Source of the DNA: Eledone cirrhosa | Taxonomy: Eukaryota | Assembly (NCBI GenBank): GCA_964016885.1 | Contig: OZ024743.1 | Coordinates: 204,290,001-204,354,000 of the forward strand | Length of the DNA stretch: 64,000 nucleotides | Direction: 5' to 3' | Part shown: positions 1 through 64,000 of the stretch, piece by piece | How positions within the stretch are numbered: position 1 is the first letter of the stretch | How the letters are laid out: every line of letters begins with the position of its first letter | Made by a program: the position numbers and the translations under genes | Notes under the pieces: generated by a model | Databases searched by the model: none | Told to the model about the DNA's origin: nothing | Seen by the model: the letters and a program-made list of their open reading frames with translations, nothing else

Positions 1-314
1 TATATATGTATTATATATATATATGTATTATATATATATATGTATTATATGTATATGTATTATATATATATGTATTATATATATATGTATTATATATATA
101 TTATATATATATATATGTATTATATATATATGTGTTATATATATATGTATTATATATATATGTATTATATATATACGTATTATATATATATGTATTATAT
201 ATATGTATTACATATATGTATATATATATATATATATATATGTATTATATATATGTATGTATTATATATATATGTATTATATATATATGTATTATATATA
301 TATATATATATATA
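1..314. repeat. (TA)n-derived low-complexity microsatellite
   Basis: TATATATATGTAT-type iterations; the YIYI ORFs are artefacts. Confidence 0.95.
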
Positions 315-519
315 CAGTATTTATGTATCGAGAGAGAGAAAGACAGGGGCCGATAGGTGATACATATAGTTATTTGCCAAGTAGCGTATGCCATAGTTGC
401 TCGATACTAGTGTCGACAGTATTAAATATTCGAAGTGTTAATATTTAGTGGGTTAGAGAGTTAGCAGAGCGTAAGCACGTGGAAAAGTAAGAAATCGGAG
501 AATAGACCGTTAAAACATG

Positions 520-3283
520 TTTATTTAAAACAGCACCTACGTACGTTTCGCCCAGTTTGGCTTCTCAAGAGCATAAATAAGCAAAAGCGTTCCTTACGTT
601 GCTCGGAAAGAATTTTTGGGGTTAAATTCACGTCACGGTTCATTGCTCGCAAAAATAGCTTGTTTTGATTTTGCAGCAGGTCAAGGGAGGTAACCCTGGC
701 CGTTGTTAGGGCAGTCTTTCACGGACAAATTTTTATCTGTTACATGATGAGGTTACAACTTACAATTCTCGATACGCACAGGGTCATGTAACCAACGCTT
801 ATTTTGAGACGTTTGTTTTTCCGCACCTGTTTGTCTGGGTCGTTAGAGGCTGGGTCTGGTATGCATGGTTAGTTTCCTGGGTGTTATTTTGCAGCGCCTG
901 CCGCCGGGGTGTTAAAACTTGTTGCAACGAGATCCAGTGCACGGTTTCACTCCTCATCCTTAACCCATCTGAAGAAGGATATTTTTAAGCGATGTGTAAC
1001 TTATCGCTGTTTCAGCTCTGCTGTTGATTAGCTCGTAGGGTGCAGTTATGATGTGGTAGAGCTCCATGAGGCAAAGATCGCACTTCCTCTTGAAGTTGTA
1101 CAGTGCAGCCCTGCCGACAATATCCCAGTGCGTGGAGAAGCTGATGTTTAATTCCTTTAGTGATGTGATTTAGTCCGCGAGCAAAGTGGAGTGTCTTAGT
1201 TTTTTATTTGTGAAAGAGTGGAGATGTGTTCGAAACCTAATTTTAAACGGGCCGGAGGTAGCCCTATATAATGTTTAACGCTATTGTGGCTAGTTACAGT
1301 GCATCTATATATAACCTTATCAGTCAAGCAATATCCTCTAAGGGGGCAGCGTCCTCTGTCGCGGCAGTTGCAATTTCTGTCGCGGTTCCATCTATTTCCC
1401 ACGGTAAGCCTATCATTGCTGCTGCCTATGTTATTACCTACGCTCCCGCAGCTGTCGTTAGCACCATTACAACCCACAGTACGCGGGGTGGTGTGATTGT
1501 TATTCCGCACGTCACGTCCTGCATGTTCCCCAGTCATTTCGCGGTTATGTTGGTTGCAACTGCGGAGGGCGTTGCCAGCACTATTGGATGCTGCTAGGGA
1601 GTTGTTAAGGCCGATATAGTTATTGTCAGGTGTAGGTGCGTCTGTGTCGAGGTGCTGTGTCTTGGTGATCATACTGTGGTTCGTTGTTCCTATGATGTCT
1701 GCTAGGTTAGGAGTAGTAGAGAAGGATATTTTTATATTGTTCCTATTAAGAATTTTTCTATACCTATGGTTGGGCGGGAAGTTCTTCTCTAAGGAAGAAT
1801 ATCCGGGGTATGTTGGAGGCCACACTCCGAGAGTAGGGGGGGAACCATAGGACGTTAAGGTGGCGATTACGTGTCCTTGTACGTTTGCTATGGGTAGTTC
1901 CATCTAGGTGACCGCTCTTATGTATGTTAATGCGCTGTAGCCCGTTAGGTGCCCCTTTCACTTTATGCTCGGGTGCACTCTTCTTCCATCTTCCATGTTT
2001 ATGTACAGGAAAATGTTGATTGGAAAGCGTTGGTAGTAGGCCGTCGCCTTTGTTGGTTTTGTAGTAGGGGAATAGTTCGAGTAATCTACAGTGGTCACCG
2101 TCGCCGGGGTCGTGATCTTTAGTGCGATTATCTATTCTATTATATCCGACTTCAACGAGGTCGCCGCGTGATCGGTTATAGGTATGGCTTACTATAACGT
2201 TCGTTTTATGAGGGGGTAGTATCTAGAGCTAGCGTTAGGGATGTAGGACATTCCTCGGTTAAAGCCGGCGCTTATCAAGGCCCTATTGTAGTAATCTGCC
2301 GCTTGGTTGAAGATATCCTCATTGGCGGATAGCCTCGAGATTCTATGTGAGATACTAGTATAGACTATGGAGTTTAGAGTCTGCTTAGGGTTGTCGCAGG
2401 CATAATTAATATAAGAGAGGCACTCTCCAGGCTTATGGTATGGCTTGTATAAGCCCGTACTCAACTCCAGGGTCACGTCCAGCAAGTTGACAACCTTGTG
2501 GTTGAGGTCCATAGTTACGGATAGGCCATATGACTTGAAGAACCTGTGTATATGTTTGTTAACGTTCTCTATCCTACGGGGGCTATGGTTCCTAACGGTA
2601 AACAGGGTGTCGTCCCTATATACACCTCCTTGCAGGGCCGGTATCTCGTCTCTAAGCTATGTAGGAGGTATATCCCGAGCAGGTCAGTTGCTTGCGCTGA
2701 GTCACTGGACCCCATCGTGACATCGAAGTTATCAGGACGGTTGGTTCTGGTCCAGTGGGAGCCTTCGAACTGGATAATGGTTCTACGCACGGCTAGAACT
2801 ATGTCTATTTCTTTTTTAGTGAGGCTAGTGTTAGATTTAGCTAAGATGAGTACCTTATTTAAGAGTATGGGGGAGATAGAGGCGTAGTAATTATCTATGT
2901 CAAACTGGATGATCTTCAGGGTCGCTTTATCCGGCAACTCGGTGAACCAATTTATGACCTGGTCGGTGTTGCCCCAGAGGCAGACCTTAGCCTTTCTATT
3001 AACCTCCAGTAGTACTCTGTCGAGGATCACTTTATTAATCTTACCTATATCAGATGTAGAGGGGCATATTAGTCTAATAGAGGGGCTTTCATTAAAGTTA
3101 CATTTGTGATACTTAAGAGAGAATCTAGGCGTCAGAGGGACGTACGGGTTAGTGTACTTTTCTATTTCTAAGCTGGTGACTATATCCTTCCCCACTCTAT
3201 TTATGTCATTTAGGGTAGTAGAGGGTCTCTTTTTGTAGTCTTTGTGTAGTTCCTTATAGCTGAATATTTTATACTTACTCGAG
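520..3283 (-). mobile_element. Penelope-like retroelement (RT + GIY-YIG), 5'-truncated, frameshifted
   Basis: RT motifs IIQFDIDNYYASIS, VTMGSSDSAQATDLLGIY, YRDD (shifted frame), VNLLDVTLEL; linker CNCRDRGRCPL..C; GIY-YIG VIYRCTV..YIGL; hammerhead-like motif at the 3' end. Confidence 0.9.
531..574 (-). ncRNA. Type I hammerhead ribozyme candidate (U3-A8 variant, weak stem I)
   Basis: Minus strand UUGAGAA-GCC(aaacug)GGC-GAAA-CGUACG-UA; palindromic stem III ACGUACGU; stem I imperfect. Confidence 0.55.
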
Positions 3284-3294
3284 TAAGTATAAAA

Positions 3295-4890
3295 CGAACA
3301 CGCACCTCATTACAACCAAGCCCTCAAGCGGAGTGGCTTCCGGGAGGAAATATCCTTTTATCCAGCTTCCCTTAGCGAATCCAGCAGGCGACACCGCCGC
3401 TCACGCAACGTAACCGTGGTTCAATCCTCCCCATAATGCCAAGGTGGCAACACCTATCGGGAAAATCTTCTTTAGACTCCTCGAAAAACACTTCCCACTA
3501 CAACACCGCTACAACAACATAATCAACAAAAACACTATTAAACTGTCCTACAGCACCACACCTAACTTCGCACAAAACGTCGTCTCCTCAAACAACAAAA
3601 AACTCAACCCCTATGGAAGAAATAACCTAGACATCAGTGGAGAGCCGACCAGGAGGTATAACTGCCCTGATAGATCTACGTTCCCCCTCAACAACAAATT
3701 TCGAGAACGTAACGTGATCTACCAGTGCAACGTGAGGAGGGACACGTCCAACAAAGCTTATATAGGATTAACCGCGTGTGACTTCAAGACCCGGCTCTAC
3801 CAACACCAACATAATTTCCGAAACCCGGTCCGGCGACATGCCACTACACTTTCGGGCCACATCTGGGACCTCCAAGATAATAATATAACCTACAATCTCA
3901 CTTTGAGCATAATGTCCAAAGCTAACTCTTACACGGGGGGACACCGTCCATGTAGCTTATGCTCGGATGAAACATAACAAATGCTGTTTTCGAAGAATCA
4001 ACTCCTAAACAAGAAAGAGGAACTGGTAACCGCATGCAAACACAGATTGCGTAGGACTTATCTCGCCCTCAAACCCCATAACGACCCGGGTGGTTAGACA
4101 AGGGCTGGTACCCCCCTACTTGCAGAATAAGTTAGGGGAAACCCCAGCTTACTTAGATATATGTATCTCTTTTCTTTTTTTTTCCTCTTTCTCTTCTTCC
4201 CCCTGTCTCATCCTATCACTTCCTTCCACCCCCTATTTTCTCCCACGTCTGCTTTTCCCCTTTCGCCTACCCCGATGCAGCCCATCGGGCCTCTGTAGCA
4301 TCAGTTCCCCCACCCCTGTAATTTTAAGATAGAATTGGCCGAATACGTTTTACTAACTATTTATAGCAGACGTGTTAAACCCCTTTAATTCTGTATCAGT
4401 TCTGGTACTACTCAATTTCTACAAGTTTTTTTCTATTCTCAACTTATTAACCTATAATTGTAAGATAGCATTGTGATTTCTTTATTCATTTCTCACTATC
4501 TAATTTTATATATTTTTTTATTTATTTCTATTATCTTTTATTATCTCCTACTCTCATTCGATTTACCTATTCTATAACCTCCCTCCTCCACTTCATACAC
4601 TATCCTTAGAATCTACTGTATACATATCACTTTCAACGCTTGACCGCTCCACTCACTCCCCTATTGTTCTACAGGCAAGTTCAGTCACCCCTACCTCCCA
4701 CCAAATGCCATGATAGACTTATTTGTGTTTACAACAAATTTTAACCAATCCTCTTGACAACTACAATCTTCCCATATAAGGAAGTAACCCCTTGAAAAGT
4801 TCGGCTCTTTATTCACCAGGCTAAAAATTCTAATTTAGTCCAGAAATAGCCGTCGAAACGGCTTGAGCTCTGCCGTCGGGGTCATACTTT
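3295..4890 (+). mobile_element. Penelope-like element 3' fragment (GIY-YIG + 3' region)
   Basis: FNPP motif upstream of ORF 3444-3977; KHFPLQHRY..IKLSYSTTPN, VIYQCNV..YIGLT..FKTRLYQH, CSLC; ends in hammerhead then (TA)n. Confidence 0.88.
4787..4882 (+). ncRNA. Type I hammerhead ribozyme (U3-A8 variant)
   Basis: ACCCC-UUGAAAA-G..CGGCU...AGCCG.C-GAAA-CGGC(uugagcucu)GCCG-UC^GGGGU; stems I and III pair; GUC triplet at 4875-4877. Confidence 0.75.
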
Positions 4891-4894
4891 TTCC

Positions 4895-4994
<100 letters not shown>

Positions 4995-5882
4995 ATCGGA
5001 GAAAGCTAATAGCGATACTCCGGCCAAATTCCAACTCACTCAACAAACATTAGGAAATATCTGAGTATATTCCCAATTATGGGGTGCTAACTATATTGTA
5101 TTGTGTGGATAATTGGCTGTATTATTTCATATGAGATATATCAAATATATCATTTCCCAGACGACTCGTTTCATTATAAGATTTCTACAAGTTGGGTGAA
5201 AATATACCAAGTTATGTAGAAGCTTGTATAAGATCAACAGATACTTATTCAAGTGGGCTCTTATACATCTTCAGTGGGTAATATATAATTATGATTAAAA
5301 ATTTAATAAGGTTCAATGAACTCCTCAATGAATAAAGTTTCACAATAGATTATAAGCACTCAACAAAAGGTTTTCTGGAGTGTATTTATATATATATACT
5401 GTATATATATATATATATCCCAGAAAAAAGAGAATCAGTGTTGCGACGAAAGGAATTTATTGGACATATTACAATTGTTTCTCGGGCGACCAGCTCGAGG
5501 CACGATCGATTTGGTTATCAAACCTGACTCTGAACTCACGCGGTCCTCGGATACGTCTTGATTCCACGAAGCAGATTTTCCTAATGTCCTTTAACATCGA
5601 ATTTCTTCGCTTGTTGGTTTAGATCCTGTTGTTGTCATTCCATGAGTGGTCAAGAATTGTACACTTCACCGGTATTTCTAGCCACTCATGGTTGCCCACT
5701 TCTTGATTCTTCTCGTTCTCCACCTGTTAATCAAAATTTCTTCATATATCAGAATTACTATTGTGCTGGCATCAGAATTACTACTGAACGGCTGGCATCA
5801 CATCGACGTCTTCATTGCCCCTAGGCGCCTTTGTCTCCATCGGTCAGGTACACACCCGCAATTATGCTGTATACGGCAGTCA

Positions 5883-6866
5883 TCTATATATATAAAACTG
5901 TGGTTGTCTGTCTATCTATCGATTTTTGGCACACATCTCCTCTTAGAATCTCTCACGGAATTGCACCGAAATTGCTATACTTGTACATTGAGCCCTAGCG
6001 AAGACATCGGAAAAAAAAATTTCAAATTGACCCACCCTATGTGACGAAATCGAATATAATGTATCGATTTTTGAGCGTAAGTTATCAGTTATTTCCCTTT
6101 GTTCTGTTTACATTGAGCGTCTTACGTAAAAAATTACGCTGGCTTTCTCAGCGTTTAAAATGACATTAACACAATACACGAACAGTTGTCGAGCCAGCAA
6201 AATATTGACCTGCAAAATTCATCAGTTCGAACACTAAGCTTCCGTTTTGCTTCATTTCCATTTAAAAGCATTTTAAAACAATATTTTTACTTGAAAACAA
6301 GTCTATTTAAAGACTACGTAAAACAAGCAAATATTTCGTCGTTATGCGTGCAGACAGACAGTCGTGCAGACAGACAGTCGTGCAGAGAGGTGATATACGC
6401 GTGCAGACAGACAGTCGTGCAGAGAGGTGATATAGGCGTGCAGACAGATAGTCGTGCAGAGAGGTGATATAGGCGTGCAGACAGACAGTCGTGCAGAGAG
6501 GTGATATAGGCGTGCAGACAGACAGTCGTGCAGAGAGGTGATATAGGCGTGCAGACAGACATAACTGATAATTTGGTTACGCTAATGCTTTTCTCTGCGT
6601 TGCAGTGTTTACATTTTCGATCTTTGTTAATAAATAACCAGTGCAGTTTCTATCCCCAGCATCCTCTTTTGTTATAACATTCGGGTTATCGTTATGTTTT
6701 CTTAACTTCATAAGGCATATTGTTGGTTGAGGGAATATTAATCAAAAACACCACATGCAAGTCTGCACAGTAGACACTACAGTTTTTAAGCCAAGAAAGA
6801 AACTTAACATTGTAACTTTAACACAGCTACTGAGCGACCCCGAGCAACGCCGGGCTTTACTGCTAG
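5883..6866 (+). mobile_element. Non-autonomous Helitron-like element, copy 1
   Basis: A|TC...CTAG|T termini, subterminal hairpin CCCG-agcaacgc-CGGG, internal ~37-bp minisatellite; near-identical copy at 15468-16335. Confidence 0.8.
6346..6561. repeat. ~37-bp minisatellite inside Helitron
   Basis: cgtgcagacagacagtcgtgcagagaggtgatatagg repeated about 5 times (about 3 in copy 2). Confidence 0.9.
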
Positions 6867-7604
6867 TCATAAATAATGTTTGGCGAGATTTTTTTTTAAA
6901 AACAAATCGTAGGGATATTTAGCATAACATTTGTAGGACACAACCTAAAAATACCCTCCACCATACATATTTCAAAAAGAAAAAGATAAAGAAAAACCTG
7001 TGTTAACAACGTTTTAAAAAAGAAAGCTTTCAACAGCCTTTCAAACAGAAGTGCTATATCAAAGGTGTTTTCAACAAATACACACAATTCTACACTCACA
7101 CACTGGACTCGCGCATAGCCAAGACGACGCATATATATATAGACAGATGAGAAAAGAAAAAACCATGGAAAGTCATCCGTACCCCCACGCAGACATGCTC
7201 AGACAAATACATCGACCCAGGCATGCGCACACCCGTGCTCAAGTATGTCTGTATGGACACGCATACATACATGCCCCCGTGTGCTCCCACGCCGAAGGCA
7301 TATACTTGATGAGTACCCCTCATACGTCTTCCCACGCGCCGCTGCGCAGATGGTGCACACAGTATTGTATGAGACAACGCATTTGAGGCTTTGACCCAAC
7401 CCGATCACGTGGCGGTGTGAGTCCGAAAGTGCCTGCACAATATGCCTAAATGTTAAGGCAGCACAATATCCCTGTACTAATCGCATATACTGTGGGTGGC
7501 ACATATATTTTTTAAAAACTGTACGTACATAACATAAAATAATGAAATAATATACAATAATAAAATAAAATAGATTATTTTATTATTTCATTATTTTATG
7601 TTAT

Positions 7605-7783
7605 GGCAGGTGAATTGTCAGTATCGGGAGAGGGTCTGACATGCATAGCCACGTCCCTTTACGATCTGAGTTCAAATCCCGCCGAGGTTAACTTTGCCTT
7701 TCATCCTTACGGGGTCGATAAAATATAGTACCAGTAATGTACTGGGATAATTGCTGGCCTTGTGCCAAAAGAAGAAACAATTA
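7605..7783 (+). mobile_element. tRNA-derived SINE
   Basis: B box GAGTTCAAATCC, then shared core actttgcctttcatccttacggggtcgataaa..gtaccag and tail ggccttgtgccaaaag..gaaacaatt. Confidence 0.85.
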
Positions 7784-7789
7784 TTTTAT

Positions 7790-9029
7790 GTTATGTACGT
7801 ACAGGTTTATTTTATATACTCGAATCCAGGCATACTCGAATCCTGGATTCGACTATGATGTACCTGTGTACTGTAAATTCAGGCAACTCTACTTGGCACT
7901 ACATAGGTTCCGCGGCTGGGGATTTCAAGAAAAGGTGGTACGTCCACAGACACTCCATGAAGAACCGTAGACTGGAGAACTCTACGACGCTCGCCAATAA
8001 AATCTGGCAGCTTTAAAACACAAACCAGGAGTATAAGATTAGCTGGTCAAAATTATCGGTAGCAAGGGCCTACAGACACGGAATGTCCTACTGCGGACTT
8101 TGTAATTTAGAATAATTCCATATTTTAAGGTACGATAAGATGCTGCTTAACAGCAAAATAGAAAGATCAATTTTCTGTAGGCATAAAATAGCTACCACAT
8201 TCACAAACTTCAAACCACCGTGATTCGAACCAGAAATCCCTAAATTAGAACTGAACCACCTGGATTTTAACATATGGAATACACACTATCACACTGCTAT
8301 TAGTTGTCAAACAGCCAACTGGTCACTAGATCATAAATCTCTTAACATCTCTTTCACCCTTTTTCCCTGAAACAGCATCAACCCCATTAAGACAAGACAA
8401 TCAGCATAACATTTACCACACACATTTGTCAAACCTCCCTTCACCATCCACCCTTAGCCCTTATATCTCACACTTGTATCCACCAATTAATCTCTAATTT
8501 ATTGCTTTTTCCCTTTTCTTTTATCTGTCACTACATCAGACTCTCTACGCGTATCTATGTATATTTCGAATATGACTTTTCATGATAGCACTAAACACAC
8601 CACAGAATCCTTATAAGAACACTTACTCACCACCACCACAAGCATACTCTGTACTTACATGCTCTCACTTATCCTTATTTATTTCTTTATATTTTCCATT
8701 TTCTTACTTTTTTAATGTATTTTTTCTTATCTTTTACTTTTTACGTTTTACATCTGTAACTTTTCTACCTATTTGTCATATATATTTTATTATTGATGTT
8801 ATTGTTTTGATTATACGGTATTCTTCTATATATATCTTGCCTCGAGTGAATTATTTTTATATCTTCGTATTCTGATGAGTTGATCAGAGGTAAATAATGT
8901 AATAGAGATCGAGTGACGCAACTTCAAGCGATTAGCGACCTCTAGACTCACCTGATCAATGAAACAATTGTCAATACCTGAAATAGAGCCCCTTGTTGTA
9001 CAGCCAACCATGTTATACTCTTCATTCTT

Positions 9030-9030
<1 letters not shown>
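7790..9030 (+). mobile_element. Penelope-like element 3' fragment
   Basis: MYLCTV..HYIGS..DFKKRWYVH..STTLANKIWQL, then CGLCNLE..LLNSK; hammerhead near the 3' end; followed by (TA)n. Confidence 0.85.
8867..8977 (+). ncRNA. Type I hammerhead ribozyme with long stem II
   Basis: GUAUU-CUGAUGA-GUUGAUCAG...CUGAUCAAU-GAAA-CAAUUG-UC^AAUAC; palindromic stem III ACAAUUGU; cleavage after 8972. Confidence 0.85.
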
Positions 9031-9075
<45 letters not shown>

Positions 9076-9080
<5 letters not shown>

Positions 9081-9537
9081 AAATGGGGAGAAAAATACTG
9101 CTGGTAGCACATGGATAACATGTAATAAAATAAGTCCCTCATCAGTGATTTGCCGACGATCATAGATATTACATTGTGTTAAAAATCATATACCTCACGT
9201 CGGTGCAATAATAACTAAATTAAGTTATTAGGACAATTAAAACGCGTAAAGCGAGTGAGACTAGAAAACAACAAAGAGTAGAGCTAACCGTAGAAGGAAG
9301 GAGACAAGCTTCATAGTTATTCTGTTAGCATAAGCTAGGTGAATATATAAGCGCTTAGAAAAAAGACCTTTCACGAACGAATGCAATGTGAGAAAGAGAG
9401 AAATTGCTTTCTTCGCGAACGGGGTGAAGTGAGGAGAGGAGAAACAGTGAGTGAGTGAGTGGAAGTGTGAGGAAGAGTTAACTGACATGACAGAGGGGGC
9501 GAAATAAAGTAGGAGAAACAGAGAGAATGGGGGAGCA

Positions 9538-9593
<56 letters not shown>

Positions 9594-9945
9594 CAGAATC
9601 GCAGTTTGGGTAAATATATGTAATAAAATGGGGAGAAAAATACTGCTGGTAGCACATGGATAACATGTAATAAAATAAGTCCCTCATCAGTGATTTGCCG
9701 ACAATCATAGATATTTCATTGCATTAAAAATCATATACCTCACATCGGTGCAATAATAACTAAATTAAGTTATTAGGACAATTAAAACGCGTAAAGCGAG
9801 TCAGACAAGAAAACAACAAAGAGTAGAGCTAACCGTAGAAGGAAGGAGACAAGCTTCACAGTTATTCTGTTAGCATAAGCTAAGTGAATATATGAGCGCT
9901 TAGAAAAAAGACCTTTCACGAACGAATGCAATGTGAGAAAGAGAG

Positions 9946-9949
<4 letters not shown>
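9076..9949. repeat. 1.6 copies of a 545-bp unit between (TA)n tracts
   Basis: 9076-9404 recurs at 9621-9949 with few substitutions; CTGATGAG on the minus strand of both. Confidence 0.85.
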
Positions 9950-10034
<85 letters not shown>

Positions 10035-10088
10035 TAAAAAAATAATGAATAAAACAATGAAACAGTTCCTTATATTAAACAAAAAAAG

Positions 10089-10242
10089 TTCATTATTTAA
10101 CGATCGTTTCTAGGATATATATGTGTTAGAATTGGCATGCATATTCAACAGATCTATGTACAAAATTATACAAAATTATACAAACTATCAAAATTAAATA
10201 TACATACCAACACATATATATGCCGTCTTCAGAAATAATGAA
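10089..10242 (-). ncRNA. Type I hammerhead ribozyme (inverted copy)
   Basis: Reverse complement of 14599-14752. Confidence 0.75.
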
Positions 10243-10695
10243 ATATATTTATTGATAATAACAACAATTCAAAATGACAGGTCTGTTTGGGAACAGAGTT
10301 CAAATTGACCAATGAAAACACAAAAAGTTTATACAGTTAGGTGTGTGTATATATGTAAGTAACTTCGTTCACAGATATGCATAAAAATATATGTTCACAT
10401 GCATACGCATGCCGAAAAGATGTATGTAAATACAAAAATTCAAGGCTAATGTCTCTGTATGTTTATAATCTACAGATAAAGTACGTATACGCATATAAAT
10501 ATAAAAATAAATATATACACATATAATATATCACTTAGAATTTCTAACCTTTCTTCTAACCAAGATGTATTTGATAAAAATGCGACCTTCTATAACGAAG
10601 CTCTAGATAGAAGTGGCCACAAAAATAGATTAGAATATATACCTTCTACTAAAAATACTATAAACATACAACCTAATATTACCAACAAACACCAA

Positions 10696-11661
10696 ATGAA
10701 AAGTACACACCTAAATGCCACCCACACTATACCCCGAAATACCAACAACTCTTCTAATATAAAGTATAGTAACTCTCAAAAAACTACTCATCATACAACT
10801 CTAATAAATGTTAATAATAAAACTCCTAATAAACAAGATAAAACACCTAAATCTACAAATCTAACTAAAAATGTGCGTGGTGAGATCATTAACATTAATC
10901 CTCCTAGTAAACATCACGATACAACCTATACAAATAATAAACAACATAGAAACCGTAATAGACGAGTTACTTGGTATAATGCTCCATTTAATTTACAAAT
11001 TAAGGATAATATTGCTAAAAAAATTTTTTATATCCTAGAGAAAAACTTCCCGCCAAACCACAAATACCATCAAATCTTAAATAGGTCTACAGTTAAATTC
11101 TCATACTCAACAACAAATAACATAAAACAAAATATAAGTGCCTATAATGCATATAAATGTAAGAATACCATAAGTATACCACCAATACATCAAACTAACC
11201 ATAATATCTCCTCAAATACAGAATTAACGAAAGGTTGTAACTGTAGAAACAAAGCAAACTGCCCATTAAAAGGAAATTGTCTTGTTAACAACATAGTTTA
11301 TAAATGTAATGTTAAAACTAAAGATTCTATTTGCTCAGATATAGGAGCTACTTCTAACAATTTTAAGGTAAGGTTTAATACCCACAAACATAGTTTTAAA
11401 AATGCCGCACTGGCTAATACAACATCTCTAGCAGAAAAAATCAATAGTTATAAAAATAAGAATATAGAATATGATATGACCTGGAGTGTGCTCAAAAGAG
11501 CCACCCCTTATCAAAATAATAGAAATGAATGTAGATTAGGTTCCCAAGAACTATTTGAAATAATGAAATCTAAGGATATCCTATTAAATAAACGACAGGA
11601 ATTAATTATATCGTGTAATCATAAACTAAGAAAAACATTTAAATATTATAAACCTAATTAA
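10696..11661 (+). CDS. Penelope ORF C-terminus: linker + GIY-YIG endonuclease (no RT core)
   Basis: RRVTWYNAPF, KNFPPNHKYHQILN..KFSYS, CNCRNKANCPLKGNC, IVYKCNV..DIGAT..FKVRFNTH, LLNKRQE..CNH. Confidence 0.8.
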   Translation: MKSTHLNATHTIPRNTNNSSNIKYSNSQKTTHHTTLINVNNKTPNKQDKTPKSTNLTKNVRGEIININPPSKHHDTTYTNNKQHRNRNRRVTWYNAPFNLQIKDNIAKKIFYILEKNFPPNHKYHQILNRSTVKFSYSTTNNIKQNISAYNAYKCKNTISIPPIHQTNHNISSNTELTKGCNCRNKANCPLKGNCLVNNIVYKCNVKTKDSICSDIGATSNNFKVRFNTHKHSFKNAALANTTSLAEKINSYKNKNIEYDMTWSVLKRATPYQNNRNECRLGSQELFEIMKSKDILLNKRQELIISCNHKLRKTFKYYKPN

Positions 11662-12734
11662 TAACATTATTTTAGAAATTAATATATAATTTAATTTAAA
11701 TGTTAGTTAACCTATAAATTGAATTTATTTAAAATTCTACTACAGATGAGATTATAAAATATTGTGTAATCATAAATTGTGAAAAACTTTTAAATATTAG
11801 TAATATATACTTCGTAAATTAATTTATAGATTAATTTTAATTTATTTAACCTTTTATTAAAATTCCTTTACAGATAAAATATAACAAAATATCGTGTATT
11901 CAATGACAGAGAAATAATTTTTAATATTATAGACCTAATTAATGTACATTTTAGAAATATATTTATAATTTGGTTTTAAATTTGTTTAACCTAAAAATTT
12001 AATTTAATTGGCTTAAAATTAATATCCTAATACAGATGGATTGCAGAGTGTCATGTAATCATAGACTGAGATAGGTTTTGGATGTATACCTAGTTAATAT
12101 ATTCTTTGCAATTTTTGAAAAAATATGTATGTGTATGTATATATATGTATATGTATGTATATATATATGTATATGTATATATATATGTGTATGTATTAAT
12201 TTTAATTTCTGTTTACCTATAATTATATTCTACTATAGATAAAATACAATATCTGTTTTAATTATTATAAACCAAATTAACATATACTATAGAAATTAAT
12301 ATATAATTTTTAATTTAGTTAACCTATAATTTATATTCTACTACCGATGTAATACTTTATTTGTTTTTTTCCCTATTACTAAATTCATTTCCTAATATTG
12401 ATACCATAACGTTAATAATTTTAATTTAGTTATACTATAATTAATACTCTACTACTATTTAACTTCAAAATTCCGCTTCAAATATTATAAACCTAAGTAG
12501 TATACACCTTAGAAATCAATATATTAACTATCTTTATTTTAGTTAACCTATAATTAATAGTCTACTTATATTAAAATGCATAATTTTGCCTTCTTTCTTA
12601 CATTTCCTAATACTGAAACTACTATGTAAACACATATTGTGATCTAAATGCAGATTAATATTCTATGTTTCTTGAAACCTATATTTACTATAATCCCCCC
12701 CCCCCCCCCCTATTATTATTTGTATTTGTAAGCG

Positions 12735-14026
<1,292 letters not shown>

Positions 14027-14598
14027 CTTAATATATTTCTTTTTTCTTTTTCTTTTTATTTCTAAATTTATAGATACATTTATAAATAGGCAGCTTGCTG
14101 ACACCGCTAAATACTGACCTTTTCTCCCCCCCCCCCCCACCTACTTTCTGTCTCTGGATCCAAATATGTGTGGCAGTGTTTATGTGCGCGCATTAATGTC
14201 CATATGCTTATGATAATAGTATATACACATATATGTGTGTGGGGGTGTGTGTGTGAATGTATGTTCGTGGTTGTGTGTATGTTTATGCGTATAAGCGCGT
14301 GTGTGTGTGAATGTACGTATATGTGTGAGTATATGAATGTGTGTATATATTTATTTTTATATTTATATGCGTATACGTACTTTATCTGTAGATTATAAAC
14401 ATACAGAGACACTAGCCTTGAATTTTTGTATTTACATACATCTTTTCGGCATGCGTATGCATGTGAACATATATTTTTATGCATATCTGTGAACGAAGTT
14501 ACTTACATATATACACACACCTAACTGTATAAACTTTTTGTGTTTTCATCCCAAACAGACCTGTCATTTTGAATTGTTGTTATTATCAATAAATATAT

Positions 14599-14752
14599 TT
14601 CATTATTTCTGAAGACGGCATATATATGTGTTGGTATGTATATTTAATTTTGATAGTTTGTATAATTTTGTATAATTTTGTACATAGATCTGTTGAATAT
14701 GCATGCCAATTCTAACACATATATATCCTAGAAACGATCGTTAAATAATGAA
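14599..14752 (+). ncRNA. Type I hammerhead ribozyme with very long stem II
   Basis: UUCAUUAUUU-CUGAAGA-[AUAUAUAUGUGUUGG/CUAACACAUAUAUAU]-GAAA-CGAUCG-UU^AAAUAAUGAA; perfect 10-bp stem I; palindromic stem III; base of stem II mismatched. Confidence 0.78.
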
Positions 14753-14972
14753 CTTTTTTTGTTTAATATAAGGAACTGTTTCATTGTTTTATTCATTATT
14801 TTTTTAATATTTTATCTTGACTCTGTATTCCGTTTATCTTTCACCGAAAGTGATTTTTCATTGCATCTCTTCTTTCCATGATATCCGGATTACATTGAGT
14901 TCTTCATACGGATTGGACACTACCGTAAACTCTTGGTAGATTTATCTACATATATATATATATATATATATA

Positions 14973-15186
14973 TGAAATTAGAAAATAGAATAGCTTTCAC
15001 CGTATTTTTGACTAAAGGAATTTTAGCCTGATAATGGGGTTTAGAACCCTCAAATAAATGGAAAAAGATGAGTATTGACGTCAATACTCATCTTTTTCCA
15101 TTTATCTGAGGGTTCTAAACCCCATTATCAGGGTAAAATTCCTTTAGTCAAAAATACGGTGAAAGCTATTCTATTTTCTAATTTCA
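14973..15186. repeat. 214-bp near-perfect palindrome without spacer
   Basis: Centre GACGTC at 15077-15082; two mismatches seen between arms. Confidence 0.92.
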
Positions 15187-15219
15187 AACCTCCTCACGGT
15201 TTCAAAACATACTTACTTG

Positions 15220-15250
<31 letters not shown>

Positions 15251-15467
15251 AATATATATATAAAATATATATAAAATATATAATATCGCATGATTGGCTA
15301 GTAAGAACATCTCAACAAGTGACTAAAGACAAGAAATATAGATCGAAACTAAATCAATCATAAAGCAAATGTCACCTATGTTTGCTTTTGTCCCGTAGCG
15401 TGGTTCTCTAGCAATAACATCATAAGTCACAAGTAAATAAAGATAAGAAATATAGATCGAAACTAAA

Positions 15468-16335
15468 TCTCTATATATAAAACTGTGGTTGTCTGTCTGT
15501 CTATCGATTTTTGGCACACATCTCCTCTTAGAATCTCTCACGGTATTGAACCGAAATTGCTAGACTTGTACATTGAGCCCTAGCAAAGACATCGGAAAAA
15601 AAAAATTTCAAATTGACCCACCCTATGTGACGAAATCGAATATAATGTATCGATTTTTGAGCGTAAGTGATCAGTTATTTCCCTTTGTTCTGTTTACATT
15701 GAGCGTCTTACGTAAAAAATTACGCTGGCTTTCTCACACTAAGCTTCCTTTTTGCTTCATTTCCATTTAAAAGCCTTTTAAAACAATATTTTTACTTGAA
15801 AACAAGTCTATTTAAAGACTACGTAAAACAAGCAAATATTTCGTAAAAAAAAGCAAAAATTATATAAGTTTATTTAAAATATATGTATCTATAAATTTCG
15901 TTAGGCGTGCAGACAGACAGTCGTGCAGAGAGGTGATATACGCGTGCAGACAGACAGTCGTGCAGAGAGGTGATATAGGCGTGCAGACAGACAGTCGTGC
16001 AGAGAGGTGATATAGGCGTGCAGACAGACATAACTGATAATTTGGTTACGCTAATGTTTTTATCTGCGTTGCAGTGTTTACATTTTCGATCTTTGTTAAT
16101 AAATAACCAGTGCAGTTTTTATCCCCAGCATCCTCTTTTGTTATAACATTCGGGTTATCGTTATGTTTTCTTAACTTCATAAGGCATATTGTTGTTTGAG
16201 GGAATATTAATCAAAAACACCACATGCAAGTCTGCACAGTAGACACTACAGTTTTTAAGCCAAAAAAGAAACTTAACATTGTAACTTTAACACAGCTACT
16301 GAGCGACCCCGAGCAACGCCGAGCTTTACTGCTAG
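15468..16335 (+). mobile_element. Non-autonomous Helitron-like element, copy 2
   Basis: A|TC...CTAG|T; same body as 5883-6866 with indels. Confidence 0.8.
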
Positions 16336-16479
16336 TTAACGATAAAGCAGATGTCAATTTTCTGAACATAAAACGTCTCGGATGAGCACCTCATCACCCT
16401 TAAACAGAACCAGCAATTAGCGAGCTGCGGTATTGTATCCAAGTCATGGAGTCAAACCGTATCTCCAGACCTGCCTAAT

Positions 16480-16700
16480 AATTGTGCCTAAATCTACTTT
16501 TGGCATAAGGCCAACAATTCTAGGGAGGTCGATTAAATCGGCGTCAGTGAATTATGGGTGTTTCTACTTTATCGCCTCCGCAAGGATGAAAAACAAAGCT
16601 AACCTCGGCGGGATTTGAACACAGAACATTAAGGTACGTAGCTATACGCCGCAAAGCATGTTGTCCGAAGCTCTACCGATTCTGCCAATGCACCGCCTGA
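16480..16700 (-). mobile_element. tRNA-derived SINE
   Basis: Reverse complement of the family A box (tggcagaatcgg), B box and core. Confidence 0.8.
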
Positions 16701-16875
16701 CCTACTAAATAATAATTAACTGCAAAACAACACACCACCACCAACTACCACACCAACAAATAACGAACAACTGTTCCATCAACACTATCATACCAACTTA
16801 CTCTACTACAACCTTGTCACAATGCCAACCACCACTGCAAAAACTCATCACTGCTTCCATTATCGTCATAACAAT

Positions 16876-17050
16876 GGGAGGTGGATTGGCAGTATCGGTA
16901 GAGCGTCAGACGCCACGCTTTGCAGTATAGAGTTATGGCGTTTCATGTTCTGATTTAAAATCCCGCCGAGGTTAACTTTGCCATTCATCCTAACGGGGTC
17001 GATAAAATAAAGCATTAGTAATGTCCTTATGCCAACAATAGAAACAATTA
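16876..17050 (+). mobile_element. tRNA-derived SINE
   Basis: ggtggattggcagtatcggtagagcgtc...aaatcccgccgaggttaactttgcc..ggggtcgataaaa. Confidence 0.82.
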
Positions 17051-17294
17051 TCATCACAATAAAATCGACAGCATTCTCATGCATATTTCTTTTGTTTTCA
17101 CGTATGTATCATAAACAGTTTCAACTTCACCGAATTTCTTTTTACAGTGCGCGATTCACTTTATTATTCTCAGGCGGGTTTAAACGGTGACTAAGGGTGT
17201 TCCAAAGAGAAAGGGAAGGATGAGAAGTGAACGATAAATTATGAGAACGTGGAAGCATCTGAACAGAAGAAAGAATATATATCAATAGAGAGAG

Positions 17295-17347
<53 letters not shown>

Positions 17348-17519
17348 AGTGAGAATTCGATGATGTAAAATATAGTCTGGGGTGGTGAGTCATACACACA
17401 TACTTAATAAACATATAAATAGCAACATAAAAATATCCACATCCACTATTGAACCTGTAGCGCTGCAAATGTTATGATATAGAATCCAGCTTCTCTTCAG
17501 CCTTTGTAACAAATTTGTT

Positions 17520-18104
17520 ATGTCGTTGTTGTTGCTGTTGTTGTTGCTGCTAATGCTGTTGTTGTTTATGCTGCTGCTGATGCTGTTGCGGCTGCTGCTG
17601 TTATTACGGCTGCTACTGCTATTATTCCTGAAGTCAGACGAATGAAATGGGTTTTCGTATTTCCCGCACACCTTTTTCGTCGTTGTCGTCGTCGTCGTGG
17701 AGAAATCTTGCACGCTTTGCACGTGATTTTTCTTTTCTGGCGTCGCTTGCGAAAGAGAAGGGAGGGAGAGAGACACGTTTAGAGAAGGGAGGGAGAGAGA
17801 CAATCTTCTCTCTGCTGTAGTGACGATTGAGGAAGAAGAAGACGGAATGAGTGGGAGTGACCTATGAAAATTCTTTTTCGTAGCCATGTTTTTTTGTTTT
17901 TTTTTCAATAAATATTGGGCACAAAACCCCAATAAGCGGTTATTTAACCCCGGAGGGCCAAATAACGGGCAGAATGACCCCTCTCACGAGGAGGAGGGTG
18001 TTTTTGTCTACAATTTGGTTAAAGTTTTAAACAATTTACAATTGTTATAGCGGTCAAAATTTACAATACCTTACAGAGCCGAGCCTCCGTCAACCATAGC
18101 ATTC
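17520..18104 (-). mobile_element. Solo 5' end of the Tx1-like LINE family
   Basis: Diverged homologue of ~34150-34750 with the same terminus abutting (TAA)n. Confidence 0.8.
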
Positions 18105-18123
18105 AATAATAATAATAATAATG

Positions 18124-18175
<52 letters not shown>

Positions 18176-18250
18176 TGCCAATAATACCAATGATGCCTGC
18201 CCAAAGTATCTGGATGATACTCGGTAGTCATTGCAGATAAAGTTAAATCA

Positions 18251-18305
<55 letters not shown>

Positions 18306-19269
18306 GAAGGGAATAATAATAATAAGGGAAGAAGACGCACGAGGTGACGGAGGTCATGAAATCGCTCCCGTAAGTTTTGAATTTTTAACATATTTAAATC
18401 ATTTGTGAAATAACAACTCTTAGTACAAATGCTACGTAAAGCACCCGGCTTGAGCCCCAAAAAATTCGGACCCAAAATATATTGTTATAAGGCTCAAATA
18501 TTCAAATATTCAACTTTGTATTGTACACTGTATATCCAAAAAAGAAAATGGCTATAAATGGAAGAAGAACCCCCCCCTCCTCTCCTCTGTCTACACTATA
18601 TAGGACAGCCAAAATCACCAACACCAGAAACTAGATACACCACCCACCCCATCATCTGTGTACACTAAACACAACAGCCAGATAACGGCATTTTCACCTC
18701 ACCGCCACCGCTCACTACGGCCATCATTACCACCACTATCCCATCACCGCCGCCACCACCCCTTGACTCCTTCACTGCTGCCACCGCTACAGCACCATCA
18801 CTACAGTAATACGGTCACATCACCGCCACCACTGCCTCGGTATCGACATCACCACCACCACTGTCTCAATATCGCTACCGCCGCCAGTCTCCCACTTCTC
18901 CCTGCTGGCTGCTACTTCCACATTATAGAATTCCTACTACTAACAAAGAGGAAGGCATCAAAATATATAGATAGACTCAAAAGAAAAAAAGAAAAAACAA
19001 ACAACAAAACCAAAGCAGCACAGCAACAACAGCAAAAACGAGAAAAACAAACAGAGAAAAACAAAAACAAAAACAAAAAAAGAAACCCCAAAAACGTAAA
19101 GAAAATAAGAATGAAGAGAGAAGCAGGCGGACGGACAGAGAAGAGGGGGGGAAAAGTAAAACTTAAAAAACAAAAACTAAGTCAGACATTCGAACACTAC
19201 ATTACAATGAAACTTATGCTTATTCATTTTTGGGGCCCTTTCTGCCTGTGTGTTTGTTTGTTTATGTGT

Positions 19270-22200
19270 GTTCGTATACAGCGTGGTGATAATGCCACAC
19301 AAGGGCCAAGTGGAATGGCGGATCCACAGATGGCTATGTAACTATACATTCGCCAATCCTCGATAAGAGTGTTTAAATATCGAACATAAACAGTTCGAAT
19401 AACGGTGAAATGGAGACTAGAACGTCATGTGACAGACTCTCACCCAACAGGTGCCCCCTGGCTCAGCAGCAGGAACCTGACTGTCAACCAAATACTGCTG
19501 ATGTTGGAGGAGGAAGAAGAAGGAAAGGGGCCAGAACCAACTGGACGAAAGAATTGAATAGAACTGTTATGCAATGCTACCTGAAAAGTAACCCCAAGGA
19601 GAGGGGCTACAGGAGACGGATGCATAACATCTGGAACGAGATTGGTTTATTTAAATTAGATGAACAAAAATTGGCCGGGCAAGCTCGGGTAATAAGAACT
19701 AATGGGTGGATAAGCGAGCTGGAACTGGAGGAACTGAGCAGAGAGAATGGCTTGGAGATGGCGGGTGTAGTATGCCAGACAAGCGAGCCAGTGGGAAATG
19801 AAGGTGAAGAGGTCCTGAGAACGGAGGAACCACCCGAAGCAGACAATGATGTGAATACTGAGATAAATAATACCTGGAACAGAGATACGGCCACTGAGGA
19901 GATGAATGCTGACGGGCTAGGACAAGATTCCGTTGACATCCTAAATTTAGTGGTAGATGAATTGAACAATGATAGTGGGAGACCTATGAACCTAAGATTT
20001 GTAGACAGGAAAAAGTTAAAAGAAACAACAGCTAAGGTAAACAAAGTCATCCCATACCTTGAGGCGAGGAGCCTTCACCAGTGCAACAATATCCTCAAAG
20101 CAACAGCAAATACGGTGAGGAAACTACTTGGTATAAAAGCGAGAGGAAACAACAGACAAGAAAGAGCAGAGCCGTGGTGGAAGAAGCGACTGAGTGGGCA
20201 AATCGGGGAAATGAGAAATGACATAGGAAAGCTTGAGTCACTACTGAATGGGACACTAAAAAACATAGGCACTAAAAATAGACTGGAAATAAAATACAAA
20301 ACTAGGAGTAAAAAGCTAAATATTATCATAGAGGAATTGAAGCAACGCATTGTAGCAAAGAGTGCAAAAATCAGGCGATACGAGAACAGAGTCAGTCAGT
20401 ATAAACAGAACCGCATGTTCGACAACAACCAGAAGATGCTGTTTGGACAGCTTGAGGGGAAAGAAAGAGGCAACGACTTGATCCCTGGGGCGGAACAAAC
20501 TAAAACATTCTGGAGAGGAATATGGGAGCAGGATGTTAGACACAATGCCCAGGCAGGGTGGATTGACACAGTACAGAGGGAGATCGGTGAGCAGGCACAG
20601 CAACAGACTGATTTGAGTATCACAGTTGAAACTCTTAAGGGGCAGGCCAAAAAACTAACCAACTGGAAATCACCAGGCCCAGATGGTGTGCAGGGGTATT
20701 GGATTAAACATTTAACATCCCTCCACCCGAAGCTGACGGCCATGTTCAATGACTGCTTGGTGTCGGGTGAGGTGCCAGAGTGGTTGACAAAAGGTACCAC
20801 AGTTCTGATAATGAAAGACCGAATCAAGGGTAATGATGTTGCCAACTATAGACCTATCACATGTCTGTCCGTAATGTGGAAACTGTTGACGAGCATTGTG
20901 TCTGAGGAAATCTACCATCACCTCCACACAAACAACTTGTTACCGGACGAACAGAAAGGATGCCGAAAGAAGTCACGTGGTACAAAGGACCAGTTGCTTA
21001 TTGATAAGATGGTAATGGGGAATTGCAGGAGGAGACACACTGATCTTGCCATGGGATGGATAGACTACAGAAAGGCATTTGACATGGTGCCTCATTCCTG
21101 GATCACCAAGAGCCTGGAGATCTTCAGGGTGGCAGATAACATCAGACAGTTGCTAGGCAGGAGTATGGGGTCCTAGGAGACAGAGTTGACATCAACTGGA
21201 GTATCCTTGGGAAGCGTGAAGATCAAGAGAGGTATCTTCCAGGGAGATAGCCTGTCCCCTCTGTTGTTTGTCCTTGCCCTGATGCCCTTGACCATTATGC
21301 TGCGAAAAGTGAGAGCAGGATACAAGTTGGGAAGGGGAGAGCTCACCATCAATCACCTCCTCTTCATGGACGATCTTAAGCTCTTCGGGAAAAGTGAGAA
21401 GGAGTTGGATGTGCTTGTTGACACTGTCCGTATTTTCAGCAGTGATATATGTATGCAGTTTGGTATTGGTAAATGTGGAGTCATTGTGATGAAGAGGGGT
21501 AGGTTGAGCAGAAGTAACGGGATCCAGATACCAACAGGTGAGATGATAAAGGAAATTGACTCTGAGGAAGGATACAAGTATTTGGGCGTTCTGGAGGCTG
21601 ATGGCATAAAGAACAAAAAAATGAAGGAATTGTTAAGAACTGAATACATTCGGAGAGTAAGGAGCGTATTGAAGTCACATCTGAACAGCAGAAATGCCAT
21701 AAGCGCAGTAAATTCCCGAGCTGTGTCTATTATCAGGTACAGTGCGGGAATTCTGAGATGGAATGTTGCTGAACAAAAAGAAATGGATAGGAAGACTAGG
21801 AAGCTATTGACTATCTACAACATGTTCCACAAGAGGAGTGATGTCGATAGACTCTACCTAAGGAGATCTGAGGGTGGAAGAGGTCTTATCAGCATAGAGG
21901 ACTGTGTTCAGATGGAGAAAAACAACCTGTACAAATACGTGACCTATAGTAAGGAGCCAATGCTCAGAACTGTACTGAAGGAGGGGACAGTAGGCCAGGG
22001 GATGTCCAAGGAGGAAATAACATCAAGGAGGAAGAGTAGCCTTAAGGAAAAATCCCTTCATAGTACCTTCTTTGAGAAAACTGAATTTAGAGATCCACAG
22101 ACATGGAACTGGTTGAGAAAAGGAGACCTCAAAAAGGCTACAGAAGGAATGCTAATGGCTGCGCAGGAGCAGGCCCTCAAAACGAAGTGGTTGAAGCACC

Positions 22201-22888
22201 ATATCTACAAGGAGGAGGCTAGCCCACTGTGCAGGATCTGTGGAGAGAGAGAGGAGACTGTGGCTCACATTGTGTCCGAGTGTAAACACCTAGCCCAGAC
22301 CCACTATAAGGGCTGGAGACATTATGTGATGGGCAGGGTGATCCACTGGCACCTGTGCAAAGTAAACAATTTACCACATTCTGAGAAATGGTATGAGCAT
22401 AGGCCAGAGGCGGTGATGGAGAACAATCAGGTGAAGGTGCTGTGGGATTTTAGGATACAGACGGACAAAAAACTGGAACACAATAGACCTGACCTGGTGG
22501 TTGTGGACAAAGAAAAAAGATCGTGCCTGATTGTGGATGTGGCCTGCCCGTTCGACACGAGAGTGCAAGAGAAGGAGAGGGAGAAAATTAACCGATACCA
22601 GGACCTAAAGTGGGAGGTGAAAAGGATTTGGAACTGCCATGAAGTCAAAGTGATCCCGATTGTCATAGGCGCACTGGGGACTATCTCCAAAAGTTTCCAG
22701 GGATGGTTAAAGAAAATCGGCCCCTTCACGCTTTTTGGAACGCTTCAAAAGGCATGCTTGCTTGGAACAGCAAGAACCCTCCGATACGTCCTGAATATCT
22801 GAGGCTGCAGGTAGCGGCTTGATATTCAATCCAACGGACTTTCCAGTTAACCAACATCAATGACTGAGATTCAAGGAATAACAACAAC

Positions 22889-22921
<33 letters not shown>
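19270..22921 (+). mobile_element. Near full-length R4/Dong-clade non-LTR retrotransposon (RT + restriction-like endonuclease), family A
   Basis: KSPGPDG, NYRPITCL, IDYRKAFD, GIFQGDSLSP, LFMDD, YKYLG, CCHC CRICGEREETVAHIVSEC, RPDLVV..IVDVACP, KINRYQDL; short 3' UTR and (AAC)/(TAA)n tail; 5' boundary approximate. Confidence 0.92.
19410..22802 (+). pseudogene. Dong/R4 ORF (~1130 codons) interrupted by one TAG at 21174-21176
   Basis: ORFs 19410-21176 and 21186-22802 are in the same frame; the sister copy has TGG (tcctggaaa) at this position. Confidence 0.88.
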
Positions 22922-22922
<1 letters not shown>

Positions 22923-25638
22923 TCAACAAGTGACATAGACATGCTGATAGAAATAATCAAGCAAAAAGTGTCGGCCAAAGCTCCTCGTATAAGGCGCTTT
23001 GAAAAACGATCTAGATTCTATAAGGACAATAATATGTTCAAAAACAACCAAAGAAACTTCTACAGAAAAATTGGTAAGTCAACAATAACTGCTAAGTCAA
23101 TACCACCCAAGGAGGAAGTGCAAGAATTCTGGGAAAAGATCTGGGCCGAAGAAAAAGTTCATAACATGGATAGACAGACAAATGAAAGATACAGCTCACC
23201 TTGAGGAACAAATATGGGAAAATATAACAGTTGAACAGTTGCGCTTGGCTCTAAGAAAAACCAGCAAATGGAAATCCCCAGGAAAAGACAAAATACAATT
23301 TTTTTGGATAAATGCCTTCACAGAGTCTCATGAGCTGTTAGCCCAACTTTACAATGAAATAGTTAAGGAGCCAGAAAAGATACCATCATGGCTAGTTAAC
23401 GGCATTACATTCCTGCTTCCGAAGAATGATGAGACAAACAATCCCCAAAATTACAGACCGATAACTTGCTTGACCACAATGTATAAAATTTTAACATCAG
23501 TCCTAACTGAATACACATATGACCACCTGATAACAAATGACCTATTTCCCATTGAGCAGAAAGGGTGTAAACGAGGCTCATATGGCTGTAGGGATCAGCT
23601 TTTGGTTAACAAAATGATACTGGAAGATTGTCATAATAGACACAAAAATCTATCGATTGCTTGGATAGATTATAAAAAAGCATTCGATAGTTTGCCACAC
23701 AGTTGGATTGAAAAATGTTTAGAGATTTTCAAAATATCCCCCGTTGTCAGGAGGTTTTTGTCATTCAGTATGAAGACATGGAAAACGACACTCCTTTTGA
23801 ATAGTGAAACAAAATCACTGGAAGCTGGAGAAGTTAATATTAATTGTGGAATTTTTCAGGGTGACTCTTTATCACCGCTTTTATTCTGCATCGCACTTAT
23901 ACCATTAAGTAAAATGCTCAATGAAACAAAACATGGAGATAAAGTCTATGACAAAACCATTAATCACTTGTTCTACATGGATGACCTGAAACTATTTGCA
24001 AAAAATGATGAACAATTGCAAGGGCTATTATCCACTGTGGAGCAGTTCAGTGATGACATTAAAAGCAACGTTCACCAGAGGAAAGCTGCTGAAGTGTTCA
24101 GACATTAATCTTGATCGGGGGAACGTGATAAGAGAACTTGATCAAGAAAAAACTTACAAATATCTAGGTGTTTGTGAAGGAGACGGAATCAAGCACTCGA
24201 CGATGAGGGAAAGGATAAGGAAGGAATGTTACCGCAGAGTAAGAGCAATCTTAAGAACGGAATTGAATGCAAGGAATAGGATCGATGCCATAAACACGCT
24301 TGCCATACCAGTAGTAACCTACAGTTACAATGTCATCAACTGGTCAAGCACAGAGATCCGTAGGCTCGATACAAAAATTCGAAAATTCTTAACCATGCAC
24401 AGAATGCATCACCCTAAGGCAGATATAGATAGAATATATCTCCCTAGGAAAGAAGGAGGACGTGGGTTAATCCAGTTAGACATTGCGTTGAAAACTGCAA
24501 CAATTGGATTATCTACATATCTAAGGGAATCACATGATTGGATGATCAAACTCGTTTTGAAACACGAAAGCATCAAAAGATCATATTCCATTACAAAAGA
24601 TGCACAAAGATACAGTAATGGACTACAAATTTCAGAAGTCCCATTTACTGCTGAAATGGAAAACACAGAAAAAGCAAAGCAGGTAAAAGTAACTGCAAAG
24701 AAAGAACTGCTACAGAAACTGGCTAAGAAGTGGCAAGAAAAGCCTCTGTATGGAAAATACCCAGAACGAGCTAACAATCCTGATGTTGACAAAACTTTAA
24801 CCCATCAGTGCTTGGCATCCTCTGGACTGAAATCGGAGACTGAAGGACTGATTATATCAGCACAAGATCAGTGTCTGCCAACAAAAAATTACCAAGCCAA
24901 CATAATAAAAAATGGATGCAGCCCATTATGCCGTGTATGCAAAACACAACCAGAGACCATTGACCATATAATTTCAATGTGCAGTCCTATACCTCCAACC
25001 CAATACCTAAACAGGCATGACAGAGCTGCACAATACATACATTGGATAATGTGTAAGCATTTTGACCTGCCCCATCAAAATAATTGTTGGGAGCATCAAC
25101 CACCACCCATACTTGAAAAAGATCACATCTCAATCTTGTGGAACTTTAGCATCCAAACAGACCGAAAAATAGATGCAAATAAACCTGATATAATACTGAA
25201 GGACTTTAAAAAGAGGGTATGCCTGCTAATTGATATGTCCGTTCCAATAGACAAGAATGTATCTATAAAAACATTTGAAAAATTGAGCAAGTATAAGGAC
25301 CTGGAGATAGAAATTGGAAAAATGTGAAAATTGAGAACTAAAACAATACCAGTGGTTGTAGGCACTCTGGGAATGATACCTAAGGGGTCTATTGATTACT
25401 TATCGCAAATCCCAGGAAACTCGCGTATAGGAGAAATACAAAAGATAGTACTAATGGGAACTGCCCATATACTAAGGAAGATTCTGTCAATATAACTACA
25501 TCACAAGTCTAAACACTAAAGATGCATGTGTGAGTATGTATATTCTTTCTTGAACATGGCGGACCTTGTTGTCTCTTGAGGTCACTGGTTGTGACTTGGT
25601 GATAACTCGTATGAACATAAAGCAAGATAAATGCAACT

Positions 25639-25693
<55 letters not shown>
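22922..25693 (+). mobile_element. 5'-truncated R4/Dong-clade element, family B
   Basis: WKSPGKD, NYRPITCL, LFYMDDLK, CRVCKTQPETIDHIISMC, KPDII..LIDMSVP; frameshifts; starts in the tail of element A and ends in (TAA)n. Confidence 0.9.
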
Positions 25694-25694
<1 letters not shown>

Positions 25695-25898
25695 CTACAT
25701 ATCTAAGGGAATCACATGATTGGATGATCAAACTCGTTTTGAAACACGAAAGCATCAAAAGATCATATTCCATTACAAAAGATGCACAAAGATACAGTAA
25801 TGGACTACAAATTTCAGAAGTCCCATTTACTGCTGAAATGGAAAACACAGAAAAAGCAAAGCAGGTAAATGCAACTGTAATAATAATAATAATAATAA
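25694..25898 (+). mobile_element. Mini-derivative of family B (internal piece + 3' terminus + TAA tail)
   Basis: Copy of ~24512-24687 fused at TAAA to terminal tgcaactg(taa)n. Confidence 0.8.
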
Positions 25899-28800
25899 TG
25901 TCGGTGGAAGAAGAAGAAGGAAAGGGACCAGAACCAACTGGACGAAAGAATTGAATAGAACTGTTATGCAATGTTACCTGAAGAGTAACCCCAAGGAGAA
26001 AGGCTATAGGAAACGGATGCATAACATCTGGAACGAGATTGGTCTATTTAAATTAGATGAACAAAAATTGGCCGGGCAGGCTCGGGTAATAAGAACTAAT
26101 GGGTGGATAAGCGAGCTGGAACTGGAGGAACTGAGCAGAGAGATTACGTTGGAAATGGAGGGTGGAGTATGCCAGGCAAACGAGCCAGTGGAAAATGAAG
26201 GTGAAGAGGTTGAGAGAACGGAGGAAGCATCCGAAGCAGACAATGATCTGAATGCTGAAATAAATAATTGTTTCTACTTTAGGAACAAGGCCAGCAATTA
26301 CCCAGTGCATTACTGGTACTTTATTTTATCGACCCCGTAAAGATGAAAGGCAAAGTCAACCTCGGCGGGATGGAACAAAGATACGGCCATTGAGGAGATG
26401 AATGCTGACGAGCTAGGACAAGATTTGGTTGATATCCTAAACTTAGTGGTAGATGAATTGAACAATGATAGTGGGAAACCTATGAACCTGAGATTTGTAG
26501 ACAGGAAAAAGTTAAAAGAAACAACAGCTAAGGTAAACAAAGTCATCCCATACCTTGAGGCAAGGAGCCTTCACCAGTGCAACAATATCCTGAAAGCAAC
26601 AATGCGGTGAGGAAATTACTTGGCATAAAAGCGAGAGGAAACAACAAACAAGAAAAATCAGAACCTTGGTGGAAGAAACAACTGAATGGTCAAATCAAGG
26701 AAATGAGAAATGACATTGGAAAGCTTGAGTCCCTACTGAATGGGACACTAAAAATAGACTGGAAATAAAGTACAAAACTAGGAGGTAAAAGCTAAATATT
26801 ATCATAGAGGAACTGAAGCAACGCATTGTAGCAAAGAGTGCAAAAATTAGGCGATACAAGAGCAGAGTCAGTCAGTATAGACAGAACCAACTGGAAATCA
26901 TCAGGCCCAGATGGTGTGCAGGGGTATTGGATTAAAAATATAACATCCCTCCACCCCAAACTGACAACCATGTTCAATGACTGCTTGATGTCAGGTGAGG
27001 TACCAGAGTGGTTGACAAAAGGTACTACAGTTCTGGTAATGAAAGACCGAATCAAGGGTAATGATGTTACCAACTATAGATCTATCACATGTCTGTCCGT
27101 AATGTGGAAACTTTTGACAAGCATTATGTCTGAGGAAATCTACCATCACCTCCACACAAACAACTTGTTACCGGACGAACAGAAAGGATGCCGAAAGAAG
27201 TCCCGTGGTACAAAGGACCAGTTAGTTATTGATAAGATGGTAATGAGGAATTGCAAGAGGAGACACACTGGTCTTGCCATGGGATGGATAGACTACAAAA
27301 AGGCATTTGACATGGTGCCTCATTCTTGGATCACCAAAAGCCTAGAGATCTTCAAGGTGTCAGATAACATCAGACAGTTGTTGGGCAAAAGTATGAAGTC
27401 CTGGAAAACAGAATTAACATCAGCTAAAGAATCCTTGGGAGGCGTGAAGATCAAGAGAGGTATCTTCCAGGGAGATAGTCTGTCCCCACTGTTGTTTGTC
27501 CTTGCCCTGATGCCCCTGACCATTATACTGCGAAAAGTGAGAGCAGGATACAAGTTGGGAAAGGGAGAGCTTACCATCAATCACCTCCTTTTCATGGACG
27601 ATCTTAAGCTCTTCGGGAAGAGTGAGGAGTTGGATGTGCTTGTTGAAACTGTCCGTATTTTCAGCAATGATATGATATATGTATGCAATTTCGTATTAGT
27701 AAGTGTGGAGTCCTTGTGATGAAGAGGGGGTAAATTGAGCAGAAGCAACGGAATCCAGGTACCAACAGGTGAGATGATAAAGGAAATTGACACTGAAGAA
27801 GGATACAAGTATTTGGGTGTTCTGGAGGCTGATGACATCAAGAACAAAAGAAATGAAGGAATTTATAAGATCTGAATACATTCGGAGAGTAAGGAGCGTA
27901 TTAAAGTCACATCTGAACAGTAGGAATGCCATAAGTGCAGTAAATTCCCGAGCTGTGTCTATTATTAGGTACAGTGCGAGAATTCTGAGATGGAATGTTG
28001 CTGAACAAAAAGAAATGGATAGGAAGACTAGGAAGCTATTGACTATCTACAACATGTTCCACAAGAGGAGTGATGTCGATAGACTCTACTTAAGGAGATC
28101 TGAAGTTGGAAGAGGTCTTATCAGCATAGAGGACTGTGTTCAGATGGAGAAAAACAACCTACACAAATACGTGACTGATAGTAAGGAGCCAATGCTCAGA
28201 ATTGTACTGAAGGAGAGGACAATAGACCAGGGGATGTCCAAGGAGGAAATAACAACAAGGAGAAAGAGCAGCCTTCATGAAAAATCCCTTCATAGTACAT
28301 TCTTTGAGAAAACTGAATTCAGAGATCCACAGACATGGAACTGGTTGAAAAGAGGAGACCTTAAAAAGGCTACAGAAGGAATGCTAATGGCTGCGCAAGA
28401 GCAGGCCCTCAAAACGAAGTGGTTGAAACACCATATTTACAAGGAGGAGGCTAGCCCACTGTGCAGGATCTGTGGAGAGAGAGAGGAGACTGTGGCTCAC
28501 ATTGTATCCGAGTGTAAATACCTAGCCCAGACTCACTATAAGGGCTGGAGACATTATGTGATGGGCAGGGTAATCCACTGGCACCTATGCAAAGTAAACA
28601 ATTTACCACATTCTGAGAAGTGGTATGAGCATAAGCCAGAGTCGGTGATAGAAAACGATCAGGTGAAGGTGCTGTGGGATTTTAGGATACAGACGGACAA
28701 GAAACTGGAACACAATAGACCTGACCTGGTGGTTTTGGACAAGGAAAAAAGATGGTGCCTCATTGTGGATGTGGCCTGCCCATTCGACACGAGAGTGCAA

Positions 28801-29064
28801 GAGAAGGAGAGGGAAAAAATTAACCGATACCAGGACTTAAAGCACTAGGTACTATCTCAAAAAGTTTCCAGGGATGGTTAAAGAAAATTGGCCCCGCCAC
28901 GCTTTTTGGAACGCTTCAAAAGGAATGCTTGCTGGGAACAGCAAGAACCCTCCGATACGTCCTGAATATCTGAGGCTGCAGGTAGTGGCTTGATATTCAT
29001 TTCAACAAACTTTCCAGTTAATTAACATCAATGACTGAGACTCAAAGAACAATAATAATAATAA
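25898..29064 (+). mobile_element. Second, degenerate copy of Dong/R4 family A with nested SINE fragment
   Basis: Colinear with 19500-22900; frameshifts, deletions near 26885 and 28845; antisense SINE piece at ~26263-26370. Confidence 0.9.
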
Positions 29065-29109
29065 TTGTTTCTACTTTAGACACAAGGTCAGCAATTACCC
29101 AGTACATTT

Positions 29110-29157
<48 letters not shown>

Positions 29158-29159
<2 letters not shown>

Positions 29160-32100
29160 TTTCTTTATTAACCACAAGGGTTTACATAAAGTAGACATTA
29201 AGGACAGTGCAGGACAATACAGGACGGTACAAATAGGCATTTCTGCGTGTAAAAAACAAAAACAGAGGATGTAAGAAAAAATAACAATGAAAAATTCCCC
29301 AATAGGGGGGAGACTTCGGAGGGACATTTGTGGAGAAAGCCCAGTAAAATGCCATAATGACCCTGACCACCAAGGAAAGTGCCCTCTCCCAGTTTTCCAC
29401 CTTTAATTTACAGATATATACTCACTCGGGCCATTCTTGCTTCTCTCACCCATCTTTCAACAAAATGCTGGGAAGAGAGCACTTCCCTCTCTACCCTGAT
29501 TTTCCTTTTCAAATGAAATTTGAAAAAGTTAATCAGGGCATCACCGAAGAGGTATGTGCACGTCTTCAGCCCTTTCAAACGTGTCCACCATACTATCTCT
29601 TTCGCCATGGCCACCAGACAGATAAAAACTGCCTGCCCTTCCAGGCTAAAGGAAGAGGGCGGGGCAATCCTCATGATGGACTCAGCTGATAGCTGGATCC
29701 GTCCTACACGTGACAGCAGGTATTCGACATAAACCCACAAGTCAGCAATGCTCGGACACTGGACGAGTGCGTGCAGGACGGTTTCGTCGCCCTGCGCGCA
29801 TCTCGGACATTCCCGGCTGACGGCACCTCCATGCCTGTAGAGTTTATCCCGAACTGGCAAAGGTCCTCAGTAGCAGTGCCAGGCCAGGGATTTCTGGAAG
29901 TTGTCCATAGGCCCCGGCCCGAAAGTCCTTCCGAAGAGATTGGCTAGTTGATTTTCGTCGACGCTTAGAGTTTCTCCAAGTGCATCGTCGCTCTTCCCCT
30001 CCACTAATCCTCTATAGAACGCCAAAGTGGAGTGTCCACCGATCACATTGCCCGATTGGTCGAGGGCTGTGAGCGCCTGAAGACATTCCAGTCTCCAAGC
30101 GCTCCCTCTCGGTCTTCGCTTGACCCAGGACTGCAGCTCCGTCAAGGAGACGAGCTGGGGAAAGACGTGTCTAGCAAACGGCGACCACACCTGATCACCG
30201 TCGAGGAACAGGTGGAGATGTCGTAGCCTGAGCGCGTGTCTGCGCATCATCATCCACGGCATGCCCAGCCCTCCACGTAGCGGGTGTTTACAGCAGATGG
30301 ACCGCCTGACCATCGGAGCGCGTCCCTTCCACAAAAAGCGAAAGAGCAAACGCTCCAGCGCAGTCAGGCGGGGCTTAGGACAAGGTACGACGGTCAGGCG
30401 GTAGTAGTTGACTAACGCGATGTACGCGTTGGCTACCTCCGCTTGACCTTTCAGGGATCGCTTCCTCTCCGCTCATTTCTGGGTGAGAGAAGCCACCCTG
30501 CTCGTCACCTCGTCCCAGTTTTTGTCTGTATGGAGGTCCGGACCGATCCAGACCCCTAGCAATTTAACCGGTCCGTCCGTCCAGCGCCCGACGACGCTGT
30601 TGGGCGGCATGGACCTGCCTCTCCAGGTGCCGAGCTGCAGGCCCACTGACTTTTCCTGGTTGATCATTGCTCCTGTCACCGCTTCGTATTCTCTTAGTGT
30701 AGTGCCGATCGCCTCGATGTGTTTGGCGTTCGACACCACTACGGTGACATCGCCCGCATATGCTGACACGGATATTCCGCATCCTAGTTCGCGCGGGACA
30801 CCCCTCAACGTTTCCAGTTTGTGCAGTAATGGCTCGAGAGTCAATATGTACAAGAGGGACGAGAGGGGACATCCTTGGCGGACCGAGCGCATGATGTTGA
30901 ACGGTTCCGAAAGGTAACCGTTCACTCTCACCACAGAGCAGATGTCGCTGTGTATGGCAGCGATCCAGCCTCTGAAGACGGGCCCAAAGCCAGCCGCCCT
31001 CAGGACTGCCGCTAGGTAACGATGGTCGACCCTATCGAAAGCTTTCGACTGATCTAAATTGATCAAGGACCCACCCGTGCCAGGTTCCCTAGCTACGCTC
31101 TCTACGATGTATCGCAGGTGGAGGGGGAGGTTGTCGTGGATGGATCTGTCGGGATTGGCGCATGTCTGCGCCTCTTCCACCAGACCACCAACGACAAGCG
31201 CCAACCTCTCTGCTAGCACCTTGGCCAAAATCTTGAACTCTGTGTTTAGCAGAAATATGGGCCTGAAATTATCTATGTTATCCCCCTTGTTCGGATCATT
31301 GCTCTCAGCAGCGTCACAGCTCCTCGGCTCACAGAGCTGGGAATTCTCCCGTTCTGTTGCCAGTTGCAGTAGACGTCCGCCAAGAGGCCTCCGAACAAGT
31401 CTGGCATCTGTACGTAAAGTTCATAGGGCAGACCATCCAAACCAGGCGATTTACCCCTTGTGCAGCCAGTCATTGCCTCCCGTACTTCAGCGGCTGTTAT
31501 CGGCTTTTCGCAACACTCCCCCTCAGTGGCCGAGAGCGGCGGCAGTCCGTCGAGGTAGACACTAAAGTCCATCCCTCGATCCGGCCCGCCACTGCCCCCG
31601 AACAGCTGCGCAAAGTGTCGATGAAAAGCTTCACACATTTTCCCGGGATCGTGGCTTTGTTGCTACGACGCGCCTCCGCCACTCGGGCCCATTGAACGGC
31701 TTTCGTCTCCTCGTGTCTGAGAGCACGCACCCTAGCTCTGACAACGCAGCCTTCGTGCTTTGCATTGAAGAATTGGCCAAGGGCCAATATCACCGCAAGT
31801 ACGTCGGTCGCGATGCCTTTTCTAGTAGCCGGGTCCTCGTCTATGAAGCCTATCTAAGTCAAGCACACAGATCACGAATGTGTGGTCCGTGTAGCTGACT
31901 ATCTTGAATTGTGGACAGCCTATGCTAGACCTATCTATTTCCCTACAAAATACTCTATCTAGATATGATCTGGATGACCCTATGCGATTTGTCCAAGTCC
32001 ACATTGGCACATTCGGGAAATCCAATCGGTACGTGTCAGACAGTTCAAAACACCTGAGCAGGTTGGTGAGGCTCTTATACCATCCTCCCCTATCCGCTAA

Positions 32101-34112
32101 TCCCACACAGTCCCAGCGTGCATCTAAGATCCCGTTCCAGTCGCCCACTAACACTAAAGAGCGGGACGTTCCAAGAAAGGTCTCCAGACGCCGCAAGAAA
32201 TCAGGCCGCCCTGCTCCTGTCGGGGCATAGACGGCCACTATCCTAAAAGCTTGCCCGTCTCCGCTGGTCACGTCTAGCACCACCAACTTACCTCCGTGCG
32301 TCGGAGATTCTGGTCTCGCTGATGACCACTACATCTATGTTTAGTGACCTGAGGTCGTTGAGCAGGTGGCCCTGCTTCCATGACGACCCCAAGCCACGCG
32401 CATTTATGCTGCCTATTCTGAGTGAGATCATGTTGAAATGGAGTGGAAAAGATGGGAAAGACCCTTACCTTACTTCTCGTAGAGGAAGGATGGTTTATCC
32501 ATCCCTTTTCACTTCATCGTCTGGTGAAGGGACCGTTGAATCGTCCCTTCGGCTGGTCGTCGGCTCTTTTGTGAGTATATCCGAATATACTCTCCGGTTG
32601 AGTGTCCCTCCTAGGTCTCTGAAATCACCAACTGCGTTGGGGAATTTCGTTTTAATGTTAGAGTATTGTTTCTGTGCTATTCTTACCAGTCTTATGTTCG
32701 TTGGTGTTTTGATTGGTGCTGGTATTATGTAGTCGTGCTGTGAAATGTTTGTGTGTTCAATTATGTAAGTCATTAGTTTCTTGTTGTGTGTGTTTTGTTG
32801 TTGTGTTTGCGATGTTGGTGCTTGTGGTGGTGGTGTTGAAGGTGTTGTTGTTGTTTGCGGTGGTGTTGCCGCCGGCGGTGATGGTGGTGCTAGTGTGGGT
32901 GGTGATGGTGTTGATGGTGTTGCTGCTGTAAGTCTCTTTGCAGTAGCCTTTACCCTTTTTTCATTTCTTTCCTCCCTTTTCGAAGGCGACGATGCGCTGC
33001 TTCTGCGTTTGAGCCTTCTTGCGACCTTTTGCCATTCCTCTCCCACCTCACACTCCATGTCTGATTCTGTGAGGTCGGGGAGGGATACCAGCTCCAATCT
33101 TTCACTTGTTGTTGTTGGTGATGTTTGCAGTGGAGTCTCTGTTGCAGCTGCAGTTGGTATTACTGTTGTTGTTGTTAATACTTCCACTGCTGCTGCTGTT
33201 CTTGATTTCCGTGGCGTGGGTATGGGTGCCACGGACTTATCCTTCTTGGTTGCCGCCTGTCCTGTTGCTGATAGCAGTGGAGCCGGTTTCGTAAGGAGGG
33301 GGGTTTCCTCCTTTCTCAGGGTCGTCTCATTGCAGAAGGACCTGAAGTGAGTCTTCGATCCACAGCGAAAGCATTTCGGGCGTTTGGCCTCAACACTTAA
33401 GGGCAGTTGACTGCTGTTATCGAAGTCTATCACATCCGGGATAGCTTCGATGCACTCCTGGTTGGTTTGGATTAACATCTCAATGGAGTTGCCAACCCAA
33501 TCTTCTCGTACTTTTTTCTGTACTTGCAGTACAGTTGTTTTGTCCTCGATTTCGACGAGGACAGTCGCGGCCAGCCAAGAAGGGGCCATCCCGGGGGTAG
33601 TGGGTCAGTTTGACCCTCACAATTTTTTGCCCGCACCAACACCAACACCATTTCCTCGTTCCTTGGGGTCACTAAGGATTGAGCCTTTGTCTCCTGAGGT
33701 GTGGCAAAAAGCACGTCCACGGTAGCATATTTCTTGCCTCGGGTGATATGCGTTTTCCGCTGCCACACAGACCCTAAGGCTTTTTGTATTTGAACCTCTG
33801 TGGCTCTTTCCACCCTACGGGATTTTCTGCTTACTGTACGGTACGTGACCGTACAGTGCTGTTGGGTTTCGAAAAATGTTTCGGCTGCCTTGCAGATGGC
33901 TCGTTGTCCAGTTTTCGTCACCATCTTCTTTGCTTCCTGTAATTCCTCATTTGTTATAAGGATGGTTTCCAGGTTCTTTGCGATACCTGCAAACGAGATT
34001 GGTTTTTCTTTCTTGTTGTTGTTGTTGCGTCAGAGCTGCTGTTACTTTTGTTGTTGCTGCTGGTACTACGACCGCCGCCGCCGCTGTTGCTGTGGTTGTT
34101 GTTGTTGTTTGC

Positions 34113-34150
<38 letters not shown>

Positions 34151-34750
34151 TCGTTGTTTATGCTGCTGCTGATGTTGTTGCGGCTGCTACTAGTGTTTTC
34201 TTGTCACTGTTGCTGTTGCTGCTGCTGTTATTACGGCTGCTACTGCTATTCTTCATGATGTCAGACGGATGAAATGGCTTTGCGTATTTACCGCACACAT
34301 TTTTCGTCGTTGTCGTCGTCGTGGAGAAATGTTCCACGGTATGCACGTTCTCTTGGTGAAAGCTACCAGAAACTATATTTTTTCTTTTTCTTTAATGGCG
34401 TCGCTTGCGAAAGAGGCGACACCCCATTTAGAGAAGGGAGGGAGAGAGACAATCTTCTCTCTGATGTAATGACGATTGAGGAAGAAGACGGAAAGAGTGG
34501 GAGTGACTTGTGAAAATTTTTTTTTGTAGCCATGTTGTTTTTTACGGTTTAAAAGGAATATTGGACACAAAACCCCAATAAGCGGTTATTTAGCCCCGAA
34601 GGGCCAAATAAGAGGCAGAAAGACCCCTCTCACGAGGAGAATGGTCTTTTTATCTACAATTTAGTTCAAGTTTTAAACGATTTACAATTGTTATAGCGGT
34701 TAAAAATTACTATACCTTACAGAGCCGAGCCTCCGTCAACCATGGCATTC
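29158..34750 (-). mobile_element. Tx1/L1-clade LINE, both ends present, internally deleted and frameshifted
   Basis: ORF1 with CCHC knuckle CFRCGSKTHFRSFC; ORF2 APE motifs (SINARG, ISETR, AVYAP, VGDWN, SYLDR, YTDH), RT (KSPGLDGLP, LDQSKAFDRVDH, VRQGCPLS, AYAGDV), C-terminal CPRC..ETVLHALVQC; (TAA)n at both ends. Confidence 0.9.
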
Positions 34751-34780
34751 AATAATAATAATAATAATAATAATAATAAT

Positions 34781-35100
34781 TTCTTTATTAGACACACAGG
34801 GTTCACATTAAGGAAACATTAAAGACGGTACAGGACAAGACAGTGCGGATTTTTTAATGTAAAATAAAATTTATAAGAGAGACTAAGAAAATAAACATTT
34901 AAAACAAACATAACAAATTCCCCAAATGTGAGAAGACTCCAAGAATCACTCGTGTAGAAATCCCATAAATGCCACGGTCACTCTGTCCGCTAGGTCAAGG
35001 TGCCCTCTCCCAGTTGTTCCCCAATCTACAGGCGTATGCACAAGGCAGGCCCATTCATACGGATCATGCTCGCCATTCTCACCCCCCTTTCAACAAACTC
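34781..35100 (-). mobile_element. 3' tail fragment of a related Tx1-like element
   Basis: Similar to 29160-29465 (ttctttatta..ggacggtaca..gtgccctctcccagtt..ctttcaacaaa). Confidence 0.7.
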
Positions 35101-35737
35101 GTTAATAATGGAAGAAAAAATTAATTACATTGTTTCTGACTATTCCATCTTCGTTGAAAAATAAGACATCCACATAACAAGGTTGGGATTTACTGTCCAG
35201 CGACATTTATGCCACTATCATGAAATAACCACAGAAAATGGCTCACTGAATGACAAAATAACATCTTGTATAGAGATTATCTCTTATTCTATGATACTCA
35301 TTGTAGAAATTGTTTATGTGGTATGATAAATATATATATACATATACACCAGATCCAAACACAATGGAACCAAACTTCCACTGTCACTGCTTCCGTCTCT
35401 CCCCATATAATCTGGAATAGGTTAATATATACAAACAGGGAGATCAAAATTAATTGACCAATATTTTGTCAAAGACAAACAAGATATGAAATGCCTCCTA
35501 ATCTATGTATTAGTCACAACAGTTGATAGTATATCATTCAAGAATATAAAGATCTGGAAATAAATATAAACCAAATGTTGGAGCTGAAATGAGAAACATT
35601 TCCAGAGAAAATAGCAATACTAGAGAAGTGTACCGAAATTACGTAAAGGCCTTCAATATACTGGAATGAAGAACACCAAAATAGAACACTGCATCCACTC
35701 AATTCAGAAAGGGCTGCACTCAGTAACGTAGTAGTAT

Positions 35738-35805
<68 letters not shown>

Positions 35806-35820
35806 ATAGTAGTAGTAGTT
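35100..35820 (+). mobile_element. Highly degenerate R4/Dong 3' fragment followed by (TAG)n
   Basis: Residual KDKQDMKCLLI and YKDLEI, similar to the family B endonuclease end. Confidence 0.45.
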
Positions 35821-35973
35821 GGTAAGTTACTAATAATAAGCCTAGTTGTATTAAATATTTTAAGTGAGTGCAACTCAAAGTGTTTTCCTTAACCTATGGT
35901 AAAAAGAATGTTTAGAATTAATAAGCAAGAGATGTAGATATTTGAACCTGCTTTTGCACCGTCTGAGTCCGAT

Positions 35974-36295
35974 TTAGGTGTTTGTTGAATCTGCTTGATT
36001 GATTGTTTCACTTTTGATAGTTTTTGTTTCATGGTAGTCATTGTTTGTGACATTCCCCACAGTTGAGCCTGCTTTTACACCCTCTGAGTCCGACATGTGG
36101 GTTGTTGAATCTGCTTGATTGATTGTTTCACTTTTGATAGTATTTGTTTCATTCTCCACAGATGGTAAATTGGAGGTGATTAATAGACACTTCTTCGGCA
36201 ACTGTTCATAGTAATATTCACGAATTACTTTATTAAATTCATCTGAACAGTTCAGTGCCTTGTAAATGAACATGTCAATGAGATATTTCCATAAT
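35974..36295 (-). CDS. Last coding exon of host Cys-rich protein gene (Ser/Thr stalk, 120-bp internal repeat)
   Basis: Acceptor ttttatctttacag|A, phase 2; LWKYLIDMFIYKALNCSDEFNKVIREYYYEQLPKKC...; hydrophobic tail to 35889 lies in a shifted frame. Confidence 0.75.
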
Positions 36296-36794
36296 CTGTA
36301 AAGATAAAAATTGAAACAAAACAACTTTCTTAGTTTCAATCGAATTTTCAAGAGAGTAAATTACAGCAAATGAATTACACCAATATACATAGTAGAAATA
36401 CAACTTGATGTGAAAAAGGATTGAATATTTAATGTTTAAAACAGAATTGAATATTTACAAGAGGATTAAATACGTTACAATTAATACTCCCGGCTTTTTA
36501 AATATGCCTTAACATTGAATATTGAGACATTTTATGACAAGACCATTAGAACTTACGGAATTATTCTGGAAAAAGAGTATATAGGATTCAAGAGGGCAGT
36601 GGATTGGCAGAGTCATTAGAGCATCGAGAAAATGCGTGATAGCTCGGTACGTAAGCTTTATTCCATCGTTATGTTGTTCTGTTTTTATTTCTGTTAAAAT
36701 TCTAGATTTCTGAAGACGTCATAGCTGTTGCATAATGGTTATCACCGAAATATATATAACAGCGACTATGCTTCCAGCAGAAACAAGGGGGACA

Positions 36795-36838
36795 ATAGTC
36801 GATGCATTTCAGACTTAACTGGTCTTCTTCAGGACGAT
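36795..36838 (-). ncRNA. Minimal type I hammerhead ribozyme
   Basis: AUCGUC-CUGAAGA-AGAC(caguuaa)GUCU-GAAA-UGCA-UC^GACUAU; palindromic stem III AUGCAU. Confidence 0.75.
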
Positions 36839-36995
36839 GCCTCCCACACTTGCGACTGCTGGAGTTGAAAACAGTCCAGAATATATAGTTTTCTCGTCTG
36901 TGTAAATGAGGGGATTAATCTCATTTGCATATGAAGCTGCATAAGTTGACTCAACTCAAAACAGAATAGAATTAGGATTTAGCTTCAGGCATATT

Positions 36996-37136
<141 letters not shown>

Positions 37137-37826
37137 GTACATATATATATTTACATTTCTATACATATATATATATATATATATATATGTTTGTGTGTGT
37201 ATATATATGCATGTATATATATATGTATATATTGGTGCTACTGGTAACATGTATCCCAGTACAACCTGTATCATGGTCGGGTCGTTGGCGACTAAACTGG
37301 CAACCCCATCAAGGTTTCTTGGTGAAGAGGGTGACTTTTGACATCCTGCAGGACTAAAAACAAAACCTGTCAAAGGGCAAAGGAGCTCTTAAGAGTCAAT
37401 GGCCATCCAAAATCACCGGGAGAGATGACCCCTTAGCCTTTGTCAAGGCAGAATTCTAGGAGAAGGAAAACTCTGATATAACACCTGCAACCCTGATGGT
37501 ATCCAATGATGTTGACTTGTTCTTCTTTTTGGTAAATATCATCTTGGTTAAGAGAGTGAGACTGGCTTTGTGGAGTGCCTTTGCTCACTATAAAAGTTTC
37601 ACGGCACAGGCATTGCTTTATATCTGGAGATCTCTCTGCACTTGTCGTCACATGGTACCATGGGCCCAGCACTATGTGTCAGTAATTGTCACAAGTGTAG
37701 TGTTTGTACCAGAGTTTTCAAGTCGCTGGCTGGACTAAAAAGTCACACTCGTTCAGCGCATCGGTAGGGGTTCTCCTACATGGATATAAAGTAGTGGCTG
37801 TACTCGAAAACGAGTTGGCAGCCACC

Positions 37827-37858
<32 letters not shown>

Positions 37859-37990
37859 CATACATATATACATTTACATTTATGTATATATATATATGTA
37901 TATATATATATTTATGTATATATATATATATCTATATACATATAAACATACATATATACATTTATATATATATATATATACATACATTAT

Positions 37991-38085
<95 letters not shown>

Positions 38086-38129
38086 ATAAAAGAGAAAACA
38101 CAGGTAAGCATTAAGAGAAGGATTTTATC

Positions 38130-38547
38130 CAGGTATTTACGACCGTTTCATTGGTAAGTGCAACCTTATATTGCTATACTGCAAATAGCAGCCACTCAAT
38201 TATAATTGTTGTTCGCAGTCCAAATTTTCAAAATAGTGAGTAAGTTACTCTTGAAATAATTCTTAATATATAGAGAAAAACATTTATTTGGATTGTATTT
38301 ACTAGTATAGAGAGAGAGGAATCAGGTGACGGGACAAACGGAATAGTATAGAGAGAGAGGAAGGGTGAAGAGGTAGGAAGTAGAGTGTCAAACTGAGATG
38401 GAGGGAGGGGTAGAGGTGGAAGGATTCTTTGGTCAGTTTTGATAGCAGATATCATGTCGTGGAATGTAGTGAGTTAAAGAGAATTAAATTGATCATAGTG
38501 TGAAGGATGGATAGAGAGGGAGAGCGAGAGGGGGGAGATATAAAGAG

Positions 38548-38620
<73 letters not shown>

Positions 38621-40850
38621 AAACATAAAGATAATAATGACAAAAATAAAAGCAAAGAGAGGGTGAGAAAGAAGAAAGGAAAAGATAGCCAAGAAGGGGA
38701 GGGAAGGAAGGAAGAAAACGAAGAAATAGAAGAAGGAGAAGAGATGGATATATGCATTGGTTTTGTGGGTAATTAAAAGGGTTTAGATACAACAAGAGGG
38801 TATAAAGTTTAAGTATATGTAGTTTGTCAGTTGGTAGTAAAAGGTTAAGGGTTTGATTTGTAGTGCGAAAACTTCTCTTTGAGTCTATGGTTACAATAAA
38901 TCGATCTTTCGATTTTATTGTTGAGTAACTTATTCTTCGAACTCAAGATGTGGAACAGCTCAAGGTCGCATAATGGACAGCTTCTCATACCACTCCGATA
39001 TTGGGGCGCGTTCGATAATTTTTTCCACTTCAGGGTGTATTGATGGTTACTTTCCCTCAGTTGCCAGGTCTTGTTTGCAAGGGTAGTTACATAACGATGC
39101 TGGGAATGTTTCATTGCGTAACGGTGTGTATACCAACGGGCTTTAAATGTATTCCCAGTCGCTCCGATGTAATACCATTTCTGCTTGTCTGATTCCACTG
39201 TGCATTGGTAAACCAGGTTAGACTGCATACATTCATTATGTAATGGACAGGTTTCAGGTAGGTGGCAGTTACAGTTCTTATCATGGGCAACTTTGGCGTT
39301 ATTGGTGGGCTGCGATGCCTGTACAAGTGTGTTACGTTTTGTTTGCCTATTAGCGGGTGGTTGTGTATTAGATATTCTGTTGTGTTCGGTGGTGATTGTA
39401 TTGTTATTGTTGTAAATGTGCCTTTTGGTGTTGTTATGTATCTTTTTAGCGTTAAGCTTCTTAATGTGTGCCTCTATATTTGGTGCCATGGATTAAGATA
39501 GTCTAATAGATTTAGTGTTAAGGATTTTGCTGTATCTATGTGAATCTGGAAAGTGCTTAGTTATTATTCTAAAGAAGGTAGAGGGTAGGTTAGTATTAAT
39601 AGAGGTGTTAAATATGGGGTTGAACCAAATATATTTTCTACTGCGTGACTTGTTTGATTTCGATGTTGTATTTCTATTTGCCGTATACTTTGCAGTTCTA
39701 TGCGTAAGTGCGTGTGTGCGTGTGTTACCGGAGTTTGTGTTATGCGTGTTCGTGTGTGCTTCACGGAGGCTTTCATCTATATATTCTACTCTATCTAAGT
39801 GGCCTGCCTTGTCTAATGCGGTATTGTAGTATTCTGCATGTTCTTCGAAGATTTGTCGGTTAGACGAGAGGCGGGTGATCCTAAGGGATATGCTGCGTGG
39901 AATGGATTTAATTATGGATAGTGGGTCGTTTGAGTTACAGTTGATGTATGCTAAGTTTTCATTAATCTTGTGAAAGGTCTTATAAGTCGCGTATTTAGGT
40001 TAAGCGTCGCGTCTAGAAAGTTAACTGTTTTAGTGCTATACTCATACGTTATGCTAAGGCCTAGTTTTCCGAGAGTCTTTCTAATATTCTTACGGAGTCT
40101 TTCTATGCTCTGGTTATTTAGGTTCTTAACTAGAAGGGCGTCGTCTCTGTAGATTCCACCGTGAAGGTCGCTAAACTCACTTTGTAAACTATGGGCTATG
40201 TAAACACCTACTAAATCTGTGACTTGAGCCGAGTCGATAGCTCCCATCGTGATGTCAAAGTTATTTAATCTATCCTTACGTTCCCAATAGGCGTTTTCAA
40301 ATTTAATTATTCTTTTCCTAGCAGCTAATATGATTTTTATCTCGTTGTCTGTTATGTCAGAATTGGCTTTAGCGAATGCTAAGGCTTTATCCAAGGTGTT
40401 GGGGGATATAGATGAGTAATAATCGTTAATGTCAAATTGTATAAATTTAGATACTTCTTTGTTAGCTATATTGTTAAACCACTTAATTGTTTCGGTAGCG
40501 TTACCCCATTGTTTAATCACTAGTTTATTCTTCATTTGTGCTATCACTCTGTCTAATATATGTTTACTAATTTTCCCGATGTCCGATTAGGACGGGCATA
40601 TAAGTCTAATTGTGGGGTTATAATCAAAATTTACCTTGTGGTCCTTGAGGTTAAATGTGGGGGTACATGGCCTTAGTGGCTCCGTTCTGTCGTCTATTCC
40701 TAGGTGTTTGACTATATTGTGTGCTTCGTTGTTGATGATTATCAATGCCGCCTCATTAGTTTTTTTGTATTTCCTATGTAATTCCTTCCGTATGAAGCTA
40801 TTGTATGTATTTACATCCATCGGAATTCTTACAAACTTGTGGAGTTACCC
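38130..40850 (-). mobile_element. Penelope-like retroelement (RT + GIY-YIG), 5'-truncated
   Basis: LKDHK..PTIRLICP, FIQFDINDYYSSIS, ITMGAIDSAQVTDLVG, GGIYRDDAL, VNFLDATL; CNCHLPETCPL..C, LVYQCTV..YYIGAT..FKARWYTH, CPLC. Confidence 0.93.
38134..38235 (-). ncRNA. Type I hammerhead candidate (U3-A8 variant)
   Basis: UAUU-UUGAAAA-UUUGG...CCAAU-GAAA-CGGUCG-UA^AAUA at the 3' end of the Penelope element. Confidence 0.6.
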
Positions 40851-41069
40851 CTAACCGTACGTTGAAACCATCCATGAAACTGGCTTTCTTAACCAAGAAC
40901 TGGATCACAATAAGCAATTTTTTGCTTCTCTAACTATATATATATATATATATGTTTATATAGATATATAAATGCATTTGTATATATATATATACAAATA
41001 AAAGGCAGAGCTAATAACTCATACTGATACCCTGTAATTAACAAGCTGAAAGTATAGATACTGAGCATT

Positions 41070-41330
41070 ATAGTACCAGTAATGCACTGGGTAATTGCTG
41101 ACCTTGTGCCTAAAGTAGAAACAATTATATAATAATAGGGCGGTGGATTGGCAGAATCGGTCGAGGGTCGGACGCCATGCTTTGCAGCAGAGTTACGTCC
41201 CTTTTAAGGACTGAGTTCAAATCCCGCCGAGGTTAACTTTGCCTTTCATCCTTACGAGGTCGATAAAACAAGTACCAGTAATACACTGTGATAATTGCTG
41301 GCCTTGTGCCAAAAGTAGAAACAATTATAT
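41070..41330 (+). mobile_element. tRNA-derived SINE (full copy plus upstream tail fragment)
   Basis: A box TGGCAGAATCGG, B box GAGTTCAAATCC, core and tail. Confidence 0.88.
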
Positions 41331-41777
41331 AATAATATATGCAGTAATAGACACACGATTTACTGTGTTTATTGCTACCTATATTATTATGTATATATAT
41401 ATATATACATTTATGTATGGTATATTTGGCAATATACCGTATGTTTAATTAAAAACATTTAGAAGACCATACGCTATCAGTTTTAAAGTAGTGACTATGT
41501 CACTTACTTCTTTTCGCCGAAAGAAGGGAGAAAAGCTCACAGTCTATTTCACGCTGGTTGCCGTTCATTATTTGCCGTTCTGCAAAGATTAGGTATTACG
41601 ATTGGTGCGATGTATAAATGAATGTATGTATAGTATATTTGGCAATCTACCGTATGTTTCATCAGAAGACCATACGCTATCAGTTTTTTGGATTGACCGG
41701 CATTCGGTCTGTATAATCAGCTCCTGATTATTACTGGAATTCTATAAAAATCCAGCTTCTATAATTTTCGACGGAAG

Positions 41778-41841
41778 CAGGGGGTGCGGGGCTCTGATGA
41801 ACGCCAACCAGCGTGAAACACACTGTCAGCTTCTTTCCCTG
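41778..41841 (+). ncRNA. Type I hammerhead ribozyme, intact core, extended stem I
   Basis: CAGGGG.GGGGCU-CUGAUGA-ACGC(caacca)GCGU-GAAA-CA(cac)UG-UC^AGCUUC..UCCCUG. Confidence 0.85.
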
Positions 41842-42062
41842 ATAGTGTATGGTCTTCCAAATATTTTTAATTAAACATACGGTATATTGCCAAATATACC
41901 ATACATACATTCATATATATATATATAAATGTATATGTATGTATATATATATACATTTATATATATATATAAATGTATATGTATGTATATATATATATAC
42001 ATTTATATATATATATATAAATGTATATATATATATATATAAATACATTTATATATATATAA

Positions 42063-42098
<36 letters not shown>

Positions 42099-42290
42099 TT
42101 ATATATATATATATAAATGTATATATATATATATATACATTTATTTATATATATATATATATATAAATATGTATATATATATATTTATATATATACATTT
42201 ATTTATATATATATATATAAATGTATATATATATATATACATTTATATATATAAATATATTTATATATATATATATATATTTATATATAC

Positions 42291-42424
<134 letters not shown>

Positions 42425-42425
42425 T

Positions 42426-42463
<38 letters not shown>

Positions 42464-42535
42464 TAAATATATATATATATAAATGTATATGTATATATAT
42501 ATATACATTTTTATATATATATATATAAATGTATG

Positions 42536-42580
<45 letters not shown>

Positions 42581-42591
42581 ATATTTATATA

Positions 42592-42718
<127 letters not shown>

Positions 42719-42920
42719 GTATATGTATATATATATTATTATTATTACTTTCAAAGTATAGGATGTCATGAATGATACAAAATGAAACATATGTCTTGTT
42801 TCCAAAAACATTTCAAGATAGAATTCAGAGAATCAAATCGAGCCTTAATCATTATAAGAAAATGATTGAAATATATTCATACACAGATAAGTGTGCACTA
42901 AGACATATCAAAACTTGGAG

Positions 42921-43370
42921 CTAGAGACAATCTACACTGAAAGTAAGACTACATAGTTCGTTGAGTATCTTATTAAATTTAATAAAAAATTTAAAACAGA
43001 ACACCTGATAACCATCAAAATATTTCCCTCATATGTATTCTCCACAATATACTGACTGCTATTTCTAGTGGTCGAGAACCTTTCATGTCGTTGAGAGTGC
43101 TAAAATTCATGTGTTGAGACCATGCACGTTTAGCCACTTTCAACACTGGATGGGGTGAGATTAGATGATTTTGAAATTCCCTCACTGATGATCCGTTTCA
43201 AATTATCTAATTTCGCCGTAATTTGGTGAAATGTATTCTGATTTTGTGGAGAATACATATGAGGGAAATATTTTGATGGGTATCAGGTATTCTGTTTTAC
43301 ATTTTTTATTAAATTTAATAAGATACTCGATGAATTATGTAATCTTACTTTCAGTGCAGATTGTCTCTAG
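42921..43370. repeat. Inverted repeat, 127-bp arms, ~196-bp structured spacer
   Basis: 42921-43047 versus 43244-43370. Confidence 0.88.
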
Positions 43371-43783
43371 TTATATGTTATAGTTGTATATAGTGTATAC
43401 ATAACTATAAATAATATTATATATATATATATATATATTTGTGTGCGCGTGTGTGTGTGTATGTATGTATGTATATATATATAATATATATAAATGTATA
43501 TATATATATACATATATACATATATATAAATGTATATATATATATGGATATATATATATATATACAATTAAGTTAAAGTGTACATCTACATATGTATACG
43601 GAAGTATTAGTATGCATATAAATACACACATGTATACATATGTACATGTACTCAGCTTTTCACTAGACACTTTACAGTGAGTGTCAGCTAGTCTGTATGT
43701 AACCACACAGGCGGACCGGGTTTTAGAGTCATACGAGTTTTCAAGGAAACACATTTCCTCTATTCTCCAGAGGGCCAGACAGG

Positions 43784-43828
43784 AATATTGGACTAGTTTC
43801 GATGTTATTACATCTCATCAGCAATATT
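43784..43828 (-). ncRNA. Type I hammerhead of the array unit (first of 12 minus-strand copies, every 469 bp to 48943-48987)
   Basis: AAUAUUG-CUGAUGA-GAUGU(aaua)ACAUC-GAAA-CUAG-UC^CAAUAUU. Confidence 0.93.
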
Positions 43829-46800
43829 TACCCATCTTCCGGCTTCTCTGGAGAATTGTAAAAGCACATATCGTTATATGCTTTTTCTATGAAAATTAGT
43901 AGTGGGTAGACCAATTTGCATAGAACGTGAGTCATTGTACGCACCGGTTCAGCGGAAACGATAAAAACAAATAACGAAACGAAATCAAACTTCGTTTCGC
44001 TTCTAACTCACTTTTGTATGACTGACGCTTAAACAATTAAGTTAAAGTGTACATCTACATATGTATACGGAAGTATTAGTATGCATATAAATACACACAT
44101 GTATACATATGTACATGTACTCAGCTTTTCACTAGACACTTTACAGTGAGTGTCAGCTAGTCTGTATGTAACCACACAGGCGGACCGGGTTTTAGAGTCA
44201 TACGAGTTTTCAAGGAAACACATTTCCTCTATTCTCCAGAGGGCCAGACAGGAATATTGGACTAGTTTCGATGTTATTACATCTCATCAGCAATATTTAC
44301 CCATCTTCCGGCTTCTCTGGAGAATTGTAAAAGCACATATCGTTATATGCTTTTTCTATGAAAATTAGTAGTGGGTAGACCAATTTGCATAGAACGTGAG
44401 TCATTGTACGCACCGGTTCAGCGGAAACGATAAAAACAAATAACGAAACGAAATCAAACTTCGTTTCGCTTCTAATTCACTTTTGTATGACTGACGCTTA
44501 AACAATTAAGTTAAAGTGTACATCTACATATGTATACGGAAGTATTAGTATGCATATAAATACACACATGTATACATATGTACATGTACTCAGCTTTTCA
44601 CTAGACACTTTACAGTGAGTGTCAGCTAGTCTGTATGTAACCACACAGGCGGACCGGGTTTTAGAGTCATACGAGTTTTCAAGGAAACACATTTCCTCTA
44701 TTCTCCAGAGGGCCAGACAGGAATATTGGACTAGTTTCGATGTTATTACATCTCATCAGCAATATTTACCCATCTTCCGGCTTCTCTGGAGAATTGTAAA
44801 AGCACATATCGTTATATGCTTTTTCTATGAAAATTAGTAGTGGGTAGACCAATTTGCATAGAACGTGAGTCATTGTACGCACCGGTTCAGCGGAAACGAT
44901 AAAAACAAATAACGAAACGAAATCAAACTTCGTTTCGCTTCTAACTCACTTTTGTATGACTGACGCTTAAACAATTAAGTTAAAGTGTACATCTACATAT
45001 GTATACGGAAGTATTAGTATGCATATAAATACACACATGTATACATATGTACATGTACTCAGCTTTTCACTAGACACTTTACAGTGAGTGTCAGCTAGTC
45101 TGTATGTAACCACACAGGCGGACCGGGTTTTAGAGTCATACGAGTTTTCAAGGAAACACATTTCCTCTATTCTCCAGAGGGCCAGACAGGAATATTGGAC
45201 TAGTTTCGATGTTATTACATCTCATCAGCAATATTTACCCATCTTCCGGCTTCTCTGGAGAATTGTAAAAGCACATATCGTTATATGCTTTTTCTATGAA
45301 AATTAGTAGTGGGTAGACCAATTTGCATAGAACGTGAGTCATTGTACGCACCGGTTCAGCGGAAACGATAAAAACAAATAACGAAACGAAATCAAACTTC
45401 GTTTCGCTTCTAATTCACTTTTGTATGACTGACGCTTAAACAATTAAGTTAAAGTGTACATCTACATATGTATACGGAAGTATTAGTATGCATATAAATA
45501 CACACATGTATACATATGTACATGTACTCAGCTTTTCACTAGACACTTTACAGTGAGTGTCAGCTAGTCTGTATGTAACCACACAGGCGGACCGGGTTTT
45601 AGAGTCATACGAGTTTTCAAGGAAACACATTTCCTCTATTCTCCAGAGGGCCAGACAGGAATATTGGACTAGTTTCGATGTTATTACATCTCATCAGCAA
45701 TATTTACCCATCTTCCGGCTTCTCTGGAGAATTGTAAAAGCACATATCGTTATATGCTTTTTCTATGAAAATTAGTAGTGGGTAGACCAATTTGCATAGA
45801 ACGTGAGTCATTGTACGCACCGGTTCAGCGGAAACGATAAAAACAAATAACGAAACGAAATCAAACTTCGTTTCGCTTCTAACTCACTTTTGTATGACTG
45901 ACGCTTAAACAATTAAGTTAAAGTGTACATCTACATATGTATACGGAAGTATTAGTATGCATATAAATACACACATGTATACATATGTACATGTACTCAG
46001 CTTTTCACTAGACACTTTACAGTGAGTGTCAGCTAGTCTGTATGTAACCACACAGGCGGACCGGGTTTTAGAGTCATACGAGTTTTCAAGGAAACACATT
46101 TCCTCTATTCTCCAGAGGGCCAGACAGGAATATTGGACTAGCTTCGATGTTATTACATCTCATCAGCAATATTTACCCATCTTCCGGCTTCTCTGGAGAA
46201 TTGTAAAAGCACATATCGTTATATGCTTTTTCTATGAAAATTAGTAGTGGGTAGACCAATTTGCATAGAACGTGAGTCATTGTACGCACCGGTTCAGCGG
46301 AAACGATAAAAACAAATAACGAAACGAAATCAAACTTCGTTTCGCTTCTAACTCACTTTTGTATGACTGACGCTTAAACAATTAAGTTAAAGTGTACATC
46401 TACATATGTATACGGAAGTATTAGTATGCATATAAATACACACATGTATACATATGTACATGTACTCAGCTTTTCACTAGACACTTTACAGTGAGTGTCA
46501 GCTAGTCTGTATGTAACCACACAGGCGGACCGGGTTTTAGAGTCATACGAGTTTTCAAGGAAACACATTTCCTCTATTCTCCAGAGGGCCAGACAGGAAT
46601 ATTGGACTAGCTTCGATGTTATTACATCTCATCAGCAATATTTACCCATCTTCCGGCTTCTCTGGAGAATTGTAAAAGCACATATCGTTATATGCTTTTT
46701 CTATGAAAATTAGTAGTGGGTAGACCAATTTGCATAGAACGTGAGTCATTGTACGCACCGGTTCAGCGGAAACGATAAAAACAAATAACGAAACGAAATC

Positions 46801-49020
46801 AAACTTCGTTTCGCTTCTAACTCACTTTTGTATGACTGACGCTTAAACAATTAAGTTAAAGTGTACATCTACATATGTATACGGAAGTATTAGTATGCAT
46901 ATAAATACACACATGTATACATATGTACATGTACTCAGCTTTTCACTAGACACTTTACAGTGAGTGTCAGCTAGTCTGTATGTAACCACACAGGCGGAGC
47001 GGGTTTTAGAGTCATACGAGTTTTCAAGGAAACACATTTCCTCTATTCTCCAGAGGGCCAGACAGGAATATTGGACTAGTTTCGATGTTATTACATCTCA
47101 TCAGCAATATTTACCCATCTTCCGGCTTCTCTGGAGAATTGTAAAAGCACATATCGTTATATGCTTTTTCTATGAAAATTAGTAGTGGGTAGACCAATTT
47201 GCATAGAACGTGAGTCATTGTACGCACCGGTTCAGCGGAAACGATAAAAACAAATAACGAAACGAAATCAAACTTCGTTTCGCTTCTAACTCACTTTTGT
47301 ATGACTGACGCTTAAACAATTAAGTTAAAGTGTACATCTACATATGTATACGGAAGTATTAGTATGCATATAAATACACACATGTATACATATGTACATG
47401 TACTCAGCTTTTCACTAGACACTTTACAGTGAGTGTCAGCTAGTCTGTATGTAACCACACAGGCGGACCGGGTTTTAGAGTCATACGAGTTTTCAAGGAA
47501 ACACATTTCCTCTATTCTCCAGAGGGCCAGACAGGAATATTGGACTAGCTTCGATGTTATTACATCTCATCAGCAATATTTACCCATCTTCCGGCTTCTC
47601 TGGAGAATTGTAAAAGCACATATCGTTATATGCTTTTTCTATGAAAATTAGTAGTGGGTAGACCAATTTGCATAGAACGTGAGTCATTGTACGCACCGGT
47701 TCAGCGGAAACGATAAAAACAAATAACGAAACGAAATCAAACTTCGTTTCGCTTCTAACTCACTTTTGTATGACTGACGCTTAAACAATTAAGTTAAAGT
47801 GTACATCTACATATGTATACGGAAGTATTAGTATGCATATAAATACACACATGTATACATATGTACATGTACTCAGCTTTTCACTAGACACTTTACAGTG
47901 AGTGTCAGCTAGTCTGTATGTAACCACACAGGCGGACCGGGTTTTAGAGTCATACGAGTTTTCAAGGAAACACATTTCCTCTATTCTCCAGAGGGCCAGA
48001 CAGGAATATTGGACTAGCTTCGATGTTATTACATCTCATCAGCAATATTTACCCATCTTCCGGCTTCTCTGGAGAATTGTAAAAGCACATATCGTTATAT
48101 GCTTTTTCTATGAAAATTAGTAGTGGGTAGACCAATTTGCATAGAACGTGAGTCATTGTACGCACCGGTTCAGCGGAAACGATAAAAACAAATAACGAAA
48201 CGAAATCAAACTTCGTTTCGCTTCTAACTCACTTTTGTATGACTGACGCTTAAACAATTAAGTTAAAGTGTACATCTACATATGTATACGGAAGTATTAG
48301 TATGCATATAAATACACACATGTATACATATGTACATGTACTCAGCTTTTCACTAGACACTTTACAGTGAGTGTCAGCTAGTCTGTATGTAACCACACAG
48401 GCGGAGCGGGTTTTAGAGTCATACGAGTTTTCAAGGAAACACATTTCCTCTATTCTCCAGAGGGCCAGACAGGAATATTGGACTAGTTTCGATGTTATTA
48501 CATCTCATCAGCAATATTTACCCATCTTCCGGCTTCTCTGGAGAATTGTAAAAGCACATATCGTTATATGCTTTTTCTATGAAAATTAGTAGTGGGTAGA
48601 CCAATTTGCATAGAACGTGAGTCATTGTACGCACCGGTTCAGCGGAAACGATAAAAACAAATAACGAAACGAAATCAAACTTCGTTTCGCTTCTAACTCA
48701 CTTTTGTATGACTGACGCTTAAACAATTAAGTTAAAGTGTACATCTACATATGTATACGGAAGTATTAGTATGCATATAAATACACACATGTATACATAT
48801 GTACATGTACTCAGCTTTTCACTAGACACTTTACAGTGAGTGTCAGCTAGTCTGTATGTAACCACACAGGCGGACCGGGTTTTAGAGTCATACGAGTTTT
48901 CAAGGAAACACATTTCCTCTATTCTCCAGAGGGCCAGACAGGAATATTGGACTAGTTTCAATGTTATTACATCTCATCAGCAATATTTACCCATCTTCCG
49001 GCTTCTCTGGAAGATGGGTA

Positions 49021-49065
49021 AATATTGCTGATGAGATGTAATAACATCGAAACTAGTCCAATATT
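49021..49065 (+). ncRNA. Type I hammerhead of the array unit (plus-strand copies; also 49490-49534 and 49959-50003)
   Basis: aatattgctgatgagatgtaataacatcgaaactagtccaatatt read directly. Confidence 0.93.
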
Positions 49066-50466
49066 CCTGTCTGGCCCTCTGGAGAATAGAGGAAATGTGT
49101 TTCCTTGAAAACTCGTATGACTCTAAAACCCGGTCCGCCTGTGTGGTTACATACAGACTAGCTGACACTCACTGTAAAGTGTCTAGTGAAAAGCTGAGTA
49201 CATGTACATATGTATACATGTGTGTATTTATATGCATACTAATACTTCCGTATACATATGTAGATGTACACTTTAACTTAATTGTTTAAGCGTCAGTCAT
49301 ACAAAAGTGAGTTAGAAGCGAAACGAAGTTTGATTTCGTTTCGTTATTTGTTTTTATCGTTTCCGCTGAACCGGTGCGTACAATGACTCACGTTCTATGC
49401 AAATTGGTCTACCCACTACTAATTTTCATAGAAAAAGCATATAACGATATGTGCTTTTACAATTCTCCAGAGAAGCCGGAAGATGGGTAAATATTGCTGA
49501 TGAGATGTAATAACATCGAAACTAGTCCAATATTCCTGTCTGGCCCTCTGGAGAATAGAGGAAATGAGTTTCCTTGAAAACTCGTATGACTCTAAAACCC
49601 GGTCCGCCTGTGTGGTTACATACAGACTAGCTGACACTCACTGTAAAGTGTCTAGTGAAAGGCTGAGTACATGTACATATGTATACATGTATGTATTTAT
49701 ATGCATACTAATACTTCCGTATACATATGTAGATGTACACTTTAACTTAATTGTTTAAGCGTCAGTCATACAAAAGTGAGTTAGAAGCGAAACGAAGTTT
49801 GATTTCGTTTCGTTATTTGTTTTTATCGTTTCCGCTGAACCGGTGCGTACAATGACTCACGTTCTATGCAAATTGGTCTACCCACTACTAATTTTCATAG
49901 AAAAAGCATATAACGATATGTGCTTTTACAATTCTCCAGAGAAGCCGGAAGATGGGTAAATATTGCTGATGAGATGTAATAACATCGAAACTAGTCCAAT
50001 ATTCCTGTCTGGCCCTCTGGGAATAGAGGAAATGTGTTTCCTTGAAAACTCGTATGACTCTAAAACCCGGTCCGCCTGTGTGGTTACATACAGACTAGCT
50101 GACACTCACTGTAAAGTGTCTAGTGAAAAGCTGAGTACATGTACATATGTATACATGTGTGTATTTATATGCATACTAATACTTCCGTATACATATGTAG
50201 ATGTACACTTTAACTTAATTGTTTAAGCGTCAGTCATACAAAAGTGAGTTAGAAGCGAAACGAAGTTTGATTTCGTTTCGTTATTTGTTTTTATATATAT
50301 ATACATTTATATATATGTATATATATATATATATAAATGTATATATATATGTATATATATATAAATGTATATATATATATATATATATATACATACATAT
50401 AAATGTATATATATGTATATATGTGTATATATATATATATATAAATTTTTGTATATATACATATAA

Positions 50467-50567
<101 letters not shown>

Positions 50568-50899
50568 CATATAAATTTATATATATATATTGAAACCCAC
50601 TTCTGCTTGCCTGAACTCAAAGACCGAGATCTTCAGATGTTGTCCTCACCTGAAATCACATCTGATCTGTAACTGGATTGACATTCCTACGATAACTCAA
50701 CCACTTTGAACTCCTTCTCTGCTCTTTAGTTCCACTACGGTGTTTTTACCTGCTGAATTCACGTTCTATACTCTCGTATTCTCTTTCTCCCTTATCTCCC
50801 CTTATATTTAGACCTTTTCCTATGTCAATTCCACCCCCCCCCCCTACTTTCTGCCTTACCACTCACACACCCAATTTTTTTTATTTTTAGATATTTATT

Positions 50900-50942
50900 T
50901 TTGTGTGTGTGCGTGTGTGTTGCGTATATGTGTGTATATATG

Positions 50943-50973
<31 letters not shown>

Positions 50974-51081
50974 ATGTATATATGTGTATGTATATATGTG
51001 TGTATGTATGTTTATATTTATCTGTATGTATATGTATATGTATATATAAGTGTATATTATATGCTTCTGTTGTATCTGTGC

Positions 51082-51135
<54 letters not shown>

Positions 51136-52710
51136 GTGTGTGTATGTATGTGTGTATATATAGATTTAATGTGTGTGTGTGGGCGTGTGTATATTTGTGC
51201 GTGTGTATGTATTTTTTATATAATGGTTTTTTGTGTATATATATAATAGCCTCAGAAACGGCTTGAGCTCTGCCGTGGGGTCAGACCTTTTCATATGTGT
51301 GTGTATATATATACGTATATGTATGTATGTGTGTGTATGTGTGTGTGTATTTCTGTGGTTGTGTTTGTGTGTGTGTGTGTATGTATATATATGTATATGT
51401 ATGTATATGTATGTGTGTATGTATATGCATAATTACATACAGTGATTTAATGCATATTTTCATTGATAATTTGCTCCAGGAACTTGTTGAGTGCTCTAAA
51501 TCAGCTATAAATATTTATACCCTTTTCTAATTATTTTTTTATTTACTATTTGTCGTATTCCCAACTTTTTATTTTTATATATACAATATTTAGGTTTTTT
51601 ATATATATGATATTTATGTTTTTTCTTATATATATATATAATTATATGTGTGTGTGCGTGTGTATGTATGTGTGCATGCGTATGTGTATATATATGTGTG
51701 TGTGGATATGTATATATATATATATATGTGTATATGTATATATGTGTGTATATATATATATTTTAGAGTTAAACAAGGTTCATATGAATACATCTAAGAA
51801 TGTGTTTACACACATACATATGTGTGTGTTTGTATTTGTATGTATGTGTTTGAGATATGTATGTATATGTATGTGTATGTATGTATGGATATGTATGTAT
51901 ATATATATATATGTATGTGCGTGTATATATGTATATGTATGTGTGTGTGTTTGTATATGTGTATGCGTATGTATGTGTATATGTATTTGTATATGTATGT
52001 GTATGTGTGAGAGTGTGTGTATGTATTTATTTTTACGTATGTATGCGTACGTGCAATTGTGTGTATGTATTTATTTTTACGTATGTATGTGTACGTGCAA
52101 TTGTGTGTATTGCTTACCACGTGTGTTTGTTCATTTATTTGTTGCCTGTATCGCTGTCAACACTATAATAATCTTTATATTCATTTTTATTCTCATGTGA
52201 CGGTATTTTTATTATTATATTTTTTCTTATAATTATTTGTGTGTGTGAGTATGTAGGTGTGTGTACATATTTCTATATTTGTGCATGCGTATGTATGAGT
52301 GTATATATATATGTGTGTATGTATGTGTATGTATGTACGTGTGTATATGTGCATGATTGTGTGTATGTATGTATGTGAATGTATGTATGTATGTATATGT
52401 ATGTGTATATATAGGTATGTATATATGTGTATATATATATGTATGTGTGTGTATGTATGTATATATATATATATATATCCATGTATATGTGTGTGTGTGT
52501 GTGTGTGTGTATGCATGTTTGTGTAATTGTATGTATGTGTATGTATGGATATGTTGATAATCATGTGTGTATGTATGTATGTGTATGAGTATGTGTATGT
52601 ATATATATACACATATATATATGTGTATGTGTGTGTATATGTGTGTGTATGTATATATATATATGTGTATGTATATAATTGTGTGTGTGTGTGTTTGCAT
52701 GTGTGTTTAT
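50900..52710. repeat. Compound (TG)n/(TA)n/(TATG)n low-complexity region
   Basis: Direct inspection. Confidence 0.9.
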
Positions 52711-52959
52711 TTTTCCTTTCCTTCTTCCTTTTCCAGCCTCACTTTCATATAGATTATGTTTTTGTTTTTAAAATCCAATGCCTATAAATACACCAGGATG
52801 TTTTCATTGTGATGATTGAAAGCAAAATTTGTTTGCTTTTAAGAAACCACTGGTAAATGAAATAATTGCCTTATGTTGTTTATTACATAACTATTAAGCT
52901 CTGTTACCTACATAGAGCACTCTTTTTTCCTGGACTTTTCCGACGGAATTACTTCATTT

Positions 52960-53019
<60 letters not shown>

Positions 53020-53043
53020 ATTTATATATATATATACATATAC

Positions 53044-53126
<83 letters not shown>

Positions 53127-53199
53127 TACATTTATAAAATATAAAATATAAAACATAAAATATAAAATATAGAAGTATGAAAGTTATGTTCAAATCATT

Positions 53200-55440
53200 T
53201 AAACGCTGACAATTGTTTCTTCCAAACTTTAGTTTGGAATCATCGGTGCATTATCAATGTTTGTACATATAATTAACCTCCTATTCAACTGAAGAATCAC
53301 ATAGATACATATATATTGATGTTGTGAACAACAGTTTAGTATATACAGGGTCTAATGGATGCGACATATATTATACGAGAATTGTACAATAATTCAAATT
53401 AAGATTAAAATTAAAATTAAAATTAAAATTAAAAGCACAGAGTGGAATACATGCGACAGATAATACAAGAGAATAGTCTAATAAATAAAGAGGCATTGGG
53501 GAAGCGTGTAGAGATTGTACATGCGTTAGTCATATATATGGAAAGGAAACAGGCAAATGTATTAGGCATATATGAGTACAGTATGGCAAGGTATTACATA
53601 AAATACAAGCACTTTAAGCGAATATGTTAGTGTATTATGGAGGATGTAATGCGAGGATAGTTTTTGTATAGTTCAAATATGTATGTGTGTAGAATATGAA
53701 AGTTACGGATTTCCCATCCATTACATATGTTAAGTTATATTTTAGTTAATGTTTGTATTGAATGTTTTTAGTTAGTTATAGTAACTTAGTATTATTGTAT
53801 TCATATTCATGGATTAGAGTTGTTCTACAGCAAGAGTTTTCAACGGTTTAATATTCGGAAGTGGGTATGGAATTAAGGGGAGCTAATGTGTAAGGGGGGT
53901 TACTAGCTCATTATAATATTAAAATTATTTGCTCTAATAGACATTATATACTGCCACAATTGAAACCCTTATACAAAATGTTATATATTTATATTTAATT
54001 TTAAATACAGTCTACTCTCTCATAAGATATTAAATGTTTCATAAGATTGCTATCTACCCAATATTAGGCAAGATATGGAATAATGTATAGCTGTTTACAT
54101 GTTAAATTAGATACAGCCCTTATGTTAATAAATTAATCCTGTATATACAATGTTATTAATATATACATTTTATTATAAATGTATATATAATTCATTGTCA
54201 CATATTACATTTAATGTCTATACATATTATATTATATTTCAATTACTGTATATCTTATAAGTAATCTAAAGTATTTATATTATAAGGTGGTGACTAGATG
54301 TTTATTTCTAGAGTATAATGTTAGAGATAAATAGGATTTGTGTAGAGGAAAGAGCAGATCAAAGAGTGTGATGCTGTCGGGGAAGGTTTAAAGCTATCCA
54401 ATGAGTGTCGGTAGCGTTGTTGGCACGAGGAAAACATCTCTGACTTTTTATTTAGGAGGGTTAGTTTCGAAAAGATTGTGTTTTTTGAAAGAATGGATGT
54501 GCGAGTTGTATCTCGTCTTGAAGCAGTTCGAAGTAGAGCCAATATATGTTTTAGAAGAGTTGTTTGTGTTGACCGTGCAGGAGTAAATGATGTCTTTGAT
54601 TAAGCAATTATTACTTAATGGGCAAGTTCTATTTGATCTACAGTTACATTTATTTTGGATGTTATCTTGCCGGTTATTATGTTGTGTAGAAGTCTGGTTG
54701 TTATGGATAGCATTAGGGTTGTCGTTCCTATTGTTATTGATTTCATTAGTGTTATTACTATTATTACTATTGCTACTAGGGTTTGTAGTTATTATGTTGT
54801 TCTATAAGTTTACCTCCTGCTGTGTTTTAATTAGTTGGAGATAATTATTAATCTTCCTTTTATTACTACTAGCTATATGGTATGCTATGTTAGGTGTGGT
54901 AGAGTAAGAGATTTTAATGGTGTTTTTATTTATAAGATTTTGGTATTTGTGGCCAGATGGGAATTTTTTTCTAGGATTGAGAAGAAAGCCTTAGTTAAGT
55001 TGGTAGAGACGGTTGAAGAATGTATTAGTTCTTCTATTTTTGTTTTTTGTAATATCTATTGAAGTATTTCTGTTTATAATATTATTGTGGTGTTTACGTT
55101 GGTGCGAGTTAAGTTTGATCTTACCCTTCGTATAAGAGTAAGATTGGCTAGTACTCTTATTATTTTTCCTCATGGCCATATTGTGAGAAATAATGCTGTA
55201 ACTATGTGATTTTATAGGTAGGAATTCAATCCCATTTTTCTGGCCTGATTTAGCTAATGTTTGATTATGGTATTGGTAATTATTATTAAATATGGTTTCG
55301 TTATATGATAGATTAGAGATTCTATTAGATATTCCTTTAGTGATTGAGTTTAATATGGATTTAGGGTGGTTAGACTTGGTATCCACATAAATTAGTTTTT
55401 CGTTAGGTTTATGAAAGGGTGTATATATTTTAGAGTCTAG
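53200..55440 (-). mobile_element. Penelope-like element 3' part (RT thumb, linker, GIY-YIG), degenerate
   Basis: HKPNEKLIY, SNHPKSI..ISNRISNLS; CNCRSNRTCPLSNNC..IIYSCTV..TYIGST..FKTRYNSH on the minus strand near 54500-54650. Confidence 0.85.
53202..53252 (-). ncRNA. Degenerate type I hammerhead (U4C)
   Basis: AAUGCA-CCGAUGA-UUCCAAAC(uaaa)GUUUGGAA-GAAA-CAAUUG-UC^AGCGUU. Confidence 0.65.
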
Positions 55441-55503
55441 GTAAAGGGTAGCATCAAGGAATATACATTTATATATTTATATATATATATATATAATATA
55501 TAC

Positions 55504-55587
<84 letters not shown>

Positions 55588-55705
55588 TTATTTATATATA
55601 AAGTTGTGAAGTTGGACAAAATACTGCATGATTCTCTTGCATTCAAACATAAACAATCCCCTATTAAATATTATTATGATATTGAAATATGTTGGCTTTA
55701 CGTAC

Positions 55706-55853
55706 GGACATTTCTCTTTGAGGAATTCATCACTATCCCCTTCCTTAGATATCACCAGCTGCCTTATGGAATGCAAACTGCTAGCGAGAGTTTCTAACTG
55801 AACATGTACCTTTTTTATATTTTCTGTGTAACATCGGAGACCGGATAATACGA
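55706..55853 (-). CDS. Internal exon of host Cys-rich protein gene
   Basis: atttcag|...|gtacgt, 148 bp, phase 1 to 2; VLSGLRCYTENIKKVHVQLETLASSLHSIRQLVISKEGDSDEFLKEKC. Confidence 0.78.
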
Positions 55854-55996
55854 CTGAAATAGAATTATCCAAAATTAAGATCTAAGCAATTATTTTGCAA
55901 CAATTTCTTCGTGTGTGTGTGTATGTGTGTGTGCGTGTGTGTTTGTATGCGTATGCATGTATATGTGGTGTTTGTTTGTGAATGTGTGTGTATGTG

Positions 55997-56106
<110 letters not shown>

Positions 56107-56129
56107 CCAGCAGAGATGTTGAATGGATG

Positions 56130-56990
56130 AGATTATGTCTACATCTGAGACCCTCATTACTATGTCATAAAGGTATGGAATTAATGTATATGTGTCAAAA
56201 TTGTAAGGATGCTAACGTCTTCTCTATCTACAAAAAGAGAGATAAATCAATTTGTTTTAATACAAGGGTACATCACTCCTGTCCGCTGATTTGAAGAATC
56301 CGTAGAGGTGATGCTCAAATGATTAATTCATCAACGAGAGAACAACACACCAATCCTAAGGGGTGGCTTTTGCAAAAAAAAAACAAAGTAAAAGCATATG
56401 AAATTTAGATCCCCAACCTCTAAATCAGAATGTGTGTGATTCGAGTTACTGGAGAGGAACAAAGGTTTGAGCACTTCCATCTAGACACAAGAGTCAAGAA
56501 ATTGCCTCTTGTTCTATTTAATATCACCGTAATCTTTATGATCACACTGTTTACACGGAAGAACAAAAAGGGAGGTGGAAGTACCATTAACTTTCCGACA
56601 CCACAAGAGTATTTTCAATACCAAAAGGTTGTAAGTCCTAGCACAAATCGGAACAAATCATTGAACAGCAGTCTGTGCTCCGATTTCTCACAATCTAAAA
56701 TGTGTGGGGGACGAAATTTTGACAGTCGTTCCAGATTAGAAAAAAATGCACATGTCGATTAACGTCCAGGAAACTGAGGTCATCTATCAATGGGGCCGCA
56801 ATGCACTTTATGTTCAGCACTTCCTCAGTATAACAGAAGCAATGGTTCACACCCTTTCCAAATTAGATATATTGGCACTATTATTTCTAACAGCTGCACA
56901 CGATACGCAAAAATTCTAAGCCGCCTAGGAAAGCTCAGAAATAGAGTGTTTCGAAACAAAAGATGAGGCTTATTCGATTGGTCTGTCTGT
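56130..56990 (+). mobile_element. Very degenerate RTE-like LINE fragment
   Basis: KDANVFSIYKKRDKSICFN resembles the RTE pre-RT motif; the rest is decayed. Confidence 0.45.
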
Positions 56991-57199
56991 TTAGTGTTAA
57001 CCTTGATAGGACACCATCTCTTGGTTCCGTGATATGAGACTGCGTTCGTATTGTGATTGAAAAATACATTTGTTCTTAGGGAAAATCTGGCTTGTCGACG
57101 AAAATGAACTAACCACTATTTTCCGGGGGACTTTCGGTCGAGGGCCATGGATACCATCCTGAAATCCCAGGCAGGGCAGTACTACCGAAACAAACTTTA

Positions 57200-57595
57200 C
57201 AGGCGGTTGGCAGTATCGGTAGAGGGTCGGACGCCAGGCTTTCCAGCACCTTAGGACTGAGTTCAAGTCCCGCCGAGGTTAAATTTTCCTTTCATCCTTA
57301 CAGGGTCGATAAAATAAAGCACCAGTAACGTACTGGGGTCGATTTAAACGACTCCCCCACCCCTCCAAAAACATTACTGGCCTTGTGCCTATACTAGAAA
57401 TCGTTATTAGGGTGGGGAATTGAGAAAAGCGTTTGCACATCGGATAAATGTTTTGGAATATTTAGTTACGGCCCCCTTCGTTCTGAATTCAAATCCTACC
57501 ATAGTCAAATTTGCTTTTCATCCTTTCATTATGGCCTGAAGTCAATGTAATCGACTTTCTCCTCCCCTCAAATTGTTGACATTGTGCCTAAATTA
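57200..57595 (+). mobile_element. Two tandem tRNA-derived SINEs
   Basis: A/B boxes and core twice (57200-57410, 57410-57595). Confidence 0.8.
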
Positions 57596-57659
57596 ATATA
57601 TCAATGTTGTTGATGATGGCTTAATCAAACAGATCTGTAGGACCACACTGAAATCATGA

Positions 57660-58570
57660 GACGTTAAGAGGCACTATTTCTTCACCCACTTATTCCTGGG
57701 GCAGGGTCCACAAACACTCCTTCCAGTGGGTCTTCTCAGCAGCAACGGTCTCCAACTGATCCAGCTCGACCCCCAAGCAAGACCATTTACATGTAGAGTG
57801 CACTGCGCAGGCTTCCTTGAGAAGACGAGCGTCACAGTTTTCGCAACACTGATTTTCATTCCATCTATGCTGCACTCGGCATCAAACCTATTAAGTGCAA
57901 GTCGGAAATTACCTTCTGTCGAGTTAAGTAACACCATGTCCTCTGCAAATTCCAGTCGACTGATTTTACACCCGATTTTACACTTCCAAACCAACTGCGC
58001 ATGCCAATCCTGATCATGTAAATAATGAATAGATGTGACAGTACGCACCCTTGGTGGAGTCAGACTCCCATATTGGATGGTTTCGATTTAGCACCATTTA
58101 TCCGAACACAAATACTTGGGCATTCGCATAGAGACATTAAGCAGCAAGGAGCAGACCATCGCTCCCATATTCCTGCAGAACAATCCACGGCAGATCCCGA
58201 GGGACGCGGTCATATGTCTTTTCAAGGTGACAAAATAAGAATATACCTCTTGGCAATACTCCCACGATTTCTCGAAGACCTACTGCAGTGTGAATTTTTG
58301 GTCGGCTATGCTGTGTCCATGGCGAAAACAACACTGTTCATCAGCTAGCTTGGACTCGATAGTCTCTTTGCATCTCTTTGCCTGACACTCAGCATCGACT
58401 TTACCGGGGAGGCTTAACAAGGAGATCCCTCTTAAATTGGAACAATCTCTTGTCTCCCTTTTTGAAAATTGGGAATATTACTCGAGATTGCCATTGTTAA
58501 GGTGCCTTATCAGAGATCCAGGCCACCCGGCACACACGGGTCAGCCTGAGAATAAATTCTCTATTTCAGG
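57660..58570 (-). mobile_element. RTE(BovB-like) LINE RT fragment with 3' end
   Basis: RGISLLSLPGKV, LEKTYDRVPRDL, RLEFAEDMVLL, GMKISVAKT. Confidence 0.75.
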
Positions 58571-58764
58571 CGTTTAACAATTGAATATTTAGAAATCATA
58601 CGAAACACCAACGATTTCCTCGTTTCTATAACATGTATCTAGCCGAATCAAATTAGCAAAGACTATCTATCGTCAATCCACACGAATTCATAGGTTTTAA
58701 TTTTACATATATTAAATTATATCATTCGTTAGCATTTACAGTGATGTTATTCTGAGAGCGTGGG

Positions 58765-58930
58765 TACAGCATGGCCGAGTAGTTAAGAAGTTCGGTTCAC
58801 AATCATTACGTTCCGGGTTCGATCACACGGCGTGCCATCTTGAGCAAGCCTAATTTTCTATAGCCACAAGTTAATCCAATCCTTAAGAGTAGAATTGAGA
58901 AGGAGAAACCTACTTGGAATCTCGTCAGAT
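58765..58930 (+). mobile_element. Second tRNA-derived SINE family, degenerate
   Basis: A box TGGCCGAGTAG, B box GGGTTCGATC, then cttgagcaag. Confidence 0.55.
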
Positions 58931-59185
58931 GGACTGCAGCCGCATTTCAGAGGGCCAGCTTTTTTCGCATTGTCCCGCGCTAAATCTCCCTAGAATTTCG
59001 TTAACTTCCCAGACATGCTGTTCCTTTGATCTAGCAGCAAGAACACTCATCAACGAAATAGACGGAGGTTCATTCGCTTCCATTTTAAGAGCAGCGCTTA
59101 TGAGAGTTTACGAACCGCGACAACATCTTTTCTAGTTAAAATACCCAGCATTTCCCCAGAACAAAAGAAAAATCTATATGTTTAC

Positions 59186-59337
59186 CTTCCTTGTGTTTAC
59201 ATAGTTCATTGTTAATGTCATCAAATATATTGAGATTTATTCCATTAAGAAATGTCGTCTCAGAAAAATTTGTGCATGCTTTCATTACATTGCGTTGGCA
59301 ATCAAGAACCCTTTGTTTGTTGTGATTTTGGTTGGCA
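59186..59337 (-). CDS. Internal exon of host Cys-rich protein gene
   Basis: tttgtttctag|...|gtaaac, 152 bp, phase 2 to 1; ANQNHNKQRVLDCQRNVMKACTNFSETTFLNGINLNIFDDINNELCKHKE. Confidence 0.78.
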
Positions 59338-59480
59338 CTAGAAACAAAAACAAAGTTAGACAGATATACACATGGCTTTACATGAATTTGGTTTTAGTAT
59401 ACTTCATACATGATGTATGTTAGTAGCCTATGTAAAGTAAAACACCGAAGGAAACACTAATCAAATTGATTGAATATTAT

Positions 59481-59520
<40 letters not shown>

Positions 59521-59561
59521 ATAATATTAATAAATGGAAACTATCTTTATAAAACCATATT

Positions 59562-59623
59562 TATTTTATTATATATATTTCAAGGGTACCAACATTTTTG
59601 GTACGCCCTCATCAGACAAAATA
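59562..59623 (-). ncRNA. Type I hammerhead ribozyme
   Basis: UAUUUUGU-CUGAUGA-GGGCGUACCAA(aaaug)UUGGUACCCUU-GAAA-UAUAUA-UA^AUAAAAUA. Confidence 0.82.
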
Positions 59624-60655
59624 CAAAAGTTGTTTTACAGATAGTGACATATTCAAAACTAGAACTTGGCGTTTTCAGTTCTGTTTGAATAGTGAAGGAG
59701 AACTTCGAATCATAGAATGAATATGCTAATGAGGATAACTTTAAAATTGAAAAAGATCTTTATGTTTAGACGCTAGGTAAATTTAAATAACTATTAGGAT
59801 TATTTTTTAAAGGAAGAGGAAATAGAGGTTATTCCCGCCGAGGTTAACTTTGCCTTTCATCCTTATGGAGTTGATAAAATAAAGTACCAGTAATGCACTG
59901 GGTATTTGCTGGCCTTGTGCCAAAAAGTAGAAACAATTATTAGGGTGGAAGAAATTTAAGGAAAGAATATAAGAAAAATATATATATTATAGTTAACAAT
60001 AGACTATTATATGAATATGTTATATACATATATTCATATTAATAGTCTATAATAATAGGCTATTAATATGAAAATATGTATATAATATATTCATATTAAT
60101 AGTCTATTATTAACTATAATATATATTTTTCAAACAGAACTGAAAACGGTAAGTTCTAGTTTTGAATATGTCACTATCTGTATATGTCACTATCTAATTT
60201 GTATTAACTTTTTTTCATTTCATTTACGTTTACCTACACATATTTGTGTGTTGTATTCGTTTATTGCAATTTTCCTGTTCCATATCGGTATGCAGATATT
60301 TCTTCATGTTTATTTGTCCAACGTCCTTTGTGTTTTCATCCCGAATAGATATCTTCCTTCAGATACTATTGATGCACTGGTGGTGAATATTCCTGTCTTT
60401 GGTATTATCCGAAATCCGAATGATCCGCAGAGCAGGAATCGTTTTCTGTGAATTTCGGTGATTTGAAATTCGAGAATGTGGGAATCACAAACACGGAAAA
60501 TACCTCTAGAGGACCAGCCATCACTATGGAGAATCGAGCTCCTTATCTCTCGAGATTTGTCTGCAATTTCTGCAAAATAACAGTGATATTCTACCATATC
60601 TGCCAATTTTCTAGACTTCATAGGTTATAAGTTAGTGGCAAATATATCAGCTTAC

Positions 60656-60791
60656 CTGCAAATGATACCAAGTGTCTTGGATAAGACGGTAAAATTAGAT
60701 GAATTTTCAAAGTAAGTGATGCAACCGATATAGTCTTTCTCCGCTTGAATCTCACACCCATAGCTTGTTGGCGTACACAGCAATGCAGTAA
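60656..60791 (-). CDS. Upstream internal exon of host Cys-rich protein gene
   Basis: ttgtattccag|...|gtaagc, 136 bp, phase 1 to 2; TALLCTPTSYGCEIQAEKDYIGCITYFENSSNFTVLSKTLGIIC. Confidence 0.7.
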
Positions 60792-61999
60792 CTGGAATAC
60801 AAAAATGTTTAAACAATTACACAAATTATTTATTATATCTCGTATTTCTGTATATACAGGATGTCCCCAAAAAATGTATACATGCTTTGATTCTCTGTAG
60901 AGTGTATATAATAAGAACAAAGTGGAGGTGTTACATATGAGACTCATTGTTCAACCCGACTACAAATGTTTCTCAGGCAGCCGGCTCGTAATATAAATAT
61001 TATATGAAGGCGCTTCGCTGACCGGGCGATGCGTTATGTCCTTGTTGAGCAAGACACTTTATTTCACGTTGTTCCTTCTGCGTGGAGTTGCGACCGACAA
61101 ATAGTATTAGCAATTGGAAAGACCAATGGAAACATTGTTTACTCGGTCCGATTTAACGATCTCCACTCCACTCGTTAAGTGAATGAGGATCTTGTCGATC
61201 GACTATCGATATATATTATGTATGTTGAGTGGAAGTTCTTTTATAAGGTGGTGTTATAGACACACTAAACATGCAATTAATAAAGTACCTATACTACCCT
61301 GATTGTTCACTTGCTTGCTTTTTCTTACGAACAAGTCATTCTCATACAAAGTAAAGTCTTGAATGCTTCGTGAAATAGAACTACATATATTTATTCATGA
61401 TTAACAGTTTTTTTTTGTGTGTGTTTAAACCTTGTGATTTTCCCATAGCTTGTAAAGCATTGAGAAGAAGCTAGAGGGAAAACGTTTCAGAGAAAAAAGT
61501 AACATAAAATAAGGAGAAAAATGTTGGAAAAAGAGAGGATGAAAAAGAAAATAAATAAAGAAAGAATGGTGAGAGAAGATTCGCAGTTAAATGAAGAGAG
61601 ATACGTGTTTCTTGGGGAAAAAACACAGTGAAATTCATGGCCTAAATAGTTATTTCAAAAGAATTTGGCTTTGAAAATGCTTTTATATGTAGAATCTGGC
61701 TGGCATTTAATAAGCGAAAGCGACACATTGAAGGTGACGTGGTAGATACCCAGATAAACATCTGGTCATTGTTTGATTGAGTTGAATTTAAATGAAAGTA
61801 GGTTAAAGTATGGGATTGAATAGGGTTTCGTACAGAACTTCTAGTAACACAAACGACGTTATTATTAAATTGATAAGTCATTAATTAAAAATTATTATTA
61901 TACATTACTGTGACACAAACTGTATTACGGTAGTGGTATGAAGGCTAAATCGGCCACTAATTACTTATGGAGACGTAGTGGCCCCGTTTTCTTGAGTAG

Positions 62000-62536
62000 T
62001 ATAGTATTTGAACTCGGATACAGAGGAGCACAATATCTGACGTTCTAACGACTCTGCGAGTTCTCCGCCTATGGAGTATAAGAATAATTGCTTCTACTTT
62101 TGGAGCAAGGCCAGCATTTTGAAGGGAAGGAACACTCCTATTAATTTGTACCCCAGTACGTTACTGGTACTTTATTTTATCGACCACGTAAGGATGAACG
62201 TCAAAGCTAACTTCGACGGGATTCCAACGCAGTACGTAAAGATATGTAACTATATGTTACGAGGCATGGTGTCCGATGCTCTGCCAATCCACCGCCCTAG
62301 AGAATATAAGAAGAATTGTTTCTACATTTGGCACAAGGCCAACAATTTGGAGGGAAGGGGGAAAGTGGACTAAATCGACTCCAGTGCGTTACTGGTACTT
62401 TATTTTATCGACGCCGTAAGGATGAAAGGCAAAGCTAATCTCGGTGGGATTTTAAGTTAGAACCTAAAGGGTCATAACTAAATACTGCAAAGCATTTTGT
62501 CCGACGCTGTACCGATTCTGCCAATCCTCCGCCCTA
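62000..62536 (-). mobile_element. Cluster of tRNA-derived SINEs
   Basis: Two full antisense copies (~62085-62297, ~62313-62536) and a head fragment. Confidence 0.82.
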
Positions 62537-62823
62537 GGGAATGTAAAAATAATAGGAAATGCACTAATTCTTGGGGGTTGAGAGGTGTAAGAGATAAATA
62601 CTTGAACACTTAACTTATCTCTACAAGCTGTAATCTGAATGTATATTCATATGAATACTTAGGCATACGTAAAAGATGTCTGTCTGCGAAGTCGTGTGGT
62701 GTAGTGAATAGATATATTTCTGAAAGGAAATCATAATCAACCCTTGGTGACCATCTTTATTTTTATTTTTATAATGACAGGCTGAATGAGTTGGGGTCCA
62801 GAACCCAATGAAACCTAAGTACC

Positions 62824-63248
62824 TGTAGCAAGAGTTGCCTCCCTTGTTGTGACGATCACATCACCAATAGATATAGGATCTCAAGTCGGAAGTCACAAAA
62901 AGGGTTCTGCCACCCCAACGGGAAGTAACTCCAGCTACTTCCTGTCTAGAGAGCGTTAATCTATTGGTGATGTGATCGTCACAATAAGGGATGCAACTCT
63001 TGCTACATTATCCCGTTGGGGTGGCAAAGAGTAGAGACTCGGCGAACGCGCCTGGCCGAAGGCCAGCAGCCGATAGGGCAAATGAGAGAGAGATCGCTCT
63101 GAGTATCCCTTGTATAGGGTCTCAAGACGGTAGTGACAAAAAGGGTTCTGCTACTCCAACGGGAAGTAACTCCAGCTACTTCCTGTCTAGAGAACGTTAA
63201 TCTATTGGTGATGTGATCGTCACAACAAGGGAGGTAACTCTTGCTACA
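62824..63248. repeat. Small element with ~49-bp inverted repeats and 240-bp internal duplication
   Basis: tgtagcaagagttgc...caatagat (62824-62872) is inverted at 62959-63007 and 63200-63248. Confidence 0.8.
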
Positions 63249-63378
63249 TACGTGTTTATGTCACTGTTGTAATTATTTATACTAAACTCGTCCTATGGAC
63301 TGAGTGCTCTTACTCTTGGATATTTCTACCAAACTTTTACTGCAGTGTATATATATATATTTATATATATACATACAC

Positions 63379-63509
<131 letters not shown>

Positions 63510-63691
63510 CTCCCCCTCCCCCTGACACACACATATAGTGTATGTATGTATACATATATAAATATATATACACTGCAGTAAAAGCATGTGTGTGTGCACC
63601 ACCCCTCACGCCCTCACATGCACACACACATATAGTGTATGTATATATATATATAAATATATATATATATACACTACAGTAAAAGCATATA

Positions 63692-63753
<62 letters not shown>

Positions 63754-64000
63754 GAGATAATGGCTGCATCTCGATTTCAAGAATTGCCACCTCACATACA
63801 TAAGTGGCACGAACATGACACTTTATCCCTGCCAAGGATTTAAATTCCTTTCTGAATATACTGCAGTGATGTGATGAACATTACTTTCTCTTTGGTTCAC
63901 TGTTTTGTTTTGGTGAATTTTCAAATGACTTTGGGGTCCAGCGGCCGAGGCATATTGTTTTCCACACTTCCGACAGGAAGAAATACCAAAGAGACCATAA

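Follow-up and report, generated by a model that had tools for sequence, protein, structure and literature searches.

A hammerhead retrozyme of Eledone cirrhosa inserted as two opposed arms in a TA microsatellite, probably by a Penelope-like enzyme

Published retrozyme families range in length from 51 to 972 bp, and their dependence on Penelope elements has been argued (Li et al. 2026, 10.64898/2026.07.22.740005). Of nine predicted retrozymes, only one cleaved in vitro (Li et al., 10.64898/2026.07.22.740005). In newt and axolotl, hammerheads with a helix III of a single base pair are reported to cleave weakly as monomers and efficiently once dimerised (PMC7229834). Endonuclease-bearing Penelope-like elements, for their part, leave insertions with inverted, 5'-truncated arms, a tail on one side and (TA)n targets (PMC8557442), and a Penelope-like enzyme is described as nicking and extending both target strands, with the tail being the sequence between two reverse-transcription start sites (PMC11167929).

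We analysed a stretch of 64,000 nucleotides of the genome of E. cirrhosa (the window), in which a 469-bp unit is repeated between positions 43564 and 50294 with (TA)n on both sides. These limits agree with a sequence-only reading of the same DNA, and the units are 99-100% identical to each other. That reading had described a single tandem array, which is not what we found: 11.6 units with a minus-strand ribozyme meet 2.7 units with a plus-strand one head to head (Table 1). It had also called the unit fairly large, yet 469 bp falls inside the published family lengths. The unit is non-coding, as claimed, with a longest ATG ORF of 64 aa and a longest stop-free frame of 84 aa, and it holds no ORF with reverse transcriptase (RT) and GIY-YIG domains, the mark of an autonomous Penelope-like element. 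At the ends of the array it joins directly onto (TA)n; LTR, PBS and PPT are absent. MicroRNA matches at the arm junction were discarded as candidates, being explained by the palindrome alone.

We consider it probable (roughly 0.85) that the array is one retrozyme insertion, with two arms in a TA microsatellite, that was likely made by a Penelope enzyme and whose left arm was likely expanded later at the DNA level. The inversion of the two arms, overlooked in the sequence-only reading, is the most informative feature of the locus.

Table 1. Coordinates of the retrozyme insertion and its parts in the window
Feature	Positions	Strand	Remarks
Left part of the (TA)n-rich target tract	43421..43563	.	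143 bp; a single 454-bp tract in empty paralog L070
Left arm, 11.6 units, 12 hammerhead sites	43564..49011	-	3' end is the short site, unit position ~227
Hammerhead with A15.1-to-G core change (predicted inactive)	46129..46173	-	cut 46135
Hammerhead with A15.1-to-G core change (predicted inactive)	46598..46642	-	cut 46604
Hammerhead with A15.1-to-G core change (predicted inactive)	47536..47580	-	cut 47542
Hammerhead with A15.1-to-G core change (predicted inactive)	48005..48049	-	cut 48011
Junction-proximal hammerhead, G-U wobble at stem II base	48943..48987	-	cut 48980; common to paralogs L021 and L022
Head-to-head junction of the arms	49000..49011	.	9-nt spacer and 3-nt microhomology
Right arm, 2.7 units, 3 hammerheads	49009..50294	+	3' end is the long site, unit position 299
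Intact type I hammerhead	49021..49065	+	7-bp stem I, 5-bp stem II, helix III palindromic with one pair; cleavage predicted between 49058 and 49059
Reference monomer, from one cut site to the next	49059..49527	+	469 nt, 37.5% GC, non-coding, strongly self-paired
Tail of ~70 nt, at the right-arm end only	50223..50294	+	holds a 13-bp hairpin
Right part of the (TA)n-rich target tract	50295..50590	.	296 bp

The 15 hammerhead sites that had been announced were recovered, with a stem I of 7 bp and a stem II of 5 bp. The further claim that every unit has a complete core stood, in a descriptor scan, for 11 of the 15 sites, with runs of 5 and 3 consecutive intact units, and failed for the other 4, which read GAAG instead of GAAA at A15.1. 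Hammerhead mutagenesis describes the A15.1-to-G change as inactivating; the four sites carrying it are predicted to be dead, and the claim that all 15 are ribozymes is not supported. One more site has a G-U wobble as the basal pair of stem II, which leaves 10 out of 15 fully standard. Not one of 5000 dinucleotide shuffles of the unit yielded even a loose hammerhead. The proposed check against Rfam gave a mixed answer: nothing was found at gathering score, and a Hammerhead_HH9 match lay below the threshold (31.8 bits, E 5.7e-6; gathering 52). On the opposite strand of the unit the descriptor found no second ribozyme, and a simple pattern scan of the unit found no promoter or Pol III boxes.

Helix III, on which the sequence-only reading gave no detail, reads ACUAGU. 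In a monomer it would consist of 1 closing pair with a palindromic tetraloop, and in a dimer of a 6-bp duplex (-4.8 kcal/mol); from this model, the one-pair palindromic helix III is predicted to lead to cleavage as a dimer. A circle of the unit is predicted to be 69% paired (-154.7 kcal/mol), and a 362-nt part of it folds better than its shuffles (z = -6.7). In a read-through transcript of the whole locus, folding of one arm on the other is predicted to block the ribozymes near the junction. We examined covariation in 11 related sequences, drawn from the retrozyme family with its subfamilies and from a related family of ~499 bp. Both sides had changed in 6 of the 15 stem pairs, and 88.5% of the cells in the hammerhead stems were paired, compared to 35-49% in slid controls. 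We give preference to this pair table over a shuffle test because the kinship of the sequences inflates the latter. Judging from these alignments, the hammerhead is under selection as an RNA fold.

The exact core of the family matches 3,166 times genome-wide (reversed-pattern control: 0), and its loci are spread over many contigs. A generic hammerhead core pattern gave 3,818 matches (against 29 for its reversed control), of which those 3,166 are the retrozyme family. The long end of the unit joined to TA (see below) gave 2,209 exact matches; the 1,112 matches of the corresponding short-end pattern are not comparable with that figure, since this pattern misses the window's own subfamily. The dispersed (TA)n-flanked copies that the sequence-only reading had proposed to look for are hence present, and the unit is not restricted to one locus. 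Its assignment of the array as a young member of the non-LTR retrozymes, dependent on Penelope, came out strengthened by this dispersal, by the compensatory stem changes, and by the inverted arm with its tail and the empty site described below. The array is a real new sequence family within a known class, the animal non-LTR retrozymes, as assigned from DNA alone: it has tandem type I hammerheads in non-coding, dispersed units with a GC content below 50% and a self-paired predicted RNA. A literature search covering main texts found no description of the family and no account of inverted-arm retrozyme insertions; in the main-text passages of a paper on Octopus vulgaris repeats, hammerheads are not mentioned. 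Word searches of the main texts of Li et al. and Cervera 2020 turned up neither inverted arms nor tails nor fixed pairs of ends in the description of retrozymes. With its class published and the Penelope link proposed before, the family by itself is one more catalogue entry. A search of sequencing runs listed no RNA run with the unit, which is evidence in neither direction, and listed six others.

We examined 62 insertions. Besides that of the window, 29 were selected for their similarity and 32 came in order of position from one contig (C1); five fetched loci were set aside as duplicates. The arms face outward, and where they give way to (TA)n the unit position is 222-231 (short) or 294-300 (long). 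Both ends lay on these two sites in 39 two-armed insertions, two of which (L137 and L145/L156) were scored by eye, and all 39 had one short and one long end. Ten others of the 62 were two-armed with one end elsewhere or composite, and the remainder were one-armed. On C1, among the matches listed, which overlap partly with the 62 insertions, there were 29 long and short pairs within 5 kb versus 1 short and short pair. A targeted search confirmed 2 short and short insertions, so that the rule of one arm per site is strong, not absolute. The arms of one insertion differ by 0.7%, compared to 3.2% between loci, and the partner arm was the closest sequence, ties allowed, in 24 out of 40 rows. This resemblance fits a single template, a single source or later conversion. 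Simple fold-back copying was rejected as a general source of the second arm, given that either arm can be the longer one and that most junctions are asymmetric.

The array is almost a perfect palindrome, built of almost identical units within a segmentally repeated region of the assembly, and might be suspected of being an artefact of assembly or of fold-back reads, in its inversion or in its length. We find this extremely unlikely, for the arms are not mirror copies of each other (their variants and their ends differ), the junction of the window recurs in two paralogs, and dozens of loci show different junctions under the same end rule.

The window lies within a tandem segmental repeat of six copies that informs on the history of the insertion. 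One paralog (L070, 2.6% diverged) is empty and shows a plain TA tract in place of the two flanking parts of the filled site (Table 1), indicating that the element entered a pre-existing microsatellite. Paralogs L068 and L069 are uninformative, their anchors being missing or the site rearranged. Paralogs L021 and L022, at 0.15% from the window, have the same junction and the same right arm, with a left arm of 1.6 units. The ten extra units of the window carry three variants, found at no other fetched locus and arranged in period-2 and period-3 blocks. They show no single-unit change, while the much shorter right arm carries four single-unit mutations. The GAAG core has 7 copies genome-wide, including the 4 in the window array. 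The short-armed paralogs, together with these private periodic variants, suggest that the left arm likely expanded in DNA rather than by rolling-circle copying, growing from 1.6 to 11.6 units after the segmental duplication, and this is the simplest reading. A mutation-count test on the expansion of the arm was marginal (p = 0.048).

Alternatively, the 11.6-unit arm could have been written at once by rolling-circle reverse transcription (possibly of a trimer between intact ribozymes), and the paralogs could have lost ten units later. A 1,407-bp block with two dead and one live ribozyme does occur exactly twice between intact ribozymes, long arms are found at other loci (14.7 units at L047), and the three paralogs form a star tree, which makes a single contraction in the common ancestor of L021 and L022 possible. 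We nevertheless judge this scenario improbable. The GAAG variant is found in such a block nowhere else in the genome, the second repeated block (253A and standard units) has intact ribozymes, the single-unit mutations are distributed as described above, and the short arm is exactly equal in both paralogs. Under DNA-level expansion the count of 15 hammerheads is likely no record of rolling-circle copying, and the earlier view of the array as a record of RNA processing is not supported. Long retrozyme arrays need not record such copying, since the insertion studied here was likely short at first and lengthened as satellite DNA. To the family the locus adds an empty site, paralogs with a short arm and a dead ribozyme that has spread.

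The in-place expansion observed here, and the proposal by Li et al. of local amplification from terminal repeats (10.64898/2026.07.22.740005), could be extended to the whole family: it would be satellite DNA derived from a Penelope terminal repeat, spreading at the DNA level only, and the hammerhead a passive relic. Thousands of unlinked TA tracts hold copies with fixed and paired 3' ends, which speaks against a DNA-only satellite, and so do the variable 5' truncation, the empty site and the compensatory stem changes. Taken together, these observations call for RNA-templated insertion and for selection on the RNA fold, and we regard the DNA-only satellite as very unlikely and largely refuted.

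The 5' ends of the arms inform on the RNA template. We scored 95 of 108 arm ends (13 were dropped as rotated-query artefacts), and only 1 lay at the cut site versus ~1.5 expected, with no pile-up. Among the unit-junction crossings (236 of 238, after dropping two spurious short matches), a single one had an indel. Scattered 5' ends and rare junction indels suggest that the template was continuous across the cut, that is, either circular or an uncut multimer; for the same two reasons, jumping between linear monomers after cleavage is not supported. Circular and uncut multimeric templates predict identical arrays. In 6 of 57 multi-unit loci the base immediately 5' of the cut is variable, versus ~1 per position; since one of these 6 lies at an array end, a different position scores 7 and the base tolerates change, this variation only hints at a ligation scar.

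An uncut multimeric linear transcript as the template, with a weak one-pair helix III that cuts little and a circle that is unneeded, is a possibility to be taken seriously, even if we do not favour it. The axolotl Amex1 hammerhead, with a helix III of like type, cuts 6% as a monomer in 1 h (PMC7229834), and the minimal motifs of Penelope-like elements show poor monomer cleavage. At several loci, neighbouring units have private variants in common, as expected of multimer templates or of local duplication. Other loci fit the repeated copying of one monomer better, like L039 (9.5 units with single-unit variants only) and L035 (4+4 identical units). Variability of the base before the cut hints that the junction is chemically distinct, and circles accumulate in related animal retrozymes, an analogy that would favour a circle here too.

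As for the enzyme, the genome contains at least two types of Penelope-like elements. A Neptune-type family, with RT and GIY-YIG in 784-aa ORFs, is very young (146 of 150 scored matches are 99-100% identical to the query), and its copies follow the layout of the retrozyme insertions, with a 38-nt tail and one end of each kind in 10 out of 10 fully visible copies among 17 fetched. Hydra-type ORFs of 784 and 801 aa are present too, and a family with Hydra-type motifs (RWK, DKT and CxCX5C) has the same layout with a 142-nt tail, again with one end of each kind in 7 out of 7 readable copies among 9 fetched. The ~70-nt tail of the retrozyme differs from both. No terminal sequence is shared between the unit and the elements of the window, two Hydra-type families or one Neptune-type family. 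Eight other hammerhead loci were discarded as partners, for they are not homologous terminal repeats of intact elements. At 3 of 61 loci the unit is joined to Penelope-like sequence with no TA between them (Neptune-type at L124 and L144, Hydra-type at L126). These chimeras do not name a partner, as template switching and nested insertion both fit them and two clades are involved.

The insertions nonetheless bear the marks of a Penelope passenger, namely an inverted 5'-truncated arm, a one-sided tail and insertion in (TA)n, in a genome where young, intact autonomous elements are co-resident, and they were likely made by the RT and GIY-YIG endonuclease of a Penelope-like element. We find doubtful a more specific version of this history, in which the insertions record Penelope integration by a dimer that primes both strands at two fixed sites on a ligated circle, with miscopying at the ligation point and a Neptune-type driver named by the chimeras.

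Under the reading that we prefer, a source copy would first be transcribed, and its hammerheads, paired through the palindromic helix III, are predicted to release monomers of 469 nt, which a ligase of the host would close into circles. Both strands of the (TA)n tract would be nicked by the Penelope enzyme, which would begin one cDNA at the short site and the other at the long one. Each cDNA would cross successive unit junctions on a continuous template, with the odds leaning slightly to a circle over an uncut multimer, and both cDNA ends would be joined through microhomology. At the window locus, the insertion would then have been triplicated with its segment, and in one of the copies the left arm would have gone from 1.6 to 11.6 units, with one dead-ribozyme mutation spreading to four of them. 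The layout of the insertions provides direct genomic support for the Penelope link, and the rule of one arm per start site can be counted and is testable in vitro.

Compared to animal non-LTR retrozymes as described so far (PMC7229834; 10.64898/2026.07.22.740005), the family has the same arrangement of non-coding units in tandem, each with its one type I hammerhead, a GC content below 50%, a self-paired predicted RNA, thousands of dispersed copies, a unit size within range and Penelope-like elements co-resident in the genome. It differs from the published ones in being a new sequence family. With newt satellite 2 and axolotl HHR_Amex1 (PMC7229834) it has in common the one-pair helix III, the palindromic tetraloop and a predicted dimer-dependent cleavage, while sequence and unit length differ from what is reported for them. 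The insertions resemble those of endonuclease-bearing Penelope-like elements (PMC8557442, PMC11167929) in their partial tandems, their inverted 5'-truncated arm, the tail at one end, the (TA)n target and the two internal start sites. Unlike these, the retrozyme has no ORF, its tail is of ~70 nt instead of the 30-40 reported, and no homology was detected between it and the terminal repeats of three autonomous families. MRC1 and other non-autonomous Chlamys elements (PMC8557442) are also Penelope-type passengers with multicopy head-to-tail insertions; as described there, their 3' ends are similar to those of their autonomous partners and hammerheads are mostly missing from them, and the retrozyme presents the reverse situation.

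The 469-bp unit was found joined directly to autonomous Penelope-like sequences at three loci of the same genome, the joined sequence being Neptune-type in two cases and Hydra-type in one. In several insertions (loci L144, L027, L142, L143, L145 and L161) the base immediately 5' of the cleavage site is substituted, and the substitution differs among units or arms within a single insertion. The right arm of L144, for example, has GUG at this triplet, which would not be cleavable. A related retrozyme family, of ~499 bp, has GUA as its cleavage triplet, a stem II with a U-U mismatch at its base, and a (TA)n tract inside the unit.

Features near the array and at other loci of the genome (L-numbers)
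Feature	Position	Strand	Details
LINE-type RT fragments	window 18604-33604		several, broken, partly duplicated; Pfam RVT_1 and zf-RVT
Broken Penelope-like element	window 38083-40934		Hydra-type motifs; with its terminal repeat
ORF pieces of this element	window 38845-40586	minus
TA-flanked element distinct from the 469-bp array	window 41349-41912		own type I hammerhead; inverted terminal piece
Its type I hammerhead core	window 41794	plus
TA-flanked element	window 42737-43400		130-bp inverted arms, 42921-43050 and 43241-43370
Unit/Penelope-like joins	L124:2920-4289, L144:4417-4672, L126:2378-3300
~499-bp retrozyme family	L162:8100-9501, L148:4200-5900, L159, L178
Neptune-type family	L166:5299-6663 and 6597-8948		very young; 455-aa upstream frame and RT-endonuclease frame

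The window itself lies within a tandem segmental repeat with at least six copies spaced 120-155 kb apart (G000:C4:203.8-204.5 Mb, on the contig holding the window), three of which diverge from one another by only 0.15%. The descriptor detected no hammerhead in the TA-flanked element with inverted arms.

Among the autonomous elements, the Neptune-type family at L166 has a separate upstream frame that overlaps the RT-endonuclease frame and has no Pfam match; the scan found no standard hammerhead in this family, nor in the broken Hydra-type element of the window, of which intact relatives (~800 aa) are present elsewhere. The Hydra-type clade has been described as always carrying a hammerhead.

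Follow-up and report, generated by a model that had tools for sequence, protein, structure and literature searches.

How does a tandem array of hammerhead-bearing repeats come to lie, inside one TA-rich tract, as two arms joined head to head? A preliminary description of the locus answered that Penelope reverse transcriptase (RT) made the array by snap-back priming. We have followed this proposal from the single copy to its paralogs, to the family of repeats that it belongs to and to the autonomous elements of the same genome, and argue that the RT likely copies one RNA from both cut target ends rather than by fold-back self-copying. The window, that is, the whole stretch of 64,000 nucleotides analysed, is C4:204290001-204354000 in an assembly of 3.0 Gb.

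Structure of the window copy

The insertion is built from a 469-bp unit (GC 0.37-0.38) carrying a type I hammerhead, a non-LTR retrozyme, and its features are collected in Table 1. Unit coordinates are counted from position 1 = 49009, which places site A at about 349 and site B at 274-281. The joint reads ccatcttcc-ggcttctct-ggaagatgg at 48991-49017, and the orientation flips at a 3-nt GGA microhomology shared by the left arm (...ctctGGA) and the right arm (GGAagatgg), within what the predicted fold makes an extended stem I, about 20 bp before a hammerhead whose core begins 19 nt on. The arms stand head to head, and both 3' ends meet (TA)n, as seen on either side. These points agree with the preliminary description, as does the presence of a palindrome of more than 2.5 kb; it is imperfect and measures 2,582 bp (47713-50294), with mirrored arms of 1,286 bp each. 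Two properties that it had not included are the far greater length of the left arm and the fact that the 3' ends of the two arms are different sites of the unit.

The arms differ by six substitutions across the first 1,012 bp, with a 1-nt indel after that, and the variants of one are not mirrored in the other. Within the long left arm variants recur at periods of 3 and 2 units, which shows that part of it was duplicated as DNA after insertion. The hairpin at the joint is predicted at only -1.4 kcal/mol as DNA. No open reading frame (ORF) of at least 150 aa is present in 43564-50294.

Table 1. Positions in the window of the parts of the insertion and of its target
Feature	Coordinates	Strand	Remarks
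(TA)n-rich target, left part	43460..43563	.	Empty tract in paralog L134
Left arm	43564..49011	-	11.6 tandem hammerhead units; 3' end = site B, unit position 277, at 43564
Inversion joint	48997..49011	+	9-nt spacer 49000-49008 from left arm; GGA overlap 49009-49011; weak 5-bp hairpin
Right arm	49009..50294	+	2.74 units; 3' end = site A, unit position 349
Type I hammerhead, first right-arm unit	49021..49065	+	Core from 49028; predicted cut after 49058
'Tail'	50223..50294	+	About 72 nt from site B to site A; only at the right end of the insertion
(TA)n-rich target, right part	50295..50590	.	Empty tract in paralog L134

Elsewhere in the window, the left flank (42760-43420) is a dispersed repeat, within which a segment of about 130 bp is inverted, and two arrays of one 37-bp unit lie at 6363-6561 and 15902-16030. 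Several broken RT ORFs (Pfam RVT_1), with internal duplication, occupy 19377-33604 and 38845-40586; they are fragments with no GIY-YIG match, probably of non-LTR retroelements, and are unrelated to the array.

The hammerhead and the repeat RNA

By sequence and predicted fold, a hammerhead is present in every unit of either arm. At the gathering threshold Rfam returned zero matches in the whole window; below it, the hammerhead of the next right-arm unit matches RF02275 (HH9) at 49479-49549 with an E value of 1.1e-6 and 31.8 bits (gathering score 52). A compensatory change in stem II was found in 17 loci, and a core change at position 44 in 4 left-arm units. The monomer is highly self-paired (-159 kcal/mol, z -10.1 against 100 shuffles).

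In one sequencing run (X4), comparison with window 48960-49060 gave a 499-nt contig, 30 nt more than one monomer, a length to be expected of a tandem array or of a circle. A related family of hammerhead repeats, with units of about 480-510 bp and a sequence around the ribozyme that is 76% alike, is present at L172:8479-9604 and in L175.

A read-through transcript of the palindrome could pair over about 1.3 kb, and the predicted cut of the first hammerhead falls 50 nt inside the right arm. Transcripts running outward from the joint would all be of the same sense. We identified no host gene in the window.

Paralogous copies of the insertion

The exact joint is found at four places on C4, within a segmental duplication. 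In two paralogs that share the junction the left arm comprises only 1.6 units; since these two cluster together by right flank, a single contraction explains this as parsimoniously as a single expansion. In the fourth (C4 204.69 Mb) the left arm breaks off after 49 nt, and the right arm amounts to 0.74 unit. A paralog lacking the insertion (L134) has, between the same anchors, a TA-rich tract of 466 nt, where the window has 149 + 305 nt, so that the tract measures 466 nt empty against 454 nt filled and any target-site duplication is hidden within it. Two further paralogs (L135 and L136) carry other sequence at the target position. The flanks of the window insertion have no mirror symmetry. We conclude that the palindrome is one real insertion of the hammerhead repeat into a (TA)n tract, and that arm length has changed later as DNA.

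The segmental duplication takes in the window and C4 203.8-204.7 Mb; it repeats about every 130-150 kb, in at least seven copies, the insertion being present in some and absent from others. At the fourth paralog (L067:3430-4100) the left arm gives way, after its 49 nt, to a palindromic repeat and then to the 3' terminus of a family of autonomous Penelope-like elements.

Family-wide census of insertion ends

Genome-wide, the A-end pattern has 2,383 exact matches, and the B-end pattern, which is subfamily-specific, has 195 on the forward strand. For the census 80 regions of C1 were picked by their A end alone: the first 40 stand for 41 ends among the first 42 in the list (a duplicate was skipped, and the extra end is not inverted), and the second 40 are the next listed ends minus 5 already in the set, with predictions fixed before examination. 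Inverted insertions were found in 56 of the 80 regions (70%). Their far end was B in 49 (at 274-281, one about 5 nt short), another position in 3 and not reached in 4; in none was it A. The same A/B rule was seen in loci selected by similarity or by the B end and, by inspection, the B ends listed on C1 included no B/B pairs within 10 kb. Single-arm insertions end at A or at B, beside TA. The structure in the window is the usual product of this retrozyme family, and from 70% of the 2,383 exact A-end matches, extrapolated from C1, we estimate 1,600-1,700 like loci in the genome.

One inverted insertion on C1 (127.666-127.689 Mb; L137:5731-10000 and L132:1-7495) has a B arm of apparently about 23 kb, or about 50 units, as judged from its two sides.

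Autonomous Penelope-like elements in the same genome

Retrozymes have been described as non-autonomous partners (PMC7229834 and bioRxiv 10.64898/2026.07.22.740005, in their accessible sections). The genome holds at least 150 GIY-YIG loci, several of them within ORFs that combine RT with a C-terminal GIY-YIG domain and have hammerheads of their own; four of five such ORFs inspected have the cysteine linker of Neptune elements (linker as given in the accessible text of PMC8557442). In one RT + GIY-YIG family the elements have one short end and one tailed end: 30 of 100 short (B) ends among the matches listed have a head-to-head tailed (A) end within 6 kb, the tailed pattern being one that matches internal copies too, and short/short and tail-to-tail pairs number zero among the matches listed. 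In a third family, one inverted copy (L168) follows the A/B rule with a tail of 68 nt.

The loci L162-L178 include at least three autonomous RT + GIY-YIG families, which differ in their type I hammerheads and are flanked by (TA)n. Their ORFs reach 938 and 1,096 codons from stop to stop, and L174 and L168 are inverted copies in which one end is tailed.

Terminal homology of the retrozyme to a partner, or to its pLTR, was limited to 22-nt matches in the 40 of at least 150 GIY-YIG loci compared. Matches to the retrozyme unit in L172 and L175 were rejected as partner homology, since they are separate repeat insertions.

Arm lengths, haplotypes and joints

If the cDNA folds back at its truncated end and copies itself, and the copy then joins the other target end, the second arm should be contained in the first, be no longer than it and mirror its variants. 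This form of self-priming has been published as a proposal for palindromic joints (PMC3846280, in its accessible part), and we compared its expectations with 84 A/B loci (56 + 28), in which the window's group was counted once and from which we dropped one locus whose joint was unresolved and those in which an end was not reached. Taken alone, the window copy has lengths compatible with self-copying and a 5-bp hairpin at its joint. Over the 84 loci, A- and B-arm lengths are uncorrelated (Spearman -0.01; medians 547 and 600 nt), with the B arm the longer in 42. Neither arm could be a copy of the other at 20 loci (22.2 +/- 3.7 in shuffled pairs), which excludes self-priming there unless the arms contracted later, and near-full fold-back lengths occur at 5 loci against 3.7 in shuffled pairs; all these counts are to be read with the caveat that arm length changes after insertion, which blurs the length test at any one locus. 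At locus L082 the overlap between the arms is zero.

The haplotypes of the arms fit the use of one RNA, and they also fit self-priming. The arms overlap in unit coordinates at 48 of 54 loci. Where the overlap was sufficient (48 loci), the partner arm had the nearest haplotype, or tied for it, in 36, a closer arm lying at another locus in the remaining 12.

Near-mirror joints number 13 of 83 against 4.4 expected (p 0.0004), several of them at a perfect hairpin at unit 311-337; this enrichment means that fold-back contributes, and it thus helps to form a minority of joints, the other 70 of 83 not being near-mirror. By another measure (n = 56), 29 joints have an overlap of 0-4 nt, 21 have inserts and 6 have an overlap of at least 5 nt, and several inserts repeat adjacent arm sequence. 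An excess of tail-only A arms, which had been predicted in advance as a mark of a shared RNA, did not replicate (1 of 10 sub-unit arms); in a looser form, A-arm starts at 276-292 occur at 7 of 84 loci against 3.0 expected (p 0.03), a weak and post hoc result.

Recurrent joints at a near-perfect 29-nt hairpin (unit 309-337), just upstream of site A, were seen at L133, L183, L190, L208, L209 and L095. In three joints at this hairpin the A arm is 41 nt.

A further property of the ends counts against self-priming as the sole mechanism: the far end is fixed and is always the other site (no A/A among 52), which it leaves unexplained, even though better homology to the target is available at the TA-rich unit positions 190-260. 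We therefore consider self-priming alone to be unlikely. What stands of the proposal that Penelope RT made the array by snap-back is its Penelope setting, that is, a Penelope-associated hammerhead repeat, a 5'-truncated head-to-head inversion, a (TA)n target and RT + GIY-YIG elements with the same end pattern; snap-back as the maker of the array is not supported, given the uncorrelated lengths, the 20 of 84 loci that cannot be self-copies unless contracted later, ends that are fixed and alternate and, in the window copy, unmirrored variants. The long arm was amplified in part as DNA.

Other routes to a head-to-head insertion

Only a slim chance can be given to a second route, in which priming occurs at A alone, the cDNA folds back and an endonuclease resolves the duplex at B, so removing the tail from the second end. 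It accounts for one A end and one B end, and endonuclease resolution has been proposed for the tail (PMC8557442, in its accessible text). The B arm would, however, have to be no longer than the A arm, a relation that half of the 84 loci violate; B-only single-arm insertions exist; and both boundaries of the tail are RT starts in vitro (PMC11167929, in its accessible results).

Two independent back-to-back insertions, or a DNA inversion by replication template switch in an older array, would draw on the facts that arrays do change as DNA and that (TA)n tracts accept neighbouring insertions (L090). From independent insertions one would expect A/A, B/B and tail-to-tail pairs, arms separated by TA and haplotypes that differ, none of which was seen, and a DNA inversion would not terminate at site B beside TA; both are largely refuted and highly improbable. 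Least credible is an assembly artefact: no read or contig spanned the junction in the 8 runs examined out of 21 listed, these being uninformative contigs of a high-copy repeat or RAD (reduced-representation) reads, probably from other individuals, but a chimeric fold-back read is an unlikely source of the junction because the flanks are not mirrored, the arms differ from each other, the exact joint stands at four places with diverged surroundings and the tract of a paralog is empty, and the same A/B design recurs at dozens of loci whose joints differ.

A proposed two-ended mechanism of insertion

We suggest that the insertion is probably explained by twin priming, carried out in trans by a Penelope-like endonuclease/RT on one RNA. 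The observations at its core are a single insertion into a TA tract, two arms that stand head to head and of which one ends at A and the other at B, arm lengths that are independent of each other and a common haplotype. In such a mechanism, the Penelope-like enzyme would cut both target strands, one target end priming cDNA at site A and the other at site B on a single RNA. Each cDNA would then extend an independent distance along a circular or multimeric RNA with strand displacement; both are needed where the arms exceed one unit on both sides and, since the arms overlap, unlike those of L1 twin priming, the model has to invoke either strand displacement or a second RNA. Short microhomology or short templated inserts would then join the two antisense 3' ends, and each joined cDNA would template the second strand of the other. 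At the window locus, the GGA at the end of the left cDNA could pair with TCC on the other cDNA, or first on itself, as a local fold-back followed by strand transfer; a local fold-back may thus have formed the joint in the window. Several results count against this explanation: no partner enzyme emerged from the 40 GIY-YIG loci compared, the tail-only prediction did not replicate, arm lengths change after insertion, near-mirror joints are enriched, the arms overlap at most loci and at 12 of 48 loci a closer arm lay elsewhere.

More tentatively, and with somewhat less than even confidence, we propose that Penelope-like elements with an endonuclease normally integrate by two-ended priming, in which the two subunits of an enzyme dimer would take two fixed and mutually exclusive starts on one RNA, with a double rolling circle where the template is a circular retrozyme. 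If so, inverted pLTRs, the one-sided tail and tandem arms would be explained in one step, and the genome would have been seeded with well over 1,000 kilobase-long palindromes able to form dsRNA. The 469-nt RNA with its two mapped start sites offers a compact test substrate.

Comparison with known systems

Like animal non-LTR retrozymes (accessible sections of PMC7229834 and bioRxiv 10.64898/2026.07.22.740005), the present family is a short, non-coding, low-GC tandem repeat, every unit of which carries a type I hammerhead; it is highly self-paired and occurs in many dispersed copies together with autonomous Penelope-like elements. Its 469 bp compare with RNAs of 170-400 nt in PMC7229834 and fall within the range of bioRxiv 10.64898/2026.07.22.740005. 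It differs in that 70% of the insertions examined are inverted head to head with two fixed ends, a pattern that the accessible sections of those accounts do not describe, and in that comparison with 40 of the GIY-YIG loci, which number at least 150, showed no pLTR homology to a partner longer than 22 nt.

Neptune-type, endonuclease-bearing Penelope-like elements resemble it in having, at the 5' end, an inverted copy that is 5'-truncated, a tail that is often confined to one end, a bias to (TA)n and some palindromic joints, and their insertion cycle has been called undefined (accessible text of PMC8557442 for the copies, tail, bias and cycle; of PMC3846280 for the joints). Here, in contrast, there is no ORF, the tail measures about 70-75 nt where theirs has 30-40, both arms can be longer than one unit and the tail may sit at either end. 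A search of the literature found no twin-priming model for Penelope inversions, although older Penelope reviews in subscription papers or supplements may hold one.

In twin priming as defined for L1, the arms derive from non-overlapping parts of the RNA, poly(A) is the first primer and the second site is free. Priming of two target ends on one RNA yields head-to-head arms and a microhomology joint in LINE-1 (bioRxiv 10.1101/2024.12.14.628481, in its accessible text), and the present insertions resemble this in their head-to-head arms and in the microhomology or short inserts at the joint. They differ from it in that the two priming sites are both fixed, with about 70 nt between them, no poly(A) is involved, the arms overlap (at 48 of 54 loci) and most of the insertions are inverted.

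A biochemical parallel is Poseidon PAc in vitro: the purified Penelope-like protein, predicted to be dimeric, cuts and extends both strands of an AT-rich target, and its RT starts at two adjacent internal RNA sites that bound the tail (accessible results of PMC11167929). That portion of the paper neither links the two sites to inverted insertions nor reports different sites at the two ends. The end-rule counts favour priming from both target ends and would connect the RT starts seen in vitro with the inverted structure. The structure itself is known and the mechanistic evidence is new; its value lies in an end rule that holds across the family and can be tested.
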